In this document: piece by piece, positions 1 to 64,000 of the stretch | How positions within the stretch are numbered: position 1 is the stretch's first letter | How the letters are laid out: the number at the start of each line of letters is the position of its first letter | Source: a virus | Taxonomy: Duplodnaviria > Heunggongvirae > Uroviricota > Caudoviricetes | IMG/VR virus record: IMGVR_UViG_3300025066_000017 | Length of the DNA stretch: 64,000 bases | Direction: 5' to 3' (one strand) | The notes under the pieces: model-generated | The model's input: the letters and a program-made list of their open reading frames with translations, nothing else | What the model was told of the DNA's origin: nothing | Database searches by the model: none | Made by a program: the position numbers and the translations under genes

Positions 1-121
1 CATTCTTCTAATTTAATAATTTTAGTCAAGACATACTGCAGATTTTACCACAATAAATCTTGTAAGGACTTGCCTACCAGGAAGGAAGAAAGACTATACT
101 GTCGAGATAAAGATATAAATA

Positions 122-676
122 TCAATCCCTTGAAATAGTCATACTAACCGTTCCTAATTCCTTATCTCCCCGATGTTTTTGGACATACTCTGCAAAGCAA
201 CCCTCTTTTGTTGCATCCCAAATCTCCTGATGCAACCTCTTCCTCCTTTCGCTCTCCATTGCCCAAGCAGTGAAAACCCAAAAAAACCAAAATACTGAGC
301 AAAATATATATCCTGCAGCGGCTATGATTGGCCCATAGGATACCGATATTTGTTTTGCCCCCCAGACCCTCGGTATATTCCCTAGCAATCTTTCTCTTCG
401 ATATTCCGCAAACGATTCCTCTTTCGCCTCATCCGACTCACATAGACGCCCTAGCCACAATATAAATGTCACGAGGCCAAAAAATACTGCGTTCAATACA
501 ATCAGGTTCCCTGCCCAATCCTGCTTAAACCAAGACAGTGATATCGCCAGTGCTAGAAACATCACATTTAGAAAATACGATAGAAAAAGCGCTCTCCTGC
601 CCCTCGGCGATAAAGAAACCTTAAATTTCCCTCGAGGCACCTCTTTGCGAAAAACTTCTTCGTTCTCAATGCTCAT
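122..676 (-). CDS. Integral membrane protein (about 4 predicted TM helices), translationally coupled downstream of the SPFH gene
   Basis: ORF overlaps the upstream SPFH ORF by 4 nt. Hydrophobic segments LFLSYFLNVMFLALAISL, LIVLNAVFFGLVTFILWLG and IIAAAGYIFCSVFWFFWVFTAWA are present. No recognisable catalytic motif. Confidence 0.5.
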   Translation of the reverse strand: MSIENEEVFRKEVPRGKFKVSLSPRGRRALFLSYFLNVMFLALAISLSWFKQDWAGNLIVLNAVFFGLVTFILWLGRLCESDEAKEESFAEYRRERLLGNIPRVWGAKQISVSYGPIIAAAGYIFCSVFWFFWVFTAWAMESERRKRLHQEIWDATKEGCFAEYVQKHRGDKELGTVSMTISRD

Positions 677-1644
677 CGTATTCTTTTCCCGCCCACACTT
701 GTTGCGGGGCTTTTCCGCAATCTCTTTTTCGACTTTCTGCGCTTTCGCCTCGTTGTCCGACTCAAATCAAAAGTAGGAAGTAATCCCCGACTATTTCCTC
801 CTGTAATAATTACCTTGTCCCCAGGAGCCACTCTCTTGTAGAGAATTTCATTATTATCTAGCTCACGCAGCCGTAAATATTTGTTCGTCAGGGCTGCCCC
901 GATAATCTTAATTCTCTCCGATTGTGCCTTTGCCTCCAAAGCAATAACCTGACGACGCAAAAGAGCAATTCGCTTTCTGTTCTGCATTTTCAATAATTCT
1001 ATCGCTTGTCGAGCTTTTTCCTCTTTGAGCTTGATCTCCTTCTCTCTCCGGCGCTCAACCGCTCTTGTAATCACATCAGGATAATCAAAATTAGAAGCTC
1101 TCACAAAAGGAACTTCCATAGGAGTCCCCTTCAAAGCAATTCTCAACTTGTTATGTATTGCTTTTTGTATCGCCGCACGAGATTCTCTGATCTGCACAGT
1201 TTGATAACTGGAGACAACCTCTCTCGCGATAGATTTCGCTGTTGGCTTTACATATGTATTGTATAATTCTTCAAACGTAAGAACATTCTTTTTGTTCGTA
1301 CCTTTTCTATTAAACACTGCCATGAGTTCTCTGCCACTCTTTGCTTTTAGACGCGCTCTGATTTTTAAAGAGAACTTGAAATTTAAATCATCTGCGCAAA
1401 GAATATTCAACTTAATTGCTCTCATTACCTCCTTGAATTCAACAAGAACAAGCTTGTCCCATTGATACATATTGTGCTTTCCGGGTTGCAAGATTTTACC
1501 CGTTAAACCCGACCGCGTCATCACCATGCCCAGATAACCCGGAGGTACCATTTGGCTACACTTGCACCCAGAGGCTGTAAAGCTCAAAAGGAACAAAAAA
1601 ACCAAGCTCCACTTCATGAATTTTATATTTTCTTTTCTCTTCAT
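673..1644 (-). CDS. SPFH/band-7 (prohibitin/HflKC/flotillin-like) domain lipoprotein
   Basis: N-terminal signal with lipobox-like FTASGC; true start is probably at MKWSLVFLFLL. The C-terminal half has the SPFH coiled-coil region (EKEIKLKEEKARQAIELL...ALEAKAQSERIKIIGAAL...LRLRELDNNEILYKRVAPGDKVIITGG), resembling the ...LRYLEtL...vilp end of band-7 proteins. Confidence 0.65.
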   Translation of the reverse strand: MKRKENIKFMKWSLVFLFLLSFTASGCKCSQMVPPGYLGMVMTRSGLTGKILQPGKHNMYQWDKLVLVEFKEVMRAIKLNILCADDLNFKFSLKIRARLKAKSGRELMAVFNRKGTNKKNVLTFEELYNTYVKPTAKSIAREVVSSYQTVQIRESRAAIQKAIHNKLRIALKGTPMEVPFVRASNFDYPDVITRAVERRREKEIKLKEEKARQAIELLKMQNRKRIALLRRQVIALEAKAQSERIKIIGAALTNKYLRLRELDNNEILYKRVAPGDKVIITGGNSRGLLPTFDLSRTTRRKRRKSKKRLRKSPATSVGGKRIR

Positions 1645-1673
1645 CTTGCCTATCTCCCTAAAGATTTTAAATC

Positions 1674-2102
1674 TTATTTTTGTTTTTTTCTGCGATTAGC
1701 TTCCTTTAAGATTCGTTTGACCTCCTTGTCCACTTCGCTTGTTGGCTTATCCATCTTTCTGAGTAGTGGATCCTTTCTCTTAACCGCATCCTTCTTTAGT
1801 TCCGGAAGAGGAATCTCTTGGGGAGCCGACTGATTCTGTTTGTAAGTCCCATCTTCTTCCACCGAAGGACCAGGATCAACAGGTCTTATCTGCAACATCC
1901 CTATCAAGGCAACACAACCAATAAAGATACCAACTCCCAACAGCCAAGCTCTATGCCTCGATCGTAGACGTGATACTTCATCCATCTCCGTATCAAATGC
2001 AATGAGTATGTTTTTTATGCCGTATGCAGACATAATAACCATAACAATCACCACCAACATTGTTATGAAACCTTCTATATTATTCATAAAACTATCAAGC
2101 AT
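1674..2102 (-). CDS. Small membrane protein with two TM segments and a Lys/Arg-rich C-terminal tail
   Basis: Hydrophobic stretches ITMLVVIVMVIMSAYGI and AWLLGVGIFIGCVALIGML, followed by a charged tail KRILKEANRRKKQK. Function unknown. Confidence 0.45.
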   Translation of the reverse strand: MLDSFMNNIEGFITMLVVIVMVIMSAYGIKNILIAFDTEMDEVSRLRSRHRAWLLGVGIFIGCVALIGMLQIRPVDPGPSVEEDGTYKQNQSAPQEIPLPELKKDAVKRKDPLLRKMDKPTSEVDKEVKRILKEANRRKKQK

Positions 2103-2170
2103 CTACCTTTCTCCTGTTTATCTAAAATCAACACCCATATAAACACAAAACTATAAATAATCAGAACTTT

Positions 2171-2524
2171 CTATTTTTCTGGGTGACCTTTTTTACACAC
2201 ATGGTCCAGAAACTGTTCAACCTCCTTATCCGTCTTTAAGAACGTACCCAATTTTTCTTTTTCTTCAGGCAAATCACATTCTTCTAAATCATCTGGTAAA
2301 ACACCAAACACCTGACGATCAAAAGCAACGCAATTGAATTCTCCTGACACAGAGACAAGAAAGGTGCCATCTTCCATATAACCTTCGATAGTAACTCGAC
2401 GGTTACTTGTTTTTAAGAGATAGAGAATATCTGGTGGATAATCTGCAATCATCTGGATGATCTTTTTTGGACGCGTTGAAACCCAAACCCAAAAAAGATC
2501 ATCCATTTCACGAACTTTAACCAT
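2171..2524 (-). CDS. Hypothetical protein
   Basis: 117-aa ORF colinear with neighbouring minus-strand genes. Composition is coding-like. No motif recognised. Confidence 0.4.
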   Translation of the reverse strand: MVKVREMDDLFWVWVSTRPKKIIQMIADYPPDILYLLKTSNRRVTIEGYMEDGTFLVSVSGEFNCVAFDRQVFGVLPDDLEECDLPEEKEKLGTFLKTDKEVEQFLDHVCKKGHPEK

Positions 2525-2541
2525 CTTTTAACATCCTTTTT

Positions 2542-3213
2542 TTACCAATACGCAAGTGGATTCTTATGGTCTGGATAATTTTCAGATAACCAAGTTTTCA
2601 ACTCTTTATCCTCTCTATTCCGCGCAACCCATATCTTCTCACCCGAATCAACAATCGTATTCTTCGATGTTTCAGGCATCCTATGTATCTCTACCCCTGC
2701 AGGTTCCCCCGGAATTCCTCTATCCATAACACGCAAAAAAGAACGATCCATCCGCAATTCTTCTTCTACACTTTCATCGTCATAGTCTGGATAACATCTT
2801 TCCGATCCATACCTCTGGCTGAGAGATATGTGCGCGGATCTATCGTAAAAAGCTGCTTTGTAGAATATCATGGCTCTCCTTCGTCCATGTTCATCTAATA
2901 AATACGACCAATAAGAATTACCTTCCATTGCTTCCTTTGACCAACCATCCGGAAATTCCACCTCAATAAATAAATCATCAGAACGATCACTGAAAACAAA
3001 CCCCAAACTCTCGAAATGTTTTCTCGAGCTACCATAGAGATGTTTCTTGGGCAATGTCTGCATTCTTGCCTGTTGTCTTTGTCCTCGTGACTCTTGTGCC
3101 TCTATTCCTCCCTCTGTTGTCACGGCTATAATGTTTTCCACATCCTCCCCGGTTCTAGCTCCTGCTAATAAAAAATGCAAAGCTTGCGGAGTTACTTCTT
3201 TTTTCATCTTCAT
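2542..3213 (-). CDS. Hypothetical protein
   Basis: 223-aa ORF with tight spacing to its neighbours. No motif recognised. Confidence 0.45.
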   Translation of the reverse strand: MKMKKEVTPQALHFLLAGARTGEDVENIIAVTTEGGIEAQESRGQRQQARMQTLPKKHLYGSSRKHFESLGFVFSDRSDDLFIEVEFPDGWSKEAMEGNSYWSYLLDEHGRRRAMIFYKAAFYDRSAHISLSQRYGSERCYPDYDDESVEEELRMDRSFLRVMDRGIPGEPAGVEIHRMPETSKNTIVDSGEKIWVARNREDKELKTWLSENYPDHKNPLAYW

Positions 3214-3264
3214 TTTTCTATATCCTTATGTTCACTATTGGAAAAGACCACATAGATTAATGGC

Positions 3265-3687
3265 TTACTTCTCACCTTCCTTAAACCATTCACCTTCTCT
3301 GTGCCATTCACCCCCAGCCCAACCACTAGCCCTACCACCATCCCAAATAGTGGAAACTCCATGACAGCGGCATGGCTTTGTCTTCTCTTTCAACATCCTC
3401 CCAACCCAACCACACTTTTTACACTTACCTGTAACGATATCTGATGGAGGTCTGTAACCTGGGGATGGCCCTATAGATAACATGCTAGGACCATATCCCC
3501 CCGCCCAATCTCCACGCATAACCCCCACTGCATCACCTGTCCCCAACAACTCTGCAACATCATGAGCCAACGCCAACTCCTGTTCAAAGGAACGATTGTG
3601 GTCTTCTTCCAGGAAATCCATCTCTTGCTCCATTGCTTGGCGCATGGTCTCTTCGGTTAGCGACTCTATCTCATCCAGTTTTCCCAT
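3265..3687 (-). CDS. Hypothetical protein with a C-terminal Zn-ribbon-like CxxC...CxC motif
   Basis: Acidic N-terminus, followed by GKCKKCGWVGRMLKEKTKPCRCHG. Confidence 0.45.
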   Translation of the reverse strand: MGKLDEIESLTEETMRQAMEQEMDFLEEDHNRSFEQELALAHDVAELLGTGDAVGVMRGDWAGGYGPSMLSIGPSPGYRPPSDIVTGKCKKCGWVGRMLKEKTKPCRCHGVSTIWDGGRASGWAGGEWHREGEWFKEGEK

Positions 3688-3689
3688 AA

Positions 3690-4541
3690 CTACCTCATAC
3701 TCCTCCTTCTACCAGGAGGGTCCGGAACCAAACCAGAAAAAATCGAATATTTATATTCTGGAAAATTTCTCTCCAACCAATCATTCACGTCTTGGTATCT
3801 AAACCACTCTCCATGAGACCGACAAAATGCAAGATCATCATGTACCTTCTTCTCCGACCAACCCCTGGCCATATGAGGAAACATGAACAATAAACTAAGC
3901 TTCGCAGGACTATTGGTGCGCAAACTCGATAATCGGGACTTCATGCCTCGAGACCTTCCTATTTTGATACGCCCTATACCCTCCGCAAGAACAAAATACA
4001 CCTGCGAACCATAGCACCGTCCCAAAACTCTTGTTTCTGAAGTAATATCAAGAGAACTACGATAAGATTGATCATAAAACCAACGCCCTCCAATATTCAC
4101 AACTGCTGGTTTGGGATGTCTATATTGGCTTCGCACTACATACTCAACCCCATAGCCACAACTGCTCCTCGGACAAGCAACACAGCACCATGTGTATATG
4201 TGTTGTTTGCTTGCAACCATCAATGTTGAATGTCCGTGCATATCCTTTCTTATTGGACAAGCACATCCACCACAAGCTCTGATTGTTGGAGATGTATGGA
4301 GACTCGGTATCTCTGGTACCCAAGTCTCATCGTTTCCTAAACTGTCCTTAACAGTGAAGCTTTCCCCGGGATTCAATAAAGGAGGAATATCTACATACTC
4401 CCCACGATGATTGATCTTGAAAAAACCCAAAGGATTTTCCTCGATTGATTCCGTTTTTATTTTTGGTTCAACCGGAACAATCTCTTCTACCTCAACCATA
4501 TCTATATTCTCAACCCAGACATCTTGGACATAACCGCACAT
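3690..4541 (-). CDS. T5orf172 (MUG113, GIY-YIG superfamily)-like domain protein with Cys-rich N-terminal domain; paralog A
   Basis: C-terminal ...VYFVLAEGIGRIKIGRSRGMKSRLSSLRTNSPAKLSLLFMFPHMARGWSEKKVHDDLAFCRSHGEWFRYQDVNDWLE matches the T5orf172 pattern (IKIG.T.N...R...L......L....F......E..LH..F...R..GEWF). The N-terminal half is Cys-rich (CGGCACP...CCVACPRSSCGYG). Likely start at the internal Met (MVEVEE, about 4499), which removes the 40-nt overlap with the upstream gene. Confidence 0.6.
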   Translation of the reverse strand: MCGYVQDVWVENIDMVEVEEIVPVEPKIKTESIEENPLGFFKINHRGEYVDIPPLLNPGESFTVKDSLGNDETWVPEIPSLHTSPTIRACGGCACPIRKDMHGHSTLMVASKQHIYTWCCVACPRSSCGYGVEYVVRSQYRHPKPAVVNIGGRWFYDQSYRSSLDITSETRVLGRCYGSQVYFVLAEGIGRIKIGRSRGMKSRLSSLRTNSPAKLSLLFMFPHMARGWSEKKVHDDLAFCRSHGEWFRYQDVNDWLERNFPEYKYSIFSGLVPDPPGRRRSMR

Positions 4542-5275
4542 TGAAACTCAGGAAATGTATCCAGTAACCATTCAAATGCAGCATTACTTTCAAACCACTC
4601 ACCATGACTACGATGAACAACCAACTCTTTGTGGATCTTCTTTTCTGTCCATCCCCGCATCCCCTCCATGAAAGAAAAAACGAGGAACAATGGTGTCGGT
4701 GAGTCACCTCGTAAAGAACCCAAGCGTTGATACAATCTAGAACTTCTGCCTATTTTCACTCTCTCGCACTCTTTCGATAAAATAAAGTAAACATGCTCCC
4801 CATGTAGGGATTTACAAAGGAGCCTTTCTCTATCCCTTAGAATCCCATCTCGAAACATACGAGAACTAAGCTTCTCTTCCTTTCCCCAAACATAAAAATT
4901 CTTTTCCTCTCCAGAACAAACATACGACCTACAAGCTGTACTGCAGCGCATCCAGTATTGGTTCCTATGCACAAACCACAGAACTCTGCTTTCTATGGCC
5001 TGCTCCCACAACAATGCTGTGCAACTAGGACATCTATCCGGAACAGGATCCCCGCTGTAAACAGGTGCGTCTGCAATAATCTCATGCTTTCCTATTTTGA
5101 TAACACCTCCCACAGGTATTATCTCTTCTGTCTGCGGAAAGCTAATAGTATCCACATGTGCGATGCTTTTATCTGAAGTTCCTCCCAAGTCTCTAGATAA
5201 ACGATGTGGTGCACAACCTATTCGCGACTCTCGAGAAAGATGGCGACGAACTATCCCATTGAATAAGTAACTCAA
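4502..5275 (-). CDS. T5orf172 (GIY-YIG superfamily)-like domain protein with Cys-rich N-terminal domain; paralog B
   Basis: C-terminus ...VYFILSKECERVKIGRSSRLYQRLGSLRGDSPTPLFLVFSFMEGMRGWTEKKIHKELVVHRSHGEWFESNAAFEWL is colinear with the downstream paralog. N-terminal Cys cluster CPSCTALLW...CSTACRSYVCSGEE. Confidence 0.6.
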   Translation of the reverse strand: MSYLFNGIVRRHLSRESRIGCAPHRLSRDLGGTSDKSIAHVDTISFPQTEEIIPVGGVIKIGKHEIIADAPVYSGDPVPDRCPSCTALLWEQAIESRVLWFVHRNQYWMRCSTACRSYVCSGEEKNFYVWGKEEKLSSRMFRDGILRDRERLLCKSLHGEHVYFILSKECERVKIGRSSRLYQRLGSLRGDSPTPLFLVFSFMEGMRGWTEKKIHKELVVHRSHGEWFESNAAFEWLLDTFPEFQCAVMSKMSGLRI

Positions 5276-5577
5276 GACCCCGATGCTTCTAAATTGGTAA
5301 ACGTCCTCTCCAAGATTTCAAAAGACCTCCAAATCTCCAACTCATCCTCAGTTAAAGGCTTTAGTTTTTCGGCAGGAAAAGATAGATCCATGATTCTCCG
5401 GTGTGCCCACACTAAAACTTCTCCCCCCTCCTCGCTAACACATACATCAAAGCCAGGATTTACTTCGTCTTTCCATGCCGACCTTAAAGCATGTATTACC
5501 TGCACCGGAGAAGTTGTAACATTCACAAACTCAGGAACTTTTTTAGCCGTAAGTCTAATCTCCATCTCTTTCTCCAC
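5272..5577 (-). CDS. Hypothetical protein
   Basis: 101-aa ORF. The palindromic motif lies 7 nt upstream of its start, at 5584-5602. Confidence 0.4.
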   Translation of the reverse strand: MEKEMEIRLTAKKVPEFVNVTTSPVQVIHALRSAWKDEVNPGFDVCVSEEGGEVLVWAHRRIMDLSFPAEKLKPLTEDELEIWRSFEILERTFTNLEASGS

Positions 5578-5583
5578 TTATAA

Positions 5584-5602
5584 ATCTTTAGAGTCTAAAG
5601 AT
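5584..5602. promoter_or_regulatory. Conserved palindrome ATCTTTAGA(G)TCTAAAGAT, copy 1
   Basis: Exact 9-1-9 palindrome. Lies 7 nt upstream of the start of gene 5272-5577 and downstream of gene 5604-6341. Confidence 0.7.
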
Positions 5603-5603
5603 T

Positions 5604-6341
5604 TTACAAATTCAGTTTCGAGTAAATATTCTCCAAGTCATCCGCAATGTACCCACTCGCTTCGTCATCTTCTTCGCGTAAATCTGTAACTCGGGAATCC
5701 AACAACTCACGTAACAAATCGCGCTCTCGTCCCGTTAGCAGATCAAACTGAAGTTCTTTGATAGAACCAATCATTAATCGAGAATAGGAAAACCACAGCT
5801 TTTTCTCTGATTGAGTTAGCTCCCTAAAGTGTCGAGTATCCTCTAACTCTTCCCCTAATGCTTCCTGATAAGCTTCCACCCAATTATTCTGCAGTAGACG
5901 AGCTATTCGATACTTCTGAGACTCAATAATGAAATCCAAACGATCGGGATTCTCCAATACAAATCTGTGATCCTTTGGAAAATTCTCTCGAGGAGGCATA
6001 TCCGACAAAGGATGATTGCCTCGCTCATCCACAAGCCCACAAACATCACATTCATGAACAGTGCTTGCATGAACAGTGCTTGCAGGTCTTAAATTTATAT
6101 CGTGTCTCGTGCAAAGCATTGCTCCACGAGGGCACTCTCTACAAGGATAGGGAGATTGGACCGAACTATACCTCTTCGGATCAGACGTCTCTCCGGTATT
6201 ACCATCATCCACATGCCGCAGAAGCTCAGATTTCCCACCCCCACCACAACTACTACACACCCCCGTCATAATAACGTTATCTGATGTCCGTTTCTCAAAG
6301 CCACACTCGCACTTGAAAATATTACTCACAGAAACCTCCAC
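5604..6341 (-). CDS. Hypothetical Cys-rich protein (Zn-ribbon-like N-terminus)
   Basis: FKCECGF...CSSCGGGG...CRECPRGAMLCTRHD...CDVCG. Contains an in-frame 15-nt tandem duplication (HASTVHASTVH). C-terminal half is acidic and helical. Confidence 0.45.
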   Translation of the reverse strand: MEVSVSNIFKCECGFEKRTSDNVIMTGVCSSCGGGGKSELLRHVDDGNTGETSDPKRYSSVQSPYPCRECPRGAMLCTRHDINLRPASTVHASTVHECDVCGLVDERGNHPLSDMPPRENFPKDHRFVLENPDRLDFIIESQKYRIARLLQNNWVEAYQEALGEELEDTRHFRELTQSEKKLWFSYSRLMIGSIKELQFDLLTGRERDLLRELLDSRVTDLREEDDEASGYIADDLENIYSKLNL

Positions 6342-6550
6342 TACTCACTTACTTGGCGTTCAATGGAATAAATCACACTGTCATCCCTTCTCTCTCCACT
6401 CGGAACACCACACTCCATTGAACAAGAATGACCACCCCCTCCCGTCGCCCAATCTCGTCGCAAACCTTCTCGAATTTTCTCCGCACGCTCTGCTGGAGTC
6501 AAGGCATACCAAGGCTCTAATAACTCTTCCATAATCATTCTTCTGCTCAT
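6341..6550 (-). CDS. Hypothetical small protein
   Basis: 69-aa ORF with a 1-nt start/stop overlap with the downstream gene. Confidence 0.35.
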   Translation of the reverse strand: MSRRMIMEELLEPWYALTPAERAEKIREGLRRDWATGGGGHSCSMECGVPSGERRDDSVIYSIERQVSE

Positions 6551-6558
6551 CTACTCAC

Positions 6559-7020
6559 CTATCCTGGCCAAAGTTCACTTACACGAACACTGAAGTTGTC
6601 CTTGTCCAATTCTACCGTCGTAAAATCATTTCCAAATGGATACCCTTCTCCACCTTCCTTTAAACCCCGCAACCATTCCATGAACTCAGCCTTCCCACCA
6701 GGATTCTCAAAGCGAAAAAAGACTGTATCTCCTTCTCTCACATGTTCTTCTGCTAAGCTCTCCTGAACATCCAAAAGAAGATCCGGATCACGAGATCCAA
6801 TTGCCAACAAAAGCTTTCGCCGATACTCCAATCGATGCACAACATTATCTAAATGAAAATATTCCCTCGTATCCATCGAAAGTTTTAAACAGTTAGTCAC
6901 ATCCTCAAGTGTGTCTATACCTTCTTGCAGTGCCTCTTCTACATCCTCGAGAACACTCTCACCCTCCAGTAATGAAGAAACTAATCTTTGCAACTCTTCA
7001 AAATTCTCCTTCACAACCAA
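6559..7020 (-). CDS. Hypothetical acidic protein
   Basis: 153-aa ORF with coding-like composition. No motif recognised. Confidence 0.45.
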   Translation of the reverse strand: MVVKENFEELQRLVSSLLEGESVLEDVEEALQEGIDTLEDVTNCLKLSMDTREYFHLDNVVHRLEYRRKLLLAIGSRDPDLLLDVQESLAEEHVREGDTVFFRFENPGGKAEFMEWLRGLKEGGEGYPFGNDFTTVELDKDNFSVRVSELWPG

Positions 7021-7066
7021 ACTCCTTTTAACTTATCCAGATCAATAATTAATATCAAAAAAACAA

Positions 7067-7441
7067 CTACTTCATAAAAGAAACTACTATCCAGAAAAGA
7101 ACCGCAATAATAGACCAAAACAATCTCAAAAGAAGAGAAACACCGGTTCCATCCAACCATCCGCCATAAGTTACGTACATTTTTGCTTTTGGCACATTTA
7201 GAGAATCTAACCACAAATACAAAACCCAACCCGAAAACACCAGATTTACAGTCACTAATGTTGTCTTAGCATTTACCCCTCCAAACTTTGCTAAGGAAAC
7301 AAGGCCCATGAGTGACAAAACAACACCACCACCCAATAATCCGAAAAAAGCTCTTATCGAAAGATTCCTCCCCGTCCAGCCCCAGTACACCATTCCAACA
7401 CCCAACACTAAAACAATACAAGACATCGTCTGATGTTCCAT
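7067..7441 (-). CDS. Small integral membrane protein (3-4 TM), holin-like by topology only
   Basis: Almost entirely hydrophobic: IVLVLGVGMVYWGW, FFGLLGGGVVLSLMGLVSLA, LVFSGWVLYLWL, LLLRLFWSIIAVLFWIVVSF. No adjacent lysin was recognised. Confidence 0.45.
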   Translation of the reverse strand: MEHQTMSCIVLVLGVGMVYWGWTGRNLSIRAFFGLLGGGVVLSLMGLVSLAKFGGVNAKTTLVTVNLVFSGWVLYLWLDSLNVPKAKMYVTYGGWLDGTGVSLLLRLFWSIIAVLFWIVVSFMK

Positions 7442-7443
7442 CC

Positions 7444-7665
7444 CTACTTACCCCTATCTTCTTTAAAGAAAGACATTTTTTTCCTTCTTGACCACACCAA
7501 CCATGGCTTCTTACTTAAAGCGTAGTTTGAAAAGTCATGATCATCCGTTATCTCGCAAACCAACTGCAATGGGCACTGTGGAAGAGTTGTTTCAATAGTC
7601 GGAAGCTCCACCTCCACTATGAAAAGACCTGTGTTTGCCCCCAAAAACTCATCCAACTCCCACAA
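7444..7665 (-). CDS. Hypothetical small protein
   Basis: 73-aa ORF with a 2-nt gap to the downstream gene. Confidence 0.3.
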   Translation of the reverse strand: MWELDEFLGANTGLFIVEVELPTIETTLPQCPLQLVCEITDDHDFSNYALSKKPWLVWSRRKKMSFFKEDRGK

Positions 7666-7745
7666 AAACTCTTCACCGTCTTCGTTGATGCTCCTAAAGC
7701 CGTAACGAACCTTCTCTCTATCTCAACACCCATATCCCACCACCC

Positions 7746-8066
7746 CTATCCGTAACGTTGTTCATCTAAAAGATCTTCAAAACAGTCAACCAAACTATCT
7801 AATCCAGCAGTCCACGCTTCTTTTACTTTTCTATGCCCACCCGAACCAAACATCGCAGTCAGTCCCATACTCTCTCTCAAGGACCCAAATAACTCCTGCA
7901 ACGCAATCATCTTCTCATCTACTACACGATCCCACTCCTCCCCAAAATTCTCTCGAATCTCTCCCCACAACACACCCACATGAAAAATGAATGCACCATC
8001 CTTATCTGGCTCACCCAATAAAGATAAAATTTGTTCAAGACTATTTTCCAAACTCACCGTATCCAT
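7746..8066 (-). CDS. Hypothetical protein (first gene of the minus-strand accessory operon)
   Basis: 106-aa ORF. The palindromic motif (variant) lies upstream at 8125-8143. Confidence 0.4.
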   Translation of the reverse strand: MDTVSLENSLEQILSLLGEPDKDGAFIFHVGVLWGEIRENFGEEWDRVVDEKMIALQELFGSLRESMGLTAMFGSGGHRKVKEAWTAGLDSLVDCFEDLLDEQRYG

Positions 8067-9912
8067 ACAAATTCTCCTTTTGTCTTTTTCAAATCAGTAA
8101 AAACACAACTCTTTCATTAACTTCTAAATAAAAAAACTTTAGAGTCTAAAGATTCAACCCAAAAACCAACAAGAGCAGGAACACTCCTCCCAAAAAACAA
8201 TAATCCCCACCGATCTCTAAAAGATCACATCACCCCAAACACTAAAACATCTACCCTCAAACACCACTGCCACAAACAACTAAAGCTAAAATAACCACCC
8301 ACTAAAGCCCCGTTTTATCAAACACCCCTAAAGACCCATGGTTTTATTAACTTGACGCTTCTCATATCCCCAATCTAGAGTCGTCCTCATTGTTGTTATG
8401 TTTGGTAGATGCTTCCCAAAAAAAATCAGCACCCCTCGGATAGGGCGACCCCGGCTTAAACGAAAAAAGCCACCCTAGAGTATGGCAGCTTCTTTCTAGT
8501 TGCTTGTACAAAACCTAACCGAGTAAAGAAAGGAAGCACAAACTACCCGAACAAGATTAGAGTAAGGAGATCGACAAGAAATGTCAAATGTTTTCTTCAA
8601 CTCTGCAAACTCCCTTGCAGAGCCACTTCTCTCTTGCAATGAGAAAGAAATGATGAAGAATACAAATCTCTACAACACTTCTCGCAAAAATCCTCTCCCG
8701 GATGAGAAGGACCCTACCGTTCGATTTGGACCGAATGTATTTCATTGCGACTCTAACCTTGAACAACAATACCACCTAATCCCCACTACCCCCCACCAAT
8801 CATGCAATGACAACGACTCCACCCGCGTGGCCAAAATTGGAGTCAACTATCCAATTGCACATTTCTCTACGATTCTCCAAAAGCAACACTTCATTGGCGA
8901 AGCGCTGCGGAAAATTATACGGCAATTGCATAATGGGCAACTGAGAGGCCCACCCCTCCGATTCTGCAGTACCTCCTACAAAATGACCCTTGCCCCCCGA
9001 GGTCCAGAGACAACAAACAGTTATTCTCCAACAGGCAACACCACACCGTCACCCACATCACATAAACTTTTGTCCTCCAGAAGAAAACCAAACCACGGTG
9101 CGAACAAAAGTAACACCAATACCTCTTCTAGAGCGTTATGTGATCGCATGACACCGAACAACCACCCTGCTTGTGGACGAACGTATCTGCAGACGCCCTC
9201 TGGTAAAAAAAACTGCACACTTATGGGGAAACCACAACTCTGCAAAGAGTTGCTACATAGATAAGGGAACAAGTAACAAAGTGGCTCTTTTTTCGATTAC
9301 ACACGAGAATGATAACGAACTAGACACAAAACAAGTTCGCCCTCATACCTCACCATCCCTAAAAAGACACCCACTCTGATTGTCAGTCTTTGAGTTTCTT
9401 TGGTCATTTCTTCTCCGATAGGTCGTGAAACTCCTCCGGGAGTTACCCCCCAAATCCTATCCTACAAGCTCCTGACAACACCTCTTCAAAACTTATCGAA
9501 CTATCCCGATAGCACAGCACCCGATCTGTACCTCTTTTTTTGCACTGCACCACGAACAGATCAACACCCCCTTTGGCCTTGTATTGGTTGTACCAATCAA
9601 CCCATACGCCTAGCTGAAATCAAGAAGAGAAAACACAACACTAAAACTAGTTTCTCACATAAGTCAGAATCACCTTAAGTCATCCTTAACTTAAATTATC
9701 CCTGCCTTATTTCTTAACTAGTTCTAATCTCCCCTCCCATCAATTCTCTTCTTCTGATTAATTATTCTAATTTAAAATTTAGTGTTTTTTATCAGTTCTG
9801 CTCGGCCTCTCGCTTCGCTCTCTCTATTTCACGCCAAAAAGGGGGGAGTGCGTCTTCTGGATTCCTTGCATTTCGACCTTTTTAGTATTTTTAGACCGGG
9901 CTCAATCAGACC
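8067..9912. other. About 1.8 kb non-coding, strongly A+C-skewed (G-poor) tract between the divergent minus-strand (122-8066) and plus-strand (9913-15291) gene blocks
   Basis: No convincing ORF. Track ORFs here (8581-9264 and others) have non-protein-like N/S/T/P/H composition. The plus strand is nearly devoid of G over long stretches, for example 8160-8340. Contains degenerate half-sites of the palindrome (tctagagtc at about 8376; tctaaaagatc at about 8216) and the AT-rich leader of the + operon. Confidence 0.5.
8125..8143. promoter_or_regulatory. Palindrome variant AACTTTAGAGTCTAAAGAT, copy 2
   Basis: Upstream of the first minus-strand gene (7746-8066), at the edge of the non-coding tract. 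Confidence 0.65.
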
Positions 9913-10479
9913 ATGATGATAAATCGAAAACAAAGAGACGATGATACTATCACCCACATCCTGGCTATTAGTTTCAAGAGAGACAGTGAAACAGAAAGAA
10001 ACTTAAACATGATCCTCCAAGATGGTCCGTACAAAGACTGGGGGGATATGTTTATGAATTTGGCAGAGCTTGCCTTTTTCATTATCGACCGTAGAAAAAA
10101 TGGATATAAATTCTACCTAAGAGAGATTGGTCCCAATCAACCCTTTGTGGAGATACGCCAGCTTCCTGGTCCAGATCCCGATATAGAAAATCTCTTTAGA
10201 CAAGAAGAAGAGACTGATATAAAATTGCTCGACTTTGTTTATAAAGATGATGTGGGTAGAGAGAAATCTCTTTTATCGTTATCCAAGGATGATGAAGACA
10301 ATCCTGTGAATGAGCCTATGCCGGATGGACTATCTCAAGACATAGGTTCACCCGAGAATCTTCTTCTTCAGATCGATCCAGAAACGTTGCTAGGTATGAA
10401 GATATCGTTAGATCTTTCCTGGTATGAAAGAATCTGGTTCAGTTTTCGGCTCATGGTAAAAATAATCTTTAGACTCTAA
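9913..10479 (+). CDS. Hypothetical protein
   Basis: 188-aa ORF, first gene of the plus-strand block. Its stop codon lies inside a palindromic motif copy (10465-10483). Confidence 0.45.
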   Translation: MMINRKQRDDDTITHILAISFKRDSETERNLNMILQDGPYKDWGDMFMNLAELAFFIIDRRKNGYKFYLREIGPNQPFVEIRQLPGPDPDIENLFRQEEETDIKLLDFVYKDDVGREKSLLSLSKDDEDNPVNEPMPDGLSQDIGSPENLLLQIDPETLLGMKISLDLSWYERIWFSFRLMVKIIFRL

Positions 10480-10483
10480 AGAT
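10465..10483. promoter_or_regulatory. Palindrome ATCTTTAGACTCTAAAGAT, copy 3
   Basis: Overlaps the stop of gene 9913-10479. Lies 28 nt upstream of the ATG at 10512. Confidence 0.7.
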
Positions 10484-10511
10484 TATAAAATTCAACATTG
10501 GAGTATGTTCT

Positions 10512-10889
10512 ATGAAACTGATAATGGGTAAAGATTCCATCCAGAAAATGGATGATTGCGTAAAGCTGACAACCCTCAAGAATCATGCGGACTTCATTGG
10601 CACTTCCTGTGCAGTAATGGAGTTCATTGTTCTTCGTCAAGAAGAAGGGTGTCGGCTATGCATTCAAACTCCTCGTGGAGACATCTTGCCTGTGGAGGGA
10701 CTTCCTAAAAATTTATCTTGGAAAAAATCTGGGAAGAGAGAAAGAACTCTTTCAGTTTTTGATAATGTTATCGAGGTTTCTTTTGGCGAAAGTTCTTGTC
10801 TTGAGGTTGAACCAGTTCCGACAAAAACAAGTTGGTGGGTTTATGTTACTAATTGGCTTAGGAAAATATTTAGCCTCAAGAGCAAATAA
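10512..10889 (+). CDS. Hypothetical protein
   Basis: 125-aa ORF. GGAG Shine-Dalgarno-like sequence 8 nt upstream. Preceded by the palindrome. Confidence 0.4.
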   Translation: MKLIMGKDSIQKMDDCVKLTTLKNHADFIGTSCAVMEFIVLRQEEGCRLCIQTPRGDILPVEGLPKNLSWKKSGKRERTLSVFDNVIEVSFGESSCLEVEPVPTKTSWWVYVTNWLRKIFSLKSK

Positions 10890-10904
10890 CAACAGAGTAC
10901 ACAC

Positions 10905-11552
10905 ATGGAACAGCGGCCCTTATTTGCAAACCTTCCTATAATCCCTGCAACAGAGGGCATAGCCTACTATCACAAACACGCCGTATTTAGCTCGTGCGGG
11001 GCATATAGGTGGGTTTTGTTGCGTCGATGGGATAGCGCTATCGGTCGCCTACCCAGAGTCCTCTGGATAGCTCTCAACCCGTCCACTGCTAGTGGCGAAG
11101 AAGATGATCCAACGCTCAGACAAATAGTGAGCTTTTCGAAGCGTGAAGGCTTTGGAAGTCTTATGCTTTGCAATCTATTTGCTTTTTGCTCAACAGACCC
11201 AAAGGCCCTCAATGAAGATGCCATTGATTGTATAGGCGATCTATGTGACGCCTATCTCTATTCATCTGCCGCTTTATGTGATGCTGTGATCGTGGCGTGG
11301 GGAACAAATGTGGAAGGTTATGAAGAAAGGGCAAAGGCTATTGTCTCGCGCTTAAGCAAAACACAGAAAGTGTATTGTCTTGGGAAAACAAAGGATGGAT
11401 TCCCAAAGCATCCACTCTATCTACCCAAAGATGCCCCGCTTAGAATCTTTGCGAGACCAAAAGCAAAATGCCTATCCGCTACTGTTGAATCGGTAGGTAG
11501 AAAATACATACAGAAAATTTCTAGAAGGATACGTTATTCCATACGCAAGTAG
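10905..11552 (+). CDS. DUF1643 family protein
   Basis: AVFSSCGAYRWVLLRRWD...VLWIALNPSTASGEEDDPTLRQIVSFSKREGFGSLMLCNLFAF...DPKAL...VIVAWG...YCLGKTKDGFPKHPLYLPKD matches the hallmark DUF1643 blocks (YRY.L.R.W, MLNPSTAD...DPT, NLFA.R.TDP, AWG, GLTK.G.P.HPLY). Confidence 0.7.
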   Translation: MEQRPLFANLPIIPATEGIAYYHKHAVFSSCGAYRWVLLRRWDSAIGRLPRVLWIALNPSTASGEEDDPTLRQIVSFSKREGFGSLMLCNLFAFCSTDPKALNEDAIDCIGDLCDAYLYSSAALCDAVIVAWGTNVEGYEERAKAIVSRLSKTQKVYCLGKTKDGFPKHPLYLPKDAPLRIFARPKAKCLSATVESVGRKYIQKISRRIRYSIRK

Positions 11553-11563
11553 GAGAAAAGAGA

Positions 11564-11779
11564 ATGAGTTGTTTTCGGTGTGGTTATCATACTTGCAGAT
11601 GCGACGGTCGAAAATCTGTTCCGCCTGAAAAGCACAAAGACTTCACCAAGAATAATCCAAAAAATGAACCAGTCGGAAACTTCACGGGTAGATGCTATCA
11701 TTGTGGGTCTTCTGATTTGTGGACCGACAACCTAGCCTATGGCTGCAACTTTTGTGGTAAATTTCTAGGTGGAAATTAA
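11564..11779 (+). CDS. Small Cys-rich (Zn-ribbon-like) protein
   Basis: CFRCGYHTCRCDG...CYHCGSSDLW...CNFCGKF. Confidence 0.4.
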   Translation: MSCFRCGYHTCRCDGRKSVPPEKHKDFTKNNPKNEPVGNFTGRCYHCGSSDLWTDNLAYGCNFCGKFLGGN

Positions 11780-11782
11780 ATA

Positions 11783-12283
11783 ATGTCTCATTTTCGTTAT
11801 TGGATACTTACTCCCGACAACAAAGTAATAGAAACAACTCGAAAAAAACATCGTGATTGGTGGGCAAAGAACTTCGATGTAGAAGAATCCATAGCTGATA
11901 CTGGTGGTCGCGCTGATAAATGCCCATCTATCATTAAAAAAACTTGTTTTCTCGACGGAATAGTTCGAGTTTCCTCAGTTTTTCTAATGATCGAACATTG
12001 TTCTTATATGGGTGACGTAGTTATCAATGGCGAAAAGAGAGGGGCTCTTTTTGAAACTATGATTTTTGTAGATGCGGACAGTCCTTTTTATGCCACTCTC
12101 AATGAACATCAATGGAGATCTCACACTGTTGGAGAGTCTCTTGGAAACCATAATAAAGCATGTGATTTCGTTATTGCATATATAGAGGCACATGAGATTA
12201 GTAACGGAAACTTGTTTCCCAAAATAGAGGGTAAAGATGTTGTCTACTTACCCAAAAAAGAAAACACGGAGATAGAGCAGTGA
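11783..12283 (+). CDS. Hypothetical protein
   Basis: 166-aa ORF tightly packed with its neighbours (4-nt gap upstream; overlaps the start of the next ORF). Confidence 0.45.
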   Translation: MSHFRYWILTPDNKVIETTRKKHRDWWAKNFDVEESIADTGGRADKCPSIIKKTCFLDGIVRVSSVFLMIEHCSYMGDVVINGEKRGALFETMIFVDADSPFYATLNEHQWRSHTVGESLGNHNKACDFVIAYIEAHEISNGNLFPKIEGKDVVYLPKKENTEIEQ

Positions 12284-12765
12284 GCACCCGGATGCGAAAT
12301 GTTTCTTTGGGCTTCACAGAAGATGGATATTCATTATCAGGCAAGATATTCAAGGATCATTTCCATAACATACTTTTAGGCTTACATGCTATTGCGCGAT
12401 CATTTAAAGATGAAGATTGTGAGAAGAGTCTTTTTGGTAAAAAAACTTATTGCTTGCCATGCCCAACAACAAAAGAACAATGGGAGAAAATATTAGAAGT
12501 ATCAGAAAATGTTGCAACAGAGTGCGCAGGGATTATTTTATTTGTATCTGGAATAAGTGGAATTGATTGCTATGTCTTCTTAGACAAAGACTCAATAAGA
12601 GAATGTTTAGATGCCTCGGTATTTGAATCTCTTCATCATAACAATACGGAAACTGTATTTTTAGATCATCATAGAATTATCCCCAACACCATGTGCCCGT
12701 CTTGTAAACATAAATTTCATAGTGATAATCCAATAGATTTTGTTTCTATTCTTTTATCTTCTTAA
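12280..12765 (+). CDS. Hypothetical protein
   Basis: 161-aa ORF with a 4-nt overlap with the upstream gene. Confidence 0.45.
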   Translation: MSTRMRNVSLGFTEDGYSLSGKIFKDHFHNILLGLHAIARSFKDEDCEKSLFGKKTYCLPCPTTKEQWEKILEVSENVATECAGIILFVSGISGIDCYVFLDKDSIRECLDASVFESLHHNNTETVFLDHHRIIPNTMCPSCKHKFHSDNPIDFVSILLSS

Positions 12766-13059
12766 TTATCGCCTCTCATCCATATCCATCTCGCTCTCCT
12801 CTTCAATCTCAATTATCCCCTCCTCACTCTCTTCTGTAGGTAAACAAAAAAAGGTCGCCAACATCCTCCCTTGTCTTAACCTTAGTGAAATCAAGTCTTC
12901 CTTCTCCAATCCCATCTCTTCTGCTCTTACCCAAATTCTAGAAACCGCGTTACGTCGGCTTTCTCGTTTTCTTTTCCTCTGTTGGCGTCTATATCTCTTT
13001 CTTTCTGCAGGGCTTTGGTTTTGCTGTATCCATTCCCAGGTTTCGTTTCTTTTGGCCAT
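12766..13059 (-). CDS. Possible small protein with basic N-terminus and acidic C-terminus (lone minus-strand ORF in plus block)
   Basis: 97-aa ORF: RKRYRRQQRKRKRESRRN ... EESEEGIIEIEEESEMDMDERR. It is more protein-like than the overlapping plus-strand low-complexity ORF 12740-13099, but neither is certain. Confidence 0.3.
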   Translation of the reverse strand: MAKRNETWEWIQQNQSPAERKRYRRQQRKRKRESRRNAVSRIWVRAEEMGLEKEDLISLRLRQGRMLATFFCLPTEESEEGIIEIEEESEMDMDERR

Positions 13060-13091
13060 TTCAAAACTCCGAAAAAAAAATGAAGACGTAA

Positions 13092-13110
13092 ATCTTTAGA
13101 CTCTAAAGAT
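13092..13110. promoter_or_regulatory. Palindrome copy 4
   Basis: Lies between gene 12280-12765 (and the minus ORF 12766-13059) and the gene at 13270. Confidence 0.7.
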
Positions 13111-13269
13111 TTTGACAAAAACATCTTCTAAAAACAAGAGGAAATCAAAGGAAGAATGATGAAAGAAGAGACACAGGCGAAACAATCCCAATTTGAATGG
13201 ATTCAATTATCTTTCTAGATTTCAATCGAGAACTAGCCTAATTTTTTCTACTTACAGAGGAACTATCTC

Positions 13270-13755
13270 ATGAGAAAAGCTTTACCAGATCGAATTAGAA
13301 ACATCCTAAACCACCCCACCATCAGATTTGTTATTGATGCAATGGATGAAAATTTTGACAACGATCGCATCGGGGACTTATATCGTGAACTAAGCTCCAT
13401 TGCCAATGATGTCGAAGAGGAACTGGGAAAAAGAAGTCGTCGAAGAAGTCGAGTCAAAGAGGCATCTACGGCGACTGTTGACGTAATCGAAGATAATGAT
13501 AAAATTCTATCATCCCACGGAGTAGCAAGACTTCTACAAGTTAGCCCCTCCGCAGTCATTTCTTGGATTGACTCGGAAAAGCTTGATGGTTTTCGCACAA
13601 GTGGTGGCCACCGTCGCGTAAAAACAAGCAATCTTATCCTATTTCTCAAAGAACAAAACATGCCCATCCCCGCCGCTCTCATTGATACTGATGTCGACAT
13701 TAGCGTTGATACTCGTATCGACCTTAATGAGGATAAAGCACCACGACAACAATAA
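13270..13755 (+). CDS. DNA-binding protein with excisionase/MerR-type helix-turn-helix domain
   Basis: LSSHGVARLLQVSPSAVISWIDSEKLDGFRTSGGHRRVKTSNLILFL resembles the excisionase-family HTH (...lgvs..ti.r....g.lpa.k.Gr.wri....l..fl). Confidence 0.55.
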   Translation: MRKALPDRIRNILNHPTIRFVIDAMDENFDNDRIGDLYRELSSIANDVEEELGKRSRRRSRVKEASTATVDVIEDNDKILSSHGVARLLQVSPSAVISWIDSEKLDGFRTSGGHRRVKTSNLILFLKEQNMPIPAALIDTDVDISVDTRIDLNEDKAPRQQ

Positions 13756-13799
13756 TAAATTGCGCCTTATCCATAACAAAGAAGGAACTATGCACAATC

Positions 13800-14189
13800 A
13801 TGGAATCTCGCAACAAACCACGCACATGGAAAGAAAGAAAAGCGGTCATCGACCGCTGGGGATGGGGACTCTTCTCCTTTTTGGTAACAAACGGTCTAAC
13901 CGACATCAAACAAATACGATATATTCTACAAGCCCAAAAGGCCCTGTTGCGTGGTAGAGTGCAAAAAGCATTGGAGCTTATAGATCTGTGCTTGGATCTT
14001 ATGGAGCGAACTGCAGAGATATACGAACCCGCGATAGAAAAGCGACTTCGAGAATTGATCTTCGGCACATCATTCAAGGACGAGACTGAAGAACCTACTA
14101 CACCAAATGCAAAAAAGAGTGCTACGGGAGAAAATAATAATGGGGACTACGGAAATTTTCCCACCGGAATCGGTCGATATAACATGTGA
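13800..14189 (+). CDS. Hypothetical protein
   Basis: 129-aa ORF. Overlaps the next ORF in another frame. Start is uncertain. Confidence 0.35.
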   Translation: MESRNKPRTWKERKAVIDRWGWGLFSFLVTNGLTDIKQIRYILQAQKALLRGRVQKALELIDLCLDLMERTAEIYEPAIEKRLRELIFGTSFKDETEEPTTPNAKKSATGENNNGDYGNFPTGIGRYNM

Positions 14190-15291
14190 AGACTGCAAAG
14201 ACCACTATTGGTTTTCTAATAATATTGTCAAAGTCATTGCAGACACCACGGGGAGAGAGTTTGATATCCCCACCCCTCCCTTATTCGCAGTTCATATCTA
14301 CATAAAGAAAACGAGCCATCATCCTGCCTGCCCCCGATATATGGAATGGGTTGAAAAACTTACAAGCGAATGCTCATGTAAGACAGATGTATGGTCCGGA
14401 GAAGAAGTCAGAGAACTCTGCTATCTTATGGGTTGGAGTTTTTACGGGTCGATAGATGTTATAATGATACCTCGACATCATATCTCTTGTCCTCATTTTG
14501 AAACGTGGAAGACTAGATATTTATACTATAAAGAGCTATTGGTCGGTGTTGATATAAAACCACAAGCATCAGATACTTCTTTTACAGAAACGAAAGAAGA
14601 TTCCAAGAGAAGTGTAATGGTTAAAGCGCTTGATAAACTTATAGGAATAAGCGGACTCAACGCTAGGTTCTCTCCATGCCATCAAGAGAGAACATCCAGA
14701 AACTGGCTTGATCTCATTGGGGATGAGTTGGCAGAAGTTAGAGACCATCTGGATACGGATGGATCCTTTCTTGGTGATAAGGTCGACAATGAAATAGGTG
14801 ACTTGCTTTGGAATGTTGTTTGCTTCTGCAGACATCTTGCCGATGAATACCCAAACACTATCGAAAATGCTGTTCGCGATATACAAACAAAACTCATGAG
14901 ACGCAAACCCAATATCTTCGAGGGACATTCTTTGCCATCGTCCGATGACGAGCAAAGAATATGGAATAGAGAAAAGGGTGCAGAAAAGAAAGAACGATTC
15001 TCTTATATTCTGTCAGATATAGATTTTGGAAAAGAAATAATAGGCCCGGATGAGTCAACCAGAGTCTTTCCCGTTATTCTTCGAGAAGACTTCCCCACAA
15101 ACTGTCTAGTCATTGGGGACGCTACATTCTTGGATCTTTACCTAAACGGACTCCTTACAAAAGAAGCCTGCCTAAAAGAAATACATCTGCACTACAATGT
15201 AGAGGGAGTAACTACTCTTCCCGATACTATGAGCGAAGAACACCAAGAGAGATGGCTAGCTCTACTGAATCAGCTAGCTCTACTGGATTAA
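14107..15291 (+). CDS. MazG-like nucleotide pyrophosphohydrolase domain protein
   Basis: WLDLIGDELAEVRDHLD...NEIGDLLWNVVCFCRHLADEYPNTIENAVRDIQTKLMRRKP matches the all-alpha MazG NTP-PPase pattern (E.gE..ea.......e...ElgDvL..l..la...gid.e.a....l.K...R). The true start may be MGTTEIF at about 14140. Confidence 0.55.
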   Translation: MQKRVLREKIIMGTTEIFPPESVDITCEDCKDHYWFSNNIVKVIADTTGREFDIPTPPLFAVHIYIKKTSHHPACPRYMEWVEKLTSECSCKTDVWSGEEVRELCYLMGWSFYGSIDVIMIPRHHISCPHFETWKTRYLYYKELLVGVDIKPQASDTSFTETKEDSKRSVMVKALDKLIGISGLNARFSPCHQERTSRNWLDLIGDELAEVRDHLDTDGSFLGDKVDNEIGDLLWNVVCFCRHLADEYPNTIENAVRDIQTKLMRRKPNIFEGHSLPSSDDEQRIWNREKGAEKKERFSYILSDIDFGKEIIGPDESTRVFPVILREDFPTNCLVIGDATFLDLYLNGLLTKEACLKEIHLHYNVEGVTTLPDTMSEEHQERWLALLNQLALLD

Positions 15292-15872
15292 AAAATAGAC
15301 CCAACCACAACACCCTGCTCATCACTGTTAGCAAGGATGTACTGCAGGGCATCATAATTTAGTCTAAGCAATCGAAAAGCAGAGTAATCGCTTGTTATAT
15401 GAATCGCCATAAATCGAGGAAGATTTGTTCTTCTCCCTGTTGGAAGCCCCAAACGACGTCGAACATTGTTTAGATCTTGACGTATAGCCGTTTGCGACTC
15501 TTCAAATGTCAGATTTTGACGTCTAAGATTCCTCTCTTCGGGACGCTTGAACATGATGAACATTTGCTTGAGAAGTGGAAGCCTGGAGAACAAAGTCCCC
15601 ACTCGTCTTGCGAGTTGTGAGATGCACTGATAGGGACATGAGCAGGAACCAGACTCCTGCAAACAAACCATCGCAGGAACGCTTGGATTATCACGACGCC
15701 ATAAAATATCTTCGGGTTGCATATATTTCAACCCAATAAACATTGTGTGACCCGCAAATAAAAAATAAGGAATACTCGTATTTTCTGCGACCTGTATGCT
15801 TTCGACGGACTTTATTATTCTGTCGCTAGGAGGAACTCGACTCCCATCGAGATTAATATCTCTACCTTCCAT
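15288..15872 (-). CDS. Hypothetical protein (last gene of structural module, convergent with MazG-like gene)
   Basis: 194-aa ORF starting 3 nt after the stop of the beta-helix tailspike gene. Confidence 0.4.
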   Translation of the reverse strand: MEGRDINLDGSRVPPSDRIIKSVESIQVAENTSIPYFLFAGHTMFIGLKYMQPEDILWRRDNPSVPAMVCLQESGSCSCPYQCISQLARRVGTLFSRLPLLKQMFIMFKRPEERNLRRQNLTFEESQTAIRQDLNNVRRRLGLPTGRRTNLPRFMAIHITSDYSAFRLLRLNYDALQYILANSDEQGVVVGSIF

Positions 15873-15874
15873 TC

Positions 15875-18709
15875 CTATGTCCTGTGAGTGTTGTAGATAT
15901 ATAATAGGTTTTCATTACTATCATCACCAAGCCATATTTGAAAACCGGGAGACACTGCCAACTGGCCATGGTTTATATGTCCACCCGTGTTTTTTGTTCC
16001 ATTTGTGACGTCGTATGGTGTGTGTGTAGGGCTTCCCTCCACATGATTTCCAGAAACTTGATTTTCATGACAATTATTGAGGTCGAATCCTATAAATAAT
16101 GGATTTTTAGCGACATTACCAGTGATTGTGCAGTTTTTTGCGCCCAGGCCATTTGGTGAATTAAGTGAGAATATGGGATTACCTGCAAAGCCACGATAAC
16201 AACTTGCGGCATAATTATTAGAAATAACACAATTCAAAACGTCCGCAAAAACAAATCCTGCATGACATCGCTCGACGTGGTTTCCTGAACAAATAATGCC
16301 AGATCCTTTATTTACAACAATTCCATGATTCCCTAACGGTGTCCCGAAAATTCCAAAATATCTATTACTAGTTATCATGCTTCGCCTGGGTCCACTTGAC
16401 GAAGAAGATAGAAACTGAAATCCAATTAAAGATTGTTCACCCTCATTACCTGTAAACTCTAACCCCACTAAATTAGAAACTAAGACACAGGCAGGTTGTG
16501 CATTCGCCGAAACAGATAATTGTGGGGATGATGTAAACGAACAGTTTTTTATACTTCCATCTCCAACCCCACTTATCCATAACCTTGCCTTTGATGAAGC
16601 ACCTCCTCCTAAAGAAACTTCCAAACGACTATTTTCAAGATGAGACCATCGCCATTCACTGGCCATTATCCCCGCAATGGTCACTTCTCCTCGTATTTCT
16701 AAATCAGAGAAGACTGTTTTTAAGATAGATGTTGCTTTCAGTATATAATTATTTTTCGCCGCATCATTCAAAGTTGTTGATAATTTGCAAGTTCTCCACG
16801 AACAATTTGTTTGAATCCCAGAATTTAAACCTTCTCCTGCAACGCGAAAAATACATTTTTCAAAAAGACAATCTGTAATATCACCCAAATCTAATGTTGA
16901 AGTCGTTAGACCAAGATTTTGTCCACTGGTATCATTCCAGTAAAGTCCATCGAATATACAATTGATGAATCGTATATTCGAACAACCAACCATTTTAAAG
17001 ATCTTGCCCTTACCCGTAAACGTCAGGTTCCGAAATTCAATATCAGAGCAATTACTTAGATCAAAGATTATGTGTTCGCCTTGAGTGTCGTCTTGTGTTC
17101 CATAAGAAAGTGTTGTTTGAATTGCACTTTCTCCTTCAAAGATAAGTCCATGAGCACTACTTAATGTAAACAAAGATGTCTTGGGGAGTTCTGCATCAAA
17201 ATTGTGAATTCCGCGACGAAAACGAACAGTTCCACCTTTTCGGGTATTAGCAACATAATCAAGGAAGTACTTTTGTTCTGCAAAGGGTCCAAAGGTATCT
17301 GCAGGAAGCTGTGTGGTTGGATTGCCTGTAGCAGCATCTTTTGTGTCATTGGGGGAAATCGTAAGAGCTACAGACTTGTTGCCATCTAAACGACTCCGCA
17401 GAGTAGAAAAGCTTTGAGTGTTGTGGGCGTCAACCATAGCCTCCCAAACATCTTTATCCAGCGCATTTAAGCCCCTTTTGCCCGACGAAGGCGTGGGGTG
17501 CGCCAACCAGTTTATATTTCGTTGCTGGATGATTGTGACAGACGGATTCCCTGCAGGGAGTTCTTCCCATTTGGGAATATTGCTCTTACTTTGGATATAG
17601 ACGCGAGTAACGCCCCCGCCATCCGTCGCATCGTTACCCATAATTCGAACATAAAAGCCCGACCACGCCCCGCTTGTTATTTGGAAGGTGCATCCCATGA
17701 AGTCGTCTTGTCTGGCGACGTGCGCTTGTGATTGGGGGCTATTATCAATCAAGTCTTGGATATCAATATACTGCCAGTCTGGATCCACAGCATTTATTTT
17801 TGCCCCCATTGTAGGACCCAAGTTTGATGCGCCAACACCATGCTTGATTTGGCTAATAGCAGTCGCCAAAAAGTCCACCAAGCTGGCTATGTCTCTCATC
17901 CAGTGATCTGAAGTCGCATCCCCGATGACTTCATTCAACTCACCAAAGAGCATCGGTGGGACGAGTGGCTCAAATAAACGTAGTCGTTGGTCTGTGGTTT
18001 TCAAGGCGCGGATAATATCGTAACCACCCACCTGTGTCTTCACTTCACCGTAGCCAATGGACTGCATAAAGCGATGCTGACCAGTTGGTGTTGTCACTGA
18101 GATAAGATCATTTTTATCTTTTTCGGTACTGGCCACACCCTGCATAATCCGACCCAGGTTATCTGTTCGGAAAACACTATGAGGGACAACAAGCGTATCA
18201 TTATCAGAGAACCTCGCGGGAGTGTATCCAGCGTCACCCCTGTTCCCGATAGCATTCTGCTGTATTGGCTGCAATACCCTCCAAAACAAGGTTTTTCTTG
18301 TAAAAGTTTGGGCAATCGCAACCTCCTGACCATCTGGGACAGGATCAGGGTTATCTACTTGTGTGTCCCAGAAGACTCTTTGGTCTGGATCAGAGTTCGC
18401 GAAGAAAAATTCAATCTCTAACCAAAACTCCTGATTTGTTCCACCCAGGGTAATTTGTTGTGAGTTAGTTCCGTCCGGAGAAGTAATAAACCCACCTGTC
18501 TGATCGTAGGCAAAGCCATTGTAAATCTCGATACGACCAGTGTCTGCACTCTGTTGAGGCAGAACTTTTGTCCTAAACCCACTCAAAACACCTATTCCAA
18601 GCGACGACTGCACGAATCTTCGCAAGACCTCTCTTGGGTATTCATCCACCGCAAACAAGAAATCTTGAAGATTTACACCTTCTGCCGGGTGAAAAAGCGG
18701 AGTTTTCAT
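15875..18709 (-). CDS. Tail fibre/tailspike protein with right-handed parallel beta-helix (pectate-lyase-like) domain; candidate depolymerase
   Basis: C-terminal half is rich in parallel beta-helix (PbH1-type) repeats: NCSFTSSPQLSVSANAQ, IICSGNHVERCHAGFVFADVLNCVISNNYAASCYRGFAGN, CTITGNVAKNPLFIGFDLNNCHENQVSGNHVEG. ATG start 26 nt downstream of a palindrome copy. Confidence 0.6.
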   Translation of the reverse strand: MKTPLFHPAEGVNLQDFLFAVDEYPREVLRRFVQSSLGIGVLSGFRTKVLPQQSADTGRIEIYNGFAYDQTGGFITSPDGTNSQQITLGGTNQEFWLEIEFFFANSDPDQRVFWDTQVDNPDPVPDGQEVAIAQTFTRKTLFWRVLQPIQQNAIGNRGDAGYTPARFSDNDTLVVPHSVFRTDNLGRIMQGVASTEKDKNDLISVTTPTGQHRFMQSIGYGEVKTQVGGYDIIRALKTTDQRLRLFEPLVPPMLFGELNEVIGDATSDHWMRDIASLVDFLATAISQIKHGVGASNLGPTMGAKINAVDPDWQYIDIQDLIDNSPQSQAHVARQDDFMGCTFQITSGAWSGFYVRIMGNDATDGGGVTRVYIQSKSNIPKWEELPAGNPSVTIIQQRNINWLAHPTPSSGKRGLNALDKDVWEAMVDAHNTQSFSTLRSRLDGNKSVALTISPNDTKDAATGNPTTQLPADTFGPFAEQKYFLDYVANTRKGGTVRFRRGIHNFDAELPKTSLFTLSSAHGLIFEGESAIQTTLSYGTQDDTQGEHIIFDLSNCSDIEFRNLTFTGKGKIFKMVGCSNIRFINCIFDGLYWNDTSGQNLGLTTSTLDLGDITDCLFEKCIFRVAGEGLNSGIQTNCSWRTCKLSTTLNDAAKNNYILKATSILKTVFSDLEIRGEVTIAGIMASEWRWSHLENSRLEVSLGGGASSKARLWISGVGDGSIKNCSFTSSPQLSVSANAQPACVLVSNLVGLEFTGNEGEQSLIGFQFLSSSSSGPRRSMITSNRYFGIFGTPLGNHGIVVNKGSGIICSGNHVERCHAGFVFADVLNCVISNNYAASCYRGFAGNPIFSLNSPNGLGAKNCTITGNVAKNPLFIGFDLNNCHENQVSGNHVEGSPTHTPYDVTNGTKNTGGHINHGQLAVSPGFQIWLGDDSNENLLYIYNTHRT

Positions 18710-18735
18710 GATTTATAGCCTTGTTATAAGTAAAA

Positions 18736-18754
18736 ATCTTTAGACTCTAAAGAT
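18736..18754. promoter_or_regulatory. Palindrome copy 5
   Basis: 26 nt upstream of the ATG (18709) of the beta-helix tailspike gene. Flanked by A5/T5 runs, giving a 27-bp extended palindrome. Confidence 0.7.
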
Positions 18755-18791
18755 TTTTGTTTTACTGAGTAGAGAACATCAAACAGACATT

Positions 18792-21428
18792 CTAATTATT
18801 GCGAAAAGGCAACGCAGGTAAAGATATTTTTCTATCCTTATCATCATACAGGTCTATCTTTATCCCCGCAGCAACCACTTGATCAAGTAACCATATCAAT
18901 CGCATAAGGACTGAATTTCCATCTAAGAAGAACGTAAAGCTAAACCCATCTGATCTAGCAAGAGCATTTGCGAGTATTCCTGTTCGAATAATATTGACCC
19001 CTGTAACAGTCGTGCCGTCTATGTTTGAGACTGCAAACGGATTGTGACTGCCTTGTGGAGAGAATCCTCTATCGAAGACCATAAGCGCTCGAGTCGGCGT
19101 CTCAAGTTTTAAACTATCGTAGATGATAAGCTCTTCGGATTCTCTCGTATGGTCAAATAAAACATATCCCTCTTTGAGAGGGAGTCCTTCATCCACACCC
19201 AAGACACCAGTTAAAGCTTCTATGGGTACTTCTGTTTGGTAGGAAAATATTTTAGTGCCTGCTTGATGAATCCTCTGAATACCCGAAACATAAATAGTGT
19301 CTTGCGCACCACCAGTACCTTTACCCCAATAATAGAGAGAGGTTTTACCAAACCCTCCTTCCCCTGCTATCTTCATTTGCATGGGAAATCCAGGATTTGG
19401 ATTCGAAGCACTCACTATCCAGGCATTGACTTGAGCCGTCGTAGGCAAACCCGAAGCATCATTTACGTAGACATCCATAGGAGTAAAGACTTGTATCGCT
19501 CCTCCTGGTGGAGAAACAATGATTTGATTGAATGTCTTTTTTGCTTTACTGGGATCAAACACCGAAAAGATCGTCATGCTTGTGTTATAGATCCGCAAAT
19601 CATTCGCATCGTTTCGAGCGACGTTGGCTAAAGCAAGAGGATTAGAAGTACTGCTCTTTCTTATATGAACAGGACCCTGTCTCGAGTTATCCCAAAGGAA
19701 CGGACTTGGCCACGTTCCATCAGGTGAGGCTGGTGGGGGCCATGTGAAACGAGGAAGGTGCGCTGCGTCTGTCGCAAGTGCCCCACTCACACCTCCAATC
19801 CTATAGAAACGACGAAGTTGCTCCCCCGCACCCCTTGTTGTAGCAAGAGGTCTCGATAAGGTAAGGGTAACCTCTCCAGAAACAAGATCCACCAATTCTA
19901 CATACGTCTTCTTGTTTTTTATGTCTGTCGAGAAAGCTACTGATGCAGCGAGTGTGAGGATTGGAGATATTTTCTTTGTATCTCCTCCAACATACCAAGA
20001 GACGTTATTGACGGTCGCATTCCCCAAATATCCCGTGTCGTCAAATACTCGAAAAGTTAGACTGACCGTTCCCTCCGGAACATTGTCTAGCGGACGATCT
20101 ATATGGAAAACAAGAGACGCATTTGTAATCTCTGATGTCAAAACTCGTCTTTGATATGTCGTCTTCGTTACAAAAACCAATTCCTCCGTCAAACCTATAG
20201 GGTCTATAATAATCCATGGTCCGATTACATTTTCTTCTCTACAAATCGCTTTTATGGTTTGAATAGTTGGCGATACCACAGGACTAGCGATTTGTGTTAA
20301 TCCTCCTGTGACCTGATCTGTCTGGTACCACTGTATCTCTGTGCCCCTAATAAACCGAAGCCCCGCAGGAAGAGGCGATGCTAAACTCAGTGTTCTCGTC
20401 GTTGTGTTTACAGAATTAACAGTGACCTCGAGAAGTTTTTTGAACCTTTGTGACGGATCGATAATGAGCTTAAAAGGAGTACTTGGGAAAACATCCAGAC
20501 TCTCGTCTGCATAAAGTAAACTGGTGTCCGCTCCGCGAGCAGTCGATCGAAGGGTCGCTTTTTTTACAGGATAAGGAGGAAGATAGGCCCTGCCAGGGAT
20601 CGATGCAGGATTCTTATTAGAGCACTTTATCTTTACTGCAATCCTTCTCATCTGGGCGGTATAGATATCCCAACACCCACCCTGTAAAAATACGGGTGTT
20701 TTAGAGGAGTGGGCCTTTGTCAACGGGCTTTTTAGACGGAAACGGCGAAGACGATAGTCAATTCCAACAAAATCGATCGTTTCCTCATTAGCTGTTCCAG
20801 GCTCAAAAACAAGAGTTCCATATAGGGGCATTCTGTGAGTAACGGGGATGGTAGTATCAGACACTTGCCTAAGATGAGCAGAGCTTAATGTCACCGTCGC
20901 ACCCGAGTCTGCACCCTGTAAGACCATTCCCGAGACAAGAGATCCTCTCTGTCTTTCTGCAAAATGTACCTTCAAATCTCCGGTGTCGAGATATCTGAAC
21001 TTTGCCTTTATCTTCCCACCAACGCTATCAATTATCCACTCATCATGAATGAAAGTTCCTGCGGTTGCACTGTAGGTAGCGTATTCCAACTCTGGGGCCA
21101 AAGTGATGTATGTATCTCCGACAGCCCGTGTGGCTTCTAGCTGGAAGACCAAATTATCATATGGGCCAAGCGCGATCTCTAGCAGTTGCCAGAGAGGTCT
21201 TGGTATATTCTTATCGCTTGCCATAATGACCTGCAGACAAGATCTAAAGAAATCATCGTCTGTAAAGCCCAATGGAGGACGAACAACCCCGTAATTTCCT
21301 GCGATGGCGTCCAAATACTCCCCGACCGACCATCGGAGTTGCATCATTCGCTTAACCATCTGCAGATCAGAACGAATCAAATCATCAGGGACTAAACTAC
21401 CCGGAACAGTTACAAGATCGAGAGCCAT
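18792..21428 (-). CDS. Large tail fibre / structural protein
   Basis: 878-aa ORF co-transcribed (10-nt gap) with the upstream 617-aa gene. Ser/Thr/Gly/Val-rich beta composition typical of fibre proteins. Confidence 0.45.
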   Translation of the reverse strand: MALDLVTVPGSLVPDDLIRSDLQMVKRMMQLRWSVGEYLDAIAGNYGVVRPPLGFTDDDFFRSCLQVIMASDKNIPRPLWQLLEIALGPYDNLVFQLEATRAVGDTYITLAPELEYATYSATAGTFIHDEWIIDSVGGKIKAKFRYLDTGDLKVHFAERQRGSLVSGMVLQGADSGATVTLSSAHLRQVSDTTIPVTHRMPLYGTLVFEPGTANEETIDFVGIDYRLRRFRLKSPLTKAHSSKTPVFLQGGCWDIYTAQMRRIAVKIKCSNKNPASIPGRAYLPPYPVKKATLRSTARGADTSLLYADESLDVFPSTPFKLIIDPSQRFKKLLEVTVNSVNTTTRTLSLASPLPAGLRFIRGTEIQWYQTDQVTGGLTQIASPVVSPTIQTIKAICREENVIGPWIIIDPIGLTEELVFVTKTTYQRRVLTSEITNASLVFHIDRPLDNVPEGTVSLTFRVFDDTGYLGNATVNNVSWYVGGDTKKISPILTLAASVAFSTDIKNKKTYVELVDLVSGEVTLTLSRPLATTRGAGEQLRRFYRIGGVSGALATDAAHLPRFTWPPPASPDGTWPSPFLWDNSRQGPVHIRKSSTSNPLALANVARNDANDLRIYNTSMTIFSVFDPSKAKKTFNQIIVSPPGGAIQVFTPMDVYVNDASGLPTTAQVNAWIVSASNPNPGFPMQMKIAGEGGFGKTSLYYWGKGTGGAQDTIYVSGIQRIHQAGTKIFSYQTEVPIEALTGVLGVDEGLPLKEGYVLFDHTRESEELIIYDSLKLETPTRALMVFDRGFSPQGSHNPFAVSNIDGTTVTGVNIIRTGILANALARSDGFSFTFFLDGNSVLMRLIWLLDQVVAAGIKIDLYDDKDRKISLPALPFRNN

Positions 21429-21437
21429 GATTTTCCT

Positions 21438-23291
21438 CTATAGTTTTTCCCAGTCATCTTGAAGAAAGACACCACCAATTCGTTCGTCTTGATGGGATAT
21501 AGCAGTGATGATTTGTCGTAAGTTTGTGTCTGTTCCCAATGCCTCAATATCCAACATGTTTTGCCTAACGATGTCTACTTTTGAGAACTTCGCCCGGTAT
21601 TGAATCCAATGGTCTGGGTCCACAAAAGTACAAAATGTGTTTCCGTATTCATCGCGAAGGTTCTGGGTGCGAACACGATAGACTCCCCACCCAATGTGCG
21701 GAGATGTTTCCAATATGACAAAGGTTGGAAGCCCGTCACCCAGACGACTTACGGGATTTTCTGGGTCTGTTGGCTCCGGAAACCTTTGGGGAACAACACC
21801 AGTAACTCGAATATCAATGGCATTATCTTGAACTGGCTCAACTATGTAGTTTTCGGGAACCCTCAAGGCACCGGAGTTCTCAACTGGGGCAGTAAATTCC
21901 ACATAGAGAAGATTCTCTGCCAAACACAGAGCCTTTTTTACCCGAACACAATCAACAACTCTAAACCCGCAGATATCTTCAACAGAATTTCCTGCTAAAT
22001 CATCTCCCAACACTCTGAAATACACGAGACCATCAGCAGGCCACAGCGGCGATGTCGTGGGGCGGAAAATTGTCACATCGAATCCCCCGGATCCATCCGC
22101 AATAACCAATCCCGTAAAGTTGTTTAGGAATGTTGCTCCATTTTGCAGTACTTGAGTCCAGGGTCCTCCAACTGCGGTACCATGATAGACCTGTATAGTC
22201 GTTTGATCGACACCACTGTCTACATCGCTGATCTTAAATGTGTAAGCCGTGTCCCTCTTGGCTCGGCTGGTGTCGCTTGCAGTTAGACCCGTCCCACATT
22301 TTGGCTTTTGATTTGTTACGGTTGGAATAGTTTGATCGATTGTCTCCATTGTAAAAGTACATGTGTGGGTTGTTTTATTCCCATCCAAGTCTTTGACTAC
22401 AGTGACAATTGTCACAACATCAGCAGATTTCAAATACCCTGCAGGTACTGTAATGGAGACATCCCTATCAAGAACTGGATCCACACCATTCGTTACAGCG
22501 CAGGTGATGGTGGGCGACCAAGGCTCAAGCACACCATCTCTTATAAGAAGAGCCGACCCACCTTGCTGGGAGACAACTGCAAGGGTTATTCGAATGCTTG
22601 AATCGTCAATACCTGATCCACCTGCAGGATAAGGTAAGTCTTGTAATGTATATGTGATGTTTGTAGTAGAAACTAAAACGCCCGTAGACCCACAAGCAGG
22701 ACTTTGGTTAGCCACAACCGGGGGAGAGTACTCTTGACTCTTTATATACCAATAACCACTGCCGAAGTTCCCTGCCGCGCTTCCCTCTGATATAGACATG
22801 CCCGTATGAGGGCTCCCATCAAAACCATTTGGGAAAACCTGCAGGTAATCAATAGTGTCTGCTACAACACCATCTTTTGTTTGTATCTCATGCACCCCAA
22901 GTCTGTCTGCGTTTCCCCATGTACCATTTGCAACAATAACCACGTTTCCATACAGAGAGAAAAGACCTGTCACTCCTCGGGTCTTAGCTCGGTAATGATA
23001 GTCTTGCACCGCGGGTGGCCTATCTATATGGAAAAATGAATCTCTAACGACACCAGAAATATCCGCCCACGTTTGTCCAAAATCATCAGACCTTTCAACA
23101 ATAAATCCATCATGTAATGGAGTCAGAGCCGATACGGTCGGAGCTGTCATCGAAATACACACCGCAGAGGGGATATTCAATAGTTTTGTGTATCGATCGT
23201 CTGGCGCAGAGCAGATATAAATCTTTGGAATTGTAAGATCCAGACTGAATGGGAGCGTGAGAGAGTAACCACCAAATGAAAAAGACATCAC
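21438..23291 (-). CDS. Tail/fibre-associated structural protein (beta-rich, possible Ig-like repeats)
   Basis: 617-aa ORF. The palindrome copy at 23329-23347 lies about 40 nt upstream of the start. Confidence 0.45.
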   Translation of the reverse strand: MMSFSFGGYSLTLPFSLDLTIPKIYICSAPDDRYTKLLNIPSAVCISMTAPTVSALTPLHDGFIVERSDDFGQTWADISGVVRDSFFHIDRPPAVQDYHYRAKTRGVTGLFSLYGNVVIVANGTWGNADRLGVHEIQTKDGVVADTIDYLQVFPNGFDGSPHTGMSISEGSAAGNFGSGYWYIKSQEYSPPVVANQSPACGSTGVLVSTTNITYTLQDLPYPAGGSGIDDSSIRITLAVVSQQGGSALLIRDGVLEPWSPTITCAVTNGVDPVLDRDVSITVPAGYLKSADVVTIVTVVKDLDGNKTTHTCTFTMETIDQTIPTVTNQKPKCGTGLTASDTSRAKRDTAYTFKISDVDSGVDQTTIQVYHGTAVGGPWTQVLQNGATFLNNFTGLVIADGSGGFDVTIFRPTTSPLWPADGLVYFRVLGDDLAGNSVEDICGFRVVDCVRVKKALCLAENLLYVEFTAPVENSGALRVPENYIVEPVQDNAIDIRVTGVVPQRFPEPTDPENPVSRLGDGLPTFVILETSPHIGWGVYRVRTQNLRDEYGNTFCTFVDPDHWIQYRAKFSKVDIVRQNMLDIEALGTDTNLRQIITAISHQDERIGGVFLQDDWEKL

Positions 23292-23328
23292 AAACTCTTT
23301 ATCAAATAGACGAGGTGAATTATTCCAA

Positions 23329-23347
23329 ATCTTTAGACTCTAAAGAT
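23329..23347. promoter_or_regulatory. Palindrome copy 6
   Basis: About 38 nt upstream of the start of gene 21438-23291. Confidence 0.7.
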
Positions 23348-23422
23348 TTAAACGAAAAGAGGACCAGCAACCATGTGTTGCGGTCCTCTAGAGTATCACG
23401 TCTTTAATAAGAGTTGGCTACT

Positions 23423-24046
23423 TTAGGAGCTTTCTCTTTGTCCCGCGTGTCTTCTTTGAATGTTGAATTGACACACAACTCGAACATTCATCGCGGTGTT
23501 ACTTGCGGGTGGAGTGATTTTCACTGCCATGGCTTTTCCTGGAGGAAGGATGAGGAAACACTCCAGATCATATCGAGAAGCATCCTTGATATACATGGAA
23601 AATCCGTCGTCGCCATCGGTGAGGGTGCTTCCCTCTGCCCCAACATATCCAACGAGTTCACTTGGAATTCCCGCTTTCGGATCCATGTTCAGAGCAGACT
23701 TCGTTTCGAGAACAGTCGCTCCTGAAATCAGAGTTCCTTGTGTTGGGTTGTGGATGATTTCTGCCAAAGCACCATCACCACCAGGACCCCCCGTGGAGAG
23801 TCCGCAATTCACAGACAGTCCTTTTCGAGGAATAACGAGATTTCTATCAGAGTAACTATTTTTGAGATAGAAAACATTACTCGCGTTCGCGGTAGTAAGC
23901 GAAACGTCTGCGGTGGCAAAACAAAAACCCTCCGCATGCTCCGTGGCAAAAGCGAGGTCATCTCGTACCACTGCATCAGAATGCGCTCTCCCTCTGACAT
24001 CAACCTCTTGAATTTGTCCGCTGGGACCTTCTTGCTTCAAACCCAT
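23423..24046 (-). CDS. Hypothetical structural protein
   Basis: 207-aa ORF in the fibre region. Confidence 0.4.
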   Translation of the reverse strand: MGLKQEGPSGQIQEVDVRGRAHSDAVVRDDLAFATEHAEGFCFATADVSLTTANASNVFYLKNSYSDRNLVIPRKGLSVNCGLSTGGPGGDGALAEIIHNPTQGTLISGATVLETKSALNMDPKAGIPSELVGYVGAEGSTLTDGDDGFSMYIKDASRYDLECFLILPPGKAMAVKITPPASNTAMNVRVVCQFNIQRRHAGQRESS

Positions 24047-24059
24047 TGTCTATATTCTC

Positions 24060-24209
24060 CTATGAACTTTCTGGTAAAGATGGGTGATCGCCACTTTCTA
24101 TTGGCTCTCCTCCCGTTAAACGCTTCAAAGCTTCTGTCAGAGTATCTAGCTCTTGGAAGATTTCCTCAAGTAAACGACCCTCTGCTTCATAGTATTCTTG
24201 ATCAGTCAT
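24060..24209 (-). CDS. Candidate unannotated small ORF (50 aa, MTDQEYYEAEGRLLEEIFQELDTLTEALKRLTGGEPIESGDHPSLPESS)
   Basis: Hand translation of the 170-nt gap between 24046 and 24216. The ATG sits at 24207-24209 and a TAG stop at 24060-24062. It is shorter than the ORF-track cutoff. Composition is helical and acidic. Confidence 0.25.
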   Translation of the reverse strand: MTDQEYYEAEGRLLEEIFQELDTLTEALKRLTGGEPIESGDHPSLPESS

Positions 24210-24215
24210 TGGATT

Positions 24216-24851
24216 CTACCAGTCCTCACCACCATGGTATTTGATGATGAAATTAATCTCACGGAGTCTTTTTACCATTTCTTCTAACAGGGAAAGGTTT
24301 ACCTCTCTTTGCCTTTCAATTATCGGATCCTTCGGTGCTACCAGAGTTGTGAATGTAACATCTAGTCGTATTAGCGATATGCTCTGGAGGTGGTTGTCGG
24401 CGACGTTTGTTCCTATTCGCTCTACACCCAAAAGAAGCTCTTGGCCAGACTTGAAATTCAGTGCGCTAATGCTCTGCTCAAGCGCAAACTCTTTTCCAAC
24501 CACACCAGGAACAGATATCGTTTCACCCACTGGTGTATTTGTGGAGACAACCGACAATGCCACATCGTCTCTGTTGTCTCCTTCATTAATAACCCTTTGA
24601 TAAAAGGTTAGCGATACTACACCCGTCCCACTTCCATTTTGGCGAAATAATGCCTTAAGCTTTATGGGAACTGATGTATCCAGATCCGCAGGAATCACAA
24701 ATCCATGGGCATTTGTTCGTCTAACGACACCCGAATGAAAGACCCGCTCCAGAAAAGCAAAATTACTGGCCGCAGTCGATCGTGGAGGTGCCCCATCGGC
24801 GTTTCGACCAAGCATTGACCCGGCAAGTATTGTAAATGTCTGCTGGCCCAT
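24216..24851 (-). CDS. Hypothetical structural protein
   Basis: 211-aa ORF. Confidence 0.4.
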   Translation of the reverse strand: MGQQTFTILAGSMLGRNADGAPPRSTAASNFAFLERVFHSGVVRRTNAHGFVIPADLDTSVPIKLKALFRQNGSGTGVVSLTFYQRVINEGDNRDDVALSVVSTNTPVGETISVPGVVGKEFALEQSISALNFKSGQELLLGVERIGTNVADNHLQSISLIRLDVTFTTLVAPKDPIIERQREVNLSLLEEMVKRLREINFIIKYHGGEDW

Positions 24852-24911
24852 ATTTCCACGCCTTCCTAAAAAAAGTATATTCTTCTATATAGAAGAAAAG
24901 ATAATAACAGG

Positions 24912-25514
24912 CTAGCTTGGTGCGATGATCCACGCAAATTCAAATGTTGGATCCTCGGCCATCTGCGCAAATTCTATATAGCCTGATTCTGCATGAGTAA
25001 AAGCAAAAGTGTGCAAGAGGTCCCATATGCCTGGAGAACTCTCATAATAGAGAGAGTATACATCCTTAACTCGTTTCAATCTAAGTTGGGAAGATGTCGC
25101 AGTATTATCCTGGGATAGATATCCCCGTACCACCTCACCATGAGTAAAGAGACGCTGCTGAAAAAATAAATTCCCATCTGCTTTAAGTAGAGCAATTACA
25201 TCTACACCATTCAATGGGACTGCTCCGGGAGATGTTTCGCGCAAACTTCTCCACCCCAAATACACCGCTAATGATGCCTCTACTAAAGGTGAGATCGGAC
25301 CATAGCTGATTTTTACATCAAAATCTAATCCTGCAGGAATGCTAACTTTTCCCTTAGAATCCACAAAGAAAGCATCGCCTTCATTTTCAACACCTGAGAC
25401 AAATAGACCCGGCGATGGAGTCCCAGAAACGTAAGAAGCATTTCCAGCGCTCGTCACATTCCACATGTCCGAATCAATCGAACTTGATACAAAATCATCA
25501 TTTACTACTGGCAT
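24912..25514 (-). CDS. Hypothetical tail-fibre-associated protein (position analogous to fibre assembly protein)
   Basis: 200-aa ORF immediately downstream of the 990-aa fibre gene. Palindrome variant at 25530-25548 upstream. Confidence 0.4.
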   Translation of the reverse strand: MPVVNDDFVSSSIDSDMWNVTSAGNASYVSGTPSPGLFVSGVENEGDAFFVDSKGKVSIPAGLDFDVKISYGPISPLVEASLAVYLGWRSLRETSPGAVPLNGVDVIALLKADGNLFFQQRLFTHGEVVRGYLSQDNTATSSQLRLKRVKDVYSLYYESSPGIWDLLHTFAFTHAESGYIEFAQMAEDPTFEFAWIIAPS

Positions 25515-25529
25515 AGGATTCCTCTTAAA

Positions 25530-25548
25530 TTCTTTAGACTCTAAAGAT
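25530..25548. promoter_or_regulatory. Palindrome variant TTCTTTAGACTCTAAAGAT, copy 7
   Basis: Between the stop of the 990-aa fibre gene and the start of gene 24912-25514. Confidence 0.65.
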
Positions 25549-28520
25549 TATGGGCGCGGCATTAATCCAGGGAATGCCCAACCATCTCCCAAAATAAAAT
25601 TATTGCTTGTAGCGGAAATTGGGAGTTCTCGCAATGAAATAGTTCCCGCAACACTTCCCAGGTTCGTCGAAGCTATTGATGGGTATAATATCGGATGAAA
25701 ATATGGATTTCCAATAGGGTCATCTGATGGAGCCAATCGTAGCGAGGTCCATTCGACGCTCACCGATGCAGGGTTCCCTGTATTGTCTCTTAGCTCACAA
25801 AATACACCACAAAGCAAAGGAACAACAGGACCAATAAAAGTCGAAACAACAATCCAACTCGAGAGTCCCTCATCGAAATACAAATACTCCCAAGTCTGTC
25901 CCGTTCTCTTGACGCGAAGGCGAATCATGGCTCCTGTCTTCAATGCAAATCCTGGATCAGGGCTATGGGAACCTGAGAAATTATTATGCCCACCAGACAC
26001 GAGATGTCCTAGTGAAGTGCGAATTGTTGCCCCACCCACTAAACCAAGATTCCCTTCCAGTCTCTTATAGAATTTACAAACAGTCGACTTCTCACCCAAT
26101 AAGACCATACCAAAGTCTATATTTTGTGTGACAGGCATATAATCCAAAGCGTTTGTTAGCAACGTCGAAGCAAATGGCATGTTTAGGTAGCCAAGTAACT
26201 CTAGAACAAAGTCGCCTTCGTTTATCCCCACGCTCCTTATGGCGGTGTGCTTGAAGCTCTCGCCCTGAATCCCATCCCATCTGCCATAAGAAATACAAAA
26301 TCCATCCGCAACGCCCGAATTAGAGTCCTGTCCCACAGCGCCACTGTATACGTTTCGACAACGATCCAGACTCGCATTTGTTGTTTCAGTTCTAAATGGA
26401 AACCATCGAGGAAAATCAGACGCCGGGTAGATAGCCTGCATTTCAGTCCCGGGATTTTCCGCTGTAGGAGCATGTCCAAAGCTGCGGACAACGGATGCTG
26501 CAGGGTCTAGCAAATCATAAAAAAGTATAGACACCCAGGATCCACCGTCCCATCCAGAGACCACCTGCACCACCTCATCATCAGCACCTGTCCCCTGGTC
26601 TTGGCAGTATAGATTGTATCCCTTCCCTCCAAAATAATCTGGTGAAGTCCACGTATTGTAGGGGAGGTATGGGGCAGTTGATGCGTTATACGAAGCATCG
26701 CCAGAAAAATCTCTGTGATTTAATGCCCCAAGCAATCTTCCATTTTCATCGGGATTATTAGCCTGGGTCCACCATATGATCTTGTTATAGGAAAGACCCA
26801 CCTGAACCCAGCCTTCACTCGATCTTTTCCAAGGCGAGTAGGACGCGGGGTCCATAGTGAATAGTCTTCGCTCTATGGAGTCCGGAGAATTACTATCCGA
26901 AAGACTCAAAACTCCTGCAAAATACTGACCTTCTCCATACTGAGTCGTTGGAGCTTCTTGTATCCCATATGCAATGTGGACGTTATTGTCATCGAGCCTT
27001 CGTATGTTCACCCCATACGTAATGGCGGGAACGACAGTCTCCGTTGCAATATTCTTCAAACTTCCGACATAGGGGGTCGCCGTATTTGGCAGGCGACGAT
27101 GATCGTAATTCCCGGCAGGGACATAGGTTTCTTTACCGCTAATCCAATGTCGACTTCCCCAGGTCCCTCCCTCCCTGATAATTCTACCCGTTGCCGCATC
27201 GTATGTTGTCGCTAGTTTTCCTATCTGATCTGTTGCAAAGACCATGACTCGATCCCAGCGGAGGGAGAAAAGCCAAATTTCCCCTCGCATGGTTGCCGCG
27301 GATCCACCTGTCTTCTGTCCCTGTGTGTTGCGGGTCAGAACAATGTGTCCCTCTGCGGCATCCATCCATCCAGGAGACCAGTGCGGGAAGTCTTCTCTAT
27401 CCCAATCCTTCCACGTTCCTATATTTTTCCAACGCCGCCAGAGCAAAGGATTATTCGTTGCGTCTGCGTTGATTAGCGCGAGATGACAATTACCAAGATG
27501 GTCTCTCTCCCAATTGACAATGATTTCACTTGGGGCCTCTGACAAAAGACCTGCATCATAGACATTCGCAGGGTCATATGTCTCCAACCACCATGTAGCC
27601 CTTGCTTGCCCAGACCAGCTGCCACCATTCACTTCTACTCGGATGTCAGATAAACGATGTTCTCCAGACGCAACATAAGCTGCGGGGAACTCCGCATGGA
27701 TTCGAGGGACCAAATCAAAAGGCCAGCTTGCTGGGAAAGAGATCGGGGCACTGACAGGAGTCCATGATGCGTTTGTGTAATCCGCATCATTTGGGTCTAA
27801 GGAGAAATATCCACGATATTGACCATTTGTAAAATCGGCTTCTATCGCCACTGTTACTTCGTTGAAGCCTGCTGGTATAGGCTGTGAGCTTCTTACCGTT
27901 GCAACGCCTGCTGTTACATCTCCATGAATAATAGCCATGGGATGTGTTGTGGTATTCACCAACCCGACAAAGATATACTCATTGTCATCTAACACATTTT
28001 GCATCCCCAAAAGAATGCTGTTCTCGATTCCTGTACCTGCAATCTCTCCGGGCAGGAGCATTCTTCCCGACAAAGCCGCTTTTCCGCCCCCAGGTTGGGT
28101 GAAGATCATACTACCCTTGCGGTCATAGGTTTCGGCTACCGGACCTGTGTAGGTTGTATATAGACGTCTTCCAAAGGGAGCATGTGCTACAACATCAATC
28201 CCCCCTTCTGAGAAATCTGCACCAAGCCCCACCCACCGATTTGGGTCGGTGACCTTGTCGGAGAAATCATCGATCATTTCTCGAGGACCCCAGGTTTTAC
28301 CTTTTACTCCCGCCTCATAAAACCAACCATCTGCGCCATATCCACTAAACTCTGCAACACCCAAAGGATTTGCAAAATGACTCGCGGATAAAGGTGCGTG
28401 ACTTCTTGCTATAGGCAAAGTCGATAATCTGTGTATTGTTGGTAGAACCTGTAGAATTCGACCGTCTGTATCGGGCTGGGAAGTGACCACAGTATGAGTG
28501 AGGGGCTTAATAAGGGACAT
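25548..28520 (-). CDS. Tail fibre protein (gpH-like position after baseplate J/I block)
   Basis: 990 aa, Gly/Trp/Tyr/Asn-rich beta composition. Gene order spike-W-J-(I)-fibre matches P2-like baseplate-fibre logic. Confidence 0.5.
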   Translation of the reverse strand: MSLIKPLTHTVVTSQPDTDGRILQVLPTIHRLSTLPIARSHAPLSASHFANPLGVAEFSGYGADGWFYEAGVKGKTWGPREMIDDFSDKVTDPNRWVGLGADFSEGGIDVVAHAPFGRRLYTTYTGPVAETYDRKGSMIFTQPGGGKAALSGRMLLPGEIAGTGIENSILLGMQNVLDDNEYIFVGLVNTTTHPMAIIHGDVTAGVATVRSSQPIPAGFNEVTVAIEADFTNGQYRGYFSLDPNDADYTNASWTPVSAPISFPASWPFDLVPRIHAEFPAAYVASGEHRLSDIRVEVNGGSWSGQARATWWLETYDPANVYDAGLLSEAPSEIIVNWERDHLGNCHLALINADATNNPLLWRRWKNIGTWKDWDREDFPHWSPGWMDAAEGHIVLTRNTQGQKTGGSAATMRGEIWLFSLRWDRVMVFATDQIGKLATTYDAATGRIIREGGTWGSRHWISGKETYVPAGNYDHRRLPNTATPYVGSLKNIATETVVPAITYGVNIRRLDDNNVHIAYGIQEAPTTQYGEGQYFAGVLSLSDSNSPDSIERRLFTMDPASYSPWKRSSEGWVQVGLSYNKIIWWTQANNPDENGRLLGALNHRDFSGDASYNASTAPYLPYNTWTSPDYFGGKGYNLYCQDQGTGADDEVVQVVSGWDGGSWVSILFYDLLDPAASVVRSFGHAPTAENPGTEMQAIYPASDFPRWFPFRTETTNASLDRCRNVYSGAVGQDSNSGVADGFCISYGRWDGIQGESFKHTAIRSVGINEGDFVLELLGYLNMPFASTLLTNALDYMPVTQNIDFGMVLLGEKSTVCKFYKRLEGNLGLVGGATIRTSLGHLVSGGHNNFSGSHSPDPGFALKTGAMIRLRVKRTGQTWEYLYFDEGLSSWIVVSTFIGPVVPLLCGVFCELRDNTGNPASVSVEWTSLRLAPSDDPIGNPYFHPILYPSIASTNLGSVAGTISLRELPISATSNNFILGDGWAFPGLMPRP

Positions 28521-28608
28521 AGTCTTTGGATCCTAAGTTTTGTGTCTTTTTGGCTTCGACAAAGAAAACTATAGTGGATCTGAAGACAATAGAAAAAGAG
28601 AAAAAACT

Positions 28609-29049
28609 TTAAGGTTTCGAGTTTTTCTTTTTTGGAAGGAGCTTGGCAGGAGTTTTTAAAGGGAGGCTTGTGGGGATCATTCTCTTGGATACTTTTCTTA
28701 TTCCTTTTTCACAATGCTTGAGTTTTTTTCTCATTCCTTTGAGGATTTTTTTGATTTGTTGGGACATTTTACTTTTTAGAGGAATCTTGAATCGCTTTCT
28801 AACAAGATGACGTTTCTTGCGAGATCGCTTTCTTTTTTTTATGCGATTGAGAAACTTCTGCATCATTTTTTGATGCACGTTGAGCTTTTTTTTGCCCTTT
28901 GCATCGGGTTTACTTTGGGGTACGAACAAAAGCAGGGCGAGGAGACCCACGAGAAACCCGATAAAGCATTGTTGCAACACGATCAATCGCGGTCTTGAGG
29001 TCTCTGAGAGATGTGACGATTCCATTGACTTGGCCCTCCACTTTGGCAA
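28609..29049 (-). CDS. Possible highly basic Lys/Arg-rich protein with N-terminal TM segment (uncertain)
   Basis: KKRKRSRKKRHLVRKRFKIPLKSK.... The plus strand is T-rich here, so this may instead be an A-rich non-coding leader. Overlaps ORF 28910-29296 in another frame. Confidence 0.25.
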   Translation of the reverse strand: MPKWRAKSMESSHLSETSRPRLIVLQQCFIGFLVGLLALLLFVPQSKPDAKGKKKLNVHQKMMQKFLNRIKKRKRSRKKRHLVRKRFKIPLKSKMSQQIKKILKGMRKKLKHCEKGIRKVSKRMIPTSLPLKTPAKLLPKKKNSKP

Positions 29050-29296
29050 TTTCTACCTTATTGTTTTGAACATCAGAGAACTTCTTCAGAATCGCAGAAG
29101 TGACTTGCTCAAGCCGGGTAATATCTTTGCGAAAAACTTCCACCTCGCGCTTTAGTTTATCACTACCCGTATTCTCTTTGGTTTTGAGAACACTTACATC
29201 GGTATACAACTTTGCAGCGAATATAATGGTGGGGATTACCAGAGCTTGTAACCCCCACTGAATCCACTTCCCCCAGTTTTCATTAAGGCCACTCAT
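28910..29296 (-). CDS. Small membrane-anchored coiled-coil protein
   Basis: N-terminal TM WIQWGLQALVIPTIIFAAKLY, followed by a helical charged region. A 10-nt gap separates it from the J-like gene. Confidence 0.4.
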   Translation of the reverse strand: MSGLNENWGKWIQWGLQALVIPTIIFAAKLYTDVSVLKTKENTGSDKLKREVEVFRKDITRLEQVTSAILKKFSDVQNNKVEIAKVEGQVNGIVTSLRDLKTAIDRVATMLYRVSRGSPRPAFVRTPK

Positions 29297-29306
29297 GCTT
29301 CGACTC

Positions 29307-30971
29307 CTAAGATACTAAAATTTGCAAATTCTCCAGATCCGGCATTTCATCTTCAAGCATTACAATATCAGTTGTCGGAGCAAGCGCTTGCAAGTTATAC
29401 ATTCCCTCTACTGCCATCCCTCTTTCTATAATTTCGGCTCGAATAATATCGCTTCCTATCTGAAGCTCCGTATAATATCGCTCCACCGCATTTGCGACGA
29501 GTGGTGCCAATGTTGTTTCTGAGTACCCAGGCTTTGCTTGGATTGCTATACGAATTGGGTCTATTTTTCGAGGTCGTGGCATAGTAACAAGAACCTTCAC
29601 TCCCTCTGCGGCTATGCCTGGAAATACAGTTGGATCTGTGACATATCCATTGATATGCTTTTGAACAAGCTCAATCATCCCCGTATAGTGGGTATAAGAA
29701 GTTGCTCTTATCTTGTCACCCTTTGATAGTCCTGGATCTGCAATCTGAATATCTCCATTCATCTCGTTGAGAAAATAATCAGTTCCTAGTGTTATGGGTA
29801 TATAGCCAGCGGCACCCACGGCTTGTTTTTCTAAAATAAGCGATCCGGGAACAATCGCTATCTTGCCCAGCCTGAAGAAGCGTTGCCCGTCTTCGGCGCT
29901 CGTTGTTATTTGCTCATTCGTAATCTTTGCAGATGTTACAAAGTCAAAACCACCGGGCCACATATACAAATAAACAAAATCTCTGAGGGTGTTAGGCGAA
30001 AAGAACATACGCGATTTAGCAGATTGAACACGAAACTTCTTTCCCGAAGACATTGTGTACTCAATACCTAATATCAATTGCTCAATCGCAAGCTTTGTGG
30101 ATTTCGCGAGAGTTCGATGATAGGTTCTGGCCCTCGAGAGAAATTGAGCATCTGACTCCACATCTCTTCCACCTGATATGGGAGCGTCATTTCTTATCTT
30201 TGCTCCATCAAAAGGAGCCGAACCAACGAACTCTGTGACCCCATCTATGCCAGATGTTATATTTCCAACAATCCCCGGCGTGCTCGAGACTACCGCTATA
30301 GGATCACTCTCGTAGTTGCCTGCAGAAATCTCCCAATCCTGTGCAAAGGTAACACTGCGGGAGGGGAGAGACCCAGATGCGGGAGACCGCGCCTGTTGCC
30401 CCGCCGTTCCAGAAAGAGACGCACCCTGCACTAATGAAATCCTCTCACCTCTAGCGTGAGAGTGCTGCAGCGCATCAATTGTAAAGTTTCCCGTTACAGA
30501 ATCATTCGCGCTCACAGTTCTGTCTTCAACTGTGGACAGGCCCTCCCCAATCCGAATTGTATAGGGTGCTTGTGAAGATGGTGGAAATGGAAGACTTGAG
30601 ACGCCTTGGATGACTGTATTTCCCTTCGAAGCCCCCGTGGAAACAAATGTTGTAACAAGGCGTGTATTCTCTAGAACTATGTGCCCTGCTGCGCTCAACG
30701 ATCCTAGACGCACTTGGTTGTATTCTACCAAGCGTTCATCCAGAAGAGTACCCTTCACATTTGATAAATTCCACAGACGCAGAAGATCTATCATTTGCTT
30801 ATATTGTTCATCATCCTCCCAGGCCGCGGCTTCCAAAATGGTTCTTATCAGTGAGCCGATATTGAAATCCGTGAGACGAGGAGCAACTGTTCTAACGAAG
30901 TTGATCATCTCCTGTAGAATTTGCTCAAAGGTCCGAGGAGTGAATTGGGGAAGAGGCATCATAAACTCCAA
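29307..30971 (-). CDS. Baseplate protein, J-like (gp6/gpJ-like by position and size)
   Basis: 554-aa ORF directly after the gp25/GPW-like gene. The palindrome lies about 14 nt upstream of the start. Call rests on synteny only. Confidence 0.45.
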   Translation of the reverse strand: MEFMMPLPQFTPRTFEQILQEMINFVRTVAPRLTDFNIGSLIRTILEAAAWEDDEQYKQMIDLLRLWNLSNVKGTLLDERLVEYNQVRLGSLSAAGHIVLENTRLVTTFVSTGASKGNTVIQGVSSLPFPPSSQAPYTIRIGEGLSTVEDRTVSANDSVTGNFTIDALQHSHARGERISLVQGASLSGTAGQQARSPASGSLPSRSVTFAQDWEISAGNYESDPIAVVSSTPGIVGNITSGIDGVTEFVGSAPFDGAKIRNDAPISGGRDVESDAQFLSRARTYHRTLAKSTKLAIEQLILGIEYTMSSGKKFRVQSAKSRMFFSPNTLRDFVYLYMWPGGFDFVTSAKITNEQITTSAEDGQRFFRLGKIAIVPGSLILEKQAVGAAGYIPITLGTDYFLNEMNGDIQIADPGLSKGDKIRATSYTHYTGMIELVQKHINGYVTDPTVFPGIAAEGVKVLVTMPRPRKIDPIRIAIQAKPGYSETTLAPLVANAVERYYTELQIGSDIIRAEIIERGMAVEGMYNLQALAPTTDIVMLEDEMPDLENLQILVS

Positions 30972-30984
30972 AATGAAATAAAAA

Positions 30985-31003
30985 AACTTTAGACTCTAAA
31001 GAT
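30985..31003. promoter_or_regulatory. Palindrome variant AACTTTAGACTCTAAAGAT, copy 8
   Basis: 14 nt upstream of the start (30971) of the J-like gene. Confidence 0.65.
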
Positions 31004-31006
31004 TCT

Positions 31007-32824
31007 TTATTTTTTTATGTCTAGTGAAACACTGTCGTCCAAGTATATAGGGATGATTTGTCCCTGTATTTCGAGAATATCCCCGTCAACGAGTACATGC
31101 AATTTCTCGATTTTGTCAACGCGGGGATCTTGAACAAACGTGTTGTAAACTTGCAGATGAGCCTTCGCAGCCGTGTCTATCTCCAAACCCTCTCCCGCAT
31201 CCAATGCCAGCCCGTACCATGGATGCGCAACCAAATCTCCTGGCTTTCTTCGAACCTTTAGAATAGCTGCTTGTCGCAGATTCTCTAACCCCTCCACCAC
31301 ATCGATATCACCATTACTTGAAGCAACATCTCCGTTAGCTTCATTCATTCGTAAGTCACGACCATATCGGTAGACATCTATTTGGCTTCCATCCGGAGAG
31401 AACACCTGATTCTCTAAATCAACATTAGGTTGCGATGGTATTTTTATCGGGTCTCCCGGACGAAGAACTGATACTCCGTCACCTTGTTGGTGGATATAAG
31501 GAGGCTGCAAACCATTCAATAAAACAATCTCTTTCCATCGAGAAGAACTTCCCAAATAATGTTTGGCGATATTGTAGATTGTTGTTCTCGCTCGAGGAAC
31601 ATTTCTGATAATAGAACCACTCGGAATTCGATGACCACCCACAGAATTCCCAGATCCATTATCCACTATGCCATTGGGATATTGCTCTCTCGGATCCACG
31701 TTTGGATTATTGTACGCAGAGGCAAAATCATCGGCTTGTTGGTTTATATCAGAACCAGACTGTGCAACGCTTAGTGAAACATATAACTCACTCGCCATTC
31801 TCGCCATATGTCTAAATTGTATCGCAACATCATTATAGACATTCCCCACACCCTTTATGCTCTTGACGTCATCCAAAACACCTATTGCATTCAAGCATGT
31901 TCTGTGAACATTTTGTGCAATCCTGGCCGGAAACTCTGCCACACTCTTTACAGATTGAAGCGCCCCACGAACAACATCTGTAATCGCATTAACAGGAGAA
32001 AGAACAGTCGTGACAATGTTTTGTCCTAAATCTAGTGCCGAATTTGTTATGCGAGAAATAGAGTCTGTTACTGCTCCCAAAAGCTGCTCGAACTGTTTCA
32101 TCTTCTGGAAGAAGTATTGCAACCCTTTTGGTGTATTTGGCTTTGGAAGAAAGTCCTTGATGTTGAATGTGGCATGTAGTGGTGAAATTAATCTCAGGGT
32201 CAGGGCATAGGATATACGAAACTTGTCCTTCGGTACTGTTCGGCTGCGTCTGAAACGAAGCGGTTGGCACATATATACTTCGCCCATTCTCCAATTGGCA
32301 TACACCATGATTGTATAAGCCGCATGAGTTCTTGTTTTTTTCCTATCCCAATAATATCGAAACAAATTTTGTAAATCGATAATACGATCAAGACCTGTCC
32401 GCTCTTTTCTCGGAATACCTCGACTGCTTTGCTGCCTACCTGTCAAAGCCGCGACCGCATTTCCGATCTGCTCCGCTGACTTCTTTATGCCCAAAATGTC
32501 ATTGTTTTGACCTGTCGTGTAACTTCTTGTCGGCCTAAAACCAAAATTCCCAGAAAGCTGAACCATCTTGAAATATTGTCCACGCTCATCCAAATAGACA
32601 CCACCCTCCTGCATTGCCATAGCTTCCGCTGCGGCAGTCTCATCTAACTCCATTTGCATAGGAGGAATATCGAAACCAAAATATCTACTTTCGTCTGGAG
32701 TTCGCAAATCTAAGACATAGAAAGCATAGAGAGCAACAGGTTTCTTCTTATTGCTCGGCTGCGCTTGAATGTTTTGCAAATTGCGAAGCGAATCCGAGAA
32801 AACTATTTCAGTACTGGTGCTCAT
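31007..32824 (-). CDS. Baseplate wedge protein with C-terminal gp25/GPW-like domain fused to a ~480-aa N-terminal extension
   Basis: C-terminal DVVEGLENLRQAAILKVRRKPGDLVAHPWYGLALDAGEGLEIDTAAKAHLQVYNTFVQDPRVDKIEKLHVLVDGDILEIQGQI matches the GPW/gp25 pattern (vsGlenlrQai..RL.T..GE...hP.YG..l......p.d..t...i...v..al...EPRi.v..v.v). Confidence 0.6.
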   Translation of the reverse strand: MSTSTEIVFSDSLRNLQNIQAQPSNKKKPVALYAFYVLDLRTPDESRYFGFDIPPMQMELDETAAAEAMAMQEGGVYLDERGQYFKMVQLSGNFGFRPTRSYTTGQNNDILGIKKSAEQIGNAVAALTGRQQSSRGIPRKERTGLDRIIDLQNLFRYYWDRKKTRTHAAYTIMVYANWRMGEVYMCQPLRFRRSRTVPKDKFRISYALTLRLISPLHATFNIKDFLPKPNTPKGLQYFFQKMKQFEQLLGAVTDSISRITNSALDLGQNIVTTVLSPVNAITDVVRGALQSVKSVAEFPARIAQNVHRTCLNAIGVLDDVKSIKGVGNVYNDVAIQFRHMARMASELYVSLSVAQSGSDINQQADDFASAYNNPNVDPREQYPNGIVDNGSGNSVGGHRIPSGSIIRNVPRARTTIYNIAKHYLGSSSRWKEIVLLNGLQPPYIHQQGDGVSVLRPGDPIKIPSQPNVDLENQVFSPDGSQIDVYRYGRDLRMNEANGDVASSNGDIDVVEGLENLRQAAILKVRRKPGDLVAHPWYGLALDAGEGLEIDTAAKAHLQVYNTFVQDPRVDKIEKLHVLVDGDILEIQGQIIPIYLDDSVSLDIKK

Positions 32825-32834
32825 CTTTTAATTC

Positions 32835-33140
32835 CTATGGAACCGGTGGTTTGGGTATTGGGGGCAAGGATGACTGTGGATCAGGTAGTGTTGGTAAAGG
32901 ACAATTACAAAGCGCATATCGCTTGAGCAATTCTACACGTTTCTCGACACGAAGTTTAGCTGCCGCTGCCTGATCTAGTAAACGTTGTTTCGCTTCCAAC
33001 CCTCGTAAAGTTGCTCTTACTGCAGGCAACTCCGCAACACGCTTCGCAGCATTTTTCACGACATTGCTCAAAAAACCAGACACATCTGGCATTTCTTTTG
33101 GTTCTGGAATCTCACAGGAGGGATTGGGTATTCTGCTCAT
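32835..33140 (-). CDS. Hypothetical baseplate-module protein
   Basis: 101-aa ORF with a 4-nt overlap with the upstream gene. Confidence 0.4.
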   Translation of the reverse strand: MSRIPNPSCEIPEPKEMPDVSGFLSNVVKNAAKRVAELPAVRATLRGLEAKQRLLDQAAAAKLRVEKRVELLKRYALCNCPLPTLPDPQSSLPPIPKPPVP

Positions 33141-33820
33141 TTATCCTTATCCTTTCTAGGGCTAAAGGTCTTTGTATCAAACGAAAAGTTGATAGAATAA
33201 TGCGTCGGTTCTGAATTTTCATCGAAACGATCATCATCGTTATAAGTGAGCTTTTCTTTGACTTCTATCCCAAAGAAACCCAGACGAGATGCCTCTTCCA
33301 TAAGAAGCCTTATTTTTAGTAGTTGGTTCACAAAGACATCGGATGCAGTAAGGTTGTCTTTGATCGGTTCTTGTAAGACTGTAGCCAGTCGATGGACCAA
33401 AAAATGACGTTGTTCGTCTGAAATACTTGGAAGGTTGTCGTTTGTATCAGGAAGAACTGCGGGGAGATCTTCGACTCCCTCCCGGATGACATCCAGAGGA
33501 CAGTTCTCTTCCTCCGTTGTTGCAATTTTTGCCTTCAGGGCGATAAGAACATCTGCATCGACCTCTATTTCCTCTGGCACAAAAGTGATAGAAGCTTCGT
33601 TTAGACTTTTATTATCTATCTGAAGATCTAAACGTTTAAGATGCTTTATCCTTTTTCCATCAATAGAAACAACAACATCTCTACCAACAAGACCACGACC
33701 TGTAAATTCCCGGTTGCTCTGTATGGTAAGCTTACTCATCTCTTTATTCTCCATATAAAACTTTTGTTGAATTGGCCTGCGATATAACCAATGCTTCCAA
33801 TGCAGTAACAATCCCTTCAA
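33137..33820 (-). CDS. Hypothetical baseplate-module protein
   Basis: 227-aa ORF. The true start is probably the internal Met (MSKLTIQ..., about 33739), which avoids overlap with the spike gene. Confidence 0.45.
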   Translation of the reverse strand: MKGLLLHWKHWLYRRPIQQKFYMENKEMSKLTIQSNREFTGRGLVGRDVVVSIDGKRIKHLKRLDLQIDNKSLNEASITFVPEEIEVDADVLIALKAKIATTEEENCPLDVIREGVEDLPAVLPDTNDNLPSISDEQRHFLVHRLATVLQEPIKDNLTASDVFVNQLLKIRLLMEEASRLGFFGIEVKEKLTYNDDDRFDENSEPTHYSINFSFDTKTFSPRKDKDK

Positions 33821-34802
33821 AAGAAAGCTTGCTTCCAGTGGCGGGATCTGTGGCTTTAGCAGCAGCTTTAAACATAGCCAATAATGCCGAGACGAACGAG
33901 TCCATCAAAAGGGGATTAGGATCCCCCCCAGCGGTAGCTGTTATCTGTTCTGCTAGAATATGGTTCTCTTTTGCCAGAATACTTGTCGCGCCCCCAGGTG
34001 AAGAGATGGTAATGCCACTCCCACTGATCTCAACAAAAGACTCTCCGTTGTTTGCCGTCACTCCATCTTTATCAATGGTAAGAGTGACCCCATCCTTGTT
34101 TTGAATGGAGATATCCCCCTTTTCATCAATCAATACCAGGGCACCTTTTGAGTGCTTTAGGGAAAACTCTTCTCCCCTAAGTTGAAGATAATGACCTGCT
34201 CGATGCGTGAGTGTGAACTCACCATTTTTATCGATCTTCTGTTCTGTCCCATTTCTTCTAAGAACCCAACGGACCCCATCCTCCGTGGTTGCTGCGTCTT
34301 GCAGGTTATACGGTGATGGGTACCAATCTTGTACAAAAGGTTGCTCCTGGAGACCCCCTATAAAATTCACCAAAACCCAATCACCCGATAATGCTTCTAT
34401 ACCAGAGAAGTCGTGTGGGTTTCTGAATCTCTCCACTTCATCTGGTGTACTTCCTCTTGGAACATCTTCTGTCCAATCTGCAAACGTATTCTCATCCACT
34501 CCTTTCGTGGAGCATCTTCCCTTTGGAATAATTAAGCAATTAGGCAATGTGATCCCCATTGCTTGGTCGCCATGGATAACAAAAACAGTAGCTTCCAGAT
34601 AAGGAGCCTTTGCTCCCGAACCAGACTTGGCTTGCATTGACTGATACCAATGGTTCCCACCATCATCCGCAGGATGCACTGACAATATGATTCCTATCCA
34701 CGGTCCACTAACATGATTTACGCCAGAATGTTCTTCATGAAATCCCAAAATACCATACTGAATAGGATCCCCATTTTCATCAAAAAACATAATCTTCTCC
34801 AA
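33744..34802 (-). CDS. Baseplate central spike protein (P2 gpV / T4 gp5-like)
   Basis: C-terminal beta-helical repeat region TLTHRAGHYLQLRGEEFSLKHSKGALVLIDEKGDISIQNKDGVTLTIDKDGVTANNGESFVEISGSGITISSPGG is typical of gpV/gp5 spike proteins. Probable ATG start at 34790. Palindrome at 34805-34823 immediately upstream. Confidence 0.55.
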   Translation of the reverse strand: MEKIMFFDENGDPIQYGILGFHEEHSGVNHVSGPWIGIILSVHPADDGGNHWYQSMQAKSGSGAKAPYLEATVFVIHGDQAMGITLPNCLIIPKGRCSTKGVDENTFADWTEDVPRGSTPDEVERFRNPHDFSGIEALSGDWVLVNFIGGLQEQPFVQDWYPSPYNLQDAATTEDGVRWVLRRNGTEQKIDKNGEFTLTHRAGHYLQLRGEEFSLKHSKGALVLIDEKGDISIQNKDGVTLTIDKDGVTANNGESFVEISGSGITISSPGGATSILAKENHILAEQITATAGGDPNPLLMDSFVSALLAMFKAAAKATDPATGSKLSFEGIVTALEALVISQANSTKVLYGE

Positions 34803-34804
34803 AA

Positions 34805-34823
34805 ATCTTTAGACTCTAAAGAT
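34805..34823. promoter_or_regulatory. Palindrome copy 9
   Basis: About 15 nt upstream of the spike gene ATG (34790). Confidence 0.7.
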
Positions 34824-34825
34824 TT

Positions 34826-37174
34826 TTATTTAATTTTATTGATTTCTTCTTGTAGCGCTATGCCAGGATTCGGCAGTATTGTTTCTGCCCTTCTATAGGG
34901 ATCCCACATAGAACCAACCGTGTCTTCTTGATCTATCCAGGGAGGCTTCCCTGCTTTTGCCCGATCTTCCATCACAGGAATTCTCGGTTCGGATGGAATA
35001 GTTTCACCAAAGATGGCTCTTGCCTTTACTGCCTCACCCCTTGTGATGTATTGCAAGAAGACAAGATGACCAAGAGGATCAACACCCTTACTTTGAGCTT
35101 CTTCTATCCCTTTTTCTATTGTGGGAAGCACCGTAGAAATACTTCTAAACACTGTTCCTCCAGATTGTTCTGCAAGTAGAAGAACCTGAACAATATCTCC
35201 CTTCTTTCTTGGATTCCATACTTTCCTATCTACAAGAGGTTGTTCTTTCTTTTTTGTTCTTGCTACTGGAGTCGAACCATCTGATTGAAAGACTTTTACC
35301 GAATCTGGTGGGGCATAATCAAAACGAAGTTTTGGATTCTCCCACCCTGAAGGCTGCCCTCTGGTAACAGTTAATGTTGTCACCATGATACCAGGATGAT
35401 GCCACTCATGAGCAACACCCTCGATATAAAATGTCTCATTGCGCGGAGACAATATGTCTAAAGCCATTCCCGGTCTTGCTTTTGGCATCCCCGGAATTAC
35501 TATTTGTCCCGCCAAATAGTAAGGCTGGTGTTGATACCAAAGGTCATGAGCCATTATGGTGCGAACAAGAAAATCAAATGCAGCATTTGAATCCATCTTG
35601 GCATCACCTGTGAACATAAACTTTGTAGCAAGTTCATTCACACGTAATCCGTGACGTCTTATTGATTCATGAGTAAAGAGTGGGATCAATCCATCCAGCA
35701 GCAGTACGTATTTTTCATGCTGCATTGGCATCGCTGATTGACTAATTGTCCAAAAGTTAAATGTGTCGTTATCTGAGGTGCCTAGAGATTCCGAGATAAT
35801 ATCAGATGGTCGTATTTCAACTCTGTCTATATAGCGAGATCCCGAGAACCCCCCATAGGCTGATGTAACCCCTGCCAGTCTTTCTCCTAAATTGGATAAT
35901 CCCTCTGCACTAAAATCATTCCCCTGCTCTTGTTTCAAAAAAGACGACACGTCTCTAAAAATCTCATCCCCAAGACCATGTATTTGCAACCGAGGAACAC
36001 TCGCTGGTTGCTCGGGTGATGAAAAGAATATATTGCCATACCGTATATTTCGAGAAGCACCCTTCTTTTTACTAGGTAACTGAAAAACATTATCAACCCA
36101 AGAAAAAGGCTTTTCTCTTATAAAAAGCGTCGGAGTGTATGCAGGACCCTGCCCCCACTCGTCTTTTGCGAATTGCAGCGCTGGTAGCCTGGAGCGTGCC
36201 AGAGAGACAAACATCTCATTCATTATAGGATTCACATTCGACATCATCATTCGCCATACGGAGCCTGTCAGGTCTGTTGTAGGCGAGTTTTGAACCATCC
36301 CATCGACATAGGGATCCTCAACTCTTGAAAAGAAGTCCATCACGGATGACAGAGAATTAGAGGGAACCTCTCCTTTATGCTTCCTCTGTATGCTCTGCAG
36401 AATACTCCCTCGTTGCGGACCCGGCTGTCCTAAACGAACATTGTGAATACCTGCCTGCTCTTCCAATTTTAGACCCAGCTCCAAGAAGTCTTGGAGCCTA
36501 GCATCCCTATCCCCTCGAGTATCCAAGCCTGTTGGGTAATTGTCGGGCATTACAAACTGACCCGCATATCCTAAATATGTAAGAGCAATAGCTCGAGCCA
36601 GTGTCGTCGGAGTTCCAGATAGAGGTACGTGCTTTGTAAGTGTCGACAAACCCGGCATCATCGCACCAAATAATGTCTTAGGCCCCAGCATCTCGTTATA
36701 ATAAACGCTGCTTCTTTGAAATGCTTTAATAAAACCAGAACACGCAATCTCACAACGAACACTCGTTTCACCAGAATCCTTATCCACCACTACTGTTTTG
36801 CGAACAGAGTCAATAAATCCAAACAAAACTCTATCATTATCTTCAGGTGAGTTTGGTTGTCCTACTACACCAAACCCAATAGGTGAATCGTTTCCTGTAG
36901 AGAAATAAACAGAAATCCAATCATTTGCGAAGAAAATCTCCCACCATGGCAAAGTTGGCAATAGAGTTATCTGCGCTTTGCCAGAACCAAAACCATCTTC
37001 GGTCCCACATTTTACAACTGCAGATCCTACCGTATATCTCCCTGTTCCCAAGTTTCCACGATACCGAGGATGTACAGAATGTGTTGCTATAAAGACATCA
37101 CAAGTTGAATGATAGTTATGTATCTGAGAAACATAACGTGAAACTGCATTTTGGAGACTGCTTTGGATTGCCAT
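34826..37174 (-). CDS. Tail/baseplate hub-region protein (position of gpU/gpD-like functions)
   Basis: 782-aa ORF, translationally coupled to the tape measure gene (2-nt gap). Confidence 0.45.
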   Translation of the reverse strand: MAIQSSLQNAVSRYVSQIHNYHSTCDVFIATHSVHPRYRGNLGTGRYTVGSAVVKCGTEDGFGSGKAQITLLPTLPWWEIFFANDWISVYFSTGNDSPIGFGVVGQPNSPEDNDRVLFGFIDSVRKTVVVDKDSGETSVRCEIACSGFIKAFQRSSVYYNEMLGPKTLFGAMMPGLSTLTKHVPLSGTPTTLARAIALTYLGYAGQFVMPDNYPTGLDTRGDRDARLQDFLELGLKLEEQAGIHNVRLGQPGPQRGSILQSIQRKHKGEVPSNSLSSVMDFFSRVEDPYVDGMVQNSPTTDLTGSVWRMMMSNVNPIMNEMFVSLARSRLPALQFAKDEWGQGPAYTPTLFIREKPFSWVDNVFQLPSKKKGASRNIRYGNIFFSSPEQPASVPRLQIHGLGDEIFRDVSSFLKQEQGNDFSAEGLSNLGERLAGVTSAYGGFSGSRYIDRVEIRPSDIISESLGTSDNDTFNFWTISQSAMPMQHEKYVLLLDGLIPLFTHESIRRHGLRVNELATKFMFTGDAKMDSNAAFDFLVRTIMAHDLWYQHQPYYLAGQIVIPGMPKARPGMALDILSPRNETFYIEGVAHEWHHPGIMVTTLTVTRGQPSGWENPKLRFDYAPPDSVKVFQSDGSTPVARTKKKEQPLVDRKVWNPRKKGDIVQVLLLAEQSGGTVFRSISTVLPTIEKGIEEAQSKGVDPLGHLVFLQYITRGEAVKARAIFGETIPSEPRIPVMEDRAKAGKPPWIDQEDTVGSMWDPYRRAETILPNPGIALQEEINKIK

Positions 37175-37176
37175 CG

Positions 37177-39288
37177 TTATTTTTCTGCACCACCCTTTCT
37201 CACAACACCCACACCCTTTCCATAAACCTTTACATCGACCTGTTTATTCTTTTTTAGAGTTCTATATATGCTCGTTAATAATCGAAGCATTTTTTCTAAA
37301 CCTGTAGCACTTCCTTTGTCTATAGGCATACTGCCTATAGTGCCATACTTAGCTACTATCTTATGTGTATTTTGAGTAGTGTAAGGAAGTTGACTATAGG
37401 CTTCGGTTACCATTTTCTTCGATTTCTCCAGACCAAAACGTTGAAGCATATCCATTGCCCCTCCTCTTGAAAGTCCTCTGCTTATATCTACTTCTGTTCC
37501 GGACTTCTCATTGTACACATTAAGGAACGCTCCCCACCCATTGCTCATACCAGAGAACATATTGCTAGAACCACTATACGCTTTTGCAAAAGCACCAATC
37601 CCTTGCAAAAGCTTTGTCACCGATCCAGAAATCGCCTGTATGCCTGTTCGCACAGGCCCTGCAATGGCTCTCATTCCATCTCTAATTAGAGGAACGAGGG
37701 TTTTTATATCTTCGAACATTGGTCCCACCATGTGAAGCATCGATTGCTGGATGCTATCAATCGAGAACAATGTATCCAGCTGATTAGAACCAAGATTGGC
37801 CATTCGATCAAAACGTTTTGCCAAAATAGCTGGGAATCCTCCAAACTTCTTCATCGCTGCCCACGCTTCCCTTTCTGCCCTGGGTCGGCTCTCTGCTTTT
37901 TCTTTCTCCTTTATGTCTTGAATCTTTTGTCTCGCTTCTTCAGGCGAAAGCTTTCCTTGCTTCTGCTGCAGATAAACCTTGCTAAACTCTTCTGCCATAT
38001 GGATTGAACCCATCCCCATCCCTTTGAATGCAAGCTTACCCGCATCCGACAAACCTCCTTGCTTGTTTGACCCATACTCACTGCGAAGCTGCTCCATGAT
38101 TGCCATCATGTTGCCACCACCCGCCCCTTGTTCCTGACGCTTCAACACGTCAATGAGACCGGCTCCCTTGCCAAACCCAAAGGCCCTCATCGCAAAGGCT
38201 TGTTGGACTCCTGTGGCTCCCTGGATAGCGGAATGCGCCTGAGCCAAAGCCCCACCCGCAAAACGTCCCCTCATTCCTCCCAGTTGTAGTCGCGCCAACT
38301 CTTCGGCAAATCCCTTGTAGCCATCTTTACCAGGAGTAATCCGTATCTGCTGTTCAGATAGTTGATTAGCCGCCGCGAGAAACTCTCCGATCCTTGCGCG
38401 TTCGAGTCCGGTCTCAACTCCTAAAGCCAAGGATTCAGATATTGTTCGCATCATGGCGTCAGAACCTGCACCCCCTCTCAGGTTCTGGCGAGACATAATG
38501 CCTCCACCAAAAGCTAAGGATTCTTGACCCAATCCTCGCATTAGCTTTAGAGCATTTCTTCCTCCTCTTCTCCCTCCAGTAATTCCCTGTCTAGCCGCAT
38601 TTGCTTGAATCTGCGCAGCTTCCGCAGAGTTATATGCATAGTCCGCTCCGTGAGCATACTTTGCTTTTGGGCCTAAAACCGCGCTTCCTTCCATTCTTGC
38701 CCTGGTTTGCTTCTCATAAGATCCTATCGCTTCTCGGAAAGCAGAAACAAGAAATCCTAAAATACTACCCGCACCAAAGACACCCGCTTTTATTGCATTC
38801 CGGCTAGTCCATCCACCCGCAGTTTTAGCACCTCGGGCCATCCGACCACCAATGCCAACCTTACCCACACCAGGACCACGACCACCACCACCACCTGATT
38901 GATGTCGACGCTTGGATGCAGCATATCTCTCGTCTGCCTTCCTTGCTTTATCAGCACTGTCCATCAATTTGTTAAATTGTTGTTCCGCAGTCCTCGCTTC
39001 TTTTCCCAGAGCCTGAACAGTCTGTTGCATACCACGCAGACCCTGCTGCGCCTGTTGGCCTTGACGACGTACATTTTGCTTCATTCCCTTCCTTGAAGGA
39101 AACATCACTTGACCAAGAACTCCAGAATTACCACCACTACGATCCATATAGCTCATTGTGGTCTGCACAGTTCTCCTGGCAGAACGTAGAAAATTTTGTC
39201 TCGCCATCCTTTCCGACGCTGCGTCTAGCGTCAATATAAGAGGTACTTCAATTCCTTCTTTCGTAGCCATAACAAATCCTCGAATCAA
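37177..39288 (-). CDS. Tail tape measure protein
   Basis: 703 aa, Gly/Ala/Met/Gln-rich with long helical segments. Position is after the tube and chaperone genes and before the baseplate genes. Confidence 0.6.
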   Translation of the reverse strand: MIRGFVMATKEGIEVPLILTLDAASERMARQNFLRSARRTVQTTMSYMDRSGGNSGVLGQVMFPSRKGMKQNVRRQGQQAQQGLRGMQQTVQALGKEARTAEQQFNKLMDSADKARKADERYAASKRRHQSGGGGGRGPGVGKVGIGGRMARGAKTAGGWTSRNAIKAGVFGAGSILGFLVSAFREAIGSYEKQTRARMEGSAVLGPKAKYAHGADYAYNSAEAAQIQANAARQGITGGRRGGRNALKLMRGLGQESLAFGGGIMSRQNLRGGAGSDAMMRTISESLALGVETGLERARIGEFLAAANQLSEQQIRITPGKDGYKGFAEELARLQLGGMRGRFAGGALAQAHSAIQGATGVQQAFAMRAFGFGKGAGLIDVLKRQEQGAGGGNMMAIMEQLRSEYGSNKQGGLSDAGKLAFKGMGMGSIHMAEEFSKVYLQQKQGKLSPEEARQKIQDIKEKEKAESRPRAEREAWAAMKKFGGFPAILAKRFDRMANLGSNQLDTLFSIDSIQQSMLHMVGPMFEDIKTLVPLIRDGMRAIAGPVRTGIQAISGSVTKLLQGIGAFAKAYSGSSNMFSGMSNGWGAFLNVYNEKSGTEVDISRGLSRGGAMDMLQRFGLEKSKKMVTEAYSQLPYTTQNTHKIVAKYGTIGSMPIDKGSATGLEKMLRLLTSIYRTLKKNKQVDVKVYGKGVGVVRKGGAEK

Positions 39289-39292
39289 TAAA

Positions 39293-39311
39293 AACTTTAG
39301 AGTCTAAAGAT
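39293..39311. promoter_or_regulatory. Palindrome variant copy 10 (plus degenerate second copy TTCTTTAGACCCCAAAGAT at 39351-39369)
   Basis: Upstream of the tape measure gene start (39288), downstream of the nuclease gene. Confidence 0.65.
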
Positions 39312-39373
39312 TCAATCCGGAAATATGGAAGAAAGACTAACCAGAATGAATTCTTTAGACCCCAAAGATATAT

Positions 39374-39799
39374 TTAAGCATATTCTACTGCATGACCTTG
39401 ACCGATCATCCAGTAATTAACGTACTTATAGCCTTCACCATCTTCTAGGAAAACATGGATGATATATCTCCCATATTTCCCCGCTTTATCTTTTTCAGAC
39501 CTGATAATGACTTCCTTGCCTTCGATCAAGTCTTGTAAAGCCTCCTTTGCCAGAAGTCCCTTCTCTCTTTCCTCGCCGCGAAGTTCCCATGCATCAATAC
39601 CCGCCAAACGCACGGTCTGATCTCGAAGCCAAACACCAAACCCCAATGAAATATCAAGTTTGACCGTATCTCCATCATATACAGATGTACAAAGCGCTCT
39701 GTATACATAGAAATCATTTTGATCCGGTGGCGATGTTTCGGCATCTCTTTCCCTCTGTGGAAAAATTGTTTGAGATGCGTTTGGCAACAATCCTGACAT
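39374..39799 (-). CDS. Staphylococcal nuclease (SNase/thermonuclease)-like protein
   Basis: VYDGDTVKLDI...VRLAGIDAWELRGEE...KYGRYIIHVF matches the SNase motifs (DGDT...RL.GID.PE plus catalytic Arg/Glu spacing). Confidence 0.7.
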   Translation of the reverse strand: MSGLLPNASQTIFPQRERDAETSPPDQNDFYVYRALCTSVYDGDTVKLDISLGFGVWLRDQTVRLAGIDAWELRGEEREKGLLAKEALQDLIEGKEVIIRSEKDKAGKYGRYIIHVFLEDGEGYKYVNYWMIGQGHAVEYA

Positions 39800-39810
39800 T
39801 TTGTCTACTC

Positions 39811-40395
39811 CTATTTCACAGCACCGATTGAATTCATAAACTCATCGAATTGCTCGGGGGGGATATTCCCTATAGCCGCATTATACCTGTCGGAAACTCT
39901 ATCCACTGGCATGTCTCTGAAGTCCATGTCTTCCTCTAATTTCCCATGAGATCTTTCCAGTTCATAAAGCTCTGCTGCTTCTCCCGTATATCGATCTCGG
40001 GCTTTTGGAATATAGATGGCTTCTCCGGTTTCTTCGTATTGTTTTTGAGCTAAGTGTCGAACTCTGGCGTCAAATCTTTTTGTTGACTCATCTTCACCTT
40101 CATCCAAGTCTGGCTCTATTCCCATAGCAAACTGACGTTCCCACTTGTCAAAGAGAGGATCTCCCGTAAGCGAAAGTTCGTATCCAAGGTGTCGGAGCCG
40201 TACCTTACGAGCCAACTCTTCATCGAACATATAGAGGTCTTCTAAATACTCAACTATCAAATCAGCCTGCTGGCTCATCCCCCATGACGGGTGTGTTATC
40301 GGAAGTTGGTATTTCTTCGTCCACCAAATCCTCAAGAGCGTTAGATGGTTCGGCTCTGTGATGTTCCTGATCGCTATGGCTTCCGCCATCTCCAT
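39811..40395 (-). CDS. ORF overlapping the 3' end of the upstream gene in the +1 frame; candidate second half of a tail-assembly-chaperone frameshift pair
   Basis: 134-nt overlap with ORF 40262-41038. Its frame is +1 relative to that ORF, as verified by hand translation of the overlap. It sits between the tube and tape measure genes, the position of the G/GT (E/E') pair. Confidence 0.35.
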   Translation of the reverse strand: MEMAEAIAIRNITEPNHLTLLRIWWTKKYQLPITHPSWGMSQQADLIVEYLEDLYMFDEELARKVRLRHLGYELSLTGDPLFDKWERQFAMGIEPDLDEGEDESTKRFDARVRHLAQKQYEETGEAIYIPKARDRYTGEAAELYELERSHGKLEEDMDFRDMPVDRVSDRYNAAIGNIPPEQFDEFMNSIGAVK

Positions 40396-41038
40396 GCTCT
40401 GGTTCTCTGGAATTAAGGATGCTTGCGCGAAAGGGGTCTACCAAGGCGGCTTTCTCGTAGATTAAATCTATGAGTTCCATATGGTAGACATTACCTCCTA
40501 TTATCTGGTTGTTATACCAAGGGGGACATTGCGTGATGGTGTATAAAAGAAAGCACATCCTGTCCGCAAGCTCATCCACACCATCTGGAATTCCCCACCC
40601 CGGATTAGTTGGATCGTAGTAATACCCATTCAGCATCGAGCCTTTGCGAGATTGTATGAGCAGTTGAGTGAAGACATTAGGGCGAACCACAGTGAAAGAC
40701 CCCACATAATGAATTCCTTCTATGGTGACATTAAGCTCAAACTGCCGCTCTAATTGAACCTTTGAAACAATGCTTCGCTTTGAATGGTCCAGGGGATGAG
40801 GGTTGGCTGGTGGTAGCCCCGTTTGGGGATGTCCGTAGGGAGACGGTTGCGTGTTTTGGGGCGGATGCCCACCCCATGCACCAGGAGGTTGTTGCCCTTG
40901 TGGAGGATATGGTTGTTGCCCTTGTGGAGGATATGGTTGTTGCCCTTGTGGAGGATATGGTTGTTGTTGGTATTGTCCCTGTTGAGGGGGATACCCTCCA
41001 GGATACTGTCCGGGTTTTCCACTTTGGCCATGGTTCAT
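40262..41038 (-). CDS. Pro/Gln-rich repeat protein; candidate tail assembly chaperone (upstream partner of overlapping pair)
   Basis: N-terminal (PYPPQGQQ)x3 repeats arising from 27-nt tandem repeats at about 40886-40975. Globular C-terminal half. Confidence 0.4.
   Translation of the reverse strand: MNHGQSGKPGQYPGGYPPQQGQYQQQPYPPQGQQPYPPQGQQPYPPQGQQPPGAWGGHPPQNTQPSPYGHPQTGLPPANPHPLDHSKRSIVSKVQLERQFELNVTIEGIHYVGSFTVVRPNVFTQLLIQSRKGSMLNGYYYDPTNPGWGIPDGVDELADRMCFLLYTITQCPPWYNNQIIGGNVYHMELIDLIYEKAALVDPFRASILNSREPEHGDGGSHSDQEHHRAEPSNALEDLVDEEIPTSDNTPVMGDEPAG
40886..40975. repeat. 3 x 27-nt tandem repeat (ggaggatatggttgttgcccttgtgga), coding for PYPPQGQQ repeats
   Basis: Direct reading of sequence at 40861-40980. 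Confidence 0.8.
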
Positions 41039-41082
41039 TTTGGGATCTCCTGATCGACGAAAGAAAGATCTTCTCTTTCTTC

Positions 41083-41496
41083 TTAAATTGTGGACTCGTC
41101 AATGCAACGAGTTGCAACAAAGGCGACGTTCTCGGTAACAATACCTCGAGCCGCCATATCAAAGTTCTTTGTAGTAGCTTTCACACCAATGAAGTGATAA
41201 GCCGTCCTTCCTGTCGCAGATTCTTCGACGGAAGCGGTTAAAGCACCATTTGTCAGAATGTTTGTGTGAATTGGGAAGATGCCGAGGTTTTTCAGAGATT
41301 TCGTGAGGACACGAAACACATTGGCGTTGAGCGATGTTCGATATCCCACCTCGACATACTCGAGAACCTCAACAAAGTCTAGAACATCGACAGGCTCCAT
41401 GTCGACGCTTTCTTCACCAGAAACACCACCCGCATAGGCGACCTTCTGACCATTGATCTTGAAACGACTGCGAACGCCTGCAAATACTTCTGCCAT
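41083..41496 (-). CDS. Tail tube-like / tail-associated small beta protein
   Basis: 137-aa ORF with a strong Shine-Dalgarno sequence (aaggagaaaacaagATG). Lies in the sheath-tube-chaperone segment. Assignment is by size and position only. Confidence 0.4.
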   Translation of the reverse strand: MAEVFAGVRSRFKINGQKVAYAGGVSGEESVDMEPVDVLDFVEVLEYVEVGYRTSLNANVFRVLTKSLKNLGIFPIHTNILTNGALTASVEESATGRTAYHFIGVKATTKNFDMAARGIVTENVAFVATRCIDESTI

Positions 41497-41701
41497 CTTG
41501 TTTTCTCCTTGAAGAAAAAAACATATTCATAACAACCCATAAGGACCTACAAAAAAAGGATTGGTATGAATACGTATGTGGAGATGTCGGGGATAGTTTA
41601 GAGATGAATGGGGAGTCGCGAGAGACTCATGGAACCCATTCTTTGGGGGGAGGCGCAACCGAGAGGGATTCGTGGGAGATGATGTGCCCTAGAGAAGCAG
41701 C
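41497..41701 (+). ncRNA. GGA-rich purine island (candidate CsrA-binding RNA element, strand-specific to the plus strand)
   Basis: At least 8 GGA/GGGA motifs in about 170 nt on the plus strand: aaggac, aaagga, tggaga, ggggat, atggaac, ggggggagg, gagggatt, tgggaga. The complementary strand (the mRNA strand of neighbouring genes) carries only one GGA, the tube gene's Shine-Dalgarno. Lies directly adjacent to the csrA homolog. Transcription was not tested. Confidence 0.25.
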
Positions 41702-41890
41702 CTACTGGGAGGGGTCGTTTGGGTCTGTTGTGCTTTCTTGCTTTTGGAGAAGTTCTTCTCTGTAGATACTGACATCCTTTGGGGCCTTAACCCCAAGCCT
41801 CACGGTCTTTCTCGTTATGGCTTTGACTTCGATGACAATATCTCCATTGATAATGATTCTTTCTCCAACCTTCCTTGTCAACGTGAGCAT
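41702..41890 (-). CDS. csrA: CsrA/RsmA family RNA-binding translational regulator
   Basis: MLTLTRKVGERIIINGDIVIEVKAITRKTVRLGVKAPKDVSIYREELLQKQ aligns along the full length with E. coli CsrA [52 protein letters not shown]. Size 62 aa; aaggaagg Shine-Dalgarno. Confidence 0.85.
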   Translation of the reverse strand: MLTLTRKVGERIIINGDIVIEVKAITRKTVRLGVKAPKDVSIYREELLQKQESTTDPNDPSQ

Positions 41891-41919
41891 TTGCCTTCCT
41901 TGGCACTGGAGGATGTTAT

Positions 41920-42486
41920 CTATCCGAAAACTTGGACTTTGTGTCGCTTGTCGTCGGCAAGGGCTCCAGGATGGATGGTGATGTAGTTGGCGTTGGTCTC
42001 CGCGATATTGTTGAGGCGAATCAACGAATTTTCAAAAGTCCAAGTGGGAGTGGCCCCAAGGACGCCTTTGATGCAGAAGTCTTTGATCGCCGCAAGACCC
42101 ATACCCCAAGCTTTGATATAAATCTCGCTAGTGGTTGTATCTTTTTCGATAAAGACGATAACCAGTTTGGGTTCAAAGCCGCAGTCGATTTCGAGCGTAT
42201 CGGTGTGTCGGAGATCTTTGGTCACATTCGGAGAAGCGGATGTGTCCAAGACTTTCGTTACATCCGTGTGCGTGTTCACACCTACCACTAGGTCGCAGAC
42301 GAGTTCGAACTCAATCTTTTGTTCATGTTTTCCCATAATACTCGCGAGGAAGCGAGCATCGACTTCGGGTGTTCCGCCAGGACCATCTCCGTGATCGCGG
42401 AGATTTGCGAGAAAACTACTGTGTTCGCCACCATGCGGGACAAGACGTGTGTTTGCCATGAGAGACTCCTTGATATCGTGCAACAA
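41920..42486 (-). CDS. Tail tube protein (putative)
   Basis: 188-aa ORF directly downstream of the sheath gene. The palindrome lies between sheath and this gene. Confidence 0.5.
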   Translation of the reverse strand: MLHDIKESLMANTRLVPHGGEHSSFLANLRDHGDGPGGTPEVDARFLASIMGKHEQKIEFELVCDLVVGVNTHTDVTKVLDTSASPNVTKDLRHTDTLEIDCGFEPKLVIVFIEKDTTTSEIYIKAWGMGLAAIKDFCIKGVLGATPTWTFENSLIRLNNIAETNANYITIHPGALADDKRHKVQVFG

Positions 42487-42608
42487 TCGCCCGCATCAAA
42501 ATAACAGGCGGATTTGATCAAAAATGACCAACTCGCGAAGATCATTTCTAGATCTTCAATTATGCATTCAAGCTATGGGAAAAAAAGAATCCCGTCAAGA
42601 AATAACGA

Positions 42609-42627
42609 AATCTTTAGACTCTAAAGT
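42609..42627. promoter_or_regulatory. Palindrome variant ATCTTTAGACTCTAAAGTT, copy 11
   Basis: Between the sheath stop (42743) and tube start (42486). Confidence 0.65.
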
Positions 42628-42742
42628 TTTATTTTCCGCACCTGCAATGAAAATAAACTTTAATAAGCAAAGCCCCTATTAAAGTTCTAAGGAGAAAAAC
42701 TTAATAAGGGCTTTGTGCGAACAGATTCTAATATTTTGTTGG

Positions 42743-45613
42743 CTATGCGGACAATCTCGGAATCTGGAAATCAAAGTCGATGAGGATGTAGTTAATCCCT
42801 GTCTTTGGAAAGACAAGAACCTTGATCCACACAGTATCTCCCGTCTGCTTTACGCTAAGAGCATACCATGCATGAGTCCACTCATTGTTCTCGTCCAAAG
42901 AATCGACGATGATTCCGTTTTCGCGATCTTCATCCAAAAGATCGCCCATATACTCACGTATAGACGCGATGCCACCCGGAGCCACGTATCGAACACCTGG
43001 GCGCTGATTTCCGGATCCAACACCACCGAATCGATCTTCCATCTTGGTTCGATAGCGGCGTCGGATATAGTTTCGAATTTCAAAAACATTCAAATCCGTC
43101 AATGCAAGATTCGCATCTTGGACATGTGTACTGAATCCCCTGACAAACCTCCACCCTTTTCCGTGGGGTTCGCCGTAGAGAAGGCGACCATCCAACGCAT
43201 CTTTTATATCCAGAGGTTCTTGTGGGTCCCAATCGCCATAACGCTGGACAAGCTCACTGCCTTTGACAAACTTGAGAGTAATGGGTTCACCTAAGTCAGT
43301 ACCCATCATCGTCCCTGCCGCGGCAGCGGCAAGTGCCCATTCGTCCAAGAGCTTGGTTTCACCACCGCTGTTGCTGCGTCGTAACTGCTGTCCTGTCAAA
43401 GCCAAACGCGGTTCATTTGCTTCTCTCACGATGTCCAAAAGACCTTTTGGGAAAACCTTGTTTGCAAAGGTTCCTGCGCGAAGAGGCAATGCCATCCCCA
43501 TAAACCCAATGCGTTCACCCTTATTGTCCTCACAATCCAGGAGATGAGTCTTGAATAGGTTGTGGAGAGTAAAGATGTCGTCTGTAGCCCAATTCGGCTT
43601 ATCTTGCGAAGCTGCGAGAACTTCAACTCGAATATCTCTGTTTTTCAAGAGAGTATCCATGCCGTGTTCCCAAGAAATGGGATACCCAGGAAGAGTTGCT
43701 ACCGATGGTTTTTGAACGATGGATGTTCCAACTTCACCACCCGAGAAACGCCGAAACAAATCTTTATTGTCTTCAGGTTGCGCAGAGCCTATCATCGTGT
43801 TCCAGGCTGCAGAAACGGCTGTGGTGCCTGTAGAGCCAGGACCAACTGCCCGATCTGCAGTGAAGTGACCTATTGAGTTTGCGATAAGATCAAGCATAGA
43901 CTTCAGATTATCGCGAACAGGGAACCCAAGACTGGTGTTTCCCGGCCCTTGTATAAGCTGCGATCCACGAACAAACTCAACAACACTGTCAATAGCGTGT
44001 GCTTTTACCAGGGGATCCACTGTAAGAGTGTCTGTGCCTGTGTCGTTACCAGTGACACGAACAGTCTCTTCATTAGCATCACCCGGCTCAATACGAATCA
44101 GATATGTTACTCCACCAGCCGTCGTGGGGAAGTCGTCGGAAACTTCCAAAGACAGTGTGGTGTCGCCAGTGACAACGGCTGTATCTATGGCAGAGCGACG
44201 ATCTTGCCCATAATGGTCGGATAAAATCCCAAAGTCTAAATCTTTGGTGAGATAGCCGGAACTCACACCATGGCCAATCGTCGAGAAAATTCCGGCTATC
44301 CCATCAAGTTTCTTCTCCAGATCCCCTAGCGTGGGGTATAAGGTCAAATCTAGCGAAATAATTGTGGTAACACCACCACCATCTCGTTTTTGAATCTTGA
44401 GCGATGTGGCCGCGCCATCGGTTCCGCCTATTTCCATATAGACATCAGTAATAGCAAAGACCTTCCACTTCAGTCCGGTGAGGTCTGTTCCCGATGGCAA
44501 TCCAAGTCCGGGACGCATCAAAGAAATAGTAGTAGCCGTGTTGGTGAGAATTTTAAAGCACTTACCCAGAACCGGGGCTTGGGCGGGAACAAGACTACTT
44601 ACTTCAGTAACAATGAGCCATCTGTTGGGCATCAGTGCGGCAGGCACTGTGGTCATCCCACTCCCACCATCCAGGGATGTATTGGTGGCCACCCCTGTTG
44701 CTGTTCCTTCTACTGCACCATTATCTACAGCCTGTGGTATCACCCAGTTTGCAGGGATATTCCATGTTCCTAGTGGGCCACCACCTGTTGGGTCAAATTT
44801 GACATGGAATGGTGTCTTTCTCAATCCACCATAAGGAGTCTTGGCAACCTGAACGCGCTTCGATTTTTTTGTCTGAAGCTCGTAGCTTTGGCTAAGGGGT
44901 TGTCGTCCGTGCTCAATCTCGTTGTCATTTCCATCTGTACCCCAAGGAATAGCCGTCAGTTTCGCTTGAGGAGTAAGAATACGAATAGTAGAAGTGCTAT
45001 CAGGCAGTACATCCCAATCTTGATCATCACGTAATTCCAGCTTCGCTCTACTTGTTGTGAGATCAGTGGAGGCTTGAATAAAACGCTGCTGTCCTTTGCC
45101 CGTCCCACCCAAAACCTCGGCAACAAGATTATTTAGCTCTCCCGTCGCGAAACTGAATGTGGGAGTACTGATGTTTACAAATGCTGGTGTAATCGGATCA
45201 GTTGTATCATCACGCTTTGCCGCATAAGCAGCGGATACTTGCACTGTCGGAAAAGTGAGAGCCTTTACTTGCGATTGCTCAGGATCTCGAACAACCCAGT
45301 ATTCTGCCTGCGTTGTTCTGTTCGGTTTGTAGATGTAAACAACATCAGCACCGCCTTCTACTCTTGTATCCTTTGAAGGATCCATGAGAATCTTGACAAG
45401 ATTCGATGCATCTGATTGACCAAACACGGAATGCGCCGTCTTTGACTCAACAAAGACATGCGTTACACCCGGTTGCCCCCCAGGAGCTTCTGCTATTCCT
45501 CCCGCCACTCGGGTTTCATCAACCCCCGGCTGCACCATACCAGATAAATCAACGTAGACTTCCGCGCCGGGATGTCGAATAACTTTGTTATGAAACAGAA
45601 CTCGATCTGACAT
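42743..45613 (-). CDS. Contractile tail sheath protein
   Basis: 956 aa. N-terminal RHPGAEVYVD / PGVTHVFVE resemble the conserved P-G-V-Y-V-E sheath N-terminal motif. Followed by tube-sized genes and the tape measure gene. Confidence 0.6.
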   Translation of the reverse strand: MSDRVLFHNKVIRHPGAEVYVDLSGMVQPGVDETRVAGGIAEAPGGQPGVTHVFVESKTAHSVFGQSDASNLVKILMDPSKDTRVEGGADVVYIYKPNRTTQAEYWVVRDPEQSQVKALTFPTVQVSAAYAAKRDDTTDPITPAFVNISTPTFSFATGELNNLVAEVLGGTGKGQQRFIQASTDLTTSRAKLELRDDQDWDVLPDSTSTIRILTPQAKLTAIPWGTDGNDNEIEHGRQPLSQSYELQTKKSKRVQVAKTPYGGLRKTPFHVKFDPTGGGPLGTWNIPANWVIPQAVDNGAVEGTATGVATNTSLDGGSGMTTVPAALMPNRWLIVTEVSSLVPAQAPVLGKCFKILTNTATTISLMRPGLGLPSGTDLTGLKWKVFAITDVYMEIGGTDGAATSLKIQKRDGGGVTTIISLDLTLYPTLGDLEKKLDGIAGIFSTIGHGVSSGYLTKDLDFGILSDHYGQDRRSAIDTAVVTGDTTLSLEVSDDFPTTAGGVTYLIRIEPGDANEETVRVTGNDTGTDTLTVDPLVKAHAIDSVVEFVRGSQLIQGPGNTSLGFPVRDNLKSMLDLIANSIGHFTADRAVGPGSTGTTAVSAAWNTMIGSAQPEDNKDLFRRFSGGEVGTSIVQKPSVATLPGYPISWEHGMDTLLKNRDIRVEVLAASQDKPNWATDDIFTLHNLFKTHLLDCEDNKGERIGFMGMALPLRAGTFANKVFPKGLLDIVREANEPRLALTGQQLRRSNSGGETKLLDEWALAAAAAGTMMGTDLGEPITLKFVKGSELVQRYGDWDPQEPLDIKDALDGRLLYGEPHGKGWRFVRGFSTHVQDANLALTDLNVFEIRNYIRRRYRTKMEDRFGGVGSGNQRPGVRYVAPGGIASIREYMGDLLDEDRENGIIVDSLDENNEWTHAWYALSVKQTGDTVWIKVLVFPKTGINYILIDFDFQIPRLSA

Positions 45614-45813
45614 TGCATTTCCCTATCTTATAGAACTTCTTCGCGAAAGCTGAGGGCACTCTTATAGTTGATGTGAGACTACACAAAAGCCACTTCGCTT
45701 TCAATTTATCAGATTCTTGTGCATAAAAGTAATTTACATAAAAAAATACACTCCCCCATAGAGACTTTCCTTCTCTCCCAATTTATTTGCAGCGTTTTGG
45801 GGGTTGTCGAAAA

Positions 45814-45832
45814 ATCTTTAGACTCTAAAGAT
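45814..45832. promoter_or_regulatory. Palindrome copy 12
   Basis: About 200 nt upstream of the sheath ATG (45613), downstream of gene 45905-46840. Confidence 0.7.
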
Positions 45833-45904
45833 TTTCTTTGAGAAAAAAGCAACTCTCTTTAGAGAAATGTACAAAATCGATCTTATCAAAATACAGAGAT
45901 AATG

Positions 45905-46840
45905 CTACTTCACAGTTGTATCTGGATCGATAGGGGCAGGCGCCTGGGCTTCTGCAGTAAAGTTTAGATCGTGGATTTCAATCGTCCCATCTGGTCTTCT
46001 CGTCGCCAAATCCATATCAAAAATAAATTTAGCAATTGTTGCCTCTACTTCTACATCAACATCAAAGTGGAGGAAATTTAAGACCATTTTTTGTTCATAC
46101 GCCGTTATGTTCCCTGTTGGCATTGTCACCATTCTTGGCTTTACACCAGAAGAAGACAAGTGAAGGTCTTGTACAGAGTTTCGCTCCAAAAGATTTCGAA
46201 ATCTGCGAAAGATACTTTTTAGAACAGAGTGGTAGATGAGAGTTTTTTCATAGTTTCCTGTAATGAATGATATCGTAATCGTGTGAGTGTCTCCCACCGC
46301 ACGACCCAAAAGCCTTTGCTTGTCGATATCCCAAATGGGTTGCGGGTCTTCAAAGGAAACAAACTGCTCATCACCCATAGATCCCGACTCGCGCTGCTGC
46401 CACAAGTTCTTTTCTCGCGGAGCAAATTGACGAACCTTGTCTCCGGCCTCTCCCATACCTTTTGTGTTTGGTCCTGGATTCCCCTCACTTACATATGTGA
46501 CTCCATAGAAATCATAAAAAGCATCGTCATAATCATCGTTCCCAGGCGAAGGGTAGGGCATACGTCGATTGTCTGTCGCAATATCATTGAGAGGGGATGC
46601 TTCCGAAGACTCATCCTCACCATCCACTTCAACAACAATAAAAGGTAGACTCGGAGCTTTCTGAGGCCACCCCATTACAACGCTAATGTTTTCATCCCCT
46701 TCTATCATACGTTTGTATCTTTCCTGACGTTCAGGAGGAAGTTGTCGAAGCTTATTATTGAGCATGACCGTTAGATTTTGCGCATAATACATCCACGCAT
46801 ATTCAACAAATTGCAAAATTGTAAACTGGGGCATACTCAT
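45905..46840 (-). CDS. Virion protein (head-tail joining region)
   Basis: 311-aa ORF with a 4-nt overlap with the upstream gene. Last gene before the sheath promoter region. Confidence 0.4.
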   Translation of the reverse strand: MSMPQFTILQFVEYAWMYYAQNLTVMLNNKLRQLPPERQERYKRMIEGDENISVVMGWPQKAPSLPFIVVEVDGEDESSEASPLNDIATDNRRMPYPSPGNDDYDDAFYDFYGVTYVSEGNPGPNTKGMGEAGDKVRQFAPREKNLWQQRESGSMGDEQFVSFEDPQPIWDIDKQRLLGRAVGDTHTITISFITGNYEKTLIYHSVLKSIFRRFRNLLERNSVQDLHLSSSGVKPRMVTMPTGNITAYEQKMVLNFLHFDVDVEVEATIAKFIFDMDLATRRPDGTIEIHDLNFTAEAQAPAPIDPDTTVK

Positions 46841-47289
46841 AGTTTTTCACCACCAATCTCAGGAATGTTCCCAGAACCAAAGTTTCCACTTTTGGTATAG
46901 GCGTATCTGCGAAGAGTCAAAAGAACAGCCTCTTTTGCTTGTTCCTCAGCCTCGCGTCGAATGTTATCATCTATTTGGTCTTCGTTGTCGAAGGAATCAT
47001 CGACAAATGTACCCAAACCCGTTAGATCGGAGATCTGCTGTTCTTGGGAATCAGGACCAGAAGTTAAACCCGTCAAGTTGTTCAAAATGCCTTCTGAAGG
47101 GTCTAAAAAGAAATTATCAACATCAAATGTTTCATTTGCCTGGACGAGGTCCTCTTGCTCTTCTCGTTCCTCTATTTCACTTATTTCACTTAAGGCTTCA
47201 GGTAGATTATCAAGAAATAAATTCCATTTCTCCAAAGCCGTGCGAAGAGCACGAGAGAGCATATTATTTCGATTTACAACATTGCTCAT
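46837..47289 (-). CDS. Acidic virion protein (head completion/connector region)
   Basis: 150-aa ORF. Confidence 0.4.
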   Translation of the reverse strand: MSNVVNRNNMLSRALRTALEKWNLFLDNLPEALSEISEIEEREEQEDLVQANETFDVDNFFLDPSEGILNNLTGLTSGPDSQEQQISDLTGLGTFVDDSFDNEDQIDDNIRREAEEQAKEAVLLTLRRYAYTKSGNFGSGNIPEIGGEKL

Positions 47290-47293
47290 CTTC

Positions 47294-48109
47294 TTATCTA
47301 CTCGGCTCTACAGAAGGAAGCGTCATAAAAGCATCCTTGTTGCTATGGTTGCCTCTTGTCGCATTGCTTACACGATCTTGCCAAGGTGGACGAATTTGTT
47401 TTTTCTTGGGATTTACTTGCAAGGCTATCTTTCTCATTAGCGCAGATGGTCCGATTAATTTCATTCCATCAAAATTTTGTGTTGGTGTCGCCCAACATAT
47501 GTATTCGGGGTACGCCTTGTATTTAATTGTGTATTTTTTACCCACTGCTGGACCCGCAACCCATTCAATATATCGTCCCTTTAGCACATAGCAGGCAGGC
47601 TCATAATAAACTCCGTCCTCATCCTCTACCCAAATAGCCTTTTCTTCCCCCGCCTCCCACTCTAAAACATCTGAATTGTCGGGTGTATCGTCGTATCGAA
47701 TAGAGTAAGTAGACTTTTTCCCCCGAACCAAAACCATAGGCTGAACAGGAACTGGTATTCTTATTGTAATACGATCAAAATCACTAATGTCTCTTGGGTG
47801 CGTTCCCATGGATAAGAACATGTCACCCTGTTGAACCCATCCAATATCTTGCAGGTCTTTTCTAAAGGAAACATTTGATATAATTCCTCGTAATTCAGCG
47901 GCCCCTCTCCAAAGATATCCAAAACCACTGCATCTATCGCATGTTGGATCTGAATGTCCTACCGCACCTTCTTTTGGACTCAACATCATACATGGACACG
48001 GCACTCCGATCTCATGAACAAAAGGTGTGCTTCTAGCACCATGAAATCCCTCCATTCCCTCGAAATCAAAATCAGTAGCAAATCCACCTGTATCCATCAC
48101 ATGTGTCAT
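47294..48109 (-). CDS. Virion protein with Cys cluster (CPCMM...CDRCSGFG)
   Basis: 271-aa ORF. Confidence 0.4.
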   Translation of the reverse strand: MTHVMDTGGFATDFDFEGMEGFHGARSTPFVHEIGVPCPCMMLSPKEGAVGHSDPTCDRCSGFGYLWRGAAELRGIISNVSFRKDLQDIGWVQQGDMFLSMGTHPRDISDFDRITIRIPVPVQPMVLVRGKKSTYSIRYDDTPDNSDVLEWEAGEEKAIWVEDEDGVYYEPACYVLKGRYIEWVAGPAVGKKYTIKYKAYPEYICWATPTQNFDGMKLIGPSALMRKIALQVNPKKKQIRPPWQDRVSNATRGNHSNKDAFMTLPSVEPSR

Positions 48110-48141
48110 TATGAAGTTTCCTCAAAACAATATAGATAAAG

Positions 48142-49476
48142 CTAAATGCTCTTTATCTGTAGACTGTTCTGATTCTGTCTTTGTTTCATCATATTTGTAA
48201 ACTTATAAAGATCTTGAGAATCCCAAGCAAAATCCATAGAAAGCATATTTTCAACCATATACTGAAGAGCATATGTCAATGTCAGTGCTAAAAATGGAGC
48301 AGAATTATTTAAGAACGCACTCTCACTGCCAACATCTTCTAACTTGTCGGGTATGTAGGGATTATCAATAGATTTAAAAGTAAAAATGCCTTGATCCAAC
48401 ATATCCTCTCTACCCAAATCGGGCACTACCTCTTTCAATAAAAAACTGTGAAGATATTCAATCATTTTCATATTGAGTCTGTCGCCCATTGACTCATGGG
48501 CAATTCGATAAATACCCCCATTTAAACAATATTTGTAAAATGTTGGCCCCACGACTGTCATCCAAAACGATCCTGCCAACCATGGCTCATAACCCTCATC
48601 ACTCCCTGGCTTTCTACCCAGTATCTCCACTCCCGCAAACCATGCTGCACTGTAGCTGCTTGGGGGTGTCATTGTGCTAAATGGCATATAAGCCCAAGTG
48701 TACTGAGCTAAATAAGCGGATCCTAAAGATACCTCTGCTGGTGTGATTTGAAGTGATTGTATTTTCTCGCTTGCCCAAATTGAGATCTGCTCTCCTGCTA
48801 TCCCAAGCTCTTTTGTATCTCGTTCTAGTGTCTCCAAAAATGCCAATGTCAGTATTTTTAAAGCACTCTTATGATTCTTTTTTTCAATATTTCCCATTTT
48901 TGGGATATGCAATAATAAGTTTTCTTGAATTATTTGGCGGAACCTTTCACTACCCAAATCCTCTGAGAAAGAAGAAGTAATCATACTCGATATCAAAGAA
49001 GGGTTTTGCACTAATAGATCTACGGGTTTCTCATCTTCTCCTTCATCTAATATTGATGAAGCAAATGGTGTACCTCTTCCAATACTCTCGGCACTTAGTC
49101 GGCTCGATTCGTACTCTGAAAACAACCGAAGAGCATCGTCTTCATCATATTGACTACCTAACGCCGACAACTCAGACCCATCCATCCCTGTATCACCCAG
49201 AGCCATTTGGCTACTGTCATCGTCTTCTTGTGGCCTTATCTGTAATGCTCCCTCTTCTTGTCCACCTGATTCATTATCCACCGGCACCCATTCGCCCGGA
49301 GCCACTTTCTTGAAATCCCCATCAGTCCAATGATGGACTTCTCCTATTGCAGCCTCGTCTTTTCCAAACGATCCTCCTACCGGAGAGAAGGGATTGCCTT
49401 GTCCTGTTGTAGAACTACTTCCACTTTCCTGTGATGTTTGAATGGTCGAATTTTGTTCCGGTTGCGGTGGTAGCAT
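48142..49476 (-). CDS. Candidate major capsid protein with acidic N-terminal (delta/scaffold-like) domain
   Basis: 444 aa. The first ~140 aa are acidic and low-complexity (QEDDDSSQ, YDEDDALRLF), followed by a ~300-aa globular domain. Order portal-(small protein)-this gene resembles the HK97-type portal-protease-capsid arrangement. Fold not verifiable by eye. Confidence 0.35.
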   Translation of the reverse strand: MLPPQPEQNSTIQTSQESGSSSTTGQGNPFSPVGGSFGKDEAAIGEVHHWTDGDFKKVAPGEWVPVDNESGGQEEGALQIRPQEDDDSSQMALGDTGMDGSELSALGSQYDEDDALRLFSEYESSRLSAESIGRGTPFASSILDEGEDEKPVDLLVQNPSLISSMITSSFSEDLGSERFRQIIQENLLLHIPKMGNIEKKNHKSALKILTLAFLETLERDTKELGIAGEQISIWASEKIQSLQITPAEVSLGSAYLAQYTWAYMPFSTMTPPSSYSAAWFAGVEILGRKPGSDEGYEPWLAGSFWMTVVGPTFYKYCLNGGIYRIAHESMGDRLNMKMIEYLHSFLLKEVVPDLGREDMLDQGIFTFKSIDNPYIPDKLEDVGSESAFLNNSAPFLALTLTYALQYMVENMLSMDFAWDSQDLYKFTNMMKQRQNQNSLQIKSI

Positions 49477-49558
49477 GGATGTCTCACTATATTTTTTTCA
49501 AAACAATGCCGAGAAACAAACCCATAATACCTACTGTTTTTTTCAATTAGCAAGCAAT

Positions 49559-50014
49559 TTAGATTTCTTTCACACAAAGAGATTTGGACGCACCAGGAAA
49601 AGCAAGGGGAAGCTCAAACTTCTGTGTCGCAAAATATCTTTCCCAAAGAAACTGAAAAACTTTCTCTTCAAACGAAGAAAGTGTCACTAACTTTGGAAGA
49701 ACCCCCTCGGGGCTTATTTCTATAATCGGCTTATTGTCATGCCTGTTGATTATCAACTTCGTTGTCTTTAATTTCTCGTCGCGAAATAATGCTTGGATCA
49801 ATAAGTTTGCAAATGTCCCCGGATGTATATCCGTATTCATCTTCCAATACGGTGCCTTCTCTCGAGGGTGAATTCGAAAGTAAACTTCTCCCTTGAAAAC
49901 AAAGTCAACACACCCCACCTCCTCCATAACCTCCTCAGTGCTTTCTAAGGATGACCAAATATCCGAAGGTTTACTAGGTAATATATAGAGGTCCCGTGAC
50001 TTTCGTTTAATCAT
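49559..50014 (-). CDS. Hypothetical head-module protein (position of prohead protease/scaffold)
   Basis: Track ORF 49559-50149. Trimmed here to the internal Met MIKRKSRD, which lies just downstream of the portal stop. Confidence 0.35.
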   Translation of the reverse strand: MIKRKSRDLYILPSKPSDIWSSLESTEEVMEEVGCVDFVFKGEVYFRIHPREKAPYWKMNTDIHPGTFANLLIQALFRDEKLKTTKLIINRHDNKPIIEISPEGVLPKLVTLSSFEEKVFQFLWERYFATQKFELPLAFPGASKSLCVKEI

Positions 50015-50021
50015 ATTTTTT

Positions 50022-53000
50022 TCACATTTGATTTGGATCGTTTGGATCTGGCACACCACCCAAAGGAGGAATTTTGTTTCTATCCGGATTAGTCTGCATA
50101 TAAAGCGGAACTGGCTTGGCTTGACCATACCCTGGAATTTCATTCTCACCCGCAGTCATATACGCCATTTGCTCCTCACTGGGATCGGGCAACATCTGCC
50201 CCTCTTCTTCCAATAAGGTTCTCGCCTGAATCCAAGCAGGGTTCAAAATCACATTGCCATCCGGACGAGGAGGAAGACCCTCAGATGCACGACCTTCATT
50301 AAGTGTCATAAACGCGCTCATCTTCATATTAAGAAGCTCCACGCGCTCTCTCTCAGACAACTCATCCAAACCAACAAAATCGAAATACAACCTCGAATCC
50401 AATGGGTCCACTATGTACTTCGTGATTTGTTTCGATATAAAACGAAGCAGAGGCCGAAGCCCTTTGTCTCGAGAGTGCTTTATTTTCCACTCGTGCTTAC
50501 TCTCAAACACAGGTGCCCCACCACTCCCACCACCACTTGTTAAATCAAAACCAACCTCAGATGGATCAATCAAGTAAGACGCGCAAACCTGACGAATCAA
50601 ATACTCCAGCCAGGACTGGAATTCCATCTCCCGATTCGTATGCTGCAGGTCGATGTATTCCATCTGTTCCGCCTGCAATATAGGGGTTCTGAACGAGTTT
50701 GAAATGACAATCCCGTTCGCGGCAAAAGCGTGTAGATCTGTGTTGATAGAAACATCAAACATGTCAACGAAATCAGTTGTTATCTCAATTTCTGAGATAG
50801 GAGAGAAGTGATACTCAAGAAGCCAGTTGGGTGGAGTAATATTTACTTTCTCAAGAAATCGAAGAATGCGGGGGAGACTACACCCATCATCGCCTCGAAT
50901 TATCGCATTAAGGTCCAACCTTTCTCGCAGGGTTAGTAATTCGTAATTAGCCTCTTTGTTCTTTTTTTGTATTTTTCTGGCGAAGAAATAAGTTGTTCGC
51001 GGAGAAACCCGGCTATGTTTATTCGCCTCGTTGGGGTTTACTAAATCATCGGGCTGCTTGTGGTCTTGAAGGAATCCAATGTTTTCATAAAAGTAGTCTT
51101 TGTCTTTTATGCGAAGAAGCGACTCTTTCTCTTCGTAATACCGAAGAGGGCCATCTATGACAATTTTTTGTTTTCCTTCCGACAGATTTGTTCGGATTCC
51201 AACTGAACTAAGAAGCCACTTCACTTCCTGACGCAAACTATCATTTGTGATCGTGATTGCGACAAAACGTCCATCTCCTATGTGACCATCGGCAGAGAAG
51301 AGTCCTCGGAGAAAAGCAAATTTCAATTCATTGGGAAGGGTATACACAAACGGAGGGACGTTTTTCCCTTCAGAGGAAAACTGGAATCCGACTTCTTTTA
51401 ACCATCTGGCAAAATTGACGTTATTTAAAACAATTTGAAGTCGCTCAGACGCAACACTCTTGAAACCATATCGTTCTTTGATCTTTTCCTGTTCTTCGGG
51501 AGTAATGTGGATATCTTTCAAACGTGCTGCAGGATCAAAGTCTTTGAGTATGGAAAGATGTCGTTCTCGTATCTCTCTTTCTTTTTCATGGTGATAGAAA
51601 CAAAGCATTCCTTTATCACTAAAGTACCCATCACCAACAGCCCATCCTAGGACTTCCATGAGATCGGGTGTGACTTGTTTTCCGTTGCAGTGTGGAATAT
51701 TGTCCGGGTTTTGTGGGGATTGTTTGTTTACAAGAACATAATCCCCTTCTTGAAGATCTTCGAGTCGTTTCCAAACAGGAAGACCATCTCCACCACCTAA
51801 AACTCTAAACTTATGATCTGGTGATGATTTGATCTCCAATCCACACGCCAGTTTTAGACGACAAAGTTGTTTTTGCTCCTTTGTGCGATAGACCAGACCA
51901 GAAGCCCATTCTTTTCCTGTCCAGATTGTCGCTTCTTTTTCTTCCGTGCCTTCAATATAGTTTTCAAGAGAAACCATCCCTTCTTCTCTTGTCCAGATTG
52001 TCGTATCTCCATGAAGACAGTTTTCCACACCTGCGATCATGGCATACCAAGCTCTTCTAAAGCTTTCCATTTGGGCCTCGGAAATCTCGTCGCCCTTAAT
52101 GTTGATCAATCCCTTCGGCGCGGAGTTGGAGAGAATCACTCCACCACAGGACCACTGGTGCGAGGAATCCTTGATTCTCACATCGTACATTGGGCGCATC
52201 TCTTCCATGTCTTCGATAGAAGAAACACGAATCCATTGGTAGGAGAGTTCCTCCAGGAAATCCCAACAATCCAGTTTCTGACAGATTTCAATTATTTCAT
52301 CTCTAGAACATAACTCTTGGCTAGAATCATCCGCAAAATTGGCAAGTTTTAGCAAAAGTGTTCTTTCCTCGAAGAATAAAGAACTTATATCGCAATGCTC
52401 CTCTAAATGCTTTGCCATTCTTTTTAATAGAGGCTTGGGTATATTTTTGTTTCTTATGTAGATCAGAGATTCGGGCAATTCTATGGGGGCTACTTCTAAG
52501 CTACGAGCAACAAAATCACCTTCTTGTATCTCCGCGATTGGCCTCATGAGTATCTCGCCGCTATCCGTCAGTGCGAGGAACTTATGGTCGGGTGATGTGT
52601 GTATCTCAAATCCATCATCAAGTGTTGTTCGAATGGTTTCTTTTTGCCCCGTAGAGACAACATCAAAAGGAACCCACCTCGATCCATTCCAAACATTTCC
52701 GATGGGTGAAAATTCGACATCTGGATTTACTGGGAGATCTTTGATGTAGAAAACACCTTCGTCAGTAAAAACTCTTGTGTCCTCTCCCACACAACCCTGC
52801 TTAAAGAAAGCTCGATTATAAATCTCGCCCCAAAGCATCCCCAGGACAGCGTTGAGGGCTTTCTCTAGTTCACTGGTTCCGTATCCATTGTTCCAGATAT
52901 TGGTTTCAGGGTTTCTCACACAGAATGCAAGATCATTGTATGAAAAGATATTTTCGATGCGGCCATGAAGGAGTTGTATAGAAAAGACCTGATCAGATGT

Positions 53001-53888
53001 CATGCCTCCAAACTCTTCTCCATATACTTTTTTCCATCTCTCCTGGAAGCCATCTGTAAATTGTTCACGCTGCAGTCTGTTGGGACCGCTTCCTCGGAAA
53101 CCTTCAAATGTGGCTGCGAGTCTAATTGTTGCGGCATCTACTGCTCTGAACTCATAGGGGCGACCATATGTGTCTGGAGTGATTTCGGCGCATGCCTGAT
53201 CTAGCGTAAGTGAGTCTGTGGTGAATTTTCTAAGAAAAGTCTCAAAGTCATCTCGTGGGTAGGGAGAGTATGGGTTGGGTCCAAATCCACACGCCATAAT
53301 CATTTGCTCGAGTCTTCGAATCTGTTCCTTTTCTTCATCAGATGGTTGATGTCCATCGTCCTTGAATCGGATTTGAAATCCGACCTGCTTGTTTTCTCTA
53401 TAGGGTTGGGCGAAGGCTGCGACTTGGTTGACTCGTGTCGTGATAATGGAAGCGATGATAGGCACCTGCTTCACAATGGCGCGTAGGGCGTCAAAGGACA
53501 CCGAGAAGCGACGTTCTCTATATCCGGCAGAGTACATGAGTGTCAGAGGGTCGAAGAATCGCGTGCGTGGCCCTCTCGCAGGAACCATTCCACTGGGAAG
53601 AGACTTGTATGCGTCCGGGCCTTGTCTATACATACTGGGAGACATTTGGGTTGATGGAGTGATAATACTGCTTTGTTGTTCTGCGGCATTGTGAGTAGCC
53701 AGAACATTCCCTGTTCCTACAGGGACTCCATTATTTTTTACCTCACTCCCTTTTGCTCCATGCACTCCACCATGATAATGATCTTGAAAAAAAGCATTCG
53801 GTGAAGAAGATACAGTTTGCTCCTGCATCATCAACATCGAATCTTCTTGACCCATAGCTCTGTTTTTCAACCAACTATTTATACTCAT
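50022..53888 (-). CDS. Portal-like protein precursor containing two inteins (extein about 624 aa)
   Basis: Two Cys-initiated Hint segments. Each has a ...SPDHKF(L/R)... block and ends in (G)I(V/L)(I/L)SN followed by Ser. No Walker A motif in the exteins, which argues against terminase. Position upstream of the head genes. Confidence 0.55.
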   Translation of the reverse strand: MSINSWLKNRAMGQEDSMLMMQEQTVSSSPNAFFQDHYHGGVHGAKGSEVKNNGVPVGTGNVLATHNAAEQQSSIITPSTQMSPSMYRQGPDAYKSLPSGMVPARGPRTRFFDPLTLMYSAGYRERRFSVSFDALRAIVKQVPIIASIITTRVNQVAAFAQPYRENKQVGFQIRFKDDGHQPSDEEKEQIRRLEQMIMACGFGPNPYSPYPRDDFETFLRKFTTDSLTLDQACAEITPDTYGRPYEFRAVDAATIRLAATFEGFRGSGPNRLQREQFTDGFQERWKKVYGEEFGGMTSDQVFSIQLLHGRIENIFSYNDLAFCVRNPETNIWNNGYGTSELEKALNAVLGMLWGEIYNRAFFKQGCVGEDTRVFTDEGVFYIKDLPVNPDVEFSPIGNVWNGSRWVPFDVVSTGQKETIRTTLDDGFEIHTSPDHKFLALTDSGEILMRPIAEIQEGDFVARSLEVAPIELPESLIYIRNKNIPKPLLKRMAKHLEEHCDISSLFFEERTLLLKLANFADDSSQELCSRDEIIEICQKLDCWDFLEELSYQWIRVSSIEDMEEMRPMYDVRIKDSSHQWSCGGVILSNSAPKGLINIKGDEISEAQMESFRRAWYAMIAGVENCLHGDTTIWTREEGMVSLENYIEGTEEKEATIWTGKEWASGLVYRTKEQKQLCRLKLACGLEIKSSPDHKFRVLGGGDGLPVWKRLEDLQEGDYVLVNKQSPQNPDNIPHCNGKQVTPDLMEVLGWAVGDGYFSDKGMLCFYHHEKEREIRERHLSILKDFDPAARLKDIHITPEEQEKIKERYGFKSVASERLQIVLNNVNFARWLKEVGFQFSSEGKNVPPFVYTLPNELKFAFLRGLFSADGHIGDGRFVAITITNDSLRQEVKWLLSSVGIRTNLSEGKQKIVIDGPLRYYEEKESLLRIKDKDYFYENIGFLQDHKQPDDLVNPNEANKHSRVSPRTTYFFARKIQKKNKEANYELLTLRERLDLNAIIRGDDGCSLPRILRFLEKVNITPPNWLLEYHFSPISEIEITTDFVDMFDVSINTDLHAFAANGIVISNSFRTPILQAEQMEYIDLQHTNREMEFQSWLEYLIRQVCASYLIDPSEVGFDLTSGGGSGGAPVFESKHEWKIKHSRDKGLRPLLRFISKQITKYIVDPLDSRLYFDFVGLDELSERERVELLNMKMSAFMTLNEGRASEGLPPRPDGNVILNPAWIQARTLLEEEGQMLPDPSEEQMAYMTAGENEIPGYGQAKPVPLYMQTNPDRNKIPPLGGVPDPNDPNQM
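50697..52019 (-). mobile_element. Intein 2 with LAGLIDADG homing endonuclease (about 441 aa: CLHGDTTIW ... ANGIVISN | S)
   Basis: aa 624-1064 of the same ORF. Two LAGLIDADG-type motifs (LGWAVGDGYF, LRGLFSADGHIGDG) lie between the Hint halves. Confidence 0.55.
52125..52793 (-). mobile_element. Intein 1 (mini-intein, about 223 aa: CVGEDTRVF ... MYDVRIKDSSHQWSCGGVILSN | S)
   Basis: Coordinates computed from aa 366-588 of ORF 50022-53888. N-terminal splicing block C-x-G-x-T, TSPDHKFLAL block and C-terminal block ending SN+S. Confidence 0.5.
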
Positions 53889-53938
53889 TATATAAAAACT
53901 CGCCTATAGGTTATGTAGAAGATAAACCATCTTTGAAA

Positions 53939-53957
53939 ATCTTTAGACTCTAAAGAT
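53939..53957. promoter_or_regulatory. Palindrome copy 13
   Basis: About 50 nt upstream of the portal ATG (53888). Confidence 0.7.
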
Positions 53958-54019
53958 TTTGTACAAACTTTATTGTTTTTTTAGCAGTGTTGTAAAGAAT
54001 AAGTTTTGGGAAGAGAGAA

Positions 54020-55528
54020 TTATTGGGCAGGATAAATGGGAGGATTTGTTTCGGATGGAAGCGGTTGACTGTCATCGCTTGGGGTGGGAGAGGCGTTGGC
54101 AACACCCGTTGCTTCTCTTGAAAAATCAAACTCTCTTTCAACCGCGGCTTCTTGCGGCGAAAGCCTGCGTTCCCCTCCGTCTCCCTGTCCCATGCCCTTG
54201 TCCATTTTGAATACGAGAGGAGGAAATTCGTTCTCTCCGTCTTTTTCTTTCTCTTCTTGTAACTGCGACTTGTGTACGATTGTGAGGGGTTGCATGGACA
54301 AATCCTTGTCTTCTTCGGGTTCTTCTAAAAGTTCCTCTGCCGTGTTTGATTTTAGCAGATCCGAATCAGGAAATCCTTTTGCTTGCCAAAGCCTTTGGTT
54401 AATGACGTCCCAATTTATTATTTGAAAAAAATCCTCCACATATGCTTCTTTGTCGGGTCCATACTCAGCGAGGTAGGCGTGCTCCCATAGATCTATTCCT
54501 ATGAGAGGGATATCACCAGGAATACTTGGGTTGTCTGGACCCACATCATACATAATTTGTGGATTGCCATGATTTCTCAAGGTATACATCGCCAACCTAT
54601 CCGTGGCCCCACGGTATACCAACCACAACCATCCCGATCCCACTAAACGATTCGCTTCTCGTTTAGCACTAGCAATCATTTCCTCCATGCTACCAAATAA
54701 ATCTTTTATCGCATTTCTTAAAAGATCGGAGATAGATGCTCTAGATGTGTTTTTCTCCTCTTCTTCTTCAGTTCTCTCTTGAGGTTGTATAGAAGCCCAA
54801 AGGAATGAATGATTAATATCTCCACCCAAATAGTGAATGAGTTTATCTACCAATCCCGGTGGCATCTGAGAAAGAGATATCATAATAGACAGAGGAGAAA
54901 GCCCCTCCCATGCAGTTCCTTTGAGAGTTTCCTCAAACATCTCTACATATTTTCTATGAAGTACTTCATAGTGATGTCGTAGACTGCTCTCCTTAAACAC
55001 AGGACCAAATGCATCATAGGCATAAGGAAAGGCAGGCATAGAGATTTCAGAATTATCCGATGACTTCCGAAGCAATTGGAAAGATTTCCCCATCTCTTCT
55101 TCTTCCATCATTTGCTCTTGCATCATCTCTTCTTCAGGATCAACACCAATACCGTGCGATGCCGCCACATCGTCTTCTAGTTGAGCGAGCCTTTGCTGCT
55201 TTGCTCCCTCAATAATAGCCTCGTGGGCTTCGTATTCCTCGTCTTGTCTTTGCCGAAAAGTATAGGCAACTTCTGCTATGTCATCTTGCGGCCACCCATC
55301 CATCTTCATCTGACGCAAAATCTCTACATGCTCTGGCCAAAGGCGATGGAAAATTCCACCCAAAGCTTCAAGCTTCTCTGTTAGAGGATGTATTCGATAT
55401 CTTGGAGCATCCCAAAGGTGCGCCTCAATAGGATGAATCCCCCATCCTGGTGGTGGTTCTCCTCCGAGAGCATTCACTAAACCTTCTTGCTGCTCTTCGT
55501 TTCCACCATTGGGTTTCATTGGACACAT
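54020..55528 (-). CDS. Fe/Mn superoxide dismutase domain protein with N- and C-terminal extensions
   Basis: Complete SOD signature set: PAFPYAYDAFGP...HHYEVLHRKYV (N-terminal helix with His ligand), LGGDINHSFLW (GG.xNHS.FW, His ligand), GSGWLWLV, and IDLWEHAYL...INWDVIN (D-x-W-E-H ligands). Flanked by an ~150-aa N-terminal and ~80-aa acidic C-terminal extension. Confidence 0.8.
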   Translation of the reverse strand: MCPMKPNGGNEEQQEGLVNALGGEPPPGWGIHPIEAHLWDAPRYRIHPLTEKLEALGGIFHRLWPEHVEILRQMKMDGWPQDDIAEVAYTFRQRQDEEYEAHEAIIEGAKQQRLAQLEDDVAASHGIGVDPEEEMMQEQMMEEEEMGKSFQLLRKSSDNSEISMPAFPYAYDAFGPVFKESSLRHHYEVLHRKYVEMFEETLKGTAWEGLSPLSIMISLSQMPPGLVDKLIHYLGGDINHSFLWASIQPQERTEEEEEKNTSRASISDLLRNAIKDLFGSMEEMIASAKREANRLVGSGWLWLVYRGATDRLAMYTLRNHGNPQIMYDVGPDNPSIPGDIPLIGIDLWEHAYLAEYGPDKEAYVEDFFQIINWDVINQRLWQAKGFPDSDLLKSNTAEELLEEPEEDKDLSMQPLTIVHKSQLQEEKEKDGENEFPPLVFKMDKGMGQGDGGERRLSPQEAAVEREFDFSREATGVANASPTPSDDSQPLPSETNPPIYPAQ

Positions 55529-55571
55529 CCTCTAACAAAAAATAGAAATTTATTTCTCTTTCGAGAAGTAA

Positions 55572-56120
55572 TTACTTGCTATCAACAGACTCCGGAACAG
55601 GAACCTCTGGCAATACAGGCACTGCCACCAGATCTAAAGCCTCCACAATGACCGAATCCGAAGCGCTACCATCTTCGGAAACCACCCGAATTTCTTGACT
55701 TATAGGAATTGTTTCGACCATTGGGTTATCAAACCCAGCGCCGAAGTCTTCTTCTGTGATGGGGCTCTGATTCGCAGTTCCATTCTCAACGACCGAAACC
55801 GCTCCATCATCTCCAACCTCAATCCTCCCCACCGGCTGTGTCTTCCCAAATGAATAAACAAGATTATCTTCGCCTTGCTTCTCAGGAAGAGCAAAGTCTC
55901 CCAAACGAGCCCTTTGTCTGCGTATTTCTCTGTTTTGTCTTCGCATCTGACGGGCTATCCGAGAATCCACTGGAGGACTATCTGGAGCCGCGTTCGGATC
56001 TATATTGGGAGCGTTCTCTTTTTTCTTCTGTTCCTCTTCAAAACTCTCCAGACGTGGCGGTCTAATCGCCATCGATCTTGGAACACTCATCGTCATGCTG
56101 TCACGCTCAGATCGTCGCAT
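55572..56120 (-). CDS. Hypothetical virion-module protein
   Basis: 182-aa ORF co-transcribed with the SOD gene (43-nt gap, no palindrome between them). Palindrome at 56152-56170 about 30 nt upstream. Confidence 0.4.
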   Translation of the reverse strand: MRRSERDSMTMSVPRSMAIRPPRLESFEEEQKKKENAPNIDPNAAPDSPPVDSRIARQMRRQNREIRRQRARLGDFALPEKQGEDNLVYSFGKTQPVGRIEVGDDGAVSVVENGTANQSPITEEDFGAGFDNPMVETIPISQEIRVVSEDGSASDSVIVEALDLVAVPVLPEVPVPESVDSK

Positions 56121-56151
56121 TTCTATAATCTCCTTCGATAGTTCTAATGAA

Positions 56152-56170
56152 ATCTTTAGAGTCTAAAGAT
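56152..56170. promoter_or_regulatory. Palindrome copy 14
   Basis: About 30 nt upstream of the start of gene 55572-56120. Confidence 0.7.
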
Positions 56171-56241
56171 TTTTCCTTTGCTTCTGTGTAAGTGTAAACG
56201 GTATTGCAAAAAAAGAAACATATTTCTTTGCAATAAAATAT

Positions 56242-57753
56242 CTATACCACACTCAAAGAAATACCATAGTAGTGTCGTTTCAACTGGTGCTCCAATAATT
56301 CAAGTCTTTCTTTATAGTCTTTAATCGTCGCAGAATACACACCATAACTAGCCGAAGATGTAAATGTAACTGACTGCGAGACACCACCCTTTGAAAAAGA
56401 TTGACCCGCAATACCACCACGAAAAGCTTGACCTAAAACAGGCAGCGCCTTTACAGCCGCTCTCATTCCAATGCAATCCAAGATGGGTGTCGGTGTTTCC
56501 CTGCTTTCTATTCCAGCCCAGTATCGAAGTCTCCAGAAAGAAGGAATCTCAACAGATCCTCGCAACGACCCTATATGAATGAGACCAAGATAAGAGAACG
56601 CGGTGCTGTGATTAAAGGGCATAATCTGCAAAAAATTGTGTGCATCAAAGTGAACCCAAGACAAGTTTATATCAATAACCCGTGTCCCCCCCACAGCGCC
56701 TATAAGATAGTCGAACTTGATAGGGTGACAATAGGGCAAGCGAAGGCGCAACCAGTGCGCCCCAGACGCGGGGAAATAAGATATAGGCTTGGACTTCAAG
56801 TCATAGTCGAAGTTCTGGGGTATTGCTGGAAGAGGTTGGGAGCCACTTGTGGTACTGGATTGTAATGTTGTCAGATCATCATCCGTAACAACCAAAGAAG
56901 GTTCAATGGGTGTCTTGAGAAGTTCCTTCTCCATCCAGTCACACTCTGCATCAATCCACTCTCGCAAAGTCTTTCTCTGGAACTTCTTTTTGTCAATAAT
57001 GAGATTCTCTGTGGCGTCTACTGCAGGCACAAGCCTTGGATTCACTCGAACAGTAATAAAGCTCTGCTGGTCTTGTGCTAATAGAACGTACTCCTTATTA
57101 AGTCCTCCCGGTAAGCTTGTATCAATTGGGATAGTTGTCCCACCCCAAGATAATGAAGGCATGGGAGGAGTTTGACCATCATAAACGAGATTTAAACGAT
57201 GCATCCCCATTGGATGATTTTTCGAAACCTCACTAACCACCACACCTGCAATTGCCGAAGGCTGCGTTCGACACATTCTATCATCATTGCTCTGTCTAGT
57301 CGCTCCCTCCAACCACCTCCTCTCAAAGGCTTCCGTTGTCATTAAACAAACGCGAAAAGTTTCGGAACCCTTCTCTAAGACAGACGTATCGTGCGTTACC
57401 TTTATAAAATAACTCCCCCTCCGCAGCATCGGAAACGGCTTTGTCGCAGAATAGACAATCTCCCGAATGTCCCACGTCAGTTGTTGTCCACCATTAGGCA
57501 CCTGACCCGCAAAAGTAAATGTTTTTCGGGACTGCACAATCTCCTCTAAATCTCCTCGACGCTTCTTCCAAAGAGATACCGTTATAGCTTCCCCAACATT
57601 TGTTGCGTCATTTGGAGTAGGTATAATATTGACTGTCAGTGTCTCGCGACCATCTTCATTTCGACAGAACTCATGCACTCCATCAAAAGGCAAGGTCGAA
57701 CCTGTGTCTATCGGGGGTGGTTCTATATATACTTGCAGATCTGTAAGGGCCAT
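56242..57753 (-). CDS. Hypothetical virion structural protein
   Basis: 503-aa ORF. Palindrome at 57777-57795 upstream. Confidence 0.45.
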   Translation of the reverse strand: MALTDLQVYIEPPPIDTGSTLPFDGVHEFCRNEDGRETLTVNIIPTPNDATNVGEAITVSLWKKRRGDLEEIVQSRKTFTFAGQVPNGGQQLTWDIREIVYSATKPFPMLRRGSYFIKVTHDTSVLEKGSETFRVCLMTTEAFERRWLEGATRQSNDDRMCRTQPSAIAGVVVSEVSKNHPMGMHRLNLVYDGQTPPMPSLSWGGTTIPIDTSLPGGLNKEYVLLAQDQQSFITVRVNPRLVPAVDATENLIIDKKKFQRKTLREWIDAECDWMEKELLKTPIEPSLVVTDDDLTTLQSSTTSGSQPLPAIPQNFDYDLKSKPISYFPASGAHWLRLRLPYCHPIKFDYLIGAVGGTRVIDINLSWVHFDAHNFLQIMPFNHSTAFSYLGLIHIGSLRGSVEIPSFWRLRYWAGIESRETPTPILDCIGMRAAVKALPVLGQAFRGGIAGQSFSKGGVSQSVTFTSSASYGVYSATIKDYKERLELLEHQLKRHYYGISLSVV

Positions 57754-57776
57754 TATCCTGCCACCTCTTTGAGGAA

Positions 57777-57795
57777 ATCTTTAGACTCTAAAGAT
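57777..57795. promoter_or_regulatory. Palindrome copy 15
   Basis: About 24 nt upstream of the ATG of gene 56242-57753, downstream of the giant ORF stop (57848). Confidence 0.7.
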
Positions 57796-57847
57796 TCTGT
57801 TTTTACAGATGACAGAATAACGGCTTATTCTCTTTGTGCAAAACTAT

Positions 57848-60800
57848 TTATTTATGTATCGGAACAAAACAAAGAGGACCAGTAGACTTTTCTATTGAAA
57901 CATTTTCTTGCTCAAAAGAAACACCAATGGATTTTAGAAATCCATCCATTCCACCATCTCCCCAACCGTTCGACTCTTCTCCGGAGTTTGAAATAAAATC
58001 TACCACTTCTTGTTCTGGTCCAGGATCTGATATCCCATGGTCATCAGGACTCCCCGGCTGATAATACTCGTCTCCTCGAGTAAACTGCCAAACACCCACA
58101 CCTTCTTCCGGCGTCTCTTGCTGCATAGGCGATGGTTGCGGAGGCTCTGGCTCTGCAGGGGCTGGTCCTTCTATAAAGACAGGCTGGCCTCCCATTTGTC
58201 GATAATGACCAATATCACCCTGCTCACCAACCTCTTGGCCTCCAGGCATAGGATCTCCCATAGCCTTCTCCATCGGTGTTATCACGAGAGGACCTTTAGC
58301 GCCCAATACAGAATCTGGATCTTTATCATCATTATCTATGGAAACACTTTTGTTAGAAAGATCATCTTCTTCAATGTTTTCTTCATTGCCAGATACATTC
58401 ACACCATACTCTGCCAAATCATCCACCATGTCCCCGCCTAGCCAGTTTGCAAAATCGGGCATTTCTGCTTGAGAGTCGGAAACTTCTGCTTGAGAGTCGG
58501 AAATTTCTTTGATTCTCTGAGTTTCTTGTTTGCGTGACTCCTCGAGACTGGCCGCTTGGTCTGGGGGCAACATATTGTGTTCAATTTGAGCATCCTGAAT
58601 CAGCTTGCCCAATTTTTGCCGTTTTTCTTCTGGATCGTCGATCTTTCCAAGAATTGTGTGCCATGCAAATGGCATAGTATCAGGCTCTCGAAGAAGATCT
58701 TCTGCCTTCCAACTTCCTTTTCCTAGATGTCTTAGTACTTTCTTTACACCATGCCTTGCCTTGGTTTGTGATAGTTCTTTTTGTGTTTCCTCTTCCTCCT
58801 TTTTCTCCCGTTCGACTCTTTCTCCATCTGCTATTGCAGTTTCTGTGTACTCTTCATCCCCAGTTCGATCAGTCAAGCCTAAGACTTTCTCAACTATGCC
58901 TTGTTTCTTTTTTTGTTTCTTTTCTTTTTCGACTCTTTCTCCATCTGCTATTGCAGTTTCTGTGTACTCTTCATCCCCAGTTCGATCAGTCAAGCCTAAG
59001 ACTCTCTCAACTATGCCTTGTTTCTTTTTTTGTTTCTTTTTTTGTTTCTTTTCTTTTTCGACTCTTTCTCCATCTGCTATTGCAGTTTCTGTGTACTCTT
59101 CATCCCCAGTTCGATCAGTCAAGCCTAAGGCTCTCTCACCCCAGCTCTGCTTCTTCTTCTTTTGAGTCGGAGCAACTTCTTCTTCTGCGGAAACATCTTC
59201 GTTTCTCATTCCTGTATCCTCTGCTTGTTCTTCGGGCAACTCTGGAAGATCTGGCAACTCTTCACCAGTAAATAATTCCGGGAAACGTTGTTGTAGTTCG
59301 CTCTGATAATGAGAAGCTGCCTTGTATTGTGGATCTATATCACGTCCAAACTGTTGTGCCTGTCGCACAAAATCTTGCGCAATTCCTTTTGGATGCCAAT
59401 TACCCATATCGTAATTATCATCCAAATATTCTTGCAGACGATGTCCCGAAGAACCTTCCTTATGCAAACCCTTTAGACGAGACTCTAGATTTCGAACCAT
59501 TGTTCCGTATGCAGATCTGTATGCGTCTTTTCCTAATGTCCTTTGTAATCTTTTACCATGATCCCTAAAAATCGATTTATTCTTATCTAAAAGATCAAAC
59601 GCCTCACTATGAGTTCCTTGAGCAGCCTCGAAGATTTCTGGATTCTCTCCCATTCCTGCCAATGCATTTTGTATTGGATGAGAATGGTCGTTTACAACGC
59701 GGAAAGATGGTGGCGTTTTTTCTTTGGGAGCCTCTCCCGCGTTCTCATCAAAAAGATTAGAATCCGGAGTCTGGTTAGAGTCGGGAGTCTGATTCTCTTG
59801 ATTCAGTTTTTCTCCTGTTCTTTGGCTTCGATAAGATCTGTTCCCAGTTATTAACTCAGATGCATCCGATATAAAGGCGGTTGCATCATCAAATAAACCA
59901 CCTTCTCCCGAAGCCTTTGCTTCTTTCATCCTTTTACGAGACTCTCTTCTTGAAGATTCTTTCAAGAGCTTTCGTATATTTGATGGGTAGTCACCGTGTA
60001 GAGCATCTTCACCAAATGCACTTATCAATGGACCAAAAAGCGACCTACCCAAACGCACAACTTCTTCCTCTTGATCTGGACCTATATCTTGTCCCAATAG
60101 ATGGGACAGGGCTTCTGCGTGCTCTTGGTTGTAAGCTTGATCAAAAGCTTTCATTGTAGAACCATGAAAAAGTCTATCAGACAATCTACGTAGCCATGGT
60201 GAGTCTTCTGATTGCTCTCTAAACTCGTCCATATACCCTTTTAGCTTTTGGCTATGTCGGAGGAACTTTCTGGCTCTATTAAGCGTTGCACTATTGTTTT
60301 TCTTTTTCTTTGCTTGTTTTGCCTGGGGTTGAATTTGAAGGGCACCCTTCGTTCCCGGAGCATTGCTTTCTGTGCTTTCTATGGGTTGGCTCGGAGAAGC
60401 ATCATCTTCTTGATAGTCTTCTTCTTGATAATCATCTTCTTGTTGATCATCTTCTTGATAATCATCTTCTTGTTGATCATCTTCTTGTTGATCATCTTCT
60501 TGATAATCTTCTTCTTGATAATCATCTTCTTGTTGATCATCTTCTTGATAATCATCTTCTTGTTGATCATCTTCTTGTTGATCATCTTCTTGATAATCTT
60601 CTTCTTGATAATCTTCTTCTTGATAATCTTCTGTATCTATATCCGAAGACTCTGCTCTAGGCTCACTCTTCGCAGAGTCAACTTGAACACCTTCATCAGT
60701 ATCCTCGCTCTGGGTTTCCTGCGTGTCTTTATCAAACTCCGCAGTCCCCTCTCTCTCCTCTCTCGAAGATAAGAACTCGTCATCTCTCTCTCGTCGAGAA

Positions 60801-63800
60801 CGACTTTGTTTACGATATTCACTCAAACGAGAGCGATTTTGCTCTAGATGGGCATCTAGAGCAAAATCGTCATCGCCCCCTACTCCAGGACCTTCTCCTA
60901 GTTGTTTGAATATTTCTTCTAGTTGAGAACGGTGCTCTTCATCACCAACGCCAGAGAGATGATCAAAGATTCGATCTTCTGTTTGTCTAAAGGCCGGATC
61001 ATGCTCGGCTCGTAAATTTTCTAATCGTGAGAGGTGATGCTTGAACTTTTCTCCTCTGCTCATGTATCGAGTTTCTTCAGGCTCGCTACCTAAGTCTGCA
61101 CTTCCCCCTAAACTCTCTCCAGTTAAGACAGAGAATATCGGGCTCTGCATATAGTTTTGTAGAATTTGACCGTGCTTTTCCAATTCCTCTCTAAGAGAAG
61201 CCGGTGCTGTGTTCGGAAGAAGCTGCTGCAATAGGTGTGTCGTATGTTCCTTTTCGCGAATATTCTTCACATGCTCGATAGCACTATCTACCAAGTGTTG
61301 TTCATTTGCCGCCGACAATTCTTGCATAACAGGATGATCGTCCGAGAGCCCTGGTGTGGACGCTTCATGCGAGAGCCCTGGTGTGGGCGCTTCATGTTTT
61401 TTAATATCCTCTATAGTTTGGGACAGATCCTTGAAAGCAAACTCTTGTTTTCCTGTGTCTTTGTTGTCCTCTTTTTGATCTAACTGGTCCTTAGCAGATG
61501 ATTCTTCACCTACTTCATTTTGTTGAGCATTATGTCCACGTTTATATGTTTCGGGATTTCTTCTTAATGTGCTTTTGAATTTACGAAGCTTTGTTCGAAG
61601 TTGCCCCATATCCGAATGATATTTCTCTAGTTCTTCGGGGCTAGGAGCTTCTTCTGATTCAGACCATTCGTTCGCACGATCCTCTAAATCAGAAAGACCA
61701 TCTCTTATATCTCTTGGAAAATGATCTGTTGCAATAGGACTTCCATCCGAATGACGTAACCCTTCCTTTAGAAACTTAAATTTCTCCAGGTTCATATCCC
61801 TTTGAATAGACCTATCTTCATCATTACCTATATGTCGTTCTGGTGAATCTATCTCAACATCTTCATATGACTTTGTTTCTGCTCCCTTTCTTCTAGGAAC
61901 TCTTGAAGCTTTTCCTCTAAGTTTAGATTCATTTCCATTATTGTCGCTTGCTTCATTGCCTATCAGTTTTTCGTCTTCAAAAACATCTTCTTCAATAGCA
62001 CCTTCGGAGGTATCTTCATCAAATCCTTCAGTATCCTCTTCTCCCGAATCTAGACCCAAGGCATCTTTTATAGCAAATTTGGTGTCTTGCCATTGCTTCC
62101 ATCTTGACTCCTTAGCCTCTGGGGAGTCTGTTGGCATGGATTGGACTTCTTCAAGTTGCTCCACTAGATCTTTATGCTCTGGGGCGTCTCCCAACGCCTC
62201 TGAGATGCTATTCGCCAGAGAAGTTATTGACTCGTGAGACTCGTCAGAGAGAACATCTTCAGTCTCTGGCTTCTCTGCGGGGAGAAGATTTTCCTTTATA
62301 TCCTCATCTGAAAGTTTCTCTGCAGATGCACCTGGATTGTAGAATCCTCTAAACTGTCTTGTTTCATTCTCGTTCCAATCTTTAGAGTCTAAAGATTCTT
62401 CACCATAAGAAGACGGTTGCTCTGCCGCTTGTAATATTTCTTTTATATCCTCCAAGTTTCTTGCTTCCATCGGATAAGAAGGTTCTTCTTCTTTCATCGA
62501 TGGAGACGATGCTTCCGTTTCTGGAGCAGATATTCTTTCTGTGGGGCTTGGAGTGTCTGTTGACGTCTCTTCGTCATCGCCCCAAGGATCCCCATCAAAA
62601 GGACTTTCGGATCCTGGACGACTAGAGACCTGTGTGTCTTCTTCGGGACGACTAGAGACCTGTGTGTCTTCTTCGGGACGTCTAGAGACCTGTGTGTCTT
62701 CTTCGGGACGTCTAGAGACCTGTGTATCTTCTTCTGGACGACTAGAGACCTGTGTGTCTTCTTCTGGACGACTAGAGACCTGTGTGTCTTCCTCTCTTGC
62801 TTTTATTTGAGGAGTTGGCGCGGTTCCTAGATTTGTTGGATTTGAAGATCCTGATAAACTATTCTGTGTTCTTATCATCAAGGCATTGTAATCTTTTTTT
62901 ATTTGATTAATTTCTTCTTGCGAAGCTCCTCTCTTCTCTGCTTCTTCTGTTTCTCTACGTAATGCTTGATGAAGGTCGCCCAAGATCTGAGTTTGATGAC
63001 TCACGTTATCCGAAGGAGCTTCATCTCGGTATAACCTATTATTCGATGGTTGCTCTCTTCTATCCTGTAATCTCTGTTTATTCCCATGCGCTTCTTTTAT
63101 TCTGCGCTTTAGCTCATTGCGCTGCTCAGTTGAAAAATCATCGGGATGCTCTAAATCTGTTTCTTCAAGAAGTCCATCTCTGAGATGTGACATCTCTTCA
63201 TGACTCATTTGTCCAGACTCGAGAAGAGATGCAATTTCTTTTGTTTCTGGAGCAGAAGCAAGAGCAGGATCCTTAGAATCTTCTCCTAATGGACTCTCCA
63301 TTACACCTGTATCCGCAAACGCAGAATTGTCCATCATATCCGTATCGGCAAACGCTCTAGGAGAAACGTCTTGTTCTTTTTGATCGACTAGGTTCCCTGG
63401 CATTCCATCATCAAAAAGCTTCGCATCATTCTCACTGAATCCTGCATTTTCTAAAACATCTGGATTTAGCTTCTTAAACTGATCCCATATTTTTTTATAT
63501 TCACCCATCTGTACCCGTTCAAATTGAGACAGACCTCCCTTCTCTTCCACAATCCTCTTGAATTCAGAAGCCACCCTTTCTACATTATCAAGGATTTCAC
63601 CTTGCTCCTCATCGAGACCCCCTTCACGAAGCCTCTCAAAATGAGAACTATCCATATCAAGAAAAGATTTCTCTTCTCCATCCAGCTTATCTACTGGATG
63701 GAAAAAATCATGCATTTGCGCTTCTTGTAAGTCTCTTTCGAGTTTAGCACCCGACGATCTTTTTGGTAGCGACCCATGATCAACAAAAGGCTGAAATTGT

Positions 63801-63988
63801 TGCGGCGTTGAGCTAGAGTCGAATGAAGGTTGTGCTTGATTTCCTCTTCCCACCGGAGCCAATTGACCAATCTGAGCATGCTCCCCGGTATTTGATAAAT
63901 CTTGTATACCAGAAACATCCGACATACGATCACTCAATCCAGGAATTTTACTTTGCGCGACGTTCCAAATTTGTTTCGCTTCATCCAA
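57848..63988 (-). CDS. Giant hyper-acidic repeat-containing protein (>2046 aa; N-terminus beyond window edge)
   Basis: Continuous ORF to the window end. Very high Glu/Asp/Gln content. Three internal tandem-repeat arrays encode EEDTQVSSRP x6, (E/D)DYQEED / DDQQEDD runs, and (LGLTDRTGDEEYTETAIADGERVEKEKKQKKKQ) x3. Confidence 0.55.
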   Translation of the reverse strand: MDEAKQIWNVAQSKIPGLSDRMSDVSGIQDLSNTGEHAQIGQLAPVGRGNQAQPSFDSSSTPQQFQPFVDHGSLPKRSSGAKLERDLQEAQMHDFFHPVDKLDGEEKSFLDMDSSHFERLREGGLDEEQGEILDNVERVASEFKRIVEEKGGLSQFERVQMGEYKKIWDQFKKLNPDVLENAGFSENDAKLFDDGMPGNLVDQKEQDVSPRAFADTDMMDNSAFADTGVMESPLGEDSKDPALASAPETKEIASLLESGQMSHEEMSHLRDGLLEETDLEHPDDFSTEQRNELKRRIKEAHGNKQRLQDRREQPSNNRLYRDEAPSDNVSHQTQILGDLHQALRRETEEAEKRGASQEEINQIKKDYNALMIRTQNSLSGSSNPTNLGTAPTPQIKAREEDTQVSSRPEEDTQVSSRPEEDTQVSRRPEEDTQVSRRPEEDTQVSSRPEEDTQVSSRPGSESPFDGDPWGDDEETSTDTPSPTERISAPETEASSPSMKEEEPSYPMEARNLEDIKEILQAAEQPSSYGEESLDSKDWNENETRQFRGFYNPGASAEKLSDEDIKENLLPAEKPETEDVLSDESHESITSLANSISEALGDAPEHKDLVEQLEEVQSMPTDSPEAKESRWKQWQDTKFAIKDALGLDSGEEDTEGFDEDTSEGAIEEDVFEDEKLIGNEASDNNGNESKLRGKASRVPRRKGAETKSYEDVEIDSPERHIGNDEDRSIQRDMNLEKFKFLKEGLRHSDGSPIATDHFPRDIRDGLSDLEDRANEWSESEEAPSPEELEKYHSDMGQLRTKLRKFKSTLRRNPETYKRGHNAQQNEVGEESSAKDQLDQKEDNKDTGKQEFAFKDLSQTIEDIKKHEAPTPGLSHEASTPGLSDDHPVMQELSAANEQHLVDSAIEHVKNIREKEHTTHLLQQLLPNTAPASLREELEKHGQILQNYMQSPIFSVLTGESLGGSADLGSEPEETRYMSRGEKFKHHLSRLENLRAEHDPAFRQTEDRIFDHLSGVGDEEHRSQLEEIFKQLGEGPGVGGDDDFALDAHLEQNRSRLSEYRKQSRSRRERDDEFLSSREEREGTAEFDKDTQETQSEDTDEGVQVDSAKSEPRAESSDIDTEDYQEEDYQEEDYQEDDQQEDDQQEDDYQEDDQQEDDYQEEDYQEDDQQEDDQQEDDYQEDDQQEDDYQEEDYQEDDASPSQPIESTESNAPGTKGALQIQPQAKQAKKKKNNSATLNRARKFLRHSQKLKGYMDEFREQSEDSPWLRRLSDRLFHGSTMKAFDQAYNQEHAEALSHLLGQDIGPDQEEEVVRLGRSLFGPLISAFGEDALHGDYPSNIRKLLKESSRRESRKRMKEAKASGEGGLFDDATAFISDASELITGNRSYRSQRTGEKLNQENQTPDSNQTPDSNLFDENAGEAPKEKTPPSFRVVNDHSHPIQNALAGMGENPEIFEAAQGTHSEAFDLLDKNKSIFRDHGKRLQRTLGKDAYRSAYGTMVRNLESRLKGLHKEGSSGHRLQEYLDDNYDMGNWHPKGIAQDFVRQAQQFGRDIDPQYKAASHYQSELQQRFPELFTGEELPDLPELPEEQAEDTGMRNEDVSAEEEVAPTQKKKKQSWGERALGLTDRTGDEEYTETAIADGERVEKEKKQKKKQKKKQGIVERVLGLTDRTGDEEYTETAIADGERVEKEKKQKKKQGIVEKVLGLTDRTGDEEYTETAIADGERVEREKKEEEETQKELSQTKARHGVKKVLRHLGKGSWKAEDLLREPDTMPFAWHTILGKIDDPEEKRQKLGKLIQDAQIEHNMLPPDQAASLEESRKQETQRIKEISDSQAEVSDSQAEMPDFANWLGGDMVDDLAEYGVNVSGNEENIEEDDLSNKSVSIDNDDKDPDSVLGAKGPLVITPMEKAMGDPMPGGQEVGEQGDIGHYRQMGGQPVFIEGPAPAEPEPPQPSPMQQETPEEGVGVWQFTRGDEYYQPGSPDDHGISDPGPEQEVVDFISNSGEESNGWGDGGMDGFLKSIGVSFEQENVSIEKSTGPLCFVPIHK
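58786..59165. repeat. 3 x ~117-129-nt tandem repeats within giant ORF
   Basis: Unit ttcgactctttctccatctgctattgcagtttctgtgtactcttcatccccagttcgatcagtcaagcctaag..., starting at about 58811, 58928 and 59057. Confidence 0.8.
60401..60650. repeat. Array of ~30-nt repeats (tcttcttgataatcatcttcttgttgatca), coding acidic DYQEED/DQQEDD runs
   Basis: Direct reading of 60400-60650. Confidence 0.75.
62378..62396. promoter_or_regulatory. Palindrome copy 16, located inside the giant acidic ORF
   Basis: The only copy embedded in a long reading frame (translates in frame as ...SLDSKDW...). The other 15 are intergenic or overlap a stop codon. Confidence 0.6.
62616..62795. repeat. 6 x 30-nt perfect/near-perfect tandem repeat (ggacg[a/t]ctagagacctgtgt[g/a]tcttcttc[g/t]), coding EEDTQVS(S/R)RP
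   Basis: Copies begin at 62616, 62646, 62676, 62706, 62736 and 62766. Confidence 0.85.
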
Positions 63989-64000
63989 CTGCTCTTGCTC

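Follow-up and report, generated by a model that had tools for sequence, protein, structure and literature searches.

Probable +1 frameshifting of a tail assembly chaperone at a conserved UUU-C site in an uncultured contractile-tailed phage

The window, i.e., the whole stretch of 64,000 nucleotides analyzed from the Caudoviricetes record IMGVR_UViG_3300025066_000017, carried every gene of the locus on its minus strand, as seen in the ORF listing. Genes were ordered as tail sheath, tail tube, ORF A, ORF B, SNase-type nuclease, a tape-measure-like ORF and a tail lysin-like ORF. This order agreed with an earlier note, made from the sequence alone, which had placed an overlapping ORF pair between the tube and tape-measure genes. 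The features of the locus were as follows.

41083..41496, minus strand: tail tube gene, the upstream neighbour of the pair (phrog_985 at 6.4e-12)
40262..41038, minus strand: ORF A, putative short chaperone (TAC-N, zero-frame product, 258 aa; ORF listing, AF2, fold and PHROG matches)
40887..40966, minus strand: PYPPQGQQ-encoding tandem repeat (unit of 24 nt, 3.3 perfect copies), located in the N-terminal extension of A (TRF)
40438..40440, minus strand: B-frame TAG stop, lying two codons ahead of the putative slip codon (sequence)
40427..40435, minus strand: proposed +1 slip site CCC UUU CGC (conserved TTT-Y at an aligned Phe)
40262..40429, minus strand: dual-coding stretch of 168 nt from the proposed slip site to the stop of A (frame 0, tail of A; +1, N-terminal helices of the B part)
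39811..40428, minus strand: B-frame portion (205 codons, then the stop) of the predicted trans-frame product (ORF listing, alignment)
39374..39799, minus strand: SNase-type nuclease gene (PF00565 at 3.5e-7; phrog_452 at 1.3e-26)
37177..39288, minus strand: tape-measure-like gene, 703 aa from TTG or 697 aa from ATG at 39270 (size, position, and Gly/Ala/Met-rich composition)

The sheath gene upstream of the tube gene matched phrog_279, and PF26461 (Phi812_tail_tube) is recorded for an identical 137-aa tube protein on contigs that were 100% identical over the A-B segment. The tape-measure-like ORF had no match in Pfam or PHROG; an AGGA lies 6 nt upstream of its ATG at 39270. The nuclease gene that the earlier note had seen between the pair and the tape measure was indeed identified as an SNase by both of its profile matches. 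It was absent from that position in relatives, where B directly adjoins the large ORF, and is a lineage-specific insertion outside the frameshift unit.

ORF A (41038-40262, 258 aa) and ORF B (40395-39811, 194 aa), both opened by ATG, overlap over 134 nt (40262-40395), exactly as first described. The start positions of the two ORFs on this strand (41038 mod 3 = 1; 40395 mod 3 = 0) put B in the +1 (equivalently -2) frame relative to A, which bears out the unusual phase assigned to it earlier. The -1 frame of a canonical XXXYYYZ shift was found for the downstream ORF neither in the window nor in any of the relatives.

ORF A consisted of a P/Q/G-rich extension (residues 1 to ~85), a folded chaperone domain (residues ~95-210), and an acidic, Gly-rich tail of low confidence (residues 204-258), which is encoded in frame 0 past the proposed slip site and is probably disordered according to the model. 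Models of A and B were built separately with AF2. The model of A (pLDDT 80) comprised a beta-hairpin and helices, with a tail at pLDDT 60-72 devoid of secondary structure. Its fold matches in BFVD were tail assembly chaperones of Herelleviridae-like phages, while the best PDB fold match, the HK97 tail assembly chaperone, was not significant (E 0.4). Among 63 members of the A family, 44 matched phrog_25000 and 15 matched phrog_1038, both named 'tail assembly chaperone', the latter being also the family assigned to the chaperone of Enterococcus phage EA1; none of the 63 matched Pfam. Neither A nor B of the window matched Pfam or PHROG directly, a profile search of PDB sequences gave no match, and tblastn of A, B and tube of the window, P0154 and the tube of lineage L047 found none among 50,697 phage records. 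The PYPPQGQQ repeat pointed out in the upstream ORF proved to be a perfect 24-nt repeat, polymorphic in copy number: one unit was missing from three contigs (L002, L005, and L008), protein P0003 was 250 aa long, and a single repeat unit was the sole difference between near-identical contigs and the window over the A-B segment.

The B frame extends beyond the ATG at 40395 and is open upstream to 40437, where it is bounded by the TAG at 40440-40438, which thus sets a 5' limit for any shift into this frame. Codons 1-203 of A joined to the B-frame part would give a predicted TAC-NC fusion of 408 aa; both ORF B as first described and the 155-aa protein called by gene callers from an ATG at 40278 are subsets of the B-frame part. 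The model of B was all-helical (pLDDT 85), with no significant match in fold searches, and no PHROG was found for the B family. Two B-frame motifs, LLRIWWTKKYQ and GDPLFDKWER, were conserved.

Homologues were found for both frames, with 543 cluster representatives at E ≤ 1e-3; a word-index protein search with the fusion alignment gave 12 matches, in which the low-complexity N-terminus dominated. One motif-scan candidate, L038, was left out as spurious. Relatives were 25-41% identical to the trans-frame product of the window in an alignment of 10 sequences, and trans-frame fusions aligned end to end, with B-frame motifs beginning right after the putative slip Phe. In every relative with enough sequence (~28 divergent lineages), B was +1 to the upstream A, with overlaps of 71-269 nt. 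This invariant phase counts in favor of frameshifting, since the usual 1-nt or 4-nt gene overlaps give the other frame. The A-B sequence was also 100% identical across several independent metagenome assemblies from different samples, so that an assembly error does not account for it. That the overlap is a compositional accident, an assembly error or a decaying gene is a negligible prospect: alternative-frame ORFs of such length do arise by chance in some genomes, yet the identical independent assemblies, the homologues in both frames and the conserved arrangement all contradict such an origin.

The proposed slip codon UUU (40432-40430) encodes the Phe that terminates the conserved C-terminal helix of A and is invariant in the trans-frame alignment (F203); a +1 shift would re-pair on UUC (40431-40429), followed by GCG (40428-40426). 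At the aligned Phe, 27 of the 28 non-redundant uncultured lineages had TTT followed by C or T; L026 lacked TTT-Y altogether. TTT-Y was kept even in high-GC genomes, where only 5-24% of Phe codons are TTT. The more specific TTT CGN was present in all eight members of the window clade and in all six cultured Herelleviridae genera compared (phage K, Zuko, Terranova, List-36, EA1, and Lbab1). Together, these alignments point to a conserved slippery site inside the overlap of the A and B reading frames. The earlier note had suggested looking for the site in 40262-40395; its frameshift reading is supported, but the probable site (40429-40432) lies 34 nt upstream of that interval. The interval takes its limit from the first ATG of B, whose role as a start is not conserved. 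Past the slip, the initial 11 B-frame codons (AQASLIPENQS) were not conserved, so that in the window by itself the point of the shift is fixed only through the family alignment. In window genes, the frame-0 A-site codon CGC was used 6.5 times per 1000 codons versus 18.1 for the +1 codon GCG, and a consistently rare codon after UUU was not seen across lineages.

Past the slip codon, frame 0 runs for 55 codons in the window, 37-66 in its clade, and 2-50 in other marine clades. Within the dual-coding stretch, mean pairwise identity in the window clade was 0.36 in the B frame versus 0.27 in the A frame. Four substitutions separated the window from its relative L001 in LLRIWWTKKYQ, each silent in the B frame yet changing an amino acid in the A frame; judged from these sequences, the motif is under B-frame selection. 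Another lineage, L047, carried a stand-alone A gene together with an in-frame A-B fusion gene, both located between tube and tape measure. Its two A domains shared 49% identity (E 3e-40), and its junction Phe codons were TTT A and TTC G, neither of which is slippery. The separate short and fused genes of L047 may be regarded as a natural control, giving indirect support to the view that both products are needed.

It was also considered that A and B are independent overlapping genes, with B started at the ATG at 40395 (194 aa) or 40278 (155 aa) and no fusion made, or, in a milder form, that free B is produced alongside the fusion. The window does have an ATG at 40395, and one is found at the aligned position both in L013, where GGAG precedes it by 7 nt, and in L026, a lineage without the TTT-Y codon; public gene calls likewise list B as a separate protein of 155 aa. 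The ATG shared by the window, L013 and L026, together with the GGAG of L013, makes independent initiation of B possible in some lineages. However, the codon aligned with 40395 was CTG or ATC in L054, L055, L057, L058 and probably L059, and TTG in L056. No Shine-Dalgarno sequence was found before 40395, 40389 or 40278, whereas AGGAG or AGGA preceded all five neighbouring genes, and a start at 40278 would lose the conserved LLRIWWTKKYQ motif. In L020/L021 and L044, there was no ATG, GTG or TTG from the B-frame stop through the WW motif; in L040, the first start (ATG) lay only past the conserved A-K segment; and in L029, the sole candidate, a TTG, preceded the slip codon by 14 codons and lay within the conserved domain of A. 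The starts of B chosen by gene callers were inconsistent in relatives, often cutting the LRRWW motif. B thus overlaps the 3' end of A and appears to lack a conserved start or ribosome-binding site of its own. Independent genes would, moreover, leave the conserved TTT-Y, the invariant +1 phase and the fusion gene of L047 unexplained, and this explanation is considered unlikely.

A shift at another site or by another route is less probable still. The same frame would be reached by a -2 slip, as used by phage Mu (PMC5009743), by slippage at CUU GAG G (CUU to UUG), or by transcriptional slippage. A GCT CTT GAG GAT is found just before the LLRIWW motif in the window, and runs of 6-7 T in L022, L023, and L029 make polymerase slippage conceivable there. 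Yet the CTT of CTT GAG is ATT in L001, and A stops upstream of the CUU GAG position in many relatives (L018, L019, L021, and L016), so that the shift must come earlier in these. CUU GAG, which lies in the interval that the earlier note had suggested, was accordingly rejected as a slip site, being unconserved and past the stop of A in many relatives. A -2 slip at CCC UUU C would put tRNA-Phe on CCU, an argument drawn from the sequence, and the three Ts of the site are too few for transcriptional slippage. By comparison, TTT-Y is the only candidate common to the whole family and to Herelleviridae.

A downstream stimulatory RNA structure, for which the earlier note had recommended a search, was not found: single-sequence folding downstream of the slip site gave z = 0.04, and consensus folding gave 0 conserved pairs in an alignment of 8 clade members. 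Similarly, no Shine-Dalgarno match was present upstream of the slip site in the window (TTGGTAGACCCC). A stimulator of the Shine-Dalgarno type was rejected: some relatives do have a GAGG, which is explained by Glu codons, and the window has none.

The reading favored here, with a probability of roughly 78%, is that A and B form one tail assembly chaperone unit in a myophage whose tail is of the phi812/SPO1 type, joined into a fusion by a +1 slip on UUU-C. The programmed +1 chaperone frameshift first proposed for this locus is thereby supported by the +1 phase, the UUU-Y codon, conservation of the B frame, the fusion gene of L047 and homology to Herelleviridae; B-frame conservation starts at the slip codon, upstream of any start in several lineages. 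Most ribosomes would follow frame 0 through A to its stop at 40262, yielding the 258-aa short chaperone. A minority, with tRNA-Phe on UUU (40432-40430) before C, would slip by +1 nt and re-pair with UUC, with AALVDPFAQASLIPENQSMEMAEAIAIR as the expected junction peptide at UUU-C. Slipped ribosomes would continue in the B frame to 39811, giving 408 aa in which a short linker connects the A domain to the helical B domain. If the pair works like lambda gpG/gpGT, the A domain common to both products may coat the tape-measure protein, and the B domain of the fusion may recruit the tube protein, the ratio of short product to fusion presumably being fixed by the slip rate. Slippage itself, its efficiency and the binding partners are what we infer.

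A more tentative and rather unlikely proposal is that UUU-C(GN) acts as a self-sufficient +1 signal, long kept without detectable RNA structure, Shine-Dalgarno sequence or stop codon. Phages with the UUU-C signal had genomes of 37% to 69% GC; cultured hosts were Firmicutes, and the uncultured phages came from marine and other metagenomes. If the signal were self-sufficient, the chaperone ratio would follow from a basal slip of tRNA-Phe that does not depend on the host. In the window clade, free B as a third product, or a layer of regulation, might then come from the frame-0 tail of 55 codons and the internal ATG.

The favored reading, a single chaperone unit with a +1 slip on UUU-C, would put right how this locus, and hundreds of related ones in metagenomes, are annotated, B being called separately there with arbitrary starts. 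It would also tie a large uncultured group, that of the 543 cluster representatives, to the Herelleviridae tail module, and define a simple +1 slip signal (UUU-C, mostly UUU CGN) that appears conserved far beyond the few phages in which a +1 chaperone shift was previously noted. The ORF corresponding to B is even labelled 'RNA polymerase beta subunit' in some GenBank records.

Among known +1 systems, the bacterial prfB gene (RF2) shifts at CUU UGA C and needs an A-site stop codon and a Shine-Dalgarno sequence 3 nt upstream. As in prfB, the P-site tRNA of the window would slip +1 to pair with an overlapping codon that is cognate or near-cognate; UUU and UUC are both read by a tRNA with a 5'-G anticodon. 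In contrast to prfB, the A-site in the window is the sense codon CGC and there is no Shine-Dalgarno sequence, so that the site is not of the prfB kind.

Tail chaperone frameshifting has its paradigm in the -1 shift of lambda gpG/gpGT (Levin 1993, Xu 2004, 2013, 2014, summarised in PMC5009743). Lambda and the window pair are alike in that the two products, predicted ones in the window, have an N-terminal chaperone domain in common, and in their position between the major tail or tube gene and the tape measure. However, lambda uses a -1 shift on an XXXYYYZ heptamer (G GGA AAG), whereas the window would use +1 on UUU-C in a contractile-tailed phage, and no sequence similarity to gpG/gpGT was detected. 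Closer in phase are phage Mu, with a -2 shift, and the haloarchaeal myovirus HSTV-2, with a 'very likely +1' shift (PMC5009743), both being myoviruses with the downstream ORF in the +1/-2 frame rather than -1, as in the window. The 2-nt backward slip of Mu adds a residue and is a misfit with re-pairing at CCC UUU C of the window.

The closest likeness was with the Herelleviridae and SPO1-like phages. An 'unusual +1 frameshift' of the chaperone was described with the genome of the SPO1-like Bacillus phage Moonbeam (PMC4299906), and +1 chaperone frameshifts are listed in reviews (PMC5009743). In GenBank, the ORF pairs gp275/gp274 of Bacillus phage Zuko and 102/103 of Staphylococcus phage Terranova are joined, with spans of 3n+1 nt, and the second ORF of PhageK_106/107 of Staphylococcus phage K is named 'tapemeasure chaperone frameshift protein'. 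As in the window, the pair of these phages lies behind the sheath and a Phi812-type tube and ahead of the tape-measure and tail lysin genes, its second ORF is +1, TTT CGN closes the A domain, and the B frame opens a few codons before the slip codon (a TAG two codons before it in the window). The A-domain folds are similar, with profile-level homology across the junction: fusions of the marine (A2) and Herelleviridae (A7) groups aligned in hhalign with a probability of 96.1% (E 3e-9, 127 columns), over a region spanning the aligned slip Phe and the R..W motif. The site reads NCC, ACG or CGA TTT CGN in cultured Herelleviridae and CCC TTT CGC in the window. In the former, A stops 2 codons past UUU CGN with an overlap of ~17 nt, compared to 55 codons and 168 nt in the window, which alone has an extra 85-residue P/Q/G-rich repeat region in A and a nuclease gene before the tape measure. 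Similarity between the two is below detection by BLAST or direct PHROG matching, and the window phage comes from marine metagenomes whereas the Herelleviridae examples are cultured. A +1 chaperone frameshift is thus unusual rather than new, and the sequence comparisons suggest that the window is most likely a distant, divergent addition to the known Herelleviridae-type system.

The genes in the tail part of the window are all encoded on the minus strand. Read 5' to 3', the features are:

first in order, minus: tail sheath, 956 aa (phrog_279)
after the sheath, minus: ORF of 188 aa
41702-41890, minus: CsrA-like RNA-binding regulator gene (Pfam CsrA 1.2e-20; phrog_9500)
after the CsrA-like gene, minus: tube protein, 137 aa (phrog_985)
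41038-40262, minus: ORF A, 258 aa, upstream member of the chaperone pair
40435-40427, minus: candidate slip site CCC TTT CGC, with the TTT-Y (Y, C or T) common to 27/28 lineages
40395-39811, minus: ORF B, 194 aa, downstream overlapping member
39799-39374, minus: SNase-type nuclease gene, separating the chaperone pair from the tape-measure gene
after the SNase gene, minus: tape-measure-like ORF, 703 aa
after the tape-measure-like ORF, minus: tail-lysin-like ORF, 782 aa

The earlier note's observations were confirmed in every detail: ORFs A and B share 134 nt, B is in the +1 frame relative to A, a nuclease gene is interposed ahead of the tape-measure gene, and A carries a PYPPQGQQ tandem repeat, which is a perfect 24-nt unit present in 3.3 copies (40887-40966). 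In relatives the tape-measure gene follows B immediately, without a nuclease between, and the SNase gene is thus a lineage-specific insertion. PF26461 (Phi812_tail_tube) is on record for a protein identical to the 137-aa tube protein, in contigs 100% identical to the window over the A-B segment compared. The CsrA-like gene is located between the sheath and tube genes. Elsewhere in the window, precomputed Pfam records for same-phage contigs, which match the window fully over the segment compared, place an intein with a LAGLIDADG endonuclease domain in the 1288-aa portal ORF (50022-53888, minus), whose called length ranges from 1054 to 1288 aa across contigs of this phage. A very long ORF (2025 aa, 57848-63925, minus) lies upstream of the structural module.

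ORFs A and B of the window had no Pfam or PHROG match, and tblastn of both against 50,697 phage records found none. Relatives were sought by protein and DNA-pattern searches of metagenomes. Over the segment compared, contigs L002-L012 and L024 matched the window exactly or lacked a single repeat unit; the missing 24-nt unit was seen in L002, L005, and L008, whose 1,250-nt segment was otherwise identical. About 27 further non-redundant lineages were found, with trans-frame products (A up to the slip Phe, then the B frame) 25–41% identical to that of the window in a ten-lineage alignment. The identical independent assemblies, and the existence of the family itself, ruled out an artefact. A full HMMER scan with the trans-frame profile yielded 543 cluster representatives at E ≤ 1e-3, and genome GC across this large, environmental family ranged from 37% to 69%. 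The P/Q/G-rich N-terminal extension of A (∼85 residues) was absent from every homologue examined.

Wherever a lineage had sufficient sequence, its A-like ORF (120–190 codons) stopped inside an open B-frame stretch, and B was +1 to A without exception. The conserved C-terminal helix of A (Y-E-E-V-x-x-F/H-E-x-x-F) ends on the slip-codon Phe, which is encoded as TTT-Y in 27 of 28 lineages, mostly TTT followed by C; four lineages have TTT TTT C/T or TTT TTC at this position. TTT is retained even where it is rare among Phe codons (5% in L045, 12% in L044, 16% in L016, 19% in L040, and 24% in L021). All eight members of the window clade have TTT CGN. In the window, the open B frame extends beyond ATG 40395 to 40437 and is bounded there by a TAG stop (40440-40438). 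The tRNA-Phe with anticodon GAA decodes UUU through wobble and UUC through Watson–Crick pairing, so that +1 re-pairing from UUU to UUC would be favorable; at 40429-40432 the tRNA would slip in this way and translation would go on in the B frame. Sequence comparison supports the +1 chaperone frameshift proposed in the earlier note, with the predicted shift site at 40429-40432 and not within 40262-40395, where the note suggested looking for it. A shift at some other site, or a -2 slip, is very improbable, since only TTT-Y is common to all lineages except L026 and, in many relatives, A terminates ahead of the alternative sites.

Conservation follows the predicted fusion. The trans-frame products of ten lineages align end to end with an invariant slip Phe, and the conserved B-frame segments (F-[STG]-D..., A-K-x-I-A-R-x-N, and L-R-R/I-W-W-x-K-K-Y) begin just past it, while the frame-0 tails of A (2 to 66 codons) are poorly conserved. 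Between the window and L001, all four substitutions within LLRIWWTKKYQ are synonymous in B and non-synonymous in A. This motif lies upstream of ATG 40278, the start chosen by gene callers for a 155-aa “B protein”; B starts called in databases fall at varied positions, often truncating the motif. L020/L021 and L044 lack any ATG, GTG, or TTG in the stretch from the B-frame stop to the conserved B segments, the first start (ATG) of L040 comes only past the A-K segment, and L029 offers a single candidate, a TTG located 14 codons ahead of the slip codon. For the window, L013, and L026, it is an unlikely reading that B is initiated independently, either by itself or besides the fusion; these three have an ATG in common at the aligned position of the window's ATG 40395, preceded in L013 by a good GGAG. 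In the window this ATG has no Shine–Dalgarno sequence, and all five neighboring genes have AGGAG or AGGA at 6–8 nt; the aligned codon is a non-start CTG or ATC in L054, L055, L057, L058, and probably L059, and TTG in L056. L026 is the sole lineage without TTT-Y (AAC TAT TAT TCC, about 520-560), and it may use another shift site or initiate B independently.

The downstream stimulatory structure that the earlier note suggested looking for was not found: 116 nt around and after the slip site folded no better than shuffles (z = 0.04), and the eight clade members had no consensus pairs. Nor did the window have a Shine–Dalgarno-like element upstream of the slip site. In the window's genes, the frame-0 A-site codon CGC is fairly rare (6.5 per 1000, compared with 18.1 for GCG, the +1 codon). 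This is weakly consistent with a slow-codon model, but in other clades the codon after TTT varies (CAC, CTC, or CGG).

L047 provides a natural control for the frameshift model, which predicts the same two products from one locus in other lineages. In L047 (1807-3123), a tube gene of the Phi812 type and a tape-measure-like gene of 739 aa flank a stand-alone A gene (145 aa) and, after it, a 284-aa gene (P0144) in which A and B are joined in frame. The A domains of these genes share 49% identity (E 3e-40), and their junction Phe codons, TTT A and TTC G, are not slippery. With this arrangement, L047 would make each product, short form and fusion, from its own gene rather than by frameshift.

The AF2 model of A has a β-hairpin and helices (pLDDT 80), with a low-confidence tail without structure past the slip site (pLDDT 60–72). 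Among viral models, the best named matches (E down to 1.9e-4) were tail assembly chaperones from Herelleviridae-like phages, including Bacillus phage JL and Lactobacillus phages; in the PDB, the HK97 tail assembly chaperone ranked first, without significance. Among 63 A-family members, 44 matched phrog_25000 and 15 phrog_1038, both named “tail assembly chaperone.” The B model was all-helical (pLDDT 85, pTM 0.43), with no significant match in a fold search. Following the lambda paradigm (PMC5009743), A would bind the tape measure and B the tube.

A +1 chaperone shift is already known: the tail chaperone of the SPO1-like phage Moonbeam is reported to have “an unusual +1 frameshift” (PMC4299906), and -1, -2, and +1 shifts are listed in a review for different tailed phages (PMC5009743). 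The signal here is clean and testable and corrects the annotation of a large group, without amounting to a new principle. Staphylococcus phage K has the same layout as the window, annotated as “putative tapemeasure chaperone protein” and “putative tapemeasure chaperone frameshift protein”; its A ends AAC TCC TTT CGT TAC TAA, and B is +1, its frame opening two codons before TTT. Bacillus phage Zuko, Staphylococcus phage Terranova, Listeria phage List-36, Enterococcus phage EA1, and Lactobacillus phage Lbab1 likewise have TTT CGN two codons ahead of A's stop, with B in +1, and the joined CDS of Zuko and Terranova spans 3n+1 nt. GenBank records of List-36, EA1, and Lbab1 call the +1 ORF that follows the chaperone gene (L051 2012-2605; L052 1988-2581; L053 1979-2593) “RNA polymerase (beta subunit)” (phrog_1316). 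Its position, frame, and TTT CGN site mark it as the C-terminal part of the chaperone fusion, and the name looks like a propagated mis-annotation. Profile–profile comparison of the marine fusions with six cultured ones (96% probability, E 3e-9) aligned the slip Phe and extended into the B part. The window is a remote member of this known +1 group. It differs from cultured Herelleviridae in the 85-residue P/Q/G-rich repeat extension of A, with variable copy number, in the inserted nuclease gene, and in running 55 codons in frame 0 past the slip site, compared to two; the resulting 168 nt of dual coding account for the long overlap that had first drawn attention.

Follow-up and report, generated by a model that had tools for sequence, protein, structure and literature searches.

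A csrA homolog beside a putative structured tail-tube leader RNA in an uncultivated large myovirus

The DNA analyzed here (hereafter the window, i.e., the whole stretch of 64,000 nt) belongs to an uncultivated large myovirus whose tail module is encoded on the minus strand, from position 45613 down to position 37177. A gene encoding a 956-aa tail sheath protein (42743..45613, minus strand) was matched by phrog_279 (tail sheath; 1.8e-13) and, in tblastn, by sheath genes of Lysinibacillus phages; as these Lysinibacillus phages, with only 26% identity, were the sole match to the sheath among GenBank phages, the comparison had to do without a closely related annotated genome. The sheath gene is followed by p179 (41920..42459, minus strand), a conserved tail-module gene of 179 aa located between sheath and tube, by csrA (41702..41890, minus strand), which encodes a 62-aa CsrA/RsmA-family RNA-binding protein, and, after a gap of 205 nt delimited by the ORF boundaries (41497..41701; minus strand, i.e., the tube mRNA strand), by the gene encoding the 137-aa tail-tube protein (41083..41496, minus strand). 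The tube protein was identified through phrog_985 and PF26461 (Phi812_tail_tube), the latter being a precomputed assignment for the window's protein and for approximately 100 homologues. Further ORFs in the tail module include the overlapping p258 and p194, an SNase-like nuclease gene, and a 703-aa ORF of tape-measure size. A 23-bp palindrome, which is repeated in this phage, brackets the csrA–tube block at 42612 and 39295. No tRNA genes were found in the 64-kb window.

The original prediction had placed the 62-aa ORF between two tube-sized genes; this holds for the tube gene downstream, but p179, upstream, is not related to it. As a candidate second tube protein, p179 was rejected after an hhalign comparison with the tube profile gave a probability of 0.04%, i.e., no detectable relation, and p179 had no match in Pfam, PHROG, or NCBIfam. 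Homologues of p179 occupy the same position in four relatives that do not carry csrA (L007, L011, L027, and L100), which rules out p179 as a partner of CsrA; judged from these homologues, p179 is ancestral in the tail module. Neither FliW (PF02623) nor another known CsrA partner was present among the 57 window ORFs scanned against Pfam.

The csrA ORF translates to MLTLTRKVGERIIINGDIVIEVKAITRKTVRLGVKAPKDVSIYREELLQKQESTTDPNDPSQ, and profile searches place this protein in the CsrA family, as the original prediction had maintained. The Pfam CsrA model (PF02599) gave 73.6 bits, far above the gathering score of 27, with model positions 1–50 of 53 covered, and a PHROG search matched phrog_9500 (“CsrA-like regulator”; 5.1e-18) as well as two other PHROG families. 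The alignment with the RsmE structure 2jpp is gapless over residues 1–57. All residues invariant in an alignment of 17 CsrA sequences (A5), E. coli CsrA and RsmE among them, are present in the phage protein (L2, L4, T5, R6, V8, G9, E10, R31, G33, A36, P37, V40, R44, and E46), as is the conserved residue K7; the RNA-binding residues thus retained comprise the N-terminal MLxLTR+VGE, GxxAPxxV, and R44 and E46 of the xxREE motif. NCBIfam equivalog cut-offs were narrowly missed (TIGR00202, 65.7 vs. 70.1; NF002469, 64.4 vs. 73), in keeping with a family member that, as far as its sequence indicates, is divergent and accessory. The closest bacterial proteins are 55–66% identical and come mostly from MAGs of Bradymonadales and other Myxococcota, which may provide a weak hint on the host or the donor of the gene. 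The nearest bacterial CsrA proteins also include those of Nannocystaceae and some Gammaproteobacteria.

The same phage was found in at least 14 metagenome contigs. In the eight contigs compared, which come from different samples, csrA and the gap following it are 100% identical, while the flanks differ by up to 1.1%. Related loci (approximately 155, from metagenome and IMG/VR contigs) were retrieved through an alignment of tube proteins (A1), and tblastn searches with six CsrA queries over about 150–175 tube-gene loci detected csrA in no contigs other than those of this phage; absence in the relatives refers to approximately 4 kb around the tube gene and, for the rest of their genomes, to a partial comparison of contig names. 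Conversely, among the best 80 of at least 167 IMG/VR contigs that carry csrA (identified with two peptide patterns), none was a contig with a related tube gene except this phage's own. The order sheath, p179, tube, p258, p194, and tape measure is syntenic in the relatives; in two of them (L007 and L011), p159 is followed by a gap of 233 or 136 nt and then by the tube gene, with csrA absent. In the window, csrA starts 29 nt after the p179 stop codon, and its own stop codon abuts the leader hairpin described below. Because csrA was found in this phage's own contigs only and the relatives are syntenic without it, csrA appears to be an insertion specific to this lineage, located between p179 and an older leader. 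The SNase gene is likewise a lineage-specific insertion. A tail operon is an unusual place for csrA, but the event resembles any other moron-type insertion.

The 205-nt gap had been described in the original prediction as abnormally purine- and G-rich, with at least eight GGA or GGGA motifs on the plus strand, several of them in an A(N)GGA context, and our counts agree with this description. Compared with other 205-nt segments, the plus strand of the gap ranks in the top 0.08% for purine and the top 1% for G, and it carries nine GGA (at 41543, 41558, 41580, 41591, 41612, 41631, 41649, 41666, and 41675), including five GGGA and four A.GGA. The minus strand contains exactly one GGA, which is located inside the tube Shine–Dalgarno sequence (AAGGAGA, 41504..41510, minus strand), also as predicted; in the string given for this site, aaggagaaaac-ATG, the Shine–Dalgarno sequence was correct but the direct junction was not, as aaggagaaaac is separated from the ATG by three bases (AAG). 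Of all intergenic stretches in the window, the gap has the highest C content on the mRNA strand (0.30, with G at 0.16) and also the highest density of antisense GGA. This composition is truly exceptional, but GGA is no more frequent than it predicts: dinucleotide-preserving shuffles gave 8.8 ± 1.8 GGA as compared to nine observed (P = 0.56) and 2.8 A.GGA as compared to four observed (P = 0.30), and mononucleotide shuffles gave 5.7 GGA (P = 0.08). Three of the nine plus-strand GGA are the complement of C-rich loops of the leader hairpin; the other six are located in the C/U-rich spacer (41497..41652), for which dinucleotide shuffles gave 5.2 ± 1.4. The plus strand is therefore G-rich and carries many GGA because it is the complement of a C-rich RNA encoded on the mRNA strand. 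Two small ORFs in the gap (43 aa on the minus strand; 53 aa on the plus strand, overlapping csrA) were considered and found unsupported; the conservation pattern is that of a base-paired RNA.

The same features were found in relatives that lack csrA. In the nine nearest of these (tube proteins 63–83% identical), the gaps upstream of the tube gene are 129–233 nt long, with C contents of 0.22–0.37 and G contents of 0.15–0.26. Eight of these gaps contain three to seven antisense GGA as compared to zero to two sense GGA, while the ninth (L099) contains one of each. As this asymmetry is shared by relatives in which no csrA lies within 4 kb, the C-rich, G-poor gap and its asymmetry are ancestral and older than csrA. 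The spacer between hairpin and tube gene is longer in the window (approximately 147 nt) than in the relatives (43–120 nt) and also more C-rich; besides its C/U-rich sequence, this remainder of the leader contains a small hairpin (GAGUC-UCUCGC-GACUC) and U-tracts, and it ends with the Shine–Dalgarno sequence.

Alignment of the relatives' gaps revealed a conserved block of approximately 50 nt, which in the window directly follows the csrA stop codon and forms the 5′ end of the tail-tube leader (41653..41701, minus strand). The block is predicted to fold into a hairpin of three stacked helices with C-rich loops, including a 9-nt C-rich loop. In an alignment based on sequence only (A2; MAFFT, 10 lineages), RNAalifold predicted 15 pairs, nine of which showed compensatory double changes; 96% of the cells were paired, as compared to 25–57% when the 3′ partners were slid, and these slid controls showed double changes at zero to three pairs. 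The hairpin includes 14 G.U cells as compared to two A.C cells, which places the structure on the mRNA strand, not on the plus strand. A second alignment of 28 distinct sequences (A3), which was fitted to a covariance model and thus leans towards the structure, showed 93% pairing and double changes at 12 of 15 pairs, and none of 500 shuffles was as good. The covariance model (R1) had a single match in the 64-kb window (41643..41706, minus strand; 64.6 bits, E = 3.6e-14) and matched approximately 35 relatives, the most distant of which have tube proteins about 44% identical. All matches at E < 0.1 are in sense orientation, and they lie 40–150 nt upstream of a tube start except at four loci with an intron-interrupted tube gene (L045, L046, L111, and L092). 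Near-consensus σ70 promoters (TTGACA-18-TATACT) just upstream of the hairpin in L022 and L045 indicate that, at these two loci, the hairpin lies within the 5′ UTR of the tube transcript. Unpaired nucleotides are conserved as well, in the loop (CA-NNN-CC-Y-AC) and in two internal loops (CU and CCUC). We describe the hairpin, from the alignments, as conserved by covariation and by its constant strand and position with respect to the tube gene; compensatory changes at 9–12 of 15 pairs, in lineages with tube proteins only 44–83% identical, indicate long-term selection on the structure.

The window's own copy of the hairpin carries a U.U/U.U interruption in the outer helix, has the lowest score among the strong R1 matches (64.6 bits), and appears in the minimum-free-energy structure in one folding context while being absent in another; this copy may be partly decayed. 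No family in Rfam 15 matched the hairpin of the window or of 14 relatives, and a literature search on such a tail-tube leader hairpin found nothing relevant. A model in which the CCUC motifs sequester the tube Shine–Dalgarno sequence was not supported, as no consistent pairing was observed across 11 folded leaders. We lean slightly towards the view that the hairpin belongs to a class of phage cis-regulatory RNA not described before, which would be conserved upstream of tube genes throughout a wide clade of uncultivated myoviruses (tube proteins 44–83% identical). In this phage, a csrA moron would then have inserted precisely at the 5′ boundary of the hairpin, and the late tail transcript would give rise to an RNA-binding protein that reprograms the host.

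For the locus as a whole, we consider it quite probable that csrA was inserted in this lineage only, 5′ of an ancestral structured tube leader, and that the GGA island is the complement of this leader, not a decoy. The original prediction had proposed a self-contained Csr module in which a plus-strand antisense transcript of 41497–41701 would act as a CsrB/RsmZ-like multi-GGA sponge that titrates the phage CsrA. Such a sponge now seems extremely improbable, even though it would account for the nine-to-one distribution of GGA over the two strands and for the densest antisense GGA among the window's intergenic stretches. Plus-strand matches resembling a promoter (TTGAAA-18-AATACT, 41459–41488, 9/12, with a start that would fall at the edge of the island) and a terminator (41895–41912) flank the region, but both are weak and such sites are not clearly in excess of shuffles (promoter-like and terminator-like totals of 5 vs. 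1.9 ± 1.4 and 3 vs. 1.8 ± 1.6). In addition, the GGA count is the one expected from dinucleotide composition; plus-strand RNA is no more stable than shuffles (fold z = −0.83); CsrB, RsmY, RsmZ, and all other Rfam families gave no match, with only two chance lncRNA matches over 40900–42600 at E ≤ 10 and no family, known sRNAs included, at gathering score in the whole window; the gap predates csrA, as its strand asymmetry is shared by relatives that lack the gene; and covariation and G.U usage put the selected structure on the opposite strand. The strand-biased island is an older, C-rich tube leader read on its complementary strand, and not a decoy RNA for CsrA. Compatible with the insertion of csrA ahead of this leader, but unlikely, is a model in which phage CsrA acts at the Shine–Dalgarno sequence of the tube gene, represses its translation, and thereby times tail assembly. 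The AAGGAGA at this site provides an A-N-GGA context and can form a weak hairpin, and csrA is located immediately upstream, probably on the same transcript; however, the 205-nt leader contains only one GGA, with the next one about 95 nt into the ORF, and high-affinity repression by E. coli CsrA usually needs two or more sites. The GGA in question is also not distinctive, since 30 of 56 window genes have GGA in their Shine–Dalgarno region; it is located in the stem, not the loop, of the minimum-free-energy fold; and both leader and Shine–Dalgarno sequence are older than csrA.

Two further readings address the leader itself. A C content of 0.30 and a G content of 0.16 over 205 nt would suit a region of the Rho-utilization (rut) type, with the hairpin as an antitermination or attenuation element that controls read-through into the tube gene and the downstream tail genes; C-tracts directly after the hairpin in many relatives (e.g., CCUCCCCCC, CACCCCCC, and CCCCCUCC) and the position of the hairpin downstream of promoters in L022 and L045 are consistent with this possibility. 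We judge it quite unlikely, as its support is purely compositional, and as the spacers of several relatives measure only 43–62 nt, which leaves little room for a rut site. Highly unlikely, in our assessment, is that the island serves as mere spacing, with its composition and hairpin as neutral leftovers. The two U.U mismatches in the window's hairpin and a spacer with no detectable similarity to those of relatives fit such neutrality, but neither the compensatory changes, accumulated across lineages with tube proteins as divergent as those compared here, nor the constant position and strand of the hairpin do, and the island is identical in eight contigs whose flanks are not.

Under the preferred reading, i.e., insertion of csrA ahead of an older leader, the ancestral order would have been sheath, p179, structured leader RNA, tube, p258, p194, and tape measure, and csrA would have entered between p179 and the leader in this lineage only. 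The leader on the mRNA strand would begin with the hairpin of approximately 50 nt, followed by a C/U-rich, G-poor spacer that leads to a strong Shine–Dalgarno sequence. Co-transcription of csrA with the late tail genes is likely, because only 29 nt separate csrA from p179, neither a terminator nor a convincing promoter sets it apart from the tail genes, and palindromes bracket the block. The protein, a putative dimer that recognizes GGA motifs, would act in trans with host mRNAs as its main targets, and perhaps also on its own start region, where AAGGAA is found in the loop of a candidate translation-initiation hairpin. This hairpin (UGCC-AAGGAA-GGCA, 41892..41905, minus strand), read from the sequence, is located one base upstream of the csrA ATG, and its UGCC/GGCA stem presents the GGA in a 6-nt loop. 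As a candidate autoregulatory CsrA site it is suggestive only, because 22 of 56 window genes carry a GGA in some small hairpin loop under the same lenient criterion. Special CsrA sites on phage mRNAs in general were not supported by the Shine–Dalgarno survey, in which GGA proved generic. The leader hairpin, for its part, would act in cis on the tube mRNA, as its conservation pattern suggests. We favor the hypothesis that it serves as an operator through which a trans-acting factor of the phage controls tube translation or mRNA stability; a plain stabilizing hairpin is less likely, because the unpaired nucleotides are conserved in sequence.

Overall, our analysis supports the identity of the CsrA homolog and does not support the sponge. 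The csrA gene is one more mobile csrA; its position in a late operon is unusual, and the myovirus that carries it is of marine type and very novel. The presumed role of mobile csrA genes is to help phages and plasmids rewire the post-transcriptional control of their hosts. The copy described here is a candidate for studying the action of a late-expressed phage CsrA. As a lesson on method, strand-biased GGA motifs beside a csrA gene are no evidence for a sponge if they only mirror a C-rich RNA on the opposite strand. The covarying tube-leader hairpin, on the other hand, is a testable candidate for control of the most abundant tail protein in these phages.

Comparison with known systems leads to different conclusions for the protein, the gap, and the hairpin. 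With the CsrA/RsmA/RsmE family (PF02599; 1y00 and 2jpp), the phage protein shares the length class, the gapless alignment of residues 1–57 to RsmE, and the conserved residues; it differs in being viral, in being encoded in a structural (tail) operon, and in an acidic, proline-rich C-terminal tail that is not conserved. Phage-borne csrA genes as such are not new in kind, as they are already documented: PHROG contains two families named “CsrA-like regulator” (9500 and 8397); GenBank yielded 46 phage records with csrA matches (from phages of Vibrio, Pseudomonas, Acinetobacter, Providencia, and others), to which the IMG/VR contigs mentioned above can be added; a survey by Sobrero and Valverde found 30 of 2517 phage genomes to be csrA-positive (PMC7366521); and knock-down of a phage csrA homologue has been shown to result in smaller plaques (PMC11879866). 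The gene described here resembles these mobile copies (PHROG 9500 and 8397; RsmM-type genes of P. aeruginosa phages, e.g., phi297; the “CsrA-like regulator” of Vibrio phages; PTXU04_00028) in being a small accessory phage csrA. Compared by genome and not by gene context, most GenBank matches are found in genomes of 40–60 kb, many of them from temperate-type Pseudomonas and Vibrio phages. By contrast, the csrA of the window belongs to a large, novel myovirus, where it lies among the late tail genes and immediately precedes the structured leader of the tube gene, and its product is less than 50% identical to any GenBank phage copy.

The gap resembles the sponge RNAs CsrB, CsrC, RsmX, RsmY, and RsmZ only superficially, in having many GGA on one strand beside csrA; it differs from them in lacking an excess of GGA, a stable fold, a clear terminator, and an Rfam match, in being older than csrA, and in showing selection on the opposite strand. 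For the hairpin, an analogy drawn from general knowledge may be made with phage operator and leader hairpins (the MS2/Qbeta coat-protein operator, the T4 gene 32 and regA operators, lambda boxB/nut, and HK022 put), with which it shares its small size, its location in the 5′ leader of a strongly expressed late gene, and, apparently, the joint conservation of helices (by covariation) and of specific unpaired nucleotides. It differs from these in its three-helix stack of approximately 50 nt, in its 9-nt C-rich loop, and in having no similarity to Rfam families; of the two neighboring elements, it is this tube-leader hairpin, absent from Rfam, that is more novel than csrA.

The top-scoring σ70-like match of the region, TTGACA-17-AATCAT (10/12 positions; 41853..41881 on the minus strand), lies within codons 4–13 of csrA, the CsrA-family gene of the tail module. 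If active, this candidate promoter would start a transcript inside csrA that reads into the leader of the tail-tube gene, and it could replace the promoter that is located upstream of the leader hairpin in relatives. Alternatively, the match could have arisen by chance, because its TTGACA codes for the L-T that is conserved in the N-terminal part of CsrA.

A second candidate signal recurs throughout the window: the 15-nt palindrome CTTTAGA[G/C]TCTAAAG is present in 16 copies, as compared to 0.01 expected (at 5586, 8137, 10467, 13094, 18738, 23331, 25532, 30987, 34807, 39295, 42612, 45816, 53941, 56154, 57779, and 62380), usually as part of a longer version of approximately 23 bp (AAATCTTTAGAGTCTAAAGATTT). 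Nearly all copies are intergenic, with a start codon 10–130 nt downstream on the coding strand; the interval from p179 to the tube gene contains none, and one relative (L030/L099) also carries the palindrome, upstream of its tube leader. This element is probably a phage-specific operator, a promoter-associated site, or a weak bidirectional terminator that marks transcription units.

The tail module also includes an SNase-like nuclease gene (39374..39799, minus strand; PF00565; phrog_452 endonuclease), with p194 on one side and the tape-measure gene on the other. Syntenic relatives lack this gene, just as they lack csrA, which makes it a second moron of the module. Accessory genes identified elsewhere in the window by the Pfam overview encode an Fe/Mn superoxide dismutase, MazG, an SPFH/Band-7 protein, a DUF1643 protein, and T5orf172/MUG113 domain proteins, as well as an intein with a LAGLIDADG endonuclease. 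The window contains no tRNAs, and outside the genes for portal, baseplate, tail fibre, and sheath, most of its structural proteins are without a Pfam or PHROG match.

Plus-strand GGA density peaks for the window (12 per 205 nt) in p258 (40262..41038, minus strand), due to a tandem repeat at approximately 40880–40960 (plus-strand sequence GGAGGATATGGTTGTTGCCCTTGT) that encodes three copies of QGQQPYPP. The length of p258 varies among population variants at this repeat (258 vs. 250 aa), a region for which gene callers give conflicting calls.

The tube gene of the window is continuous; in several relatives collected through tube-protein homology it is split by group I introns (Rfam RF00028, 44 and 80 bits), located at 2514–2715 in L095, at 3666–3963 in L092, and between 2967 and 4001 in L045, where approximately 1 kb separates exon 1 from exon 2. 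More distant relatives (L058, L144, L042, L052, L059, L092, and L140) carry two additional conserved hairpins in the tube leader, 60–110 nt upstream of the core element; one reads CCUGUUGUCC-N-CCAGGC-N-CAGG and the other is a GC-rich stem-loop, so the complete leader RNA may be larger than the modelled 50-nt core.

Follow-up and report, generated by a model that had tools for sequence, protein, structure and literature searches.

Two predicted class-1 inteins in the portal gene of an uncultured SPO1/phage-812-like myovirus

Inteins in phage portal genes are known from mycobacteriophages of cluster C1 (Kelley et al. 2016, PMC5050341), from SPP1 gp6-like portals of prophages (Novikova et al. 2016, PMC4760082) and from actinobacteriophages (bioRxiv 10.1101/2025.01.02.630785). 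The available parts of these three sources describe portal inteins as polyphyletic and report little conservation of the penultimate His among phage inteins, whose residue at that position can be Gly, Lys or Ser (Kelley et al. 2016, PMC5050341). Multi-intein portals were not mentioned in a keyword search of those same parts (PMC5050341, PMC4760082, bioRxiv 10.1101/2025.01.02.630785). Here we analysed a stretch of 64,000 nucleotides (the window; IMG/VR virus record IMGVR_UViG_3300025066_000017, Caudoviricetes), in which one long open reading frame holds two inteins, I1 and I2. Like the known phage and prophage portal inteins, which often carry a LAGLIDADG endonuclease, these two appear to be class-1 and lie in frame. 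Unlike them, they reside in a PF04860, SPO1/phage-812-like portal of uncultured phages and occur two to a gene, with up to four in relatives. The closest inteins of GenBank phages share 24-36% identity and are hosted by RecA, RNR, helicase and tape-measure genes rather than portals, and no intein related to I1 or I2 occurs in a GenBank phage portal. We consider it about 85% probable that the gene is the portal of an uncultured SPO1/phage-812-like myovirus, encoding a ~146 kDa precursor with two class-1 inteins whose splicing and mobility are inferred.

A portal gene of the SPO1/phage-812 type

The initial annotation had reported a 1288-aa ORF at 50022-53888, and these limits were borne out exactly; the strand, which it had left unstated, is minus (Table 1). 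Gene callers use an alternative start, Met12 (window position 53855), which yields 1277 aa. Excision of both inteins in silico gives concatenated exteins of 624 aa and 70.5 kDa, in agreement with the portal-sized product of about 624 aa that had been proposed. PHROG portal families matched at E 5e-42, the portal of phage 812 (8q7d) matched the spliced extein (E 1e-65), and the top Foldseek matches of the extein model were all portals. The Pfam Phage_portal (PF04860) score rose from 40.3 bits for the interrupted protein (cut-off 39.1 bits) to 79.4 bits after splicing in silico, in one stretch across both junctions. The spliced extein is 38-41% identical over ~500 residues to portals of the SPO1 group (Herelleviridae, Bacillus phage SPO1), and against the portals of SPO1 and Shanette it gave one uninterrupted tblastn alignment that spans both junctions. 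A terminase, the other identity considered, was rejected because every line of evidence points to a portal. Collectively, these results show that the extein is an SPO1/phage-812-type portal protein of the PF04860 / HK97-SPO1 lineage.

Genes for a sheath, a Phi812-type tail tube, a baseplate and tail fibres lie nearby on the same strand and form a virion structural module, the tail tube and sheath recalling Staphylococcus phage 812 (portal 8q7d, 8qem). The intein-bearing gene was the only portal found in this module; directly downstream of it, neither a protease nor a major capsid protein could be recognised, and a Pfam scan of ten large neighbouring ORFs detected no further intein. Window positions 49000-55000 had no megablast match among GenBank phages. 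In the AlphaFold model of the extein, which is of only moderate confidence around both insertion sites (pLDDT 53-65), the middle extein forms a beta strand and a helix. The model suggests that this helix may be the descending stem helix, and that the C-extein probably holds the clip, ascending stem helix, Gly-rich tunnel loop and crown.

Table 1. Features of the portal precursor gene in window coordinates
Feature	Position	Strand	Description
Portal precursor ORF	50022..53888	minus	1288 aa; stop codon 50022-50024
N-extein, aa 1-365	52794..53888	minus	ends ...YNRAFFKQG
I1, aa 366-588	52125..52793	minus	223 aa, 25.7 kDa; predicted class-1 Hint domain without endonuclease
I1 block B SPDH	52575-52595	minus	
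I1 helical insert, about aa 473-548	52245-52472	minus	
I1 block F/G	52125-52190	minus	MYDVRIKDSSHQWSCGGVILSN
Middle extein, aa 589-623	52020..52124	minus	35 residues: SAPKGLINIKGDEISEAQMESFRRAWYAMIAGVEN
I2, aa 624-1064	50697..52019	minus	441 aa, 50.8 kDa; predicted class-1 intein with double-motif LAGLIDADG endonuclease
I2 block B SPDH	51804-51824	minus	
I2 LAGLIDADG-1	51621-51650	minus	LGWAVGDGYF
I2 LAGLIDADG-2	51279-51311	minus	LRGLFSADGHI
I2 block F/G	50697-50762	minus	MFDVSINTDLHAFAANGIVISN
C-extein, aa 1065-1288	50025..50696	minus	begins SFRTPILQ

The two inteins and their predicted splicing

Two Hint segments, each with a Cys start, an SPDHKF(L/R) block and a terminal Asn before Ser, had been described from the sequence and were located as given in Table 1. 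Their landmarks are CVGEDT...SPDHKFL...GGVILSN↓S for I1 (↓, splice junction) and CLHGDT...SPDHKFR...LGWAVGDGYF...LRGLFSADGHIGDG...NGIVISN↓S for I2; the C-terminal pattern said to be common to both holds for I1, and the GIVISN motif of I2 is one residue shorter. Pfam Intein_splicing (cut-off 35.8 bits) scored 72.8 bits on the ORF and was passed by each segment alone (43.6 and 37.3 bits). The Hint fold is identified in I2 by this Pfam family and in I1 by an AlphaFold model (pLDDT 84.6) and Foldseek. In the model, the Hint beta-fold occupies residues 1-98 and 185-222 of I1 and a helical insert residues 108-180. The top Foldseek matches were all inteins, including Mxe GyrA (1am2), Ssp DnaB (1mi8) and the Mtu RecA splicing domain (2in8), with E values of 3.5e-10 to 9e-7 and target-normalised TM-scores of 0.73-0.80 against these three. 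I1 had no match in a word-indexed protein search, and exhaustive phmmer was used instead; phmmer of I1 against PDB sequences also found none.

Unlike the mini-inteins that it resembles in predicted fold, I1 retains an insert of ~75 aa with four helices. Since the last part of this insert is homologous to the pre-block-F segment of full-length portal inteins, I1 is a deletion derivative and not a minimal intein. The earlier label of mini-intein is therefore right in that the endonuclease is missing, but at 223 aa I1 is not minimal. The same site is also occupied by full-length LAGLIDADG inteins (P0094, P0122 and P0124), whose Hint parts are 40-53% identical to that of I1. I2, in contrast, carries two LAGLIDADG motifs, as had been annotated; both align to those of PI-PfuI (1dq3) and PI-PkoII (2cw7) with an acidic residue in each, and Pfam LAGLIDADG_3 scored 38-41.5 bits (cut-off 22.5). 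Pfam, the I1 fold model, Foldseek and the motif alignments thus agree on one endonuclease-less and one LAGLIDADG intein, and I2 is predicted to be an active homing endonuclease. It shares the combination of Hint and two-motif LAGLIDADG with PI-PfuI, PI-PkoII, PI-SceI (1dfa) and the PhoVMA intein (7qss). Direct sequence matches of I2 to archaeal and yeast LAGLIDADG inteins had E values of 9e-7 to 4e-4, and a portal-intein profile matched PhoVMA, PI-PfuI, PI-PkoII, PI-SceI and DnaB inteins (best E 1e-12). I2 differs from the archaeal and yeast inteins in its low identity to them, its penultimate Ser in place of His and its host, a phage structural protein. A recent intragenic duplication as the origin of I1 and I2 was ruled out, as the two are only 33% identical and belong to separate site-specific clades.

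Comparison with intein-free homologs supported the proposed insertion points, with clean gaps against the SPO1 and Shanette portals at FxQG↓(S/G)xxKG and AGxxN↓(S/A)WKTP; unlike the window's gene, these two portals, aligned in full, are intein-free at both sites. The reconstructed extein is contiguous in the tblastn alignment described above, and a natural I1-free allele reads ...FFKQG↓SAPKG.... The first intein residues are Cys366 (I1) and Cys624 (I2), and C1 is invariant across the portal-intein alignments. SPDH of block B is present in both, its S, P and H are invariant, and its aligned counterparts are TSPWH in PI-PfuI and TPIH in the PhoVMA intein. Five residues do not vary across site-mates: C1, the His of SPDH, the Asp and the His of block F, and the terminal Asn. 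The inteins end in ...ILSN↓S (I1) and ...VISN↓S (I2), and the +1 Ser is also the commonest residue at that position in intein-free homologs (41/62 at the I1 site, 30/62 at the I2 site). In class-1 inteins, a penultimate His (block G6) is typical but not obligatory and normally assists Asn cyclisation. Both I1 and I2 have Ser instead, a departure that had been noted as atypical and that has precedent in phage inteins (PMC5050341). The invariant block F His may substitute for the absent His, and with Ser in place of the assisting residue splicing could be slow or conditional.

Other Hint-containing elements fit poorly. Class-3 inteins (WCT type) have no position-1 nucleophile and carry a Trp-Cys-Thr triplet in blocks B, F and G; this class was ruled out by the Cys start and by blocks F/G (DSSHQWSCGGVILSN and NTDLHAFAANGIVISN), which do not have the WCT arrangement. 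BIL domains are Hint domains found where non-conserved proteins vary, and they usually lack a C-terminal junction of Asn and nucleophile; they were ruled out by near-invariant host positions, Asn↓Ser junctions and intein-free alleles. Judged by nucleophile, block B, Asn↓Ser junctions and Hint domain, and by the existence of intein-free alleles, I1 and I2 are predicted to be splicing class-1 inteins.

Splicing of each would follow the canonical four-step route, in which an N-S acyl shift at Cys1 precedes transesterification onto the +1 Ser, the terminal Asn then cyclises, and an O-N shift completes the reaction. Because Ser and not His is penultimate, Asn cyclisation is probably aided by the His of block F, which is invariant. 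The expected products are a 70-kDa portal subunit (624 or 613 aa) and free I1 and I2. The I2 endonuclease would cut intein-less portal alleles of co-infecting relatives at ...AGVEN↓S..., and I2 would then be copied into the cut allele by double-strand-break repair. I1 appears to belong to a separate lineage specific to ...FxQG↓S..., in which full-length members have LAGLIDADG domains; it would have lost this domain and kept a helical remnant. With the domain lost, I1 probably persists by vertical descent, and ordinary recombination or trans-mobilisation through full-length site mates could spread it as well.

Haplotypes and insertion sites in related phages

An IMG/VR scan with I1 gave no match, the same scan with I2 found one contig only (L003), and a metagenome scan for close relatives added only one more (L006), with the same sequence as L003 throughout this region. 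This metagenomic phage is 98.7-98.8% identical to the window over ~22 kb and lacks exactly the 669-bp I1, the largest indel in the alignment; the portal gene otherwise differs by point substitutions only. The I1-free haplotype thus occurs in two datasets, and the precise, in-frame nature of the 669-bp difference led us to reject I1 as an assembly artefact. An identical 1277-aa two-intein protein, encoded on a separately named 57.8-kb JGI contig (Ga0098052_1000061), also speaks against an artefact, although that contig is possibly the window's own source. The exteins of the two haplotypes differ by 29 synonymous and 0 nonsynonymous changes, are at least 99.7% identical around I2 and are under perfect purifying selection, an indirect sign that splicing may take place. 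Codons 1-250 have a dS of 0; codons 251-365 (about 52794-53138, the 115 codons 5' of I1) hold synonymous differences only, with a dS of 0.47. Further along, dS is 0.05 in the middle extein, 0.21 in I2 and 0.014 in the C-extein. The I2 alleles show 71 nt differences (5.4% divergence) with a dN/dS of 0.083, and of 0.09 in the endonuclease-containing middle part; the latter value and the divergence of I2 inside near-identical exteins are indirect signs that I2 may cleave and home. The pattern points to recent gain, loss or exchange of inteins and to selection acting on I2. Since I1 has no endonuclease, its presence/absence polymorphism is not autonomous homing.

The initial annotation had also claimed strong conservation of the host protein between the inteins. 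In 62 homologs, F362, N400 and P405 are invariant and six Gly/Gln/Asn positions (Q364, G365, G370, N373, G376 and G397) reach 90% conservation or more, which supports this claim. The 35-residue spacing was confirmed by measurement but is less remarkable than it might seem, as some inteins of relatives lie 15 residues apart; insertion sites only 3-4 residues apart exist in the genes of different relatives. Most portal homologs (107/120 top matches) have no intein. Uncultured portal relatives are a hotspot for inteins and use at least ten insertion sites, at 232, about 263, 338, 358, 362, 365, 385, 400, 419 and 437 in window-extein numbering, with up to four inteins in a gene. In a neighbour-joining tree without support values, inteins group according to the site that they occupy. 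All seven site-365 inteins, I1 included, have a penultimate Ser or Thr, and about half of the site-400 inteins, among them I2, have Ser. Slightly short of even odds, in our estimate, the portals of this uncultured SPO1-like myovirus clade are an unreported intein 'super-hotspot', the haplotypes having captured natural turnover that includes movement of an endonuclease-less, possibly trans-mobilised intein. The I2 alleles swapped inside identical exteins would then be part of this live turnover.

Alternative readings and significance

The clusters of SNPs around the inteins might instead reflect ordinary mosaic recombination between related phages and not homing or co-conversion, with I1 not gained but lost precisely by way of an intein-free allele. 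I1 has no endonuclease of its own. Further SNP-dense patches occur elsewhere, at 48.4-49.9 kb and 58.3-59.8 kb, so SNP density at the inteins is only suggestive of homing and not proof. However, the divergent tracts stop within a few nt of the intein junctions (codons 365 and 366 for I1, the first codon of I2), and the 34 codons that separate them are identical, where ~5-11 synonymous differences would be expected at a dS of 0.2-0.47. We regard mosaicism as rather unlikely, and it would touch the population history only, not the identity of the elements.

Two further readings concern function. The inteins could be conditional or slow-splicing regulators, and not purely selfish, the non-canonical penultimate Ser tuning or gating splicing (e.g. 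by redox or temperature) and thereby timing portal maturation, and hence head assembly, at the post-translational level. The penultimate Ser or Thr at site 365, and the Ser in half of the site-400 inteins, is kept despite 40-50% sequence divergence and is therefore maintained rather than decaying, precursor accumulation of a phage intein has been shown to vary with its penultimate residue (Kelley et al. 2016, PMC5050341), and both insertion sites fall where the portal is most conserved. Yet a conserved site is expected of any homing element, I1 is dispensable because the haplotype without it is otherwise almost identical in two datasets, and most top homologs are intein-free, which makes a regulatory role improbable. 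That one or both elements are splicing-dead, so that the portal gene is defective or in decay or the domains are fused as a pseudo-intein, is more improbable still. The penultimate His is missing from both and the endonuclease of I1 is lost, with a remnant insert in its place, but the remaining catalytic residues are all intact and the frame is open over 3.9 kb. The substitution pattern of the exteins and the I2 dN/dS of 0.08 also argue against it, as does the identical protein on the JGI contig, subject to that contig's possible identity with the window's source. Moreover, a 664-residue insertion in the stem/clip would be incompatible with a dodecameric portal, in the sole portal of the structural module.

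Taken alone, the locus is a textbook example of an essential phage gene with in-frame inteins, and it does not overturn current understanding. It extends portal inteins to the SPO1/phage-812-type lineage, which the available parts of PMC5050341, PMC4760082 and bioRxiv 10.1101/2025.01.02.630785 do not describe. The two compact natural class-1 inteins lack the penultimate His (Ser-Asn↓Ser) and, alongside His-Asn site-mates, provide a comparison set for His-independent Asn cyclisation. The paired haplotypes and the many-site hotspot offer a natural system in which to measure gain, loss and co-conversion of phage inteins, and they allow the trans-mobilisation of endonuclease-less inteins to be tested. 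The near-identical phage without I1 shows that such elements are still moving in nature.

Two inteins in the portal gene and its surroundings

The initial annotation proposed that one long ORF contains two Hint segments, each starting with Cys, carrying SPDHKF(L/R) and ending in SN followed by Ser, with two LAGLIDADG motifs in the second and an extein of about 624 aa after removal of both. We parsed the translation and searched the ORF against Pfam. Both segments were seen, 35 residues apart, with an acidic residue present in both LAGLIDADG motifs, and their removal left 624 aa. From the ~146-kDa precursor, splicing would yield a 70-kDa extein and free inteins of 25.7 and 50.8 kDa, with predicted junctions ...AFFKQG-SAPKGLINIK... 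and ...MIAGVEN-SFRTPILQ.... Three Pfam families scored above their curated cut-offs, Intein_splicing (72.8 bits), Phage_portal (40.3 bits) and LAGLIDADG_3 (38 bits), and the first, endonuclease-less intein (I1) and the second, LAGLIDADG intein (I2) each exceeded the Intein_splicing cut-off alone. The description was therefore accurate, bar minor details. Metagenome gene callers start the ORF at Met12, giving 1277 aa.

Features of the portal region and neighbouring ORFs
Feature	Window position	Strand	Length	Remarks
Portal precursor ORF	50022-53888	minus	1288 aa	
I1	52125-52793	minus	223 aa (aa 366-588)	CVGEDT...SPDHKFL...GGVILSN, then Ser
I2	50697-52019	minus	441 aa (aa 624-1064)	CLHGDT...SPDHKFR...LGWAVGDGYF...LRGLFSADGHIGDG...NGIVISN, then Ser
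Phi812-type tail tube gene	41083-41496			
CsrA-like gene	41702-41890	minus	62 aa	MLTLTRKVGERIIINGDIVIEV...
ORF overlapping portal gene 3' end	49559-50149	minus	196 aa	GTG start, from a mechanical ORF list
Gene directly upstream of portal	54020-55528	minus	502 aa	Fe/Mn superoxide dismutase core
Giant ORF	57848-63988	minus	at least 2046 aa	

Both inteins have Cys1, the block B S-P-D-H, the block F Asp and His, a terminal Asn and a +1 Ser, and these positions were invariant across the aligned related portal inteins. I2 directly matched PI-PfuI, PI-PkoII and PI-SceI, and a profile built from portal inteins reached the PhoVMA intein, PI-PfuI and the DnaB and GyrA inteins. No LAGLIDADG motif was found in I1. 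The I1 model (pLDDT 84.6) has a Hint β-fold at residues 1-98 and 185-222 with a helical insert at 108-180, and superposes on the Mxe GyrA, Ssp DnaB and Mtu RecA mini-inteins. Because the final helices of this insert (CSRDEIIEICQKLDCWDFLEELSYQW) are homologous to the pre-block F segment of full-length inteins, and because full-length LAGLIDADG inteins occupy the exact I1 host site in the portals P0094, P0122 and P0124 (40-53% identity in the Hint parts), the sequences indicate that I1 descends, by deletion of the endonuclease, from a lineage specific to site 365 (extein numbering). The penultimate Ser of both inteins, flagged at the outset as atypical, was borne out and is already documented in phage inteins. 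Kelley et al. 2016 (PMC5050341) report that mycobacteriophage inteins can have Gly, Lys or Ser here, show that the penultimate residue modulates splicing, and cite work suggesting that its role may pass to a block F His.

The host protein was assigned to the PHROGs portal families (E 5e-42). A lack of contiguous alignment between the rejoined extein and homologs had been named beforehand as the outcome that would speak against inteins, and a contiguous alignment was found. The concatenated extein matched 793 GenBank phage records, 76 of which cover at least 80% of the query; among the matches listed, nearly all of the best were single tblastn pieces with 38-41% identity over extein residues ~49-577, from Bacillus phages Shanette, SPO1, CP-51 and other Herelleviridae, mostly annotated as portal protein. 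In a three-way alignment, I1 and I2 appeared as clean gaps exactly between FxQG and (G/S)xxKG and between AGxx(G/N) and (S/A)WKTP, respectively. In-silico splicing raised the Phage_portal score to 79.4 bits, in one stretch across both junctions. The extein also matched the solved phage 812 portal (8q7d; E 1e-65), and a structure search with its AlphaFold model (pLDDT 70) returned portals only, namely those of phage 812, HK97, GTA and T5. Same-strand neighbours of the portal gene encode tail sheath, Phi812-type tail tube, baseplate and tail fibre proteins.

Several surrounding features were also recorded. Immediately upstream of the portal lies the gene for a protein with a complete superoxide dismutase core (Pfam Sod_Fe_N and Sod_Fe_C, aa 163-379) and acidic extensions on both flanks; this gene is also conserved on the related contig L003, and the presence of a superoxide dismutase within a phage structural module is unusual. 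The CsrA-like gene, whose L003 ortholog matched PF02599, sits between the tail sheath and tail tube genes. The giant ORF had no Pfam match, is length-polymorphic relative to L003, and contains in-frame tandem repeats of 129 nt x2.7 (58811-59138), 15/45 nt (60401-60632) and 30 nt x5.9 (62616-62791). For the ORF overlapping the portal gene 3' end, no family match was found, and metagenome gene calls are shorter and non-overlapping (151 aa in L003, 122 aa in L005). Compared with the rest of the window, positions 1-10000 have a strongly negative GC skew (-0.26 to -0.44), with a change of sign near 10 kb at the switch in gene orientation.

Insertion sites and related portal inteins

The flanks of both insertion sites are among the most conserved positions in 62 intein-free homologs, with F362, N400 and P405 invariant and Q364, G365, G370, N373, G376 and G397 at least 90% conserved. 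The stretch between the inteins is conserved, as proposed at the outset. Even these intein-free proteins most often have Ser at both +1 positions, and the sites are thus pre-adapted. In the extein model, whose confidence near both sites is modest (pLDDT 53-65), residues 340-364 make up a long helix, and site 365/366 is the loop after it. The middle extein contributes a short strand at 370-374 and a helix at 381-395, after which comes site 400/401. Downstream lie a strand, a second helix at 426-440 and a disordered, Gly-rich loop at 449-479. Canonical portal topology, established from SPP1 and HK97-family portals, runs wing, stem, clip, stem, tunnel loop, wing, crown. By comparison with this order we infer that the middle-extein helix corresponds to the descending stem helix, that the clip is entered at site 400 and that the Gly-rich loop is the tunnel loop.

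Inteins were carried by 13 of the best 120 extein homologs, and most hits of an exhaustive I1 phmmer search were further portals. Large insertions mapped onto the extein at 10 or more positions (232, ~263, 338, 358, 362, 365, 385, 400, 419 and 437) in a sample biased by the way it was collected. Between two and four inteins interrupt each of the metagenomic portal homologs P0125, P0130, P0138, P0164, P0221, P0123 and P0147, the sites being 232, 338, 358, 362, 365, 385, 400 and 437. Two or three are present in, for example, P0123 (365+437), P0147 (400+437) and P0138 (232+385+400), and four apiece in P0125 (2052 aa) and P0130 (2086 aa). Only 15 residues separate inteins at 385 and 400.

When the Hint parts were placed in a neighbour-joining tree, built without support values, inteins clustered mainly by site, with a few apparent site shifts. 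The C-terminal ends were Ser-Asn or Thr-Asn at 365 (7/7 inteins), mixed Ser-Asn and His-Asn at 400, and His-Asn at all other mapped sites. I1 and I2 are therefore assigned by sequence to two different site-specific lineages and do not represent a recent duplication. Separately, an unannotated stretch (~1749-2945) of GenBank MT839817.1, a 4,012-bp 'Bacteriophage sp.' record from human faeces, shares 36% identity with I1 aa 1-105 and 22% with I2 aa 49-441, and possibly represents a further member of this intein group in some host gene.

Haplotypes with and without the first intein

The closest database protein to the window portal, P0001, is the same portal without I1. The alignment of its contig, L003 (JGI 3300002518), with the window (98.7-98.8% identity over ~22 kb) breaks exactly between window 52795 and 52125, only the 669 bp of I1 being absent. 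A second I1-free contig, L006 (Ga0080013_1000082, 129 kb, from another dataset), is identical to L003 in the portal region. The identical two-intein protein is encoded on JGI contig Ga0098052_1000061, possibly the window's own source. Across window 40015-62725 the similarity to L003 and L006 is mosaic, with intein-unrelated SNP-dense patches at 48400-49900 and 58300-59800.

Divergence between the window and the I1-free haplotype along the portal gene
Segment	Nucleotide differences	dS	Remarks
N-extein codons 1-250	0		
N-extein codons 251-365	26	0.47	all synonymous; immediately 5' of I1
Middle extein (35 codons)	1	0.05	in the +1 Ser codon of I1
I2	71 (5.4%)	0.21	dN/dS 0.083
C-extein	2	0.014	

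The exteins together differ by 29 synonymous and 0 nonsynonymous changes, and dN/dS is 0.09 in the endonuclease-containing middle part of I2. These values point to purifying selection on the portal and on I2, endonuclease included, which argues that both are functional. The first difference within I2 lies in its first codon. In our reading, the surroundings of site 365 and the I2 allele were exchanged with diverged relatives, the ends of exchange coinciding with intein junctions, and such a junction-bounded exchange is the outcome expected of homing accompanied by short or asymmetric co-conversion; the caveat is that dense SNP patches also occur elsewhere between the two genomes. Since I1 has no endonuclease, three origins are left for its polymorphism: ordinary recombination, trans-mobilisation, and precise loss against an intein-free allele. 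Any direction given to the I1 event would be a deduction, as would splicing and the endonuclease activity of I2.

Relation to known portal inteins

The initial interpretation of a twice-invaded portal gene is correct. The feature is real and of a known type, a phage portal gene interrupted by class-1 inteins, one of which carries a LAGLIDADG endonuclease. Published reports describe portal inteins in mycobacteriophage cluster C1 (PMC5050341), in SPP1 gp6-like prophage portals (PMC4760082) and, as five polyphyletic groups, in actinobacteriophages (bioRxiv 10.1101/2025.01.02.630785). The nearest I1 and I2 relatives in GenBank phages have only 24-36% identity and interrupt genes for RecA, RNR, helicase or tape-measure proteins, with none in portals among these nearest matches. 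Literature searches in a limited library, which are weak evidence of absence, gave no description of inteins in SPO1/phage-812-type portals or of multi-intein portals. Of interest are the natural presence/absence haplotypes of I1 with their junction-bounded divergence, the conserved His-less C-terminal intein junction, and the evidence, from a biased sample, for the window's portal clade as a multi-site intein hotspot.
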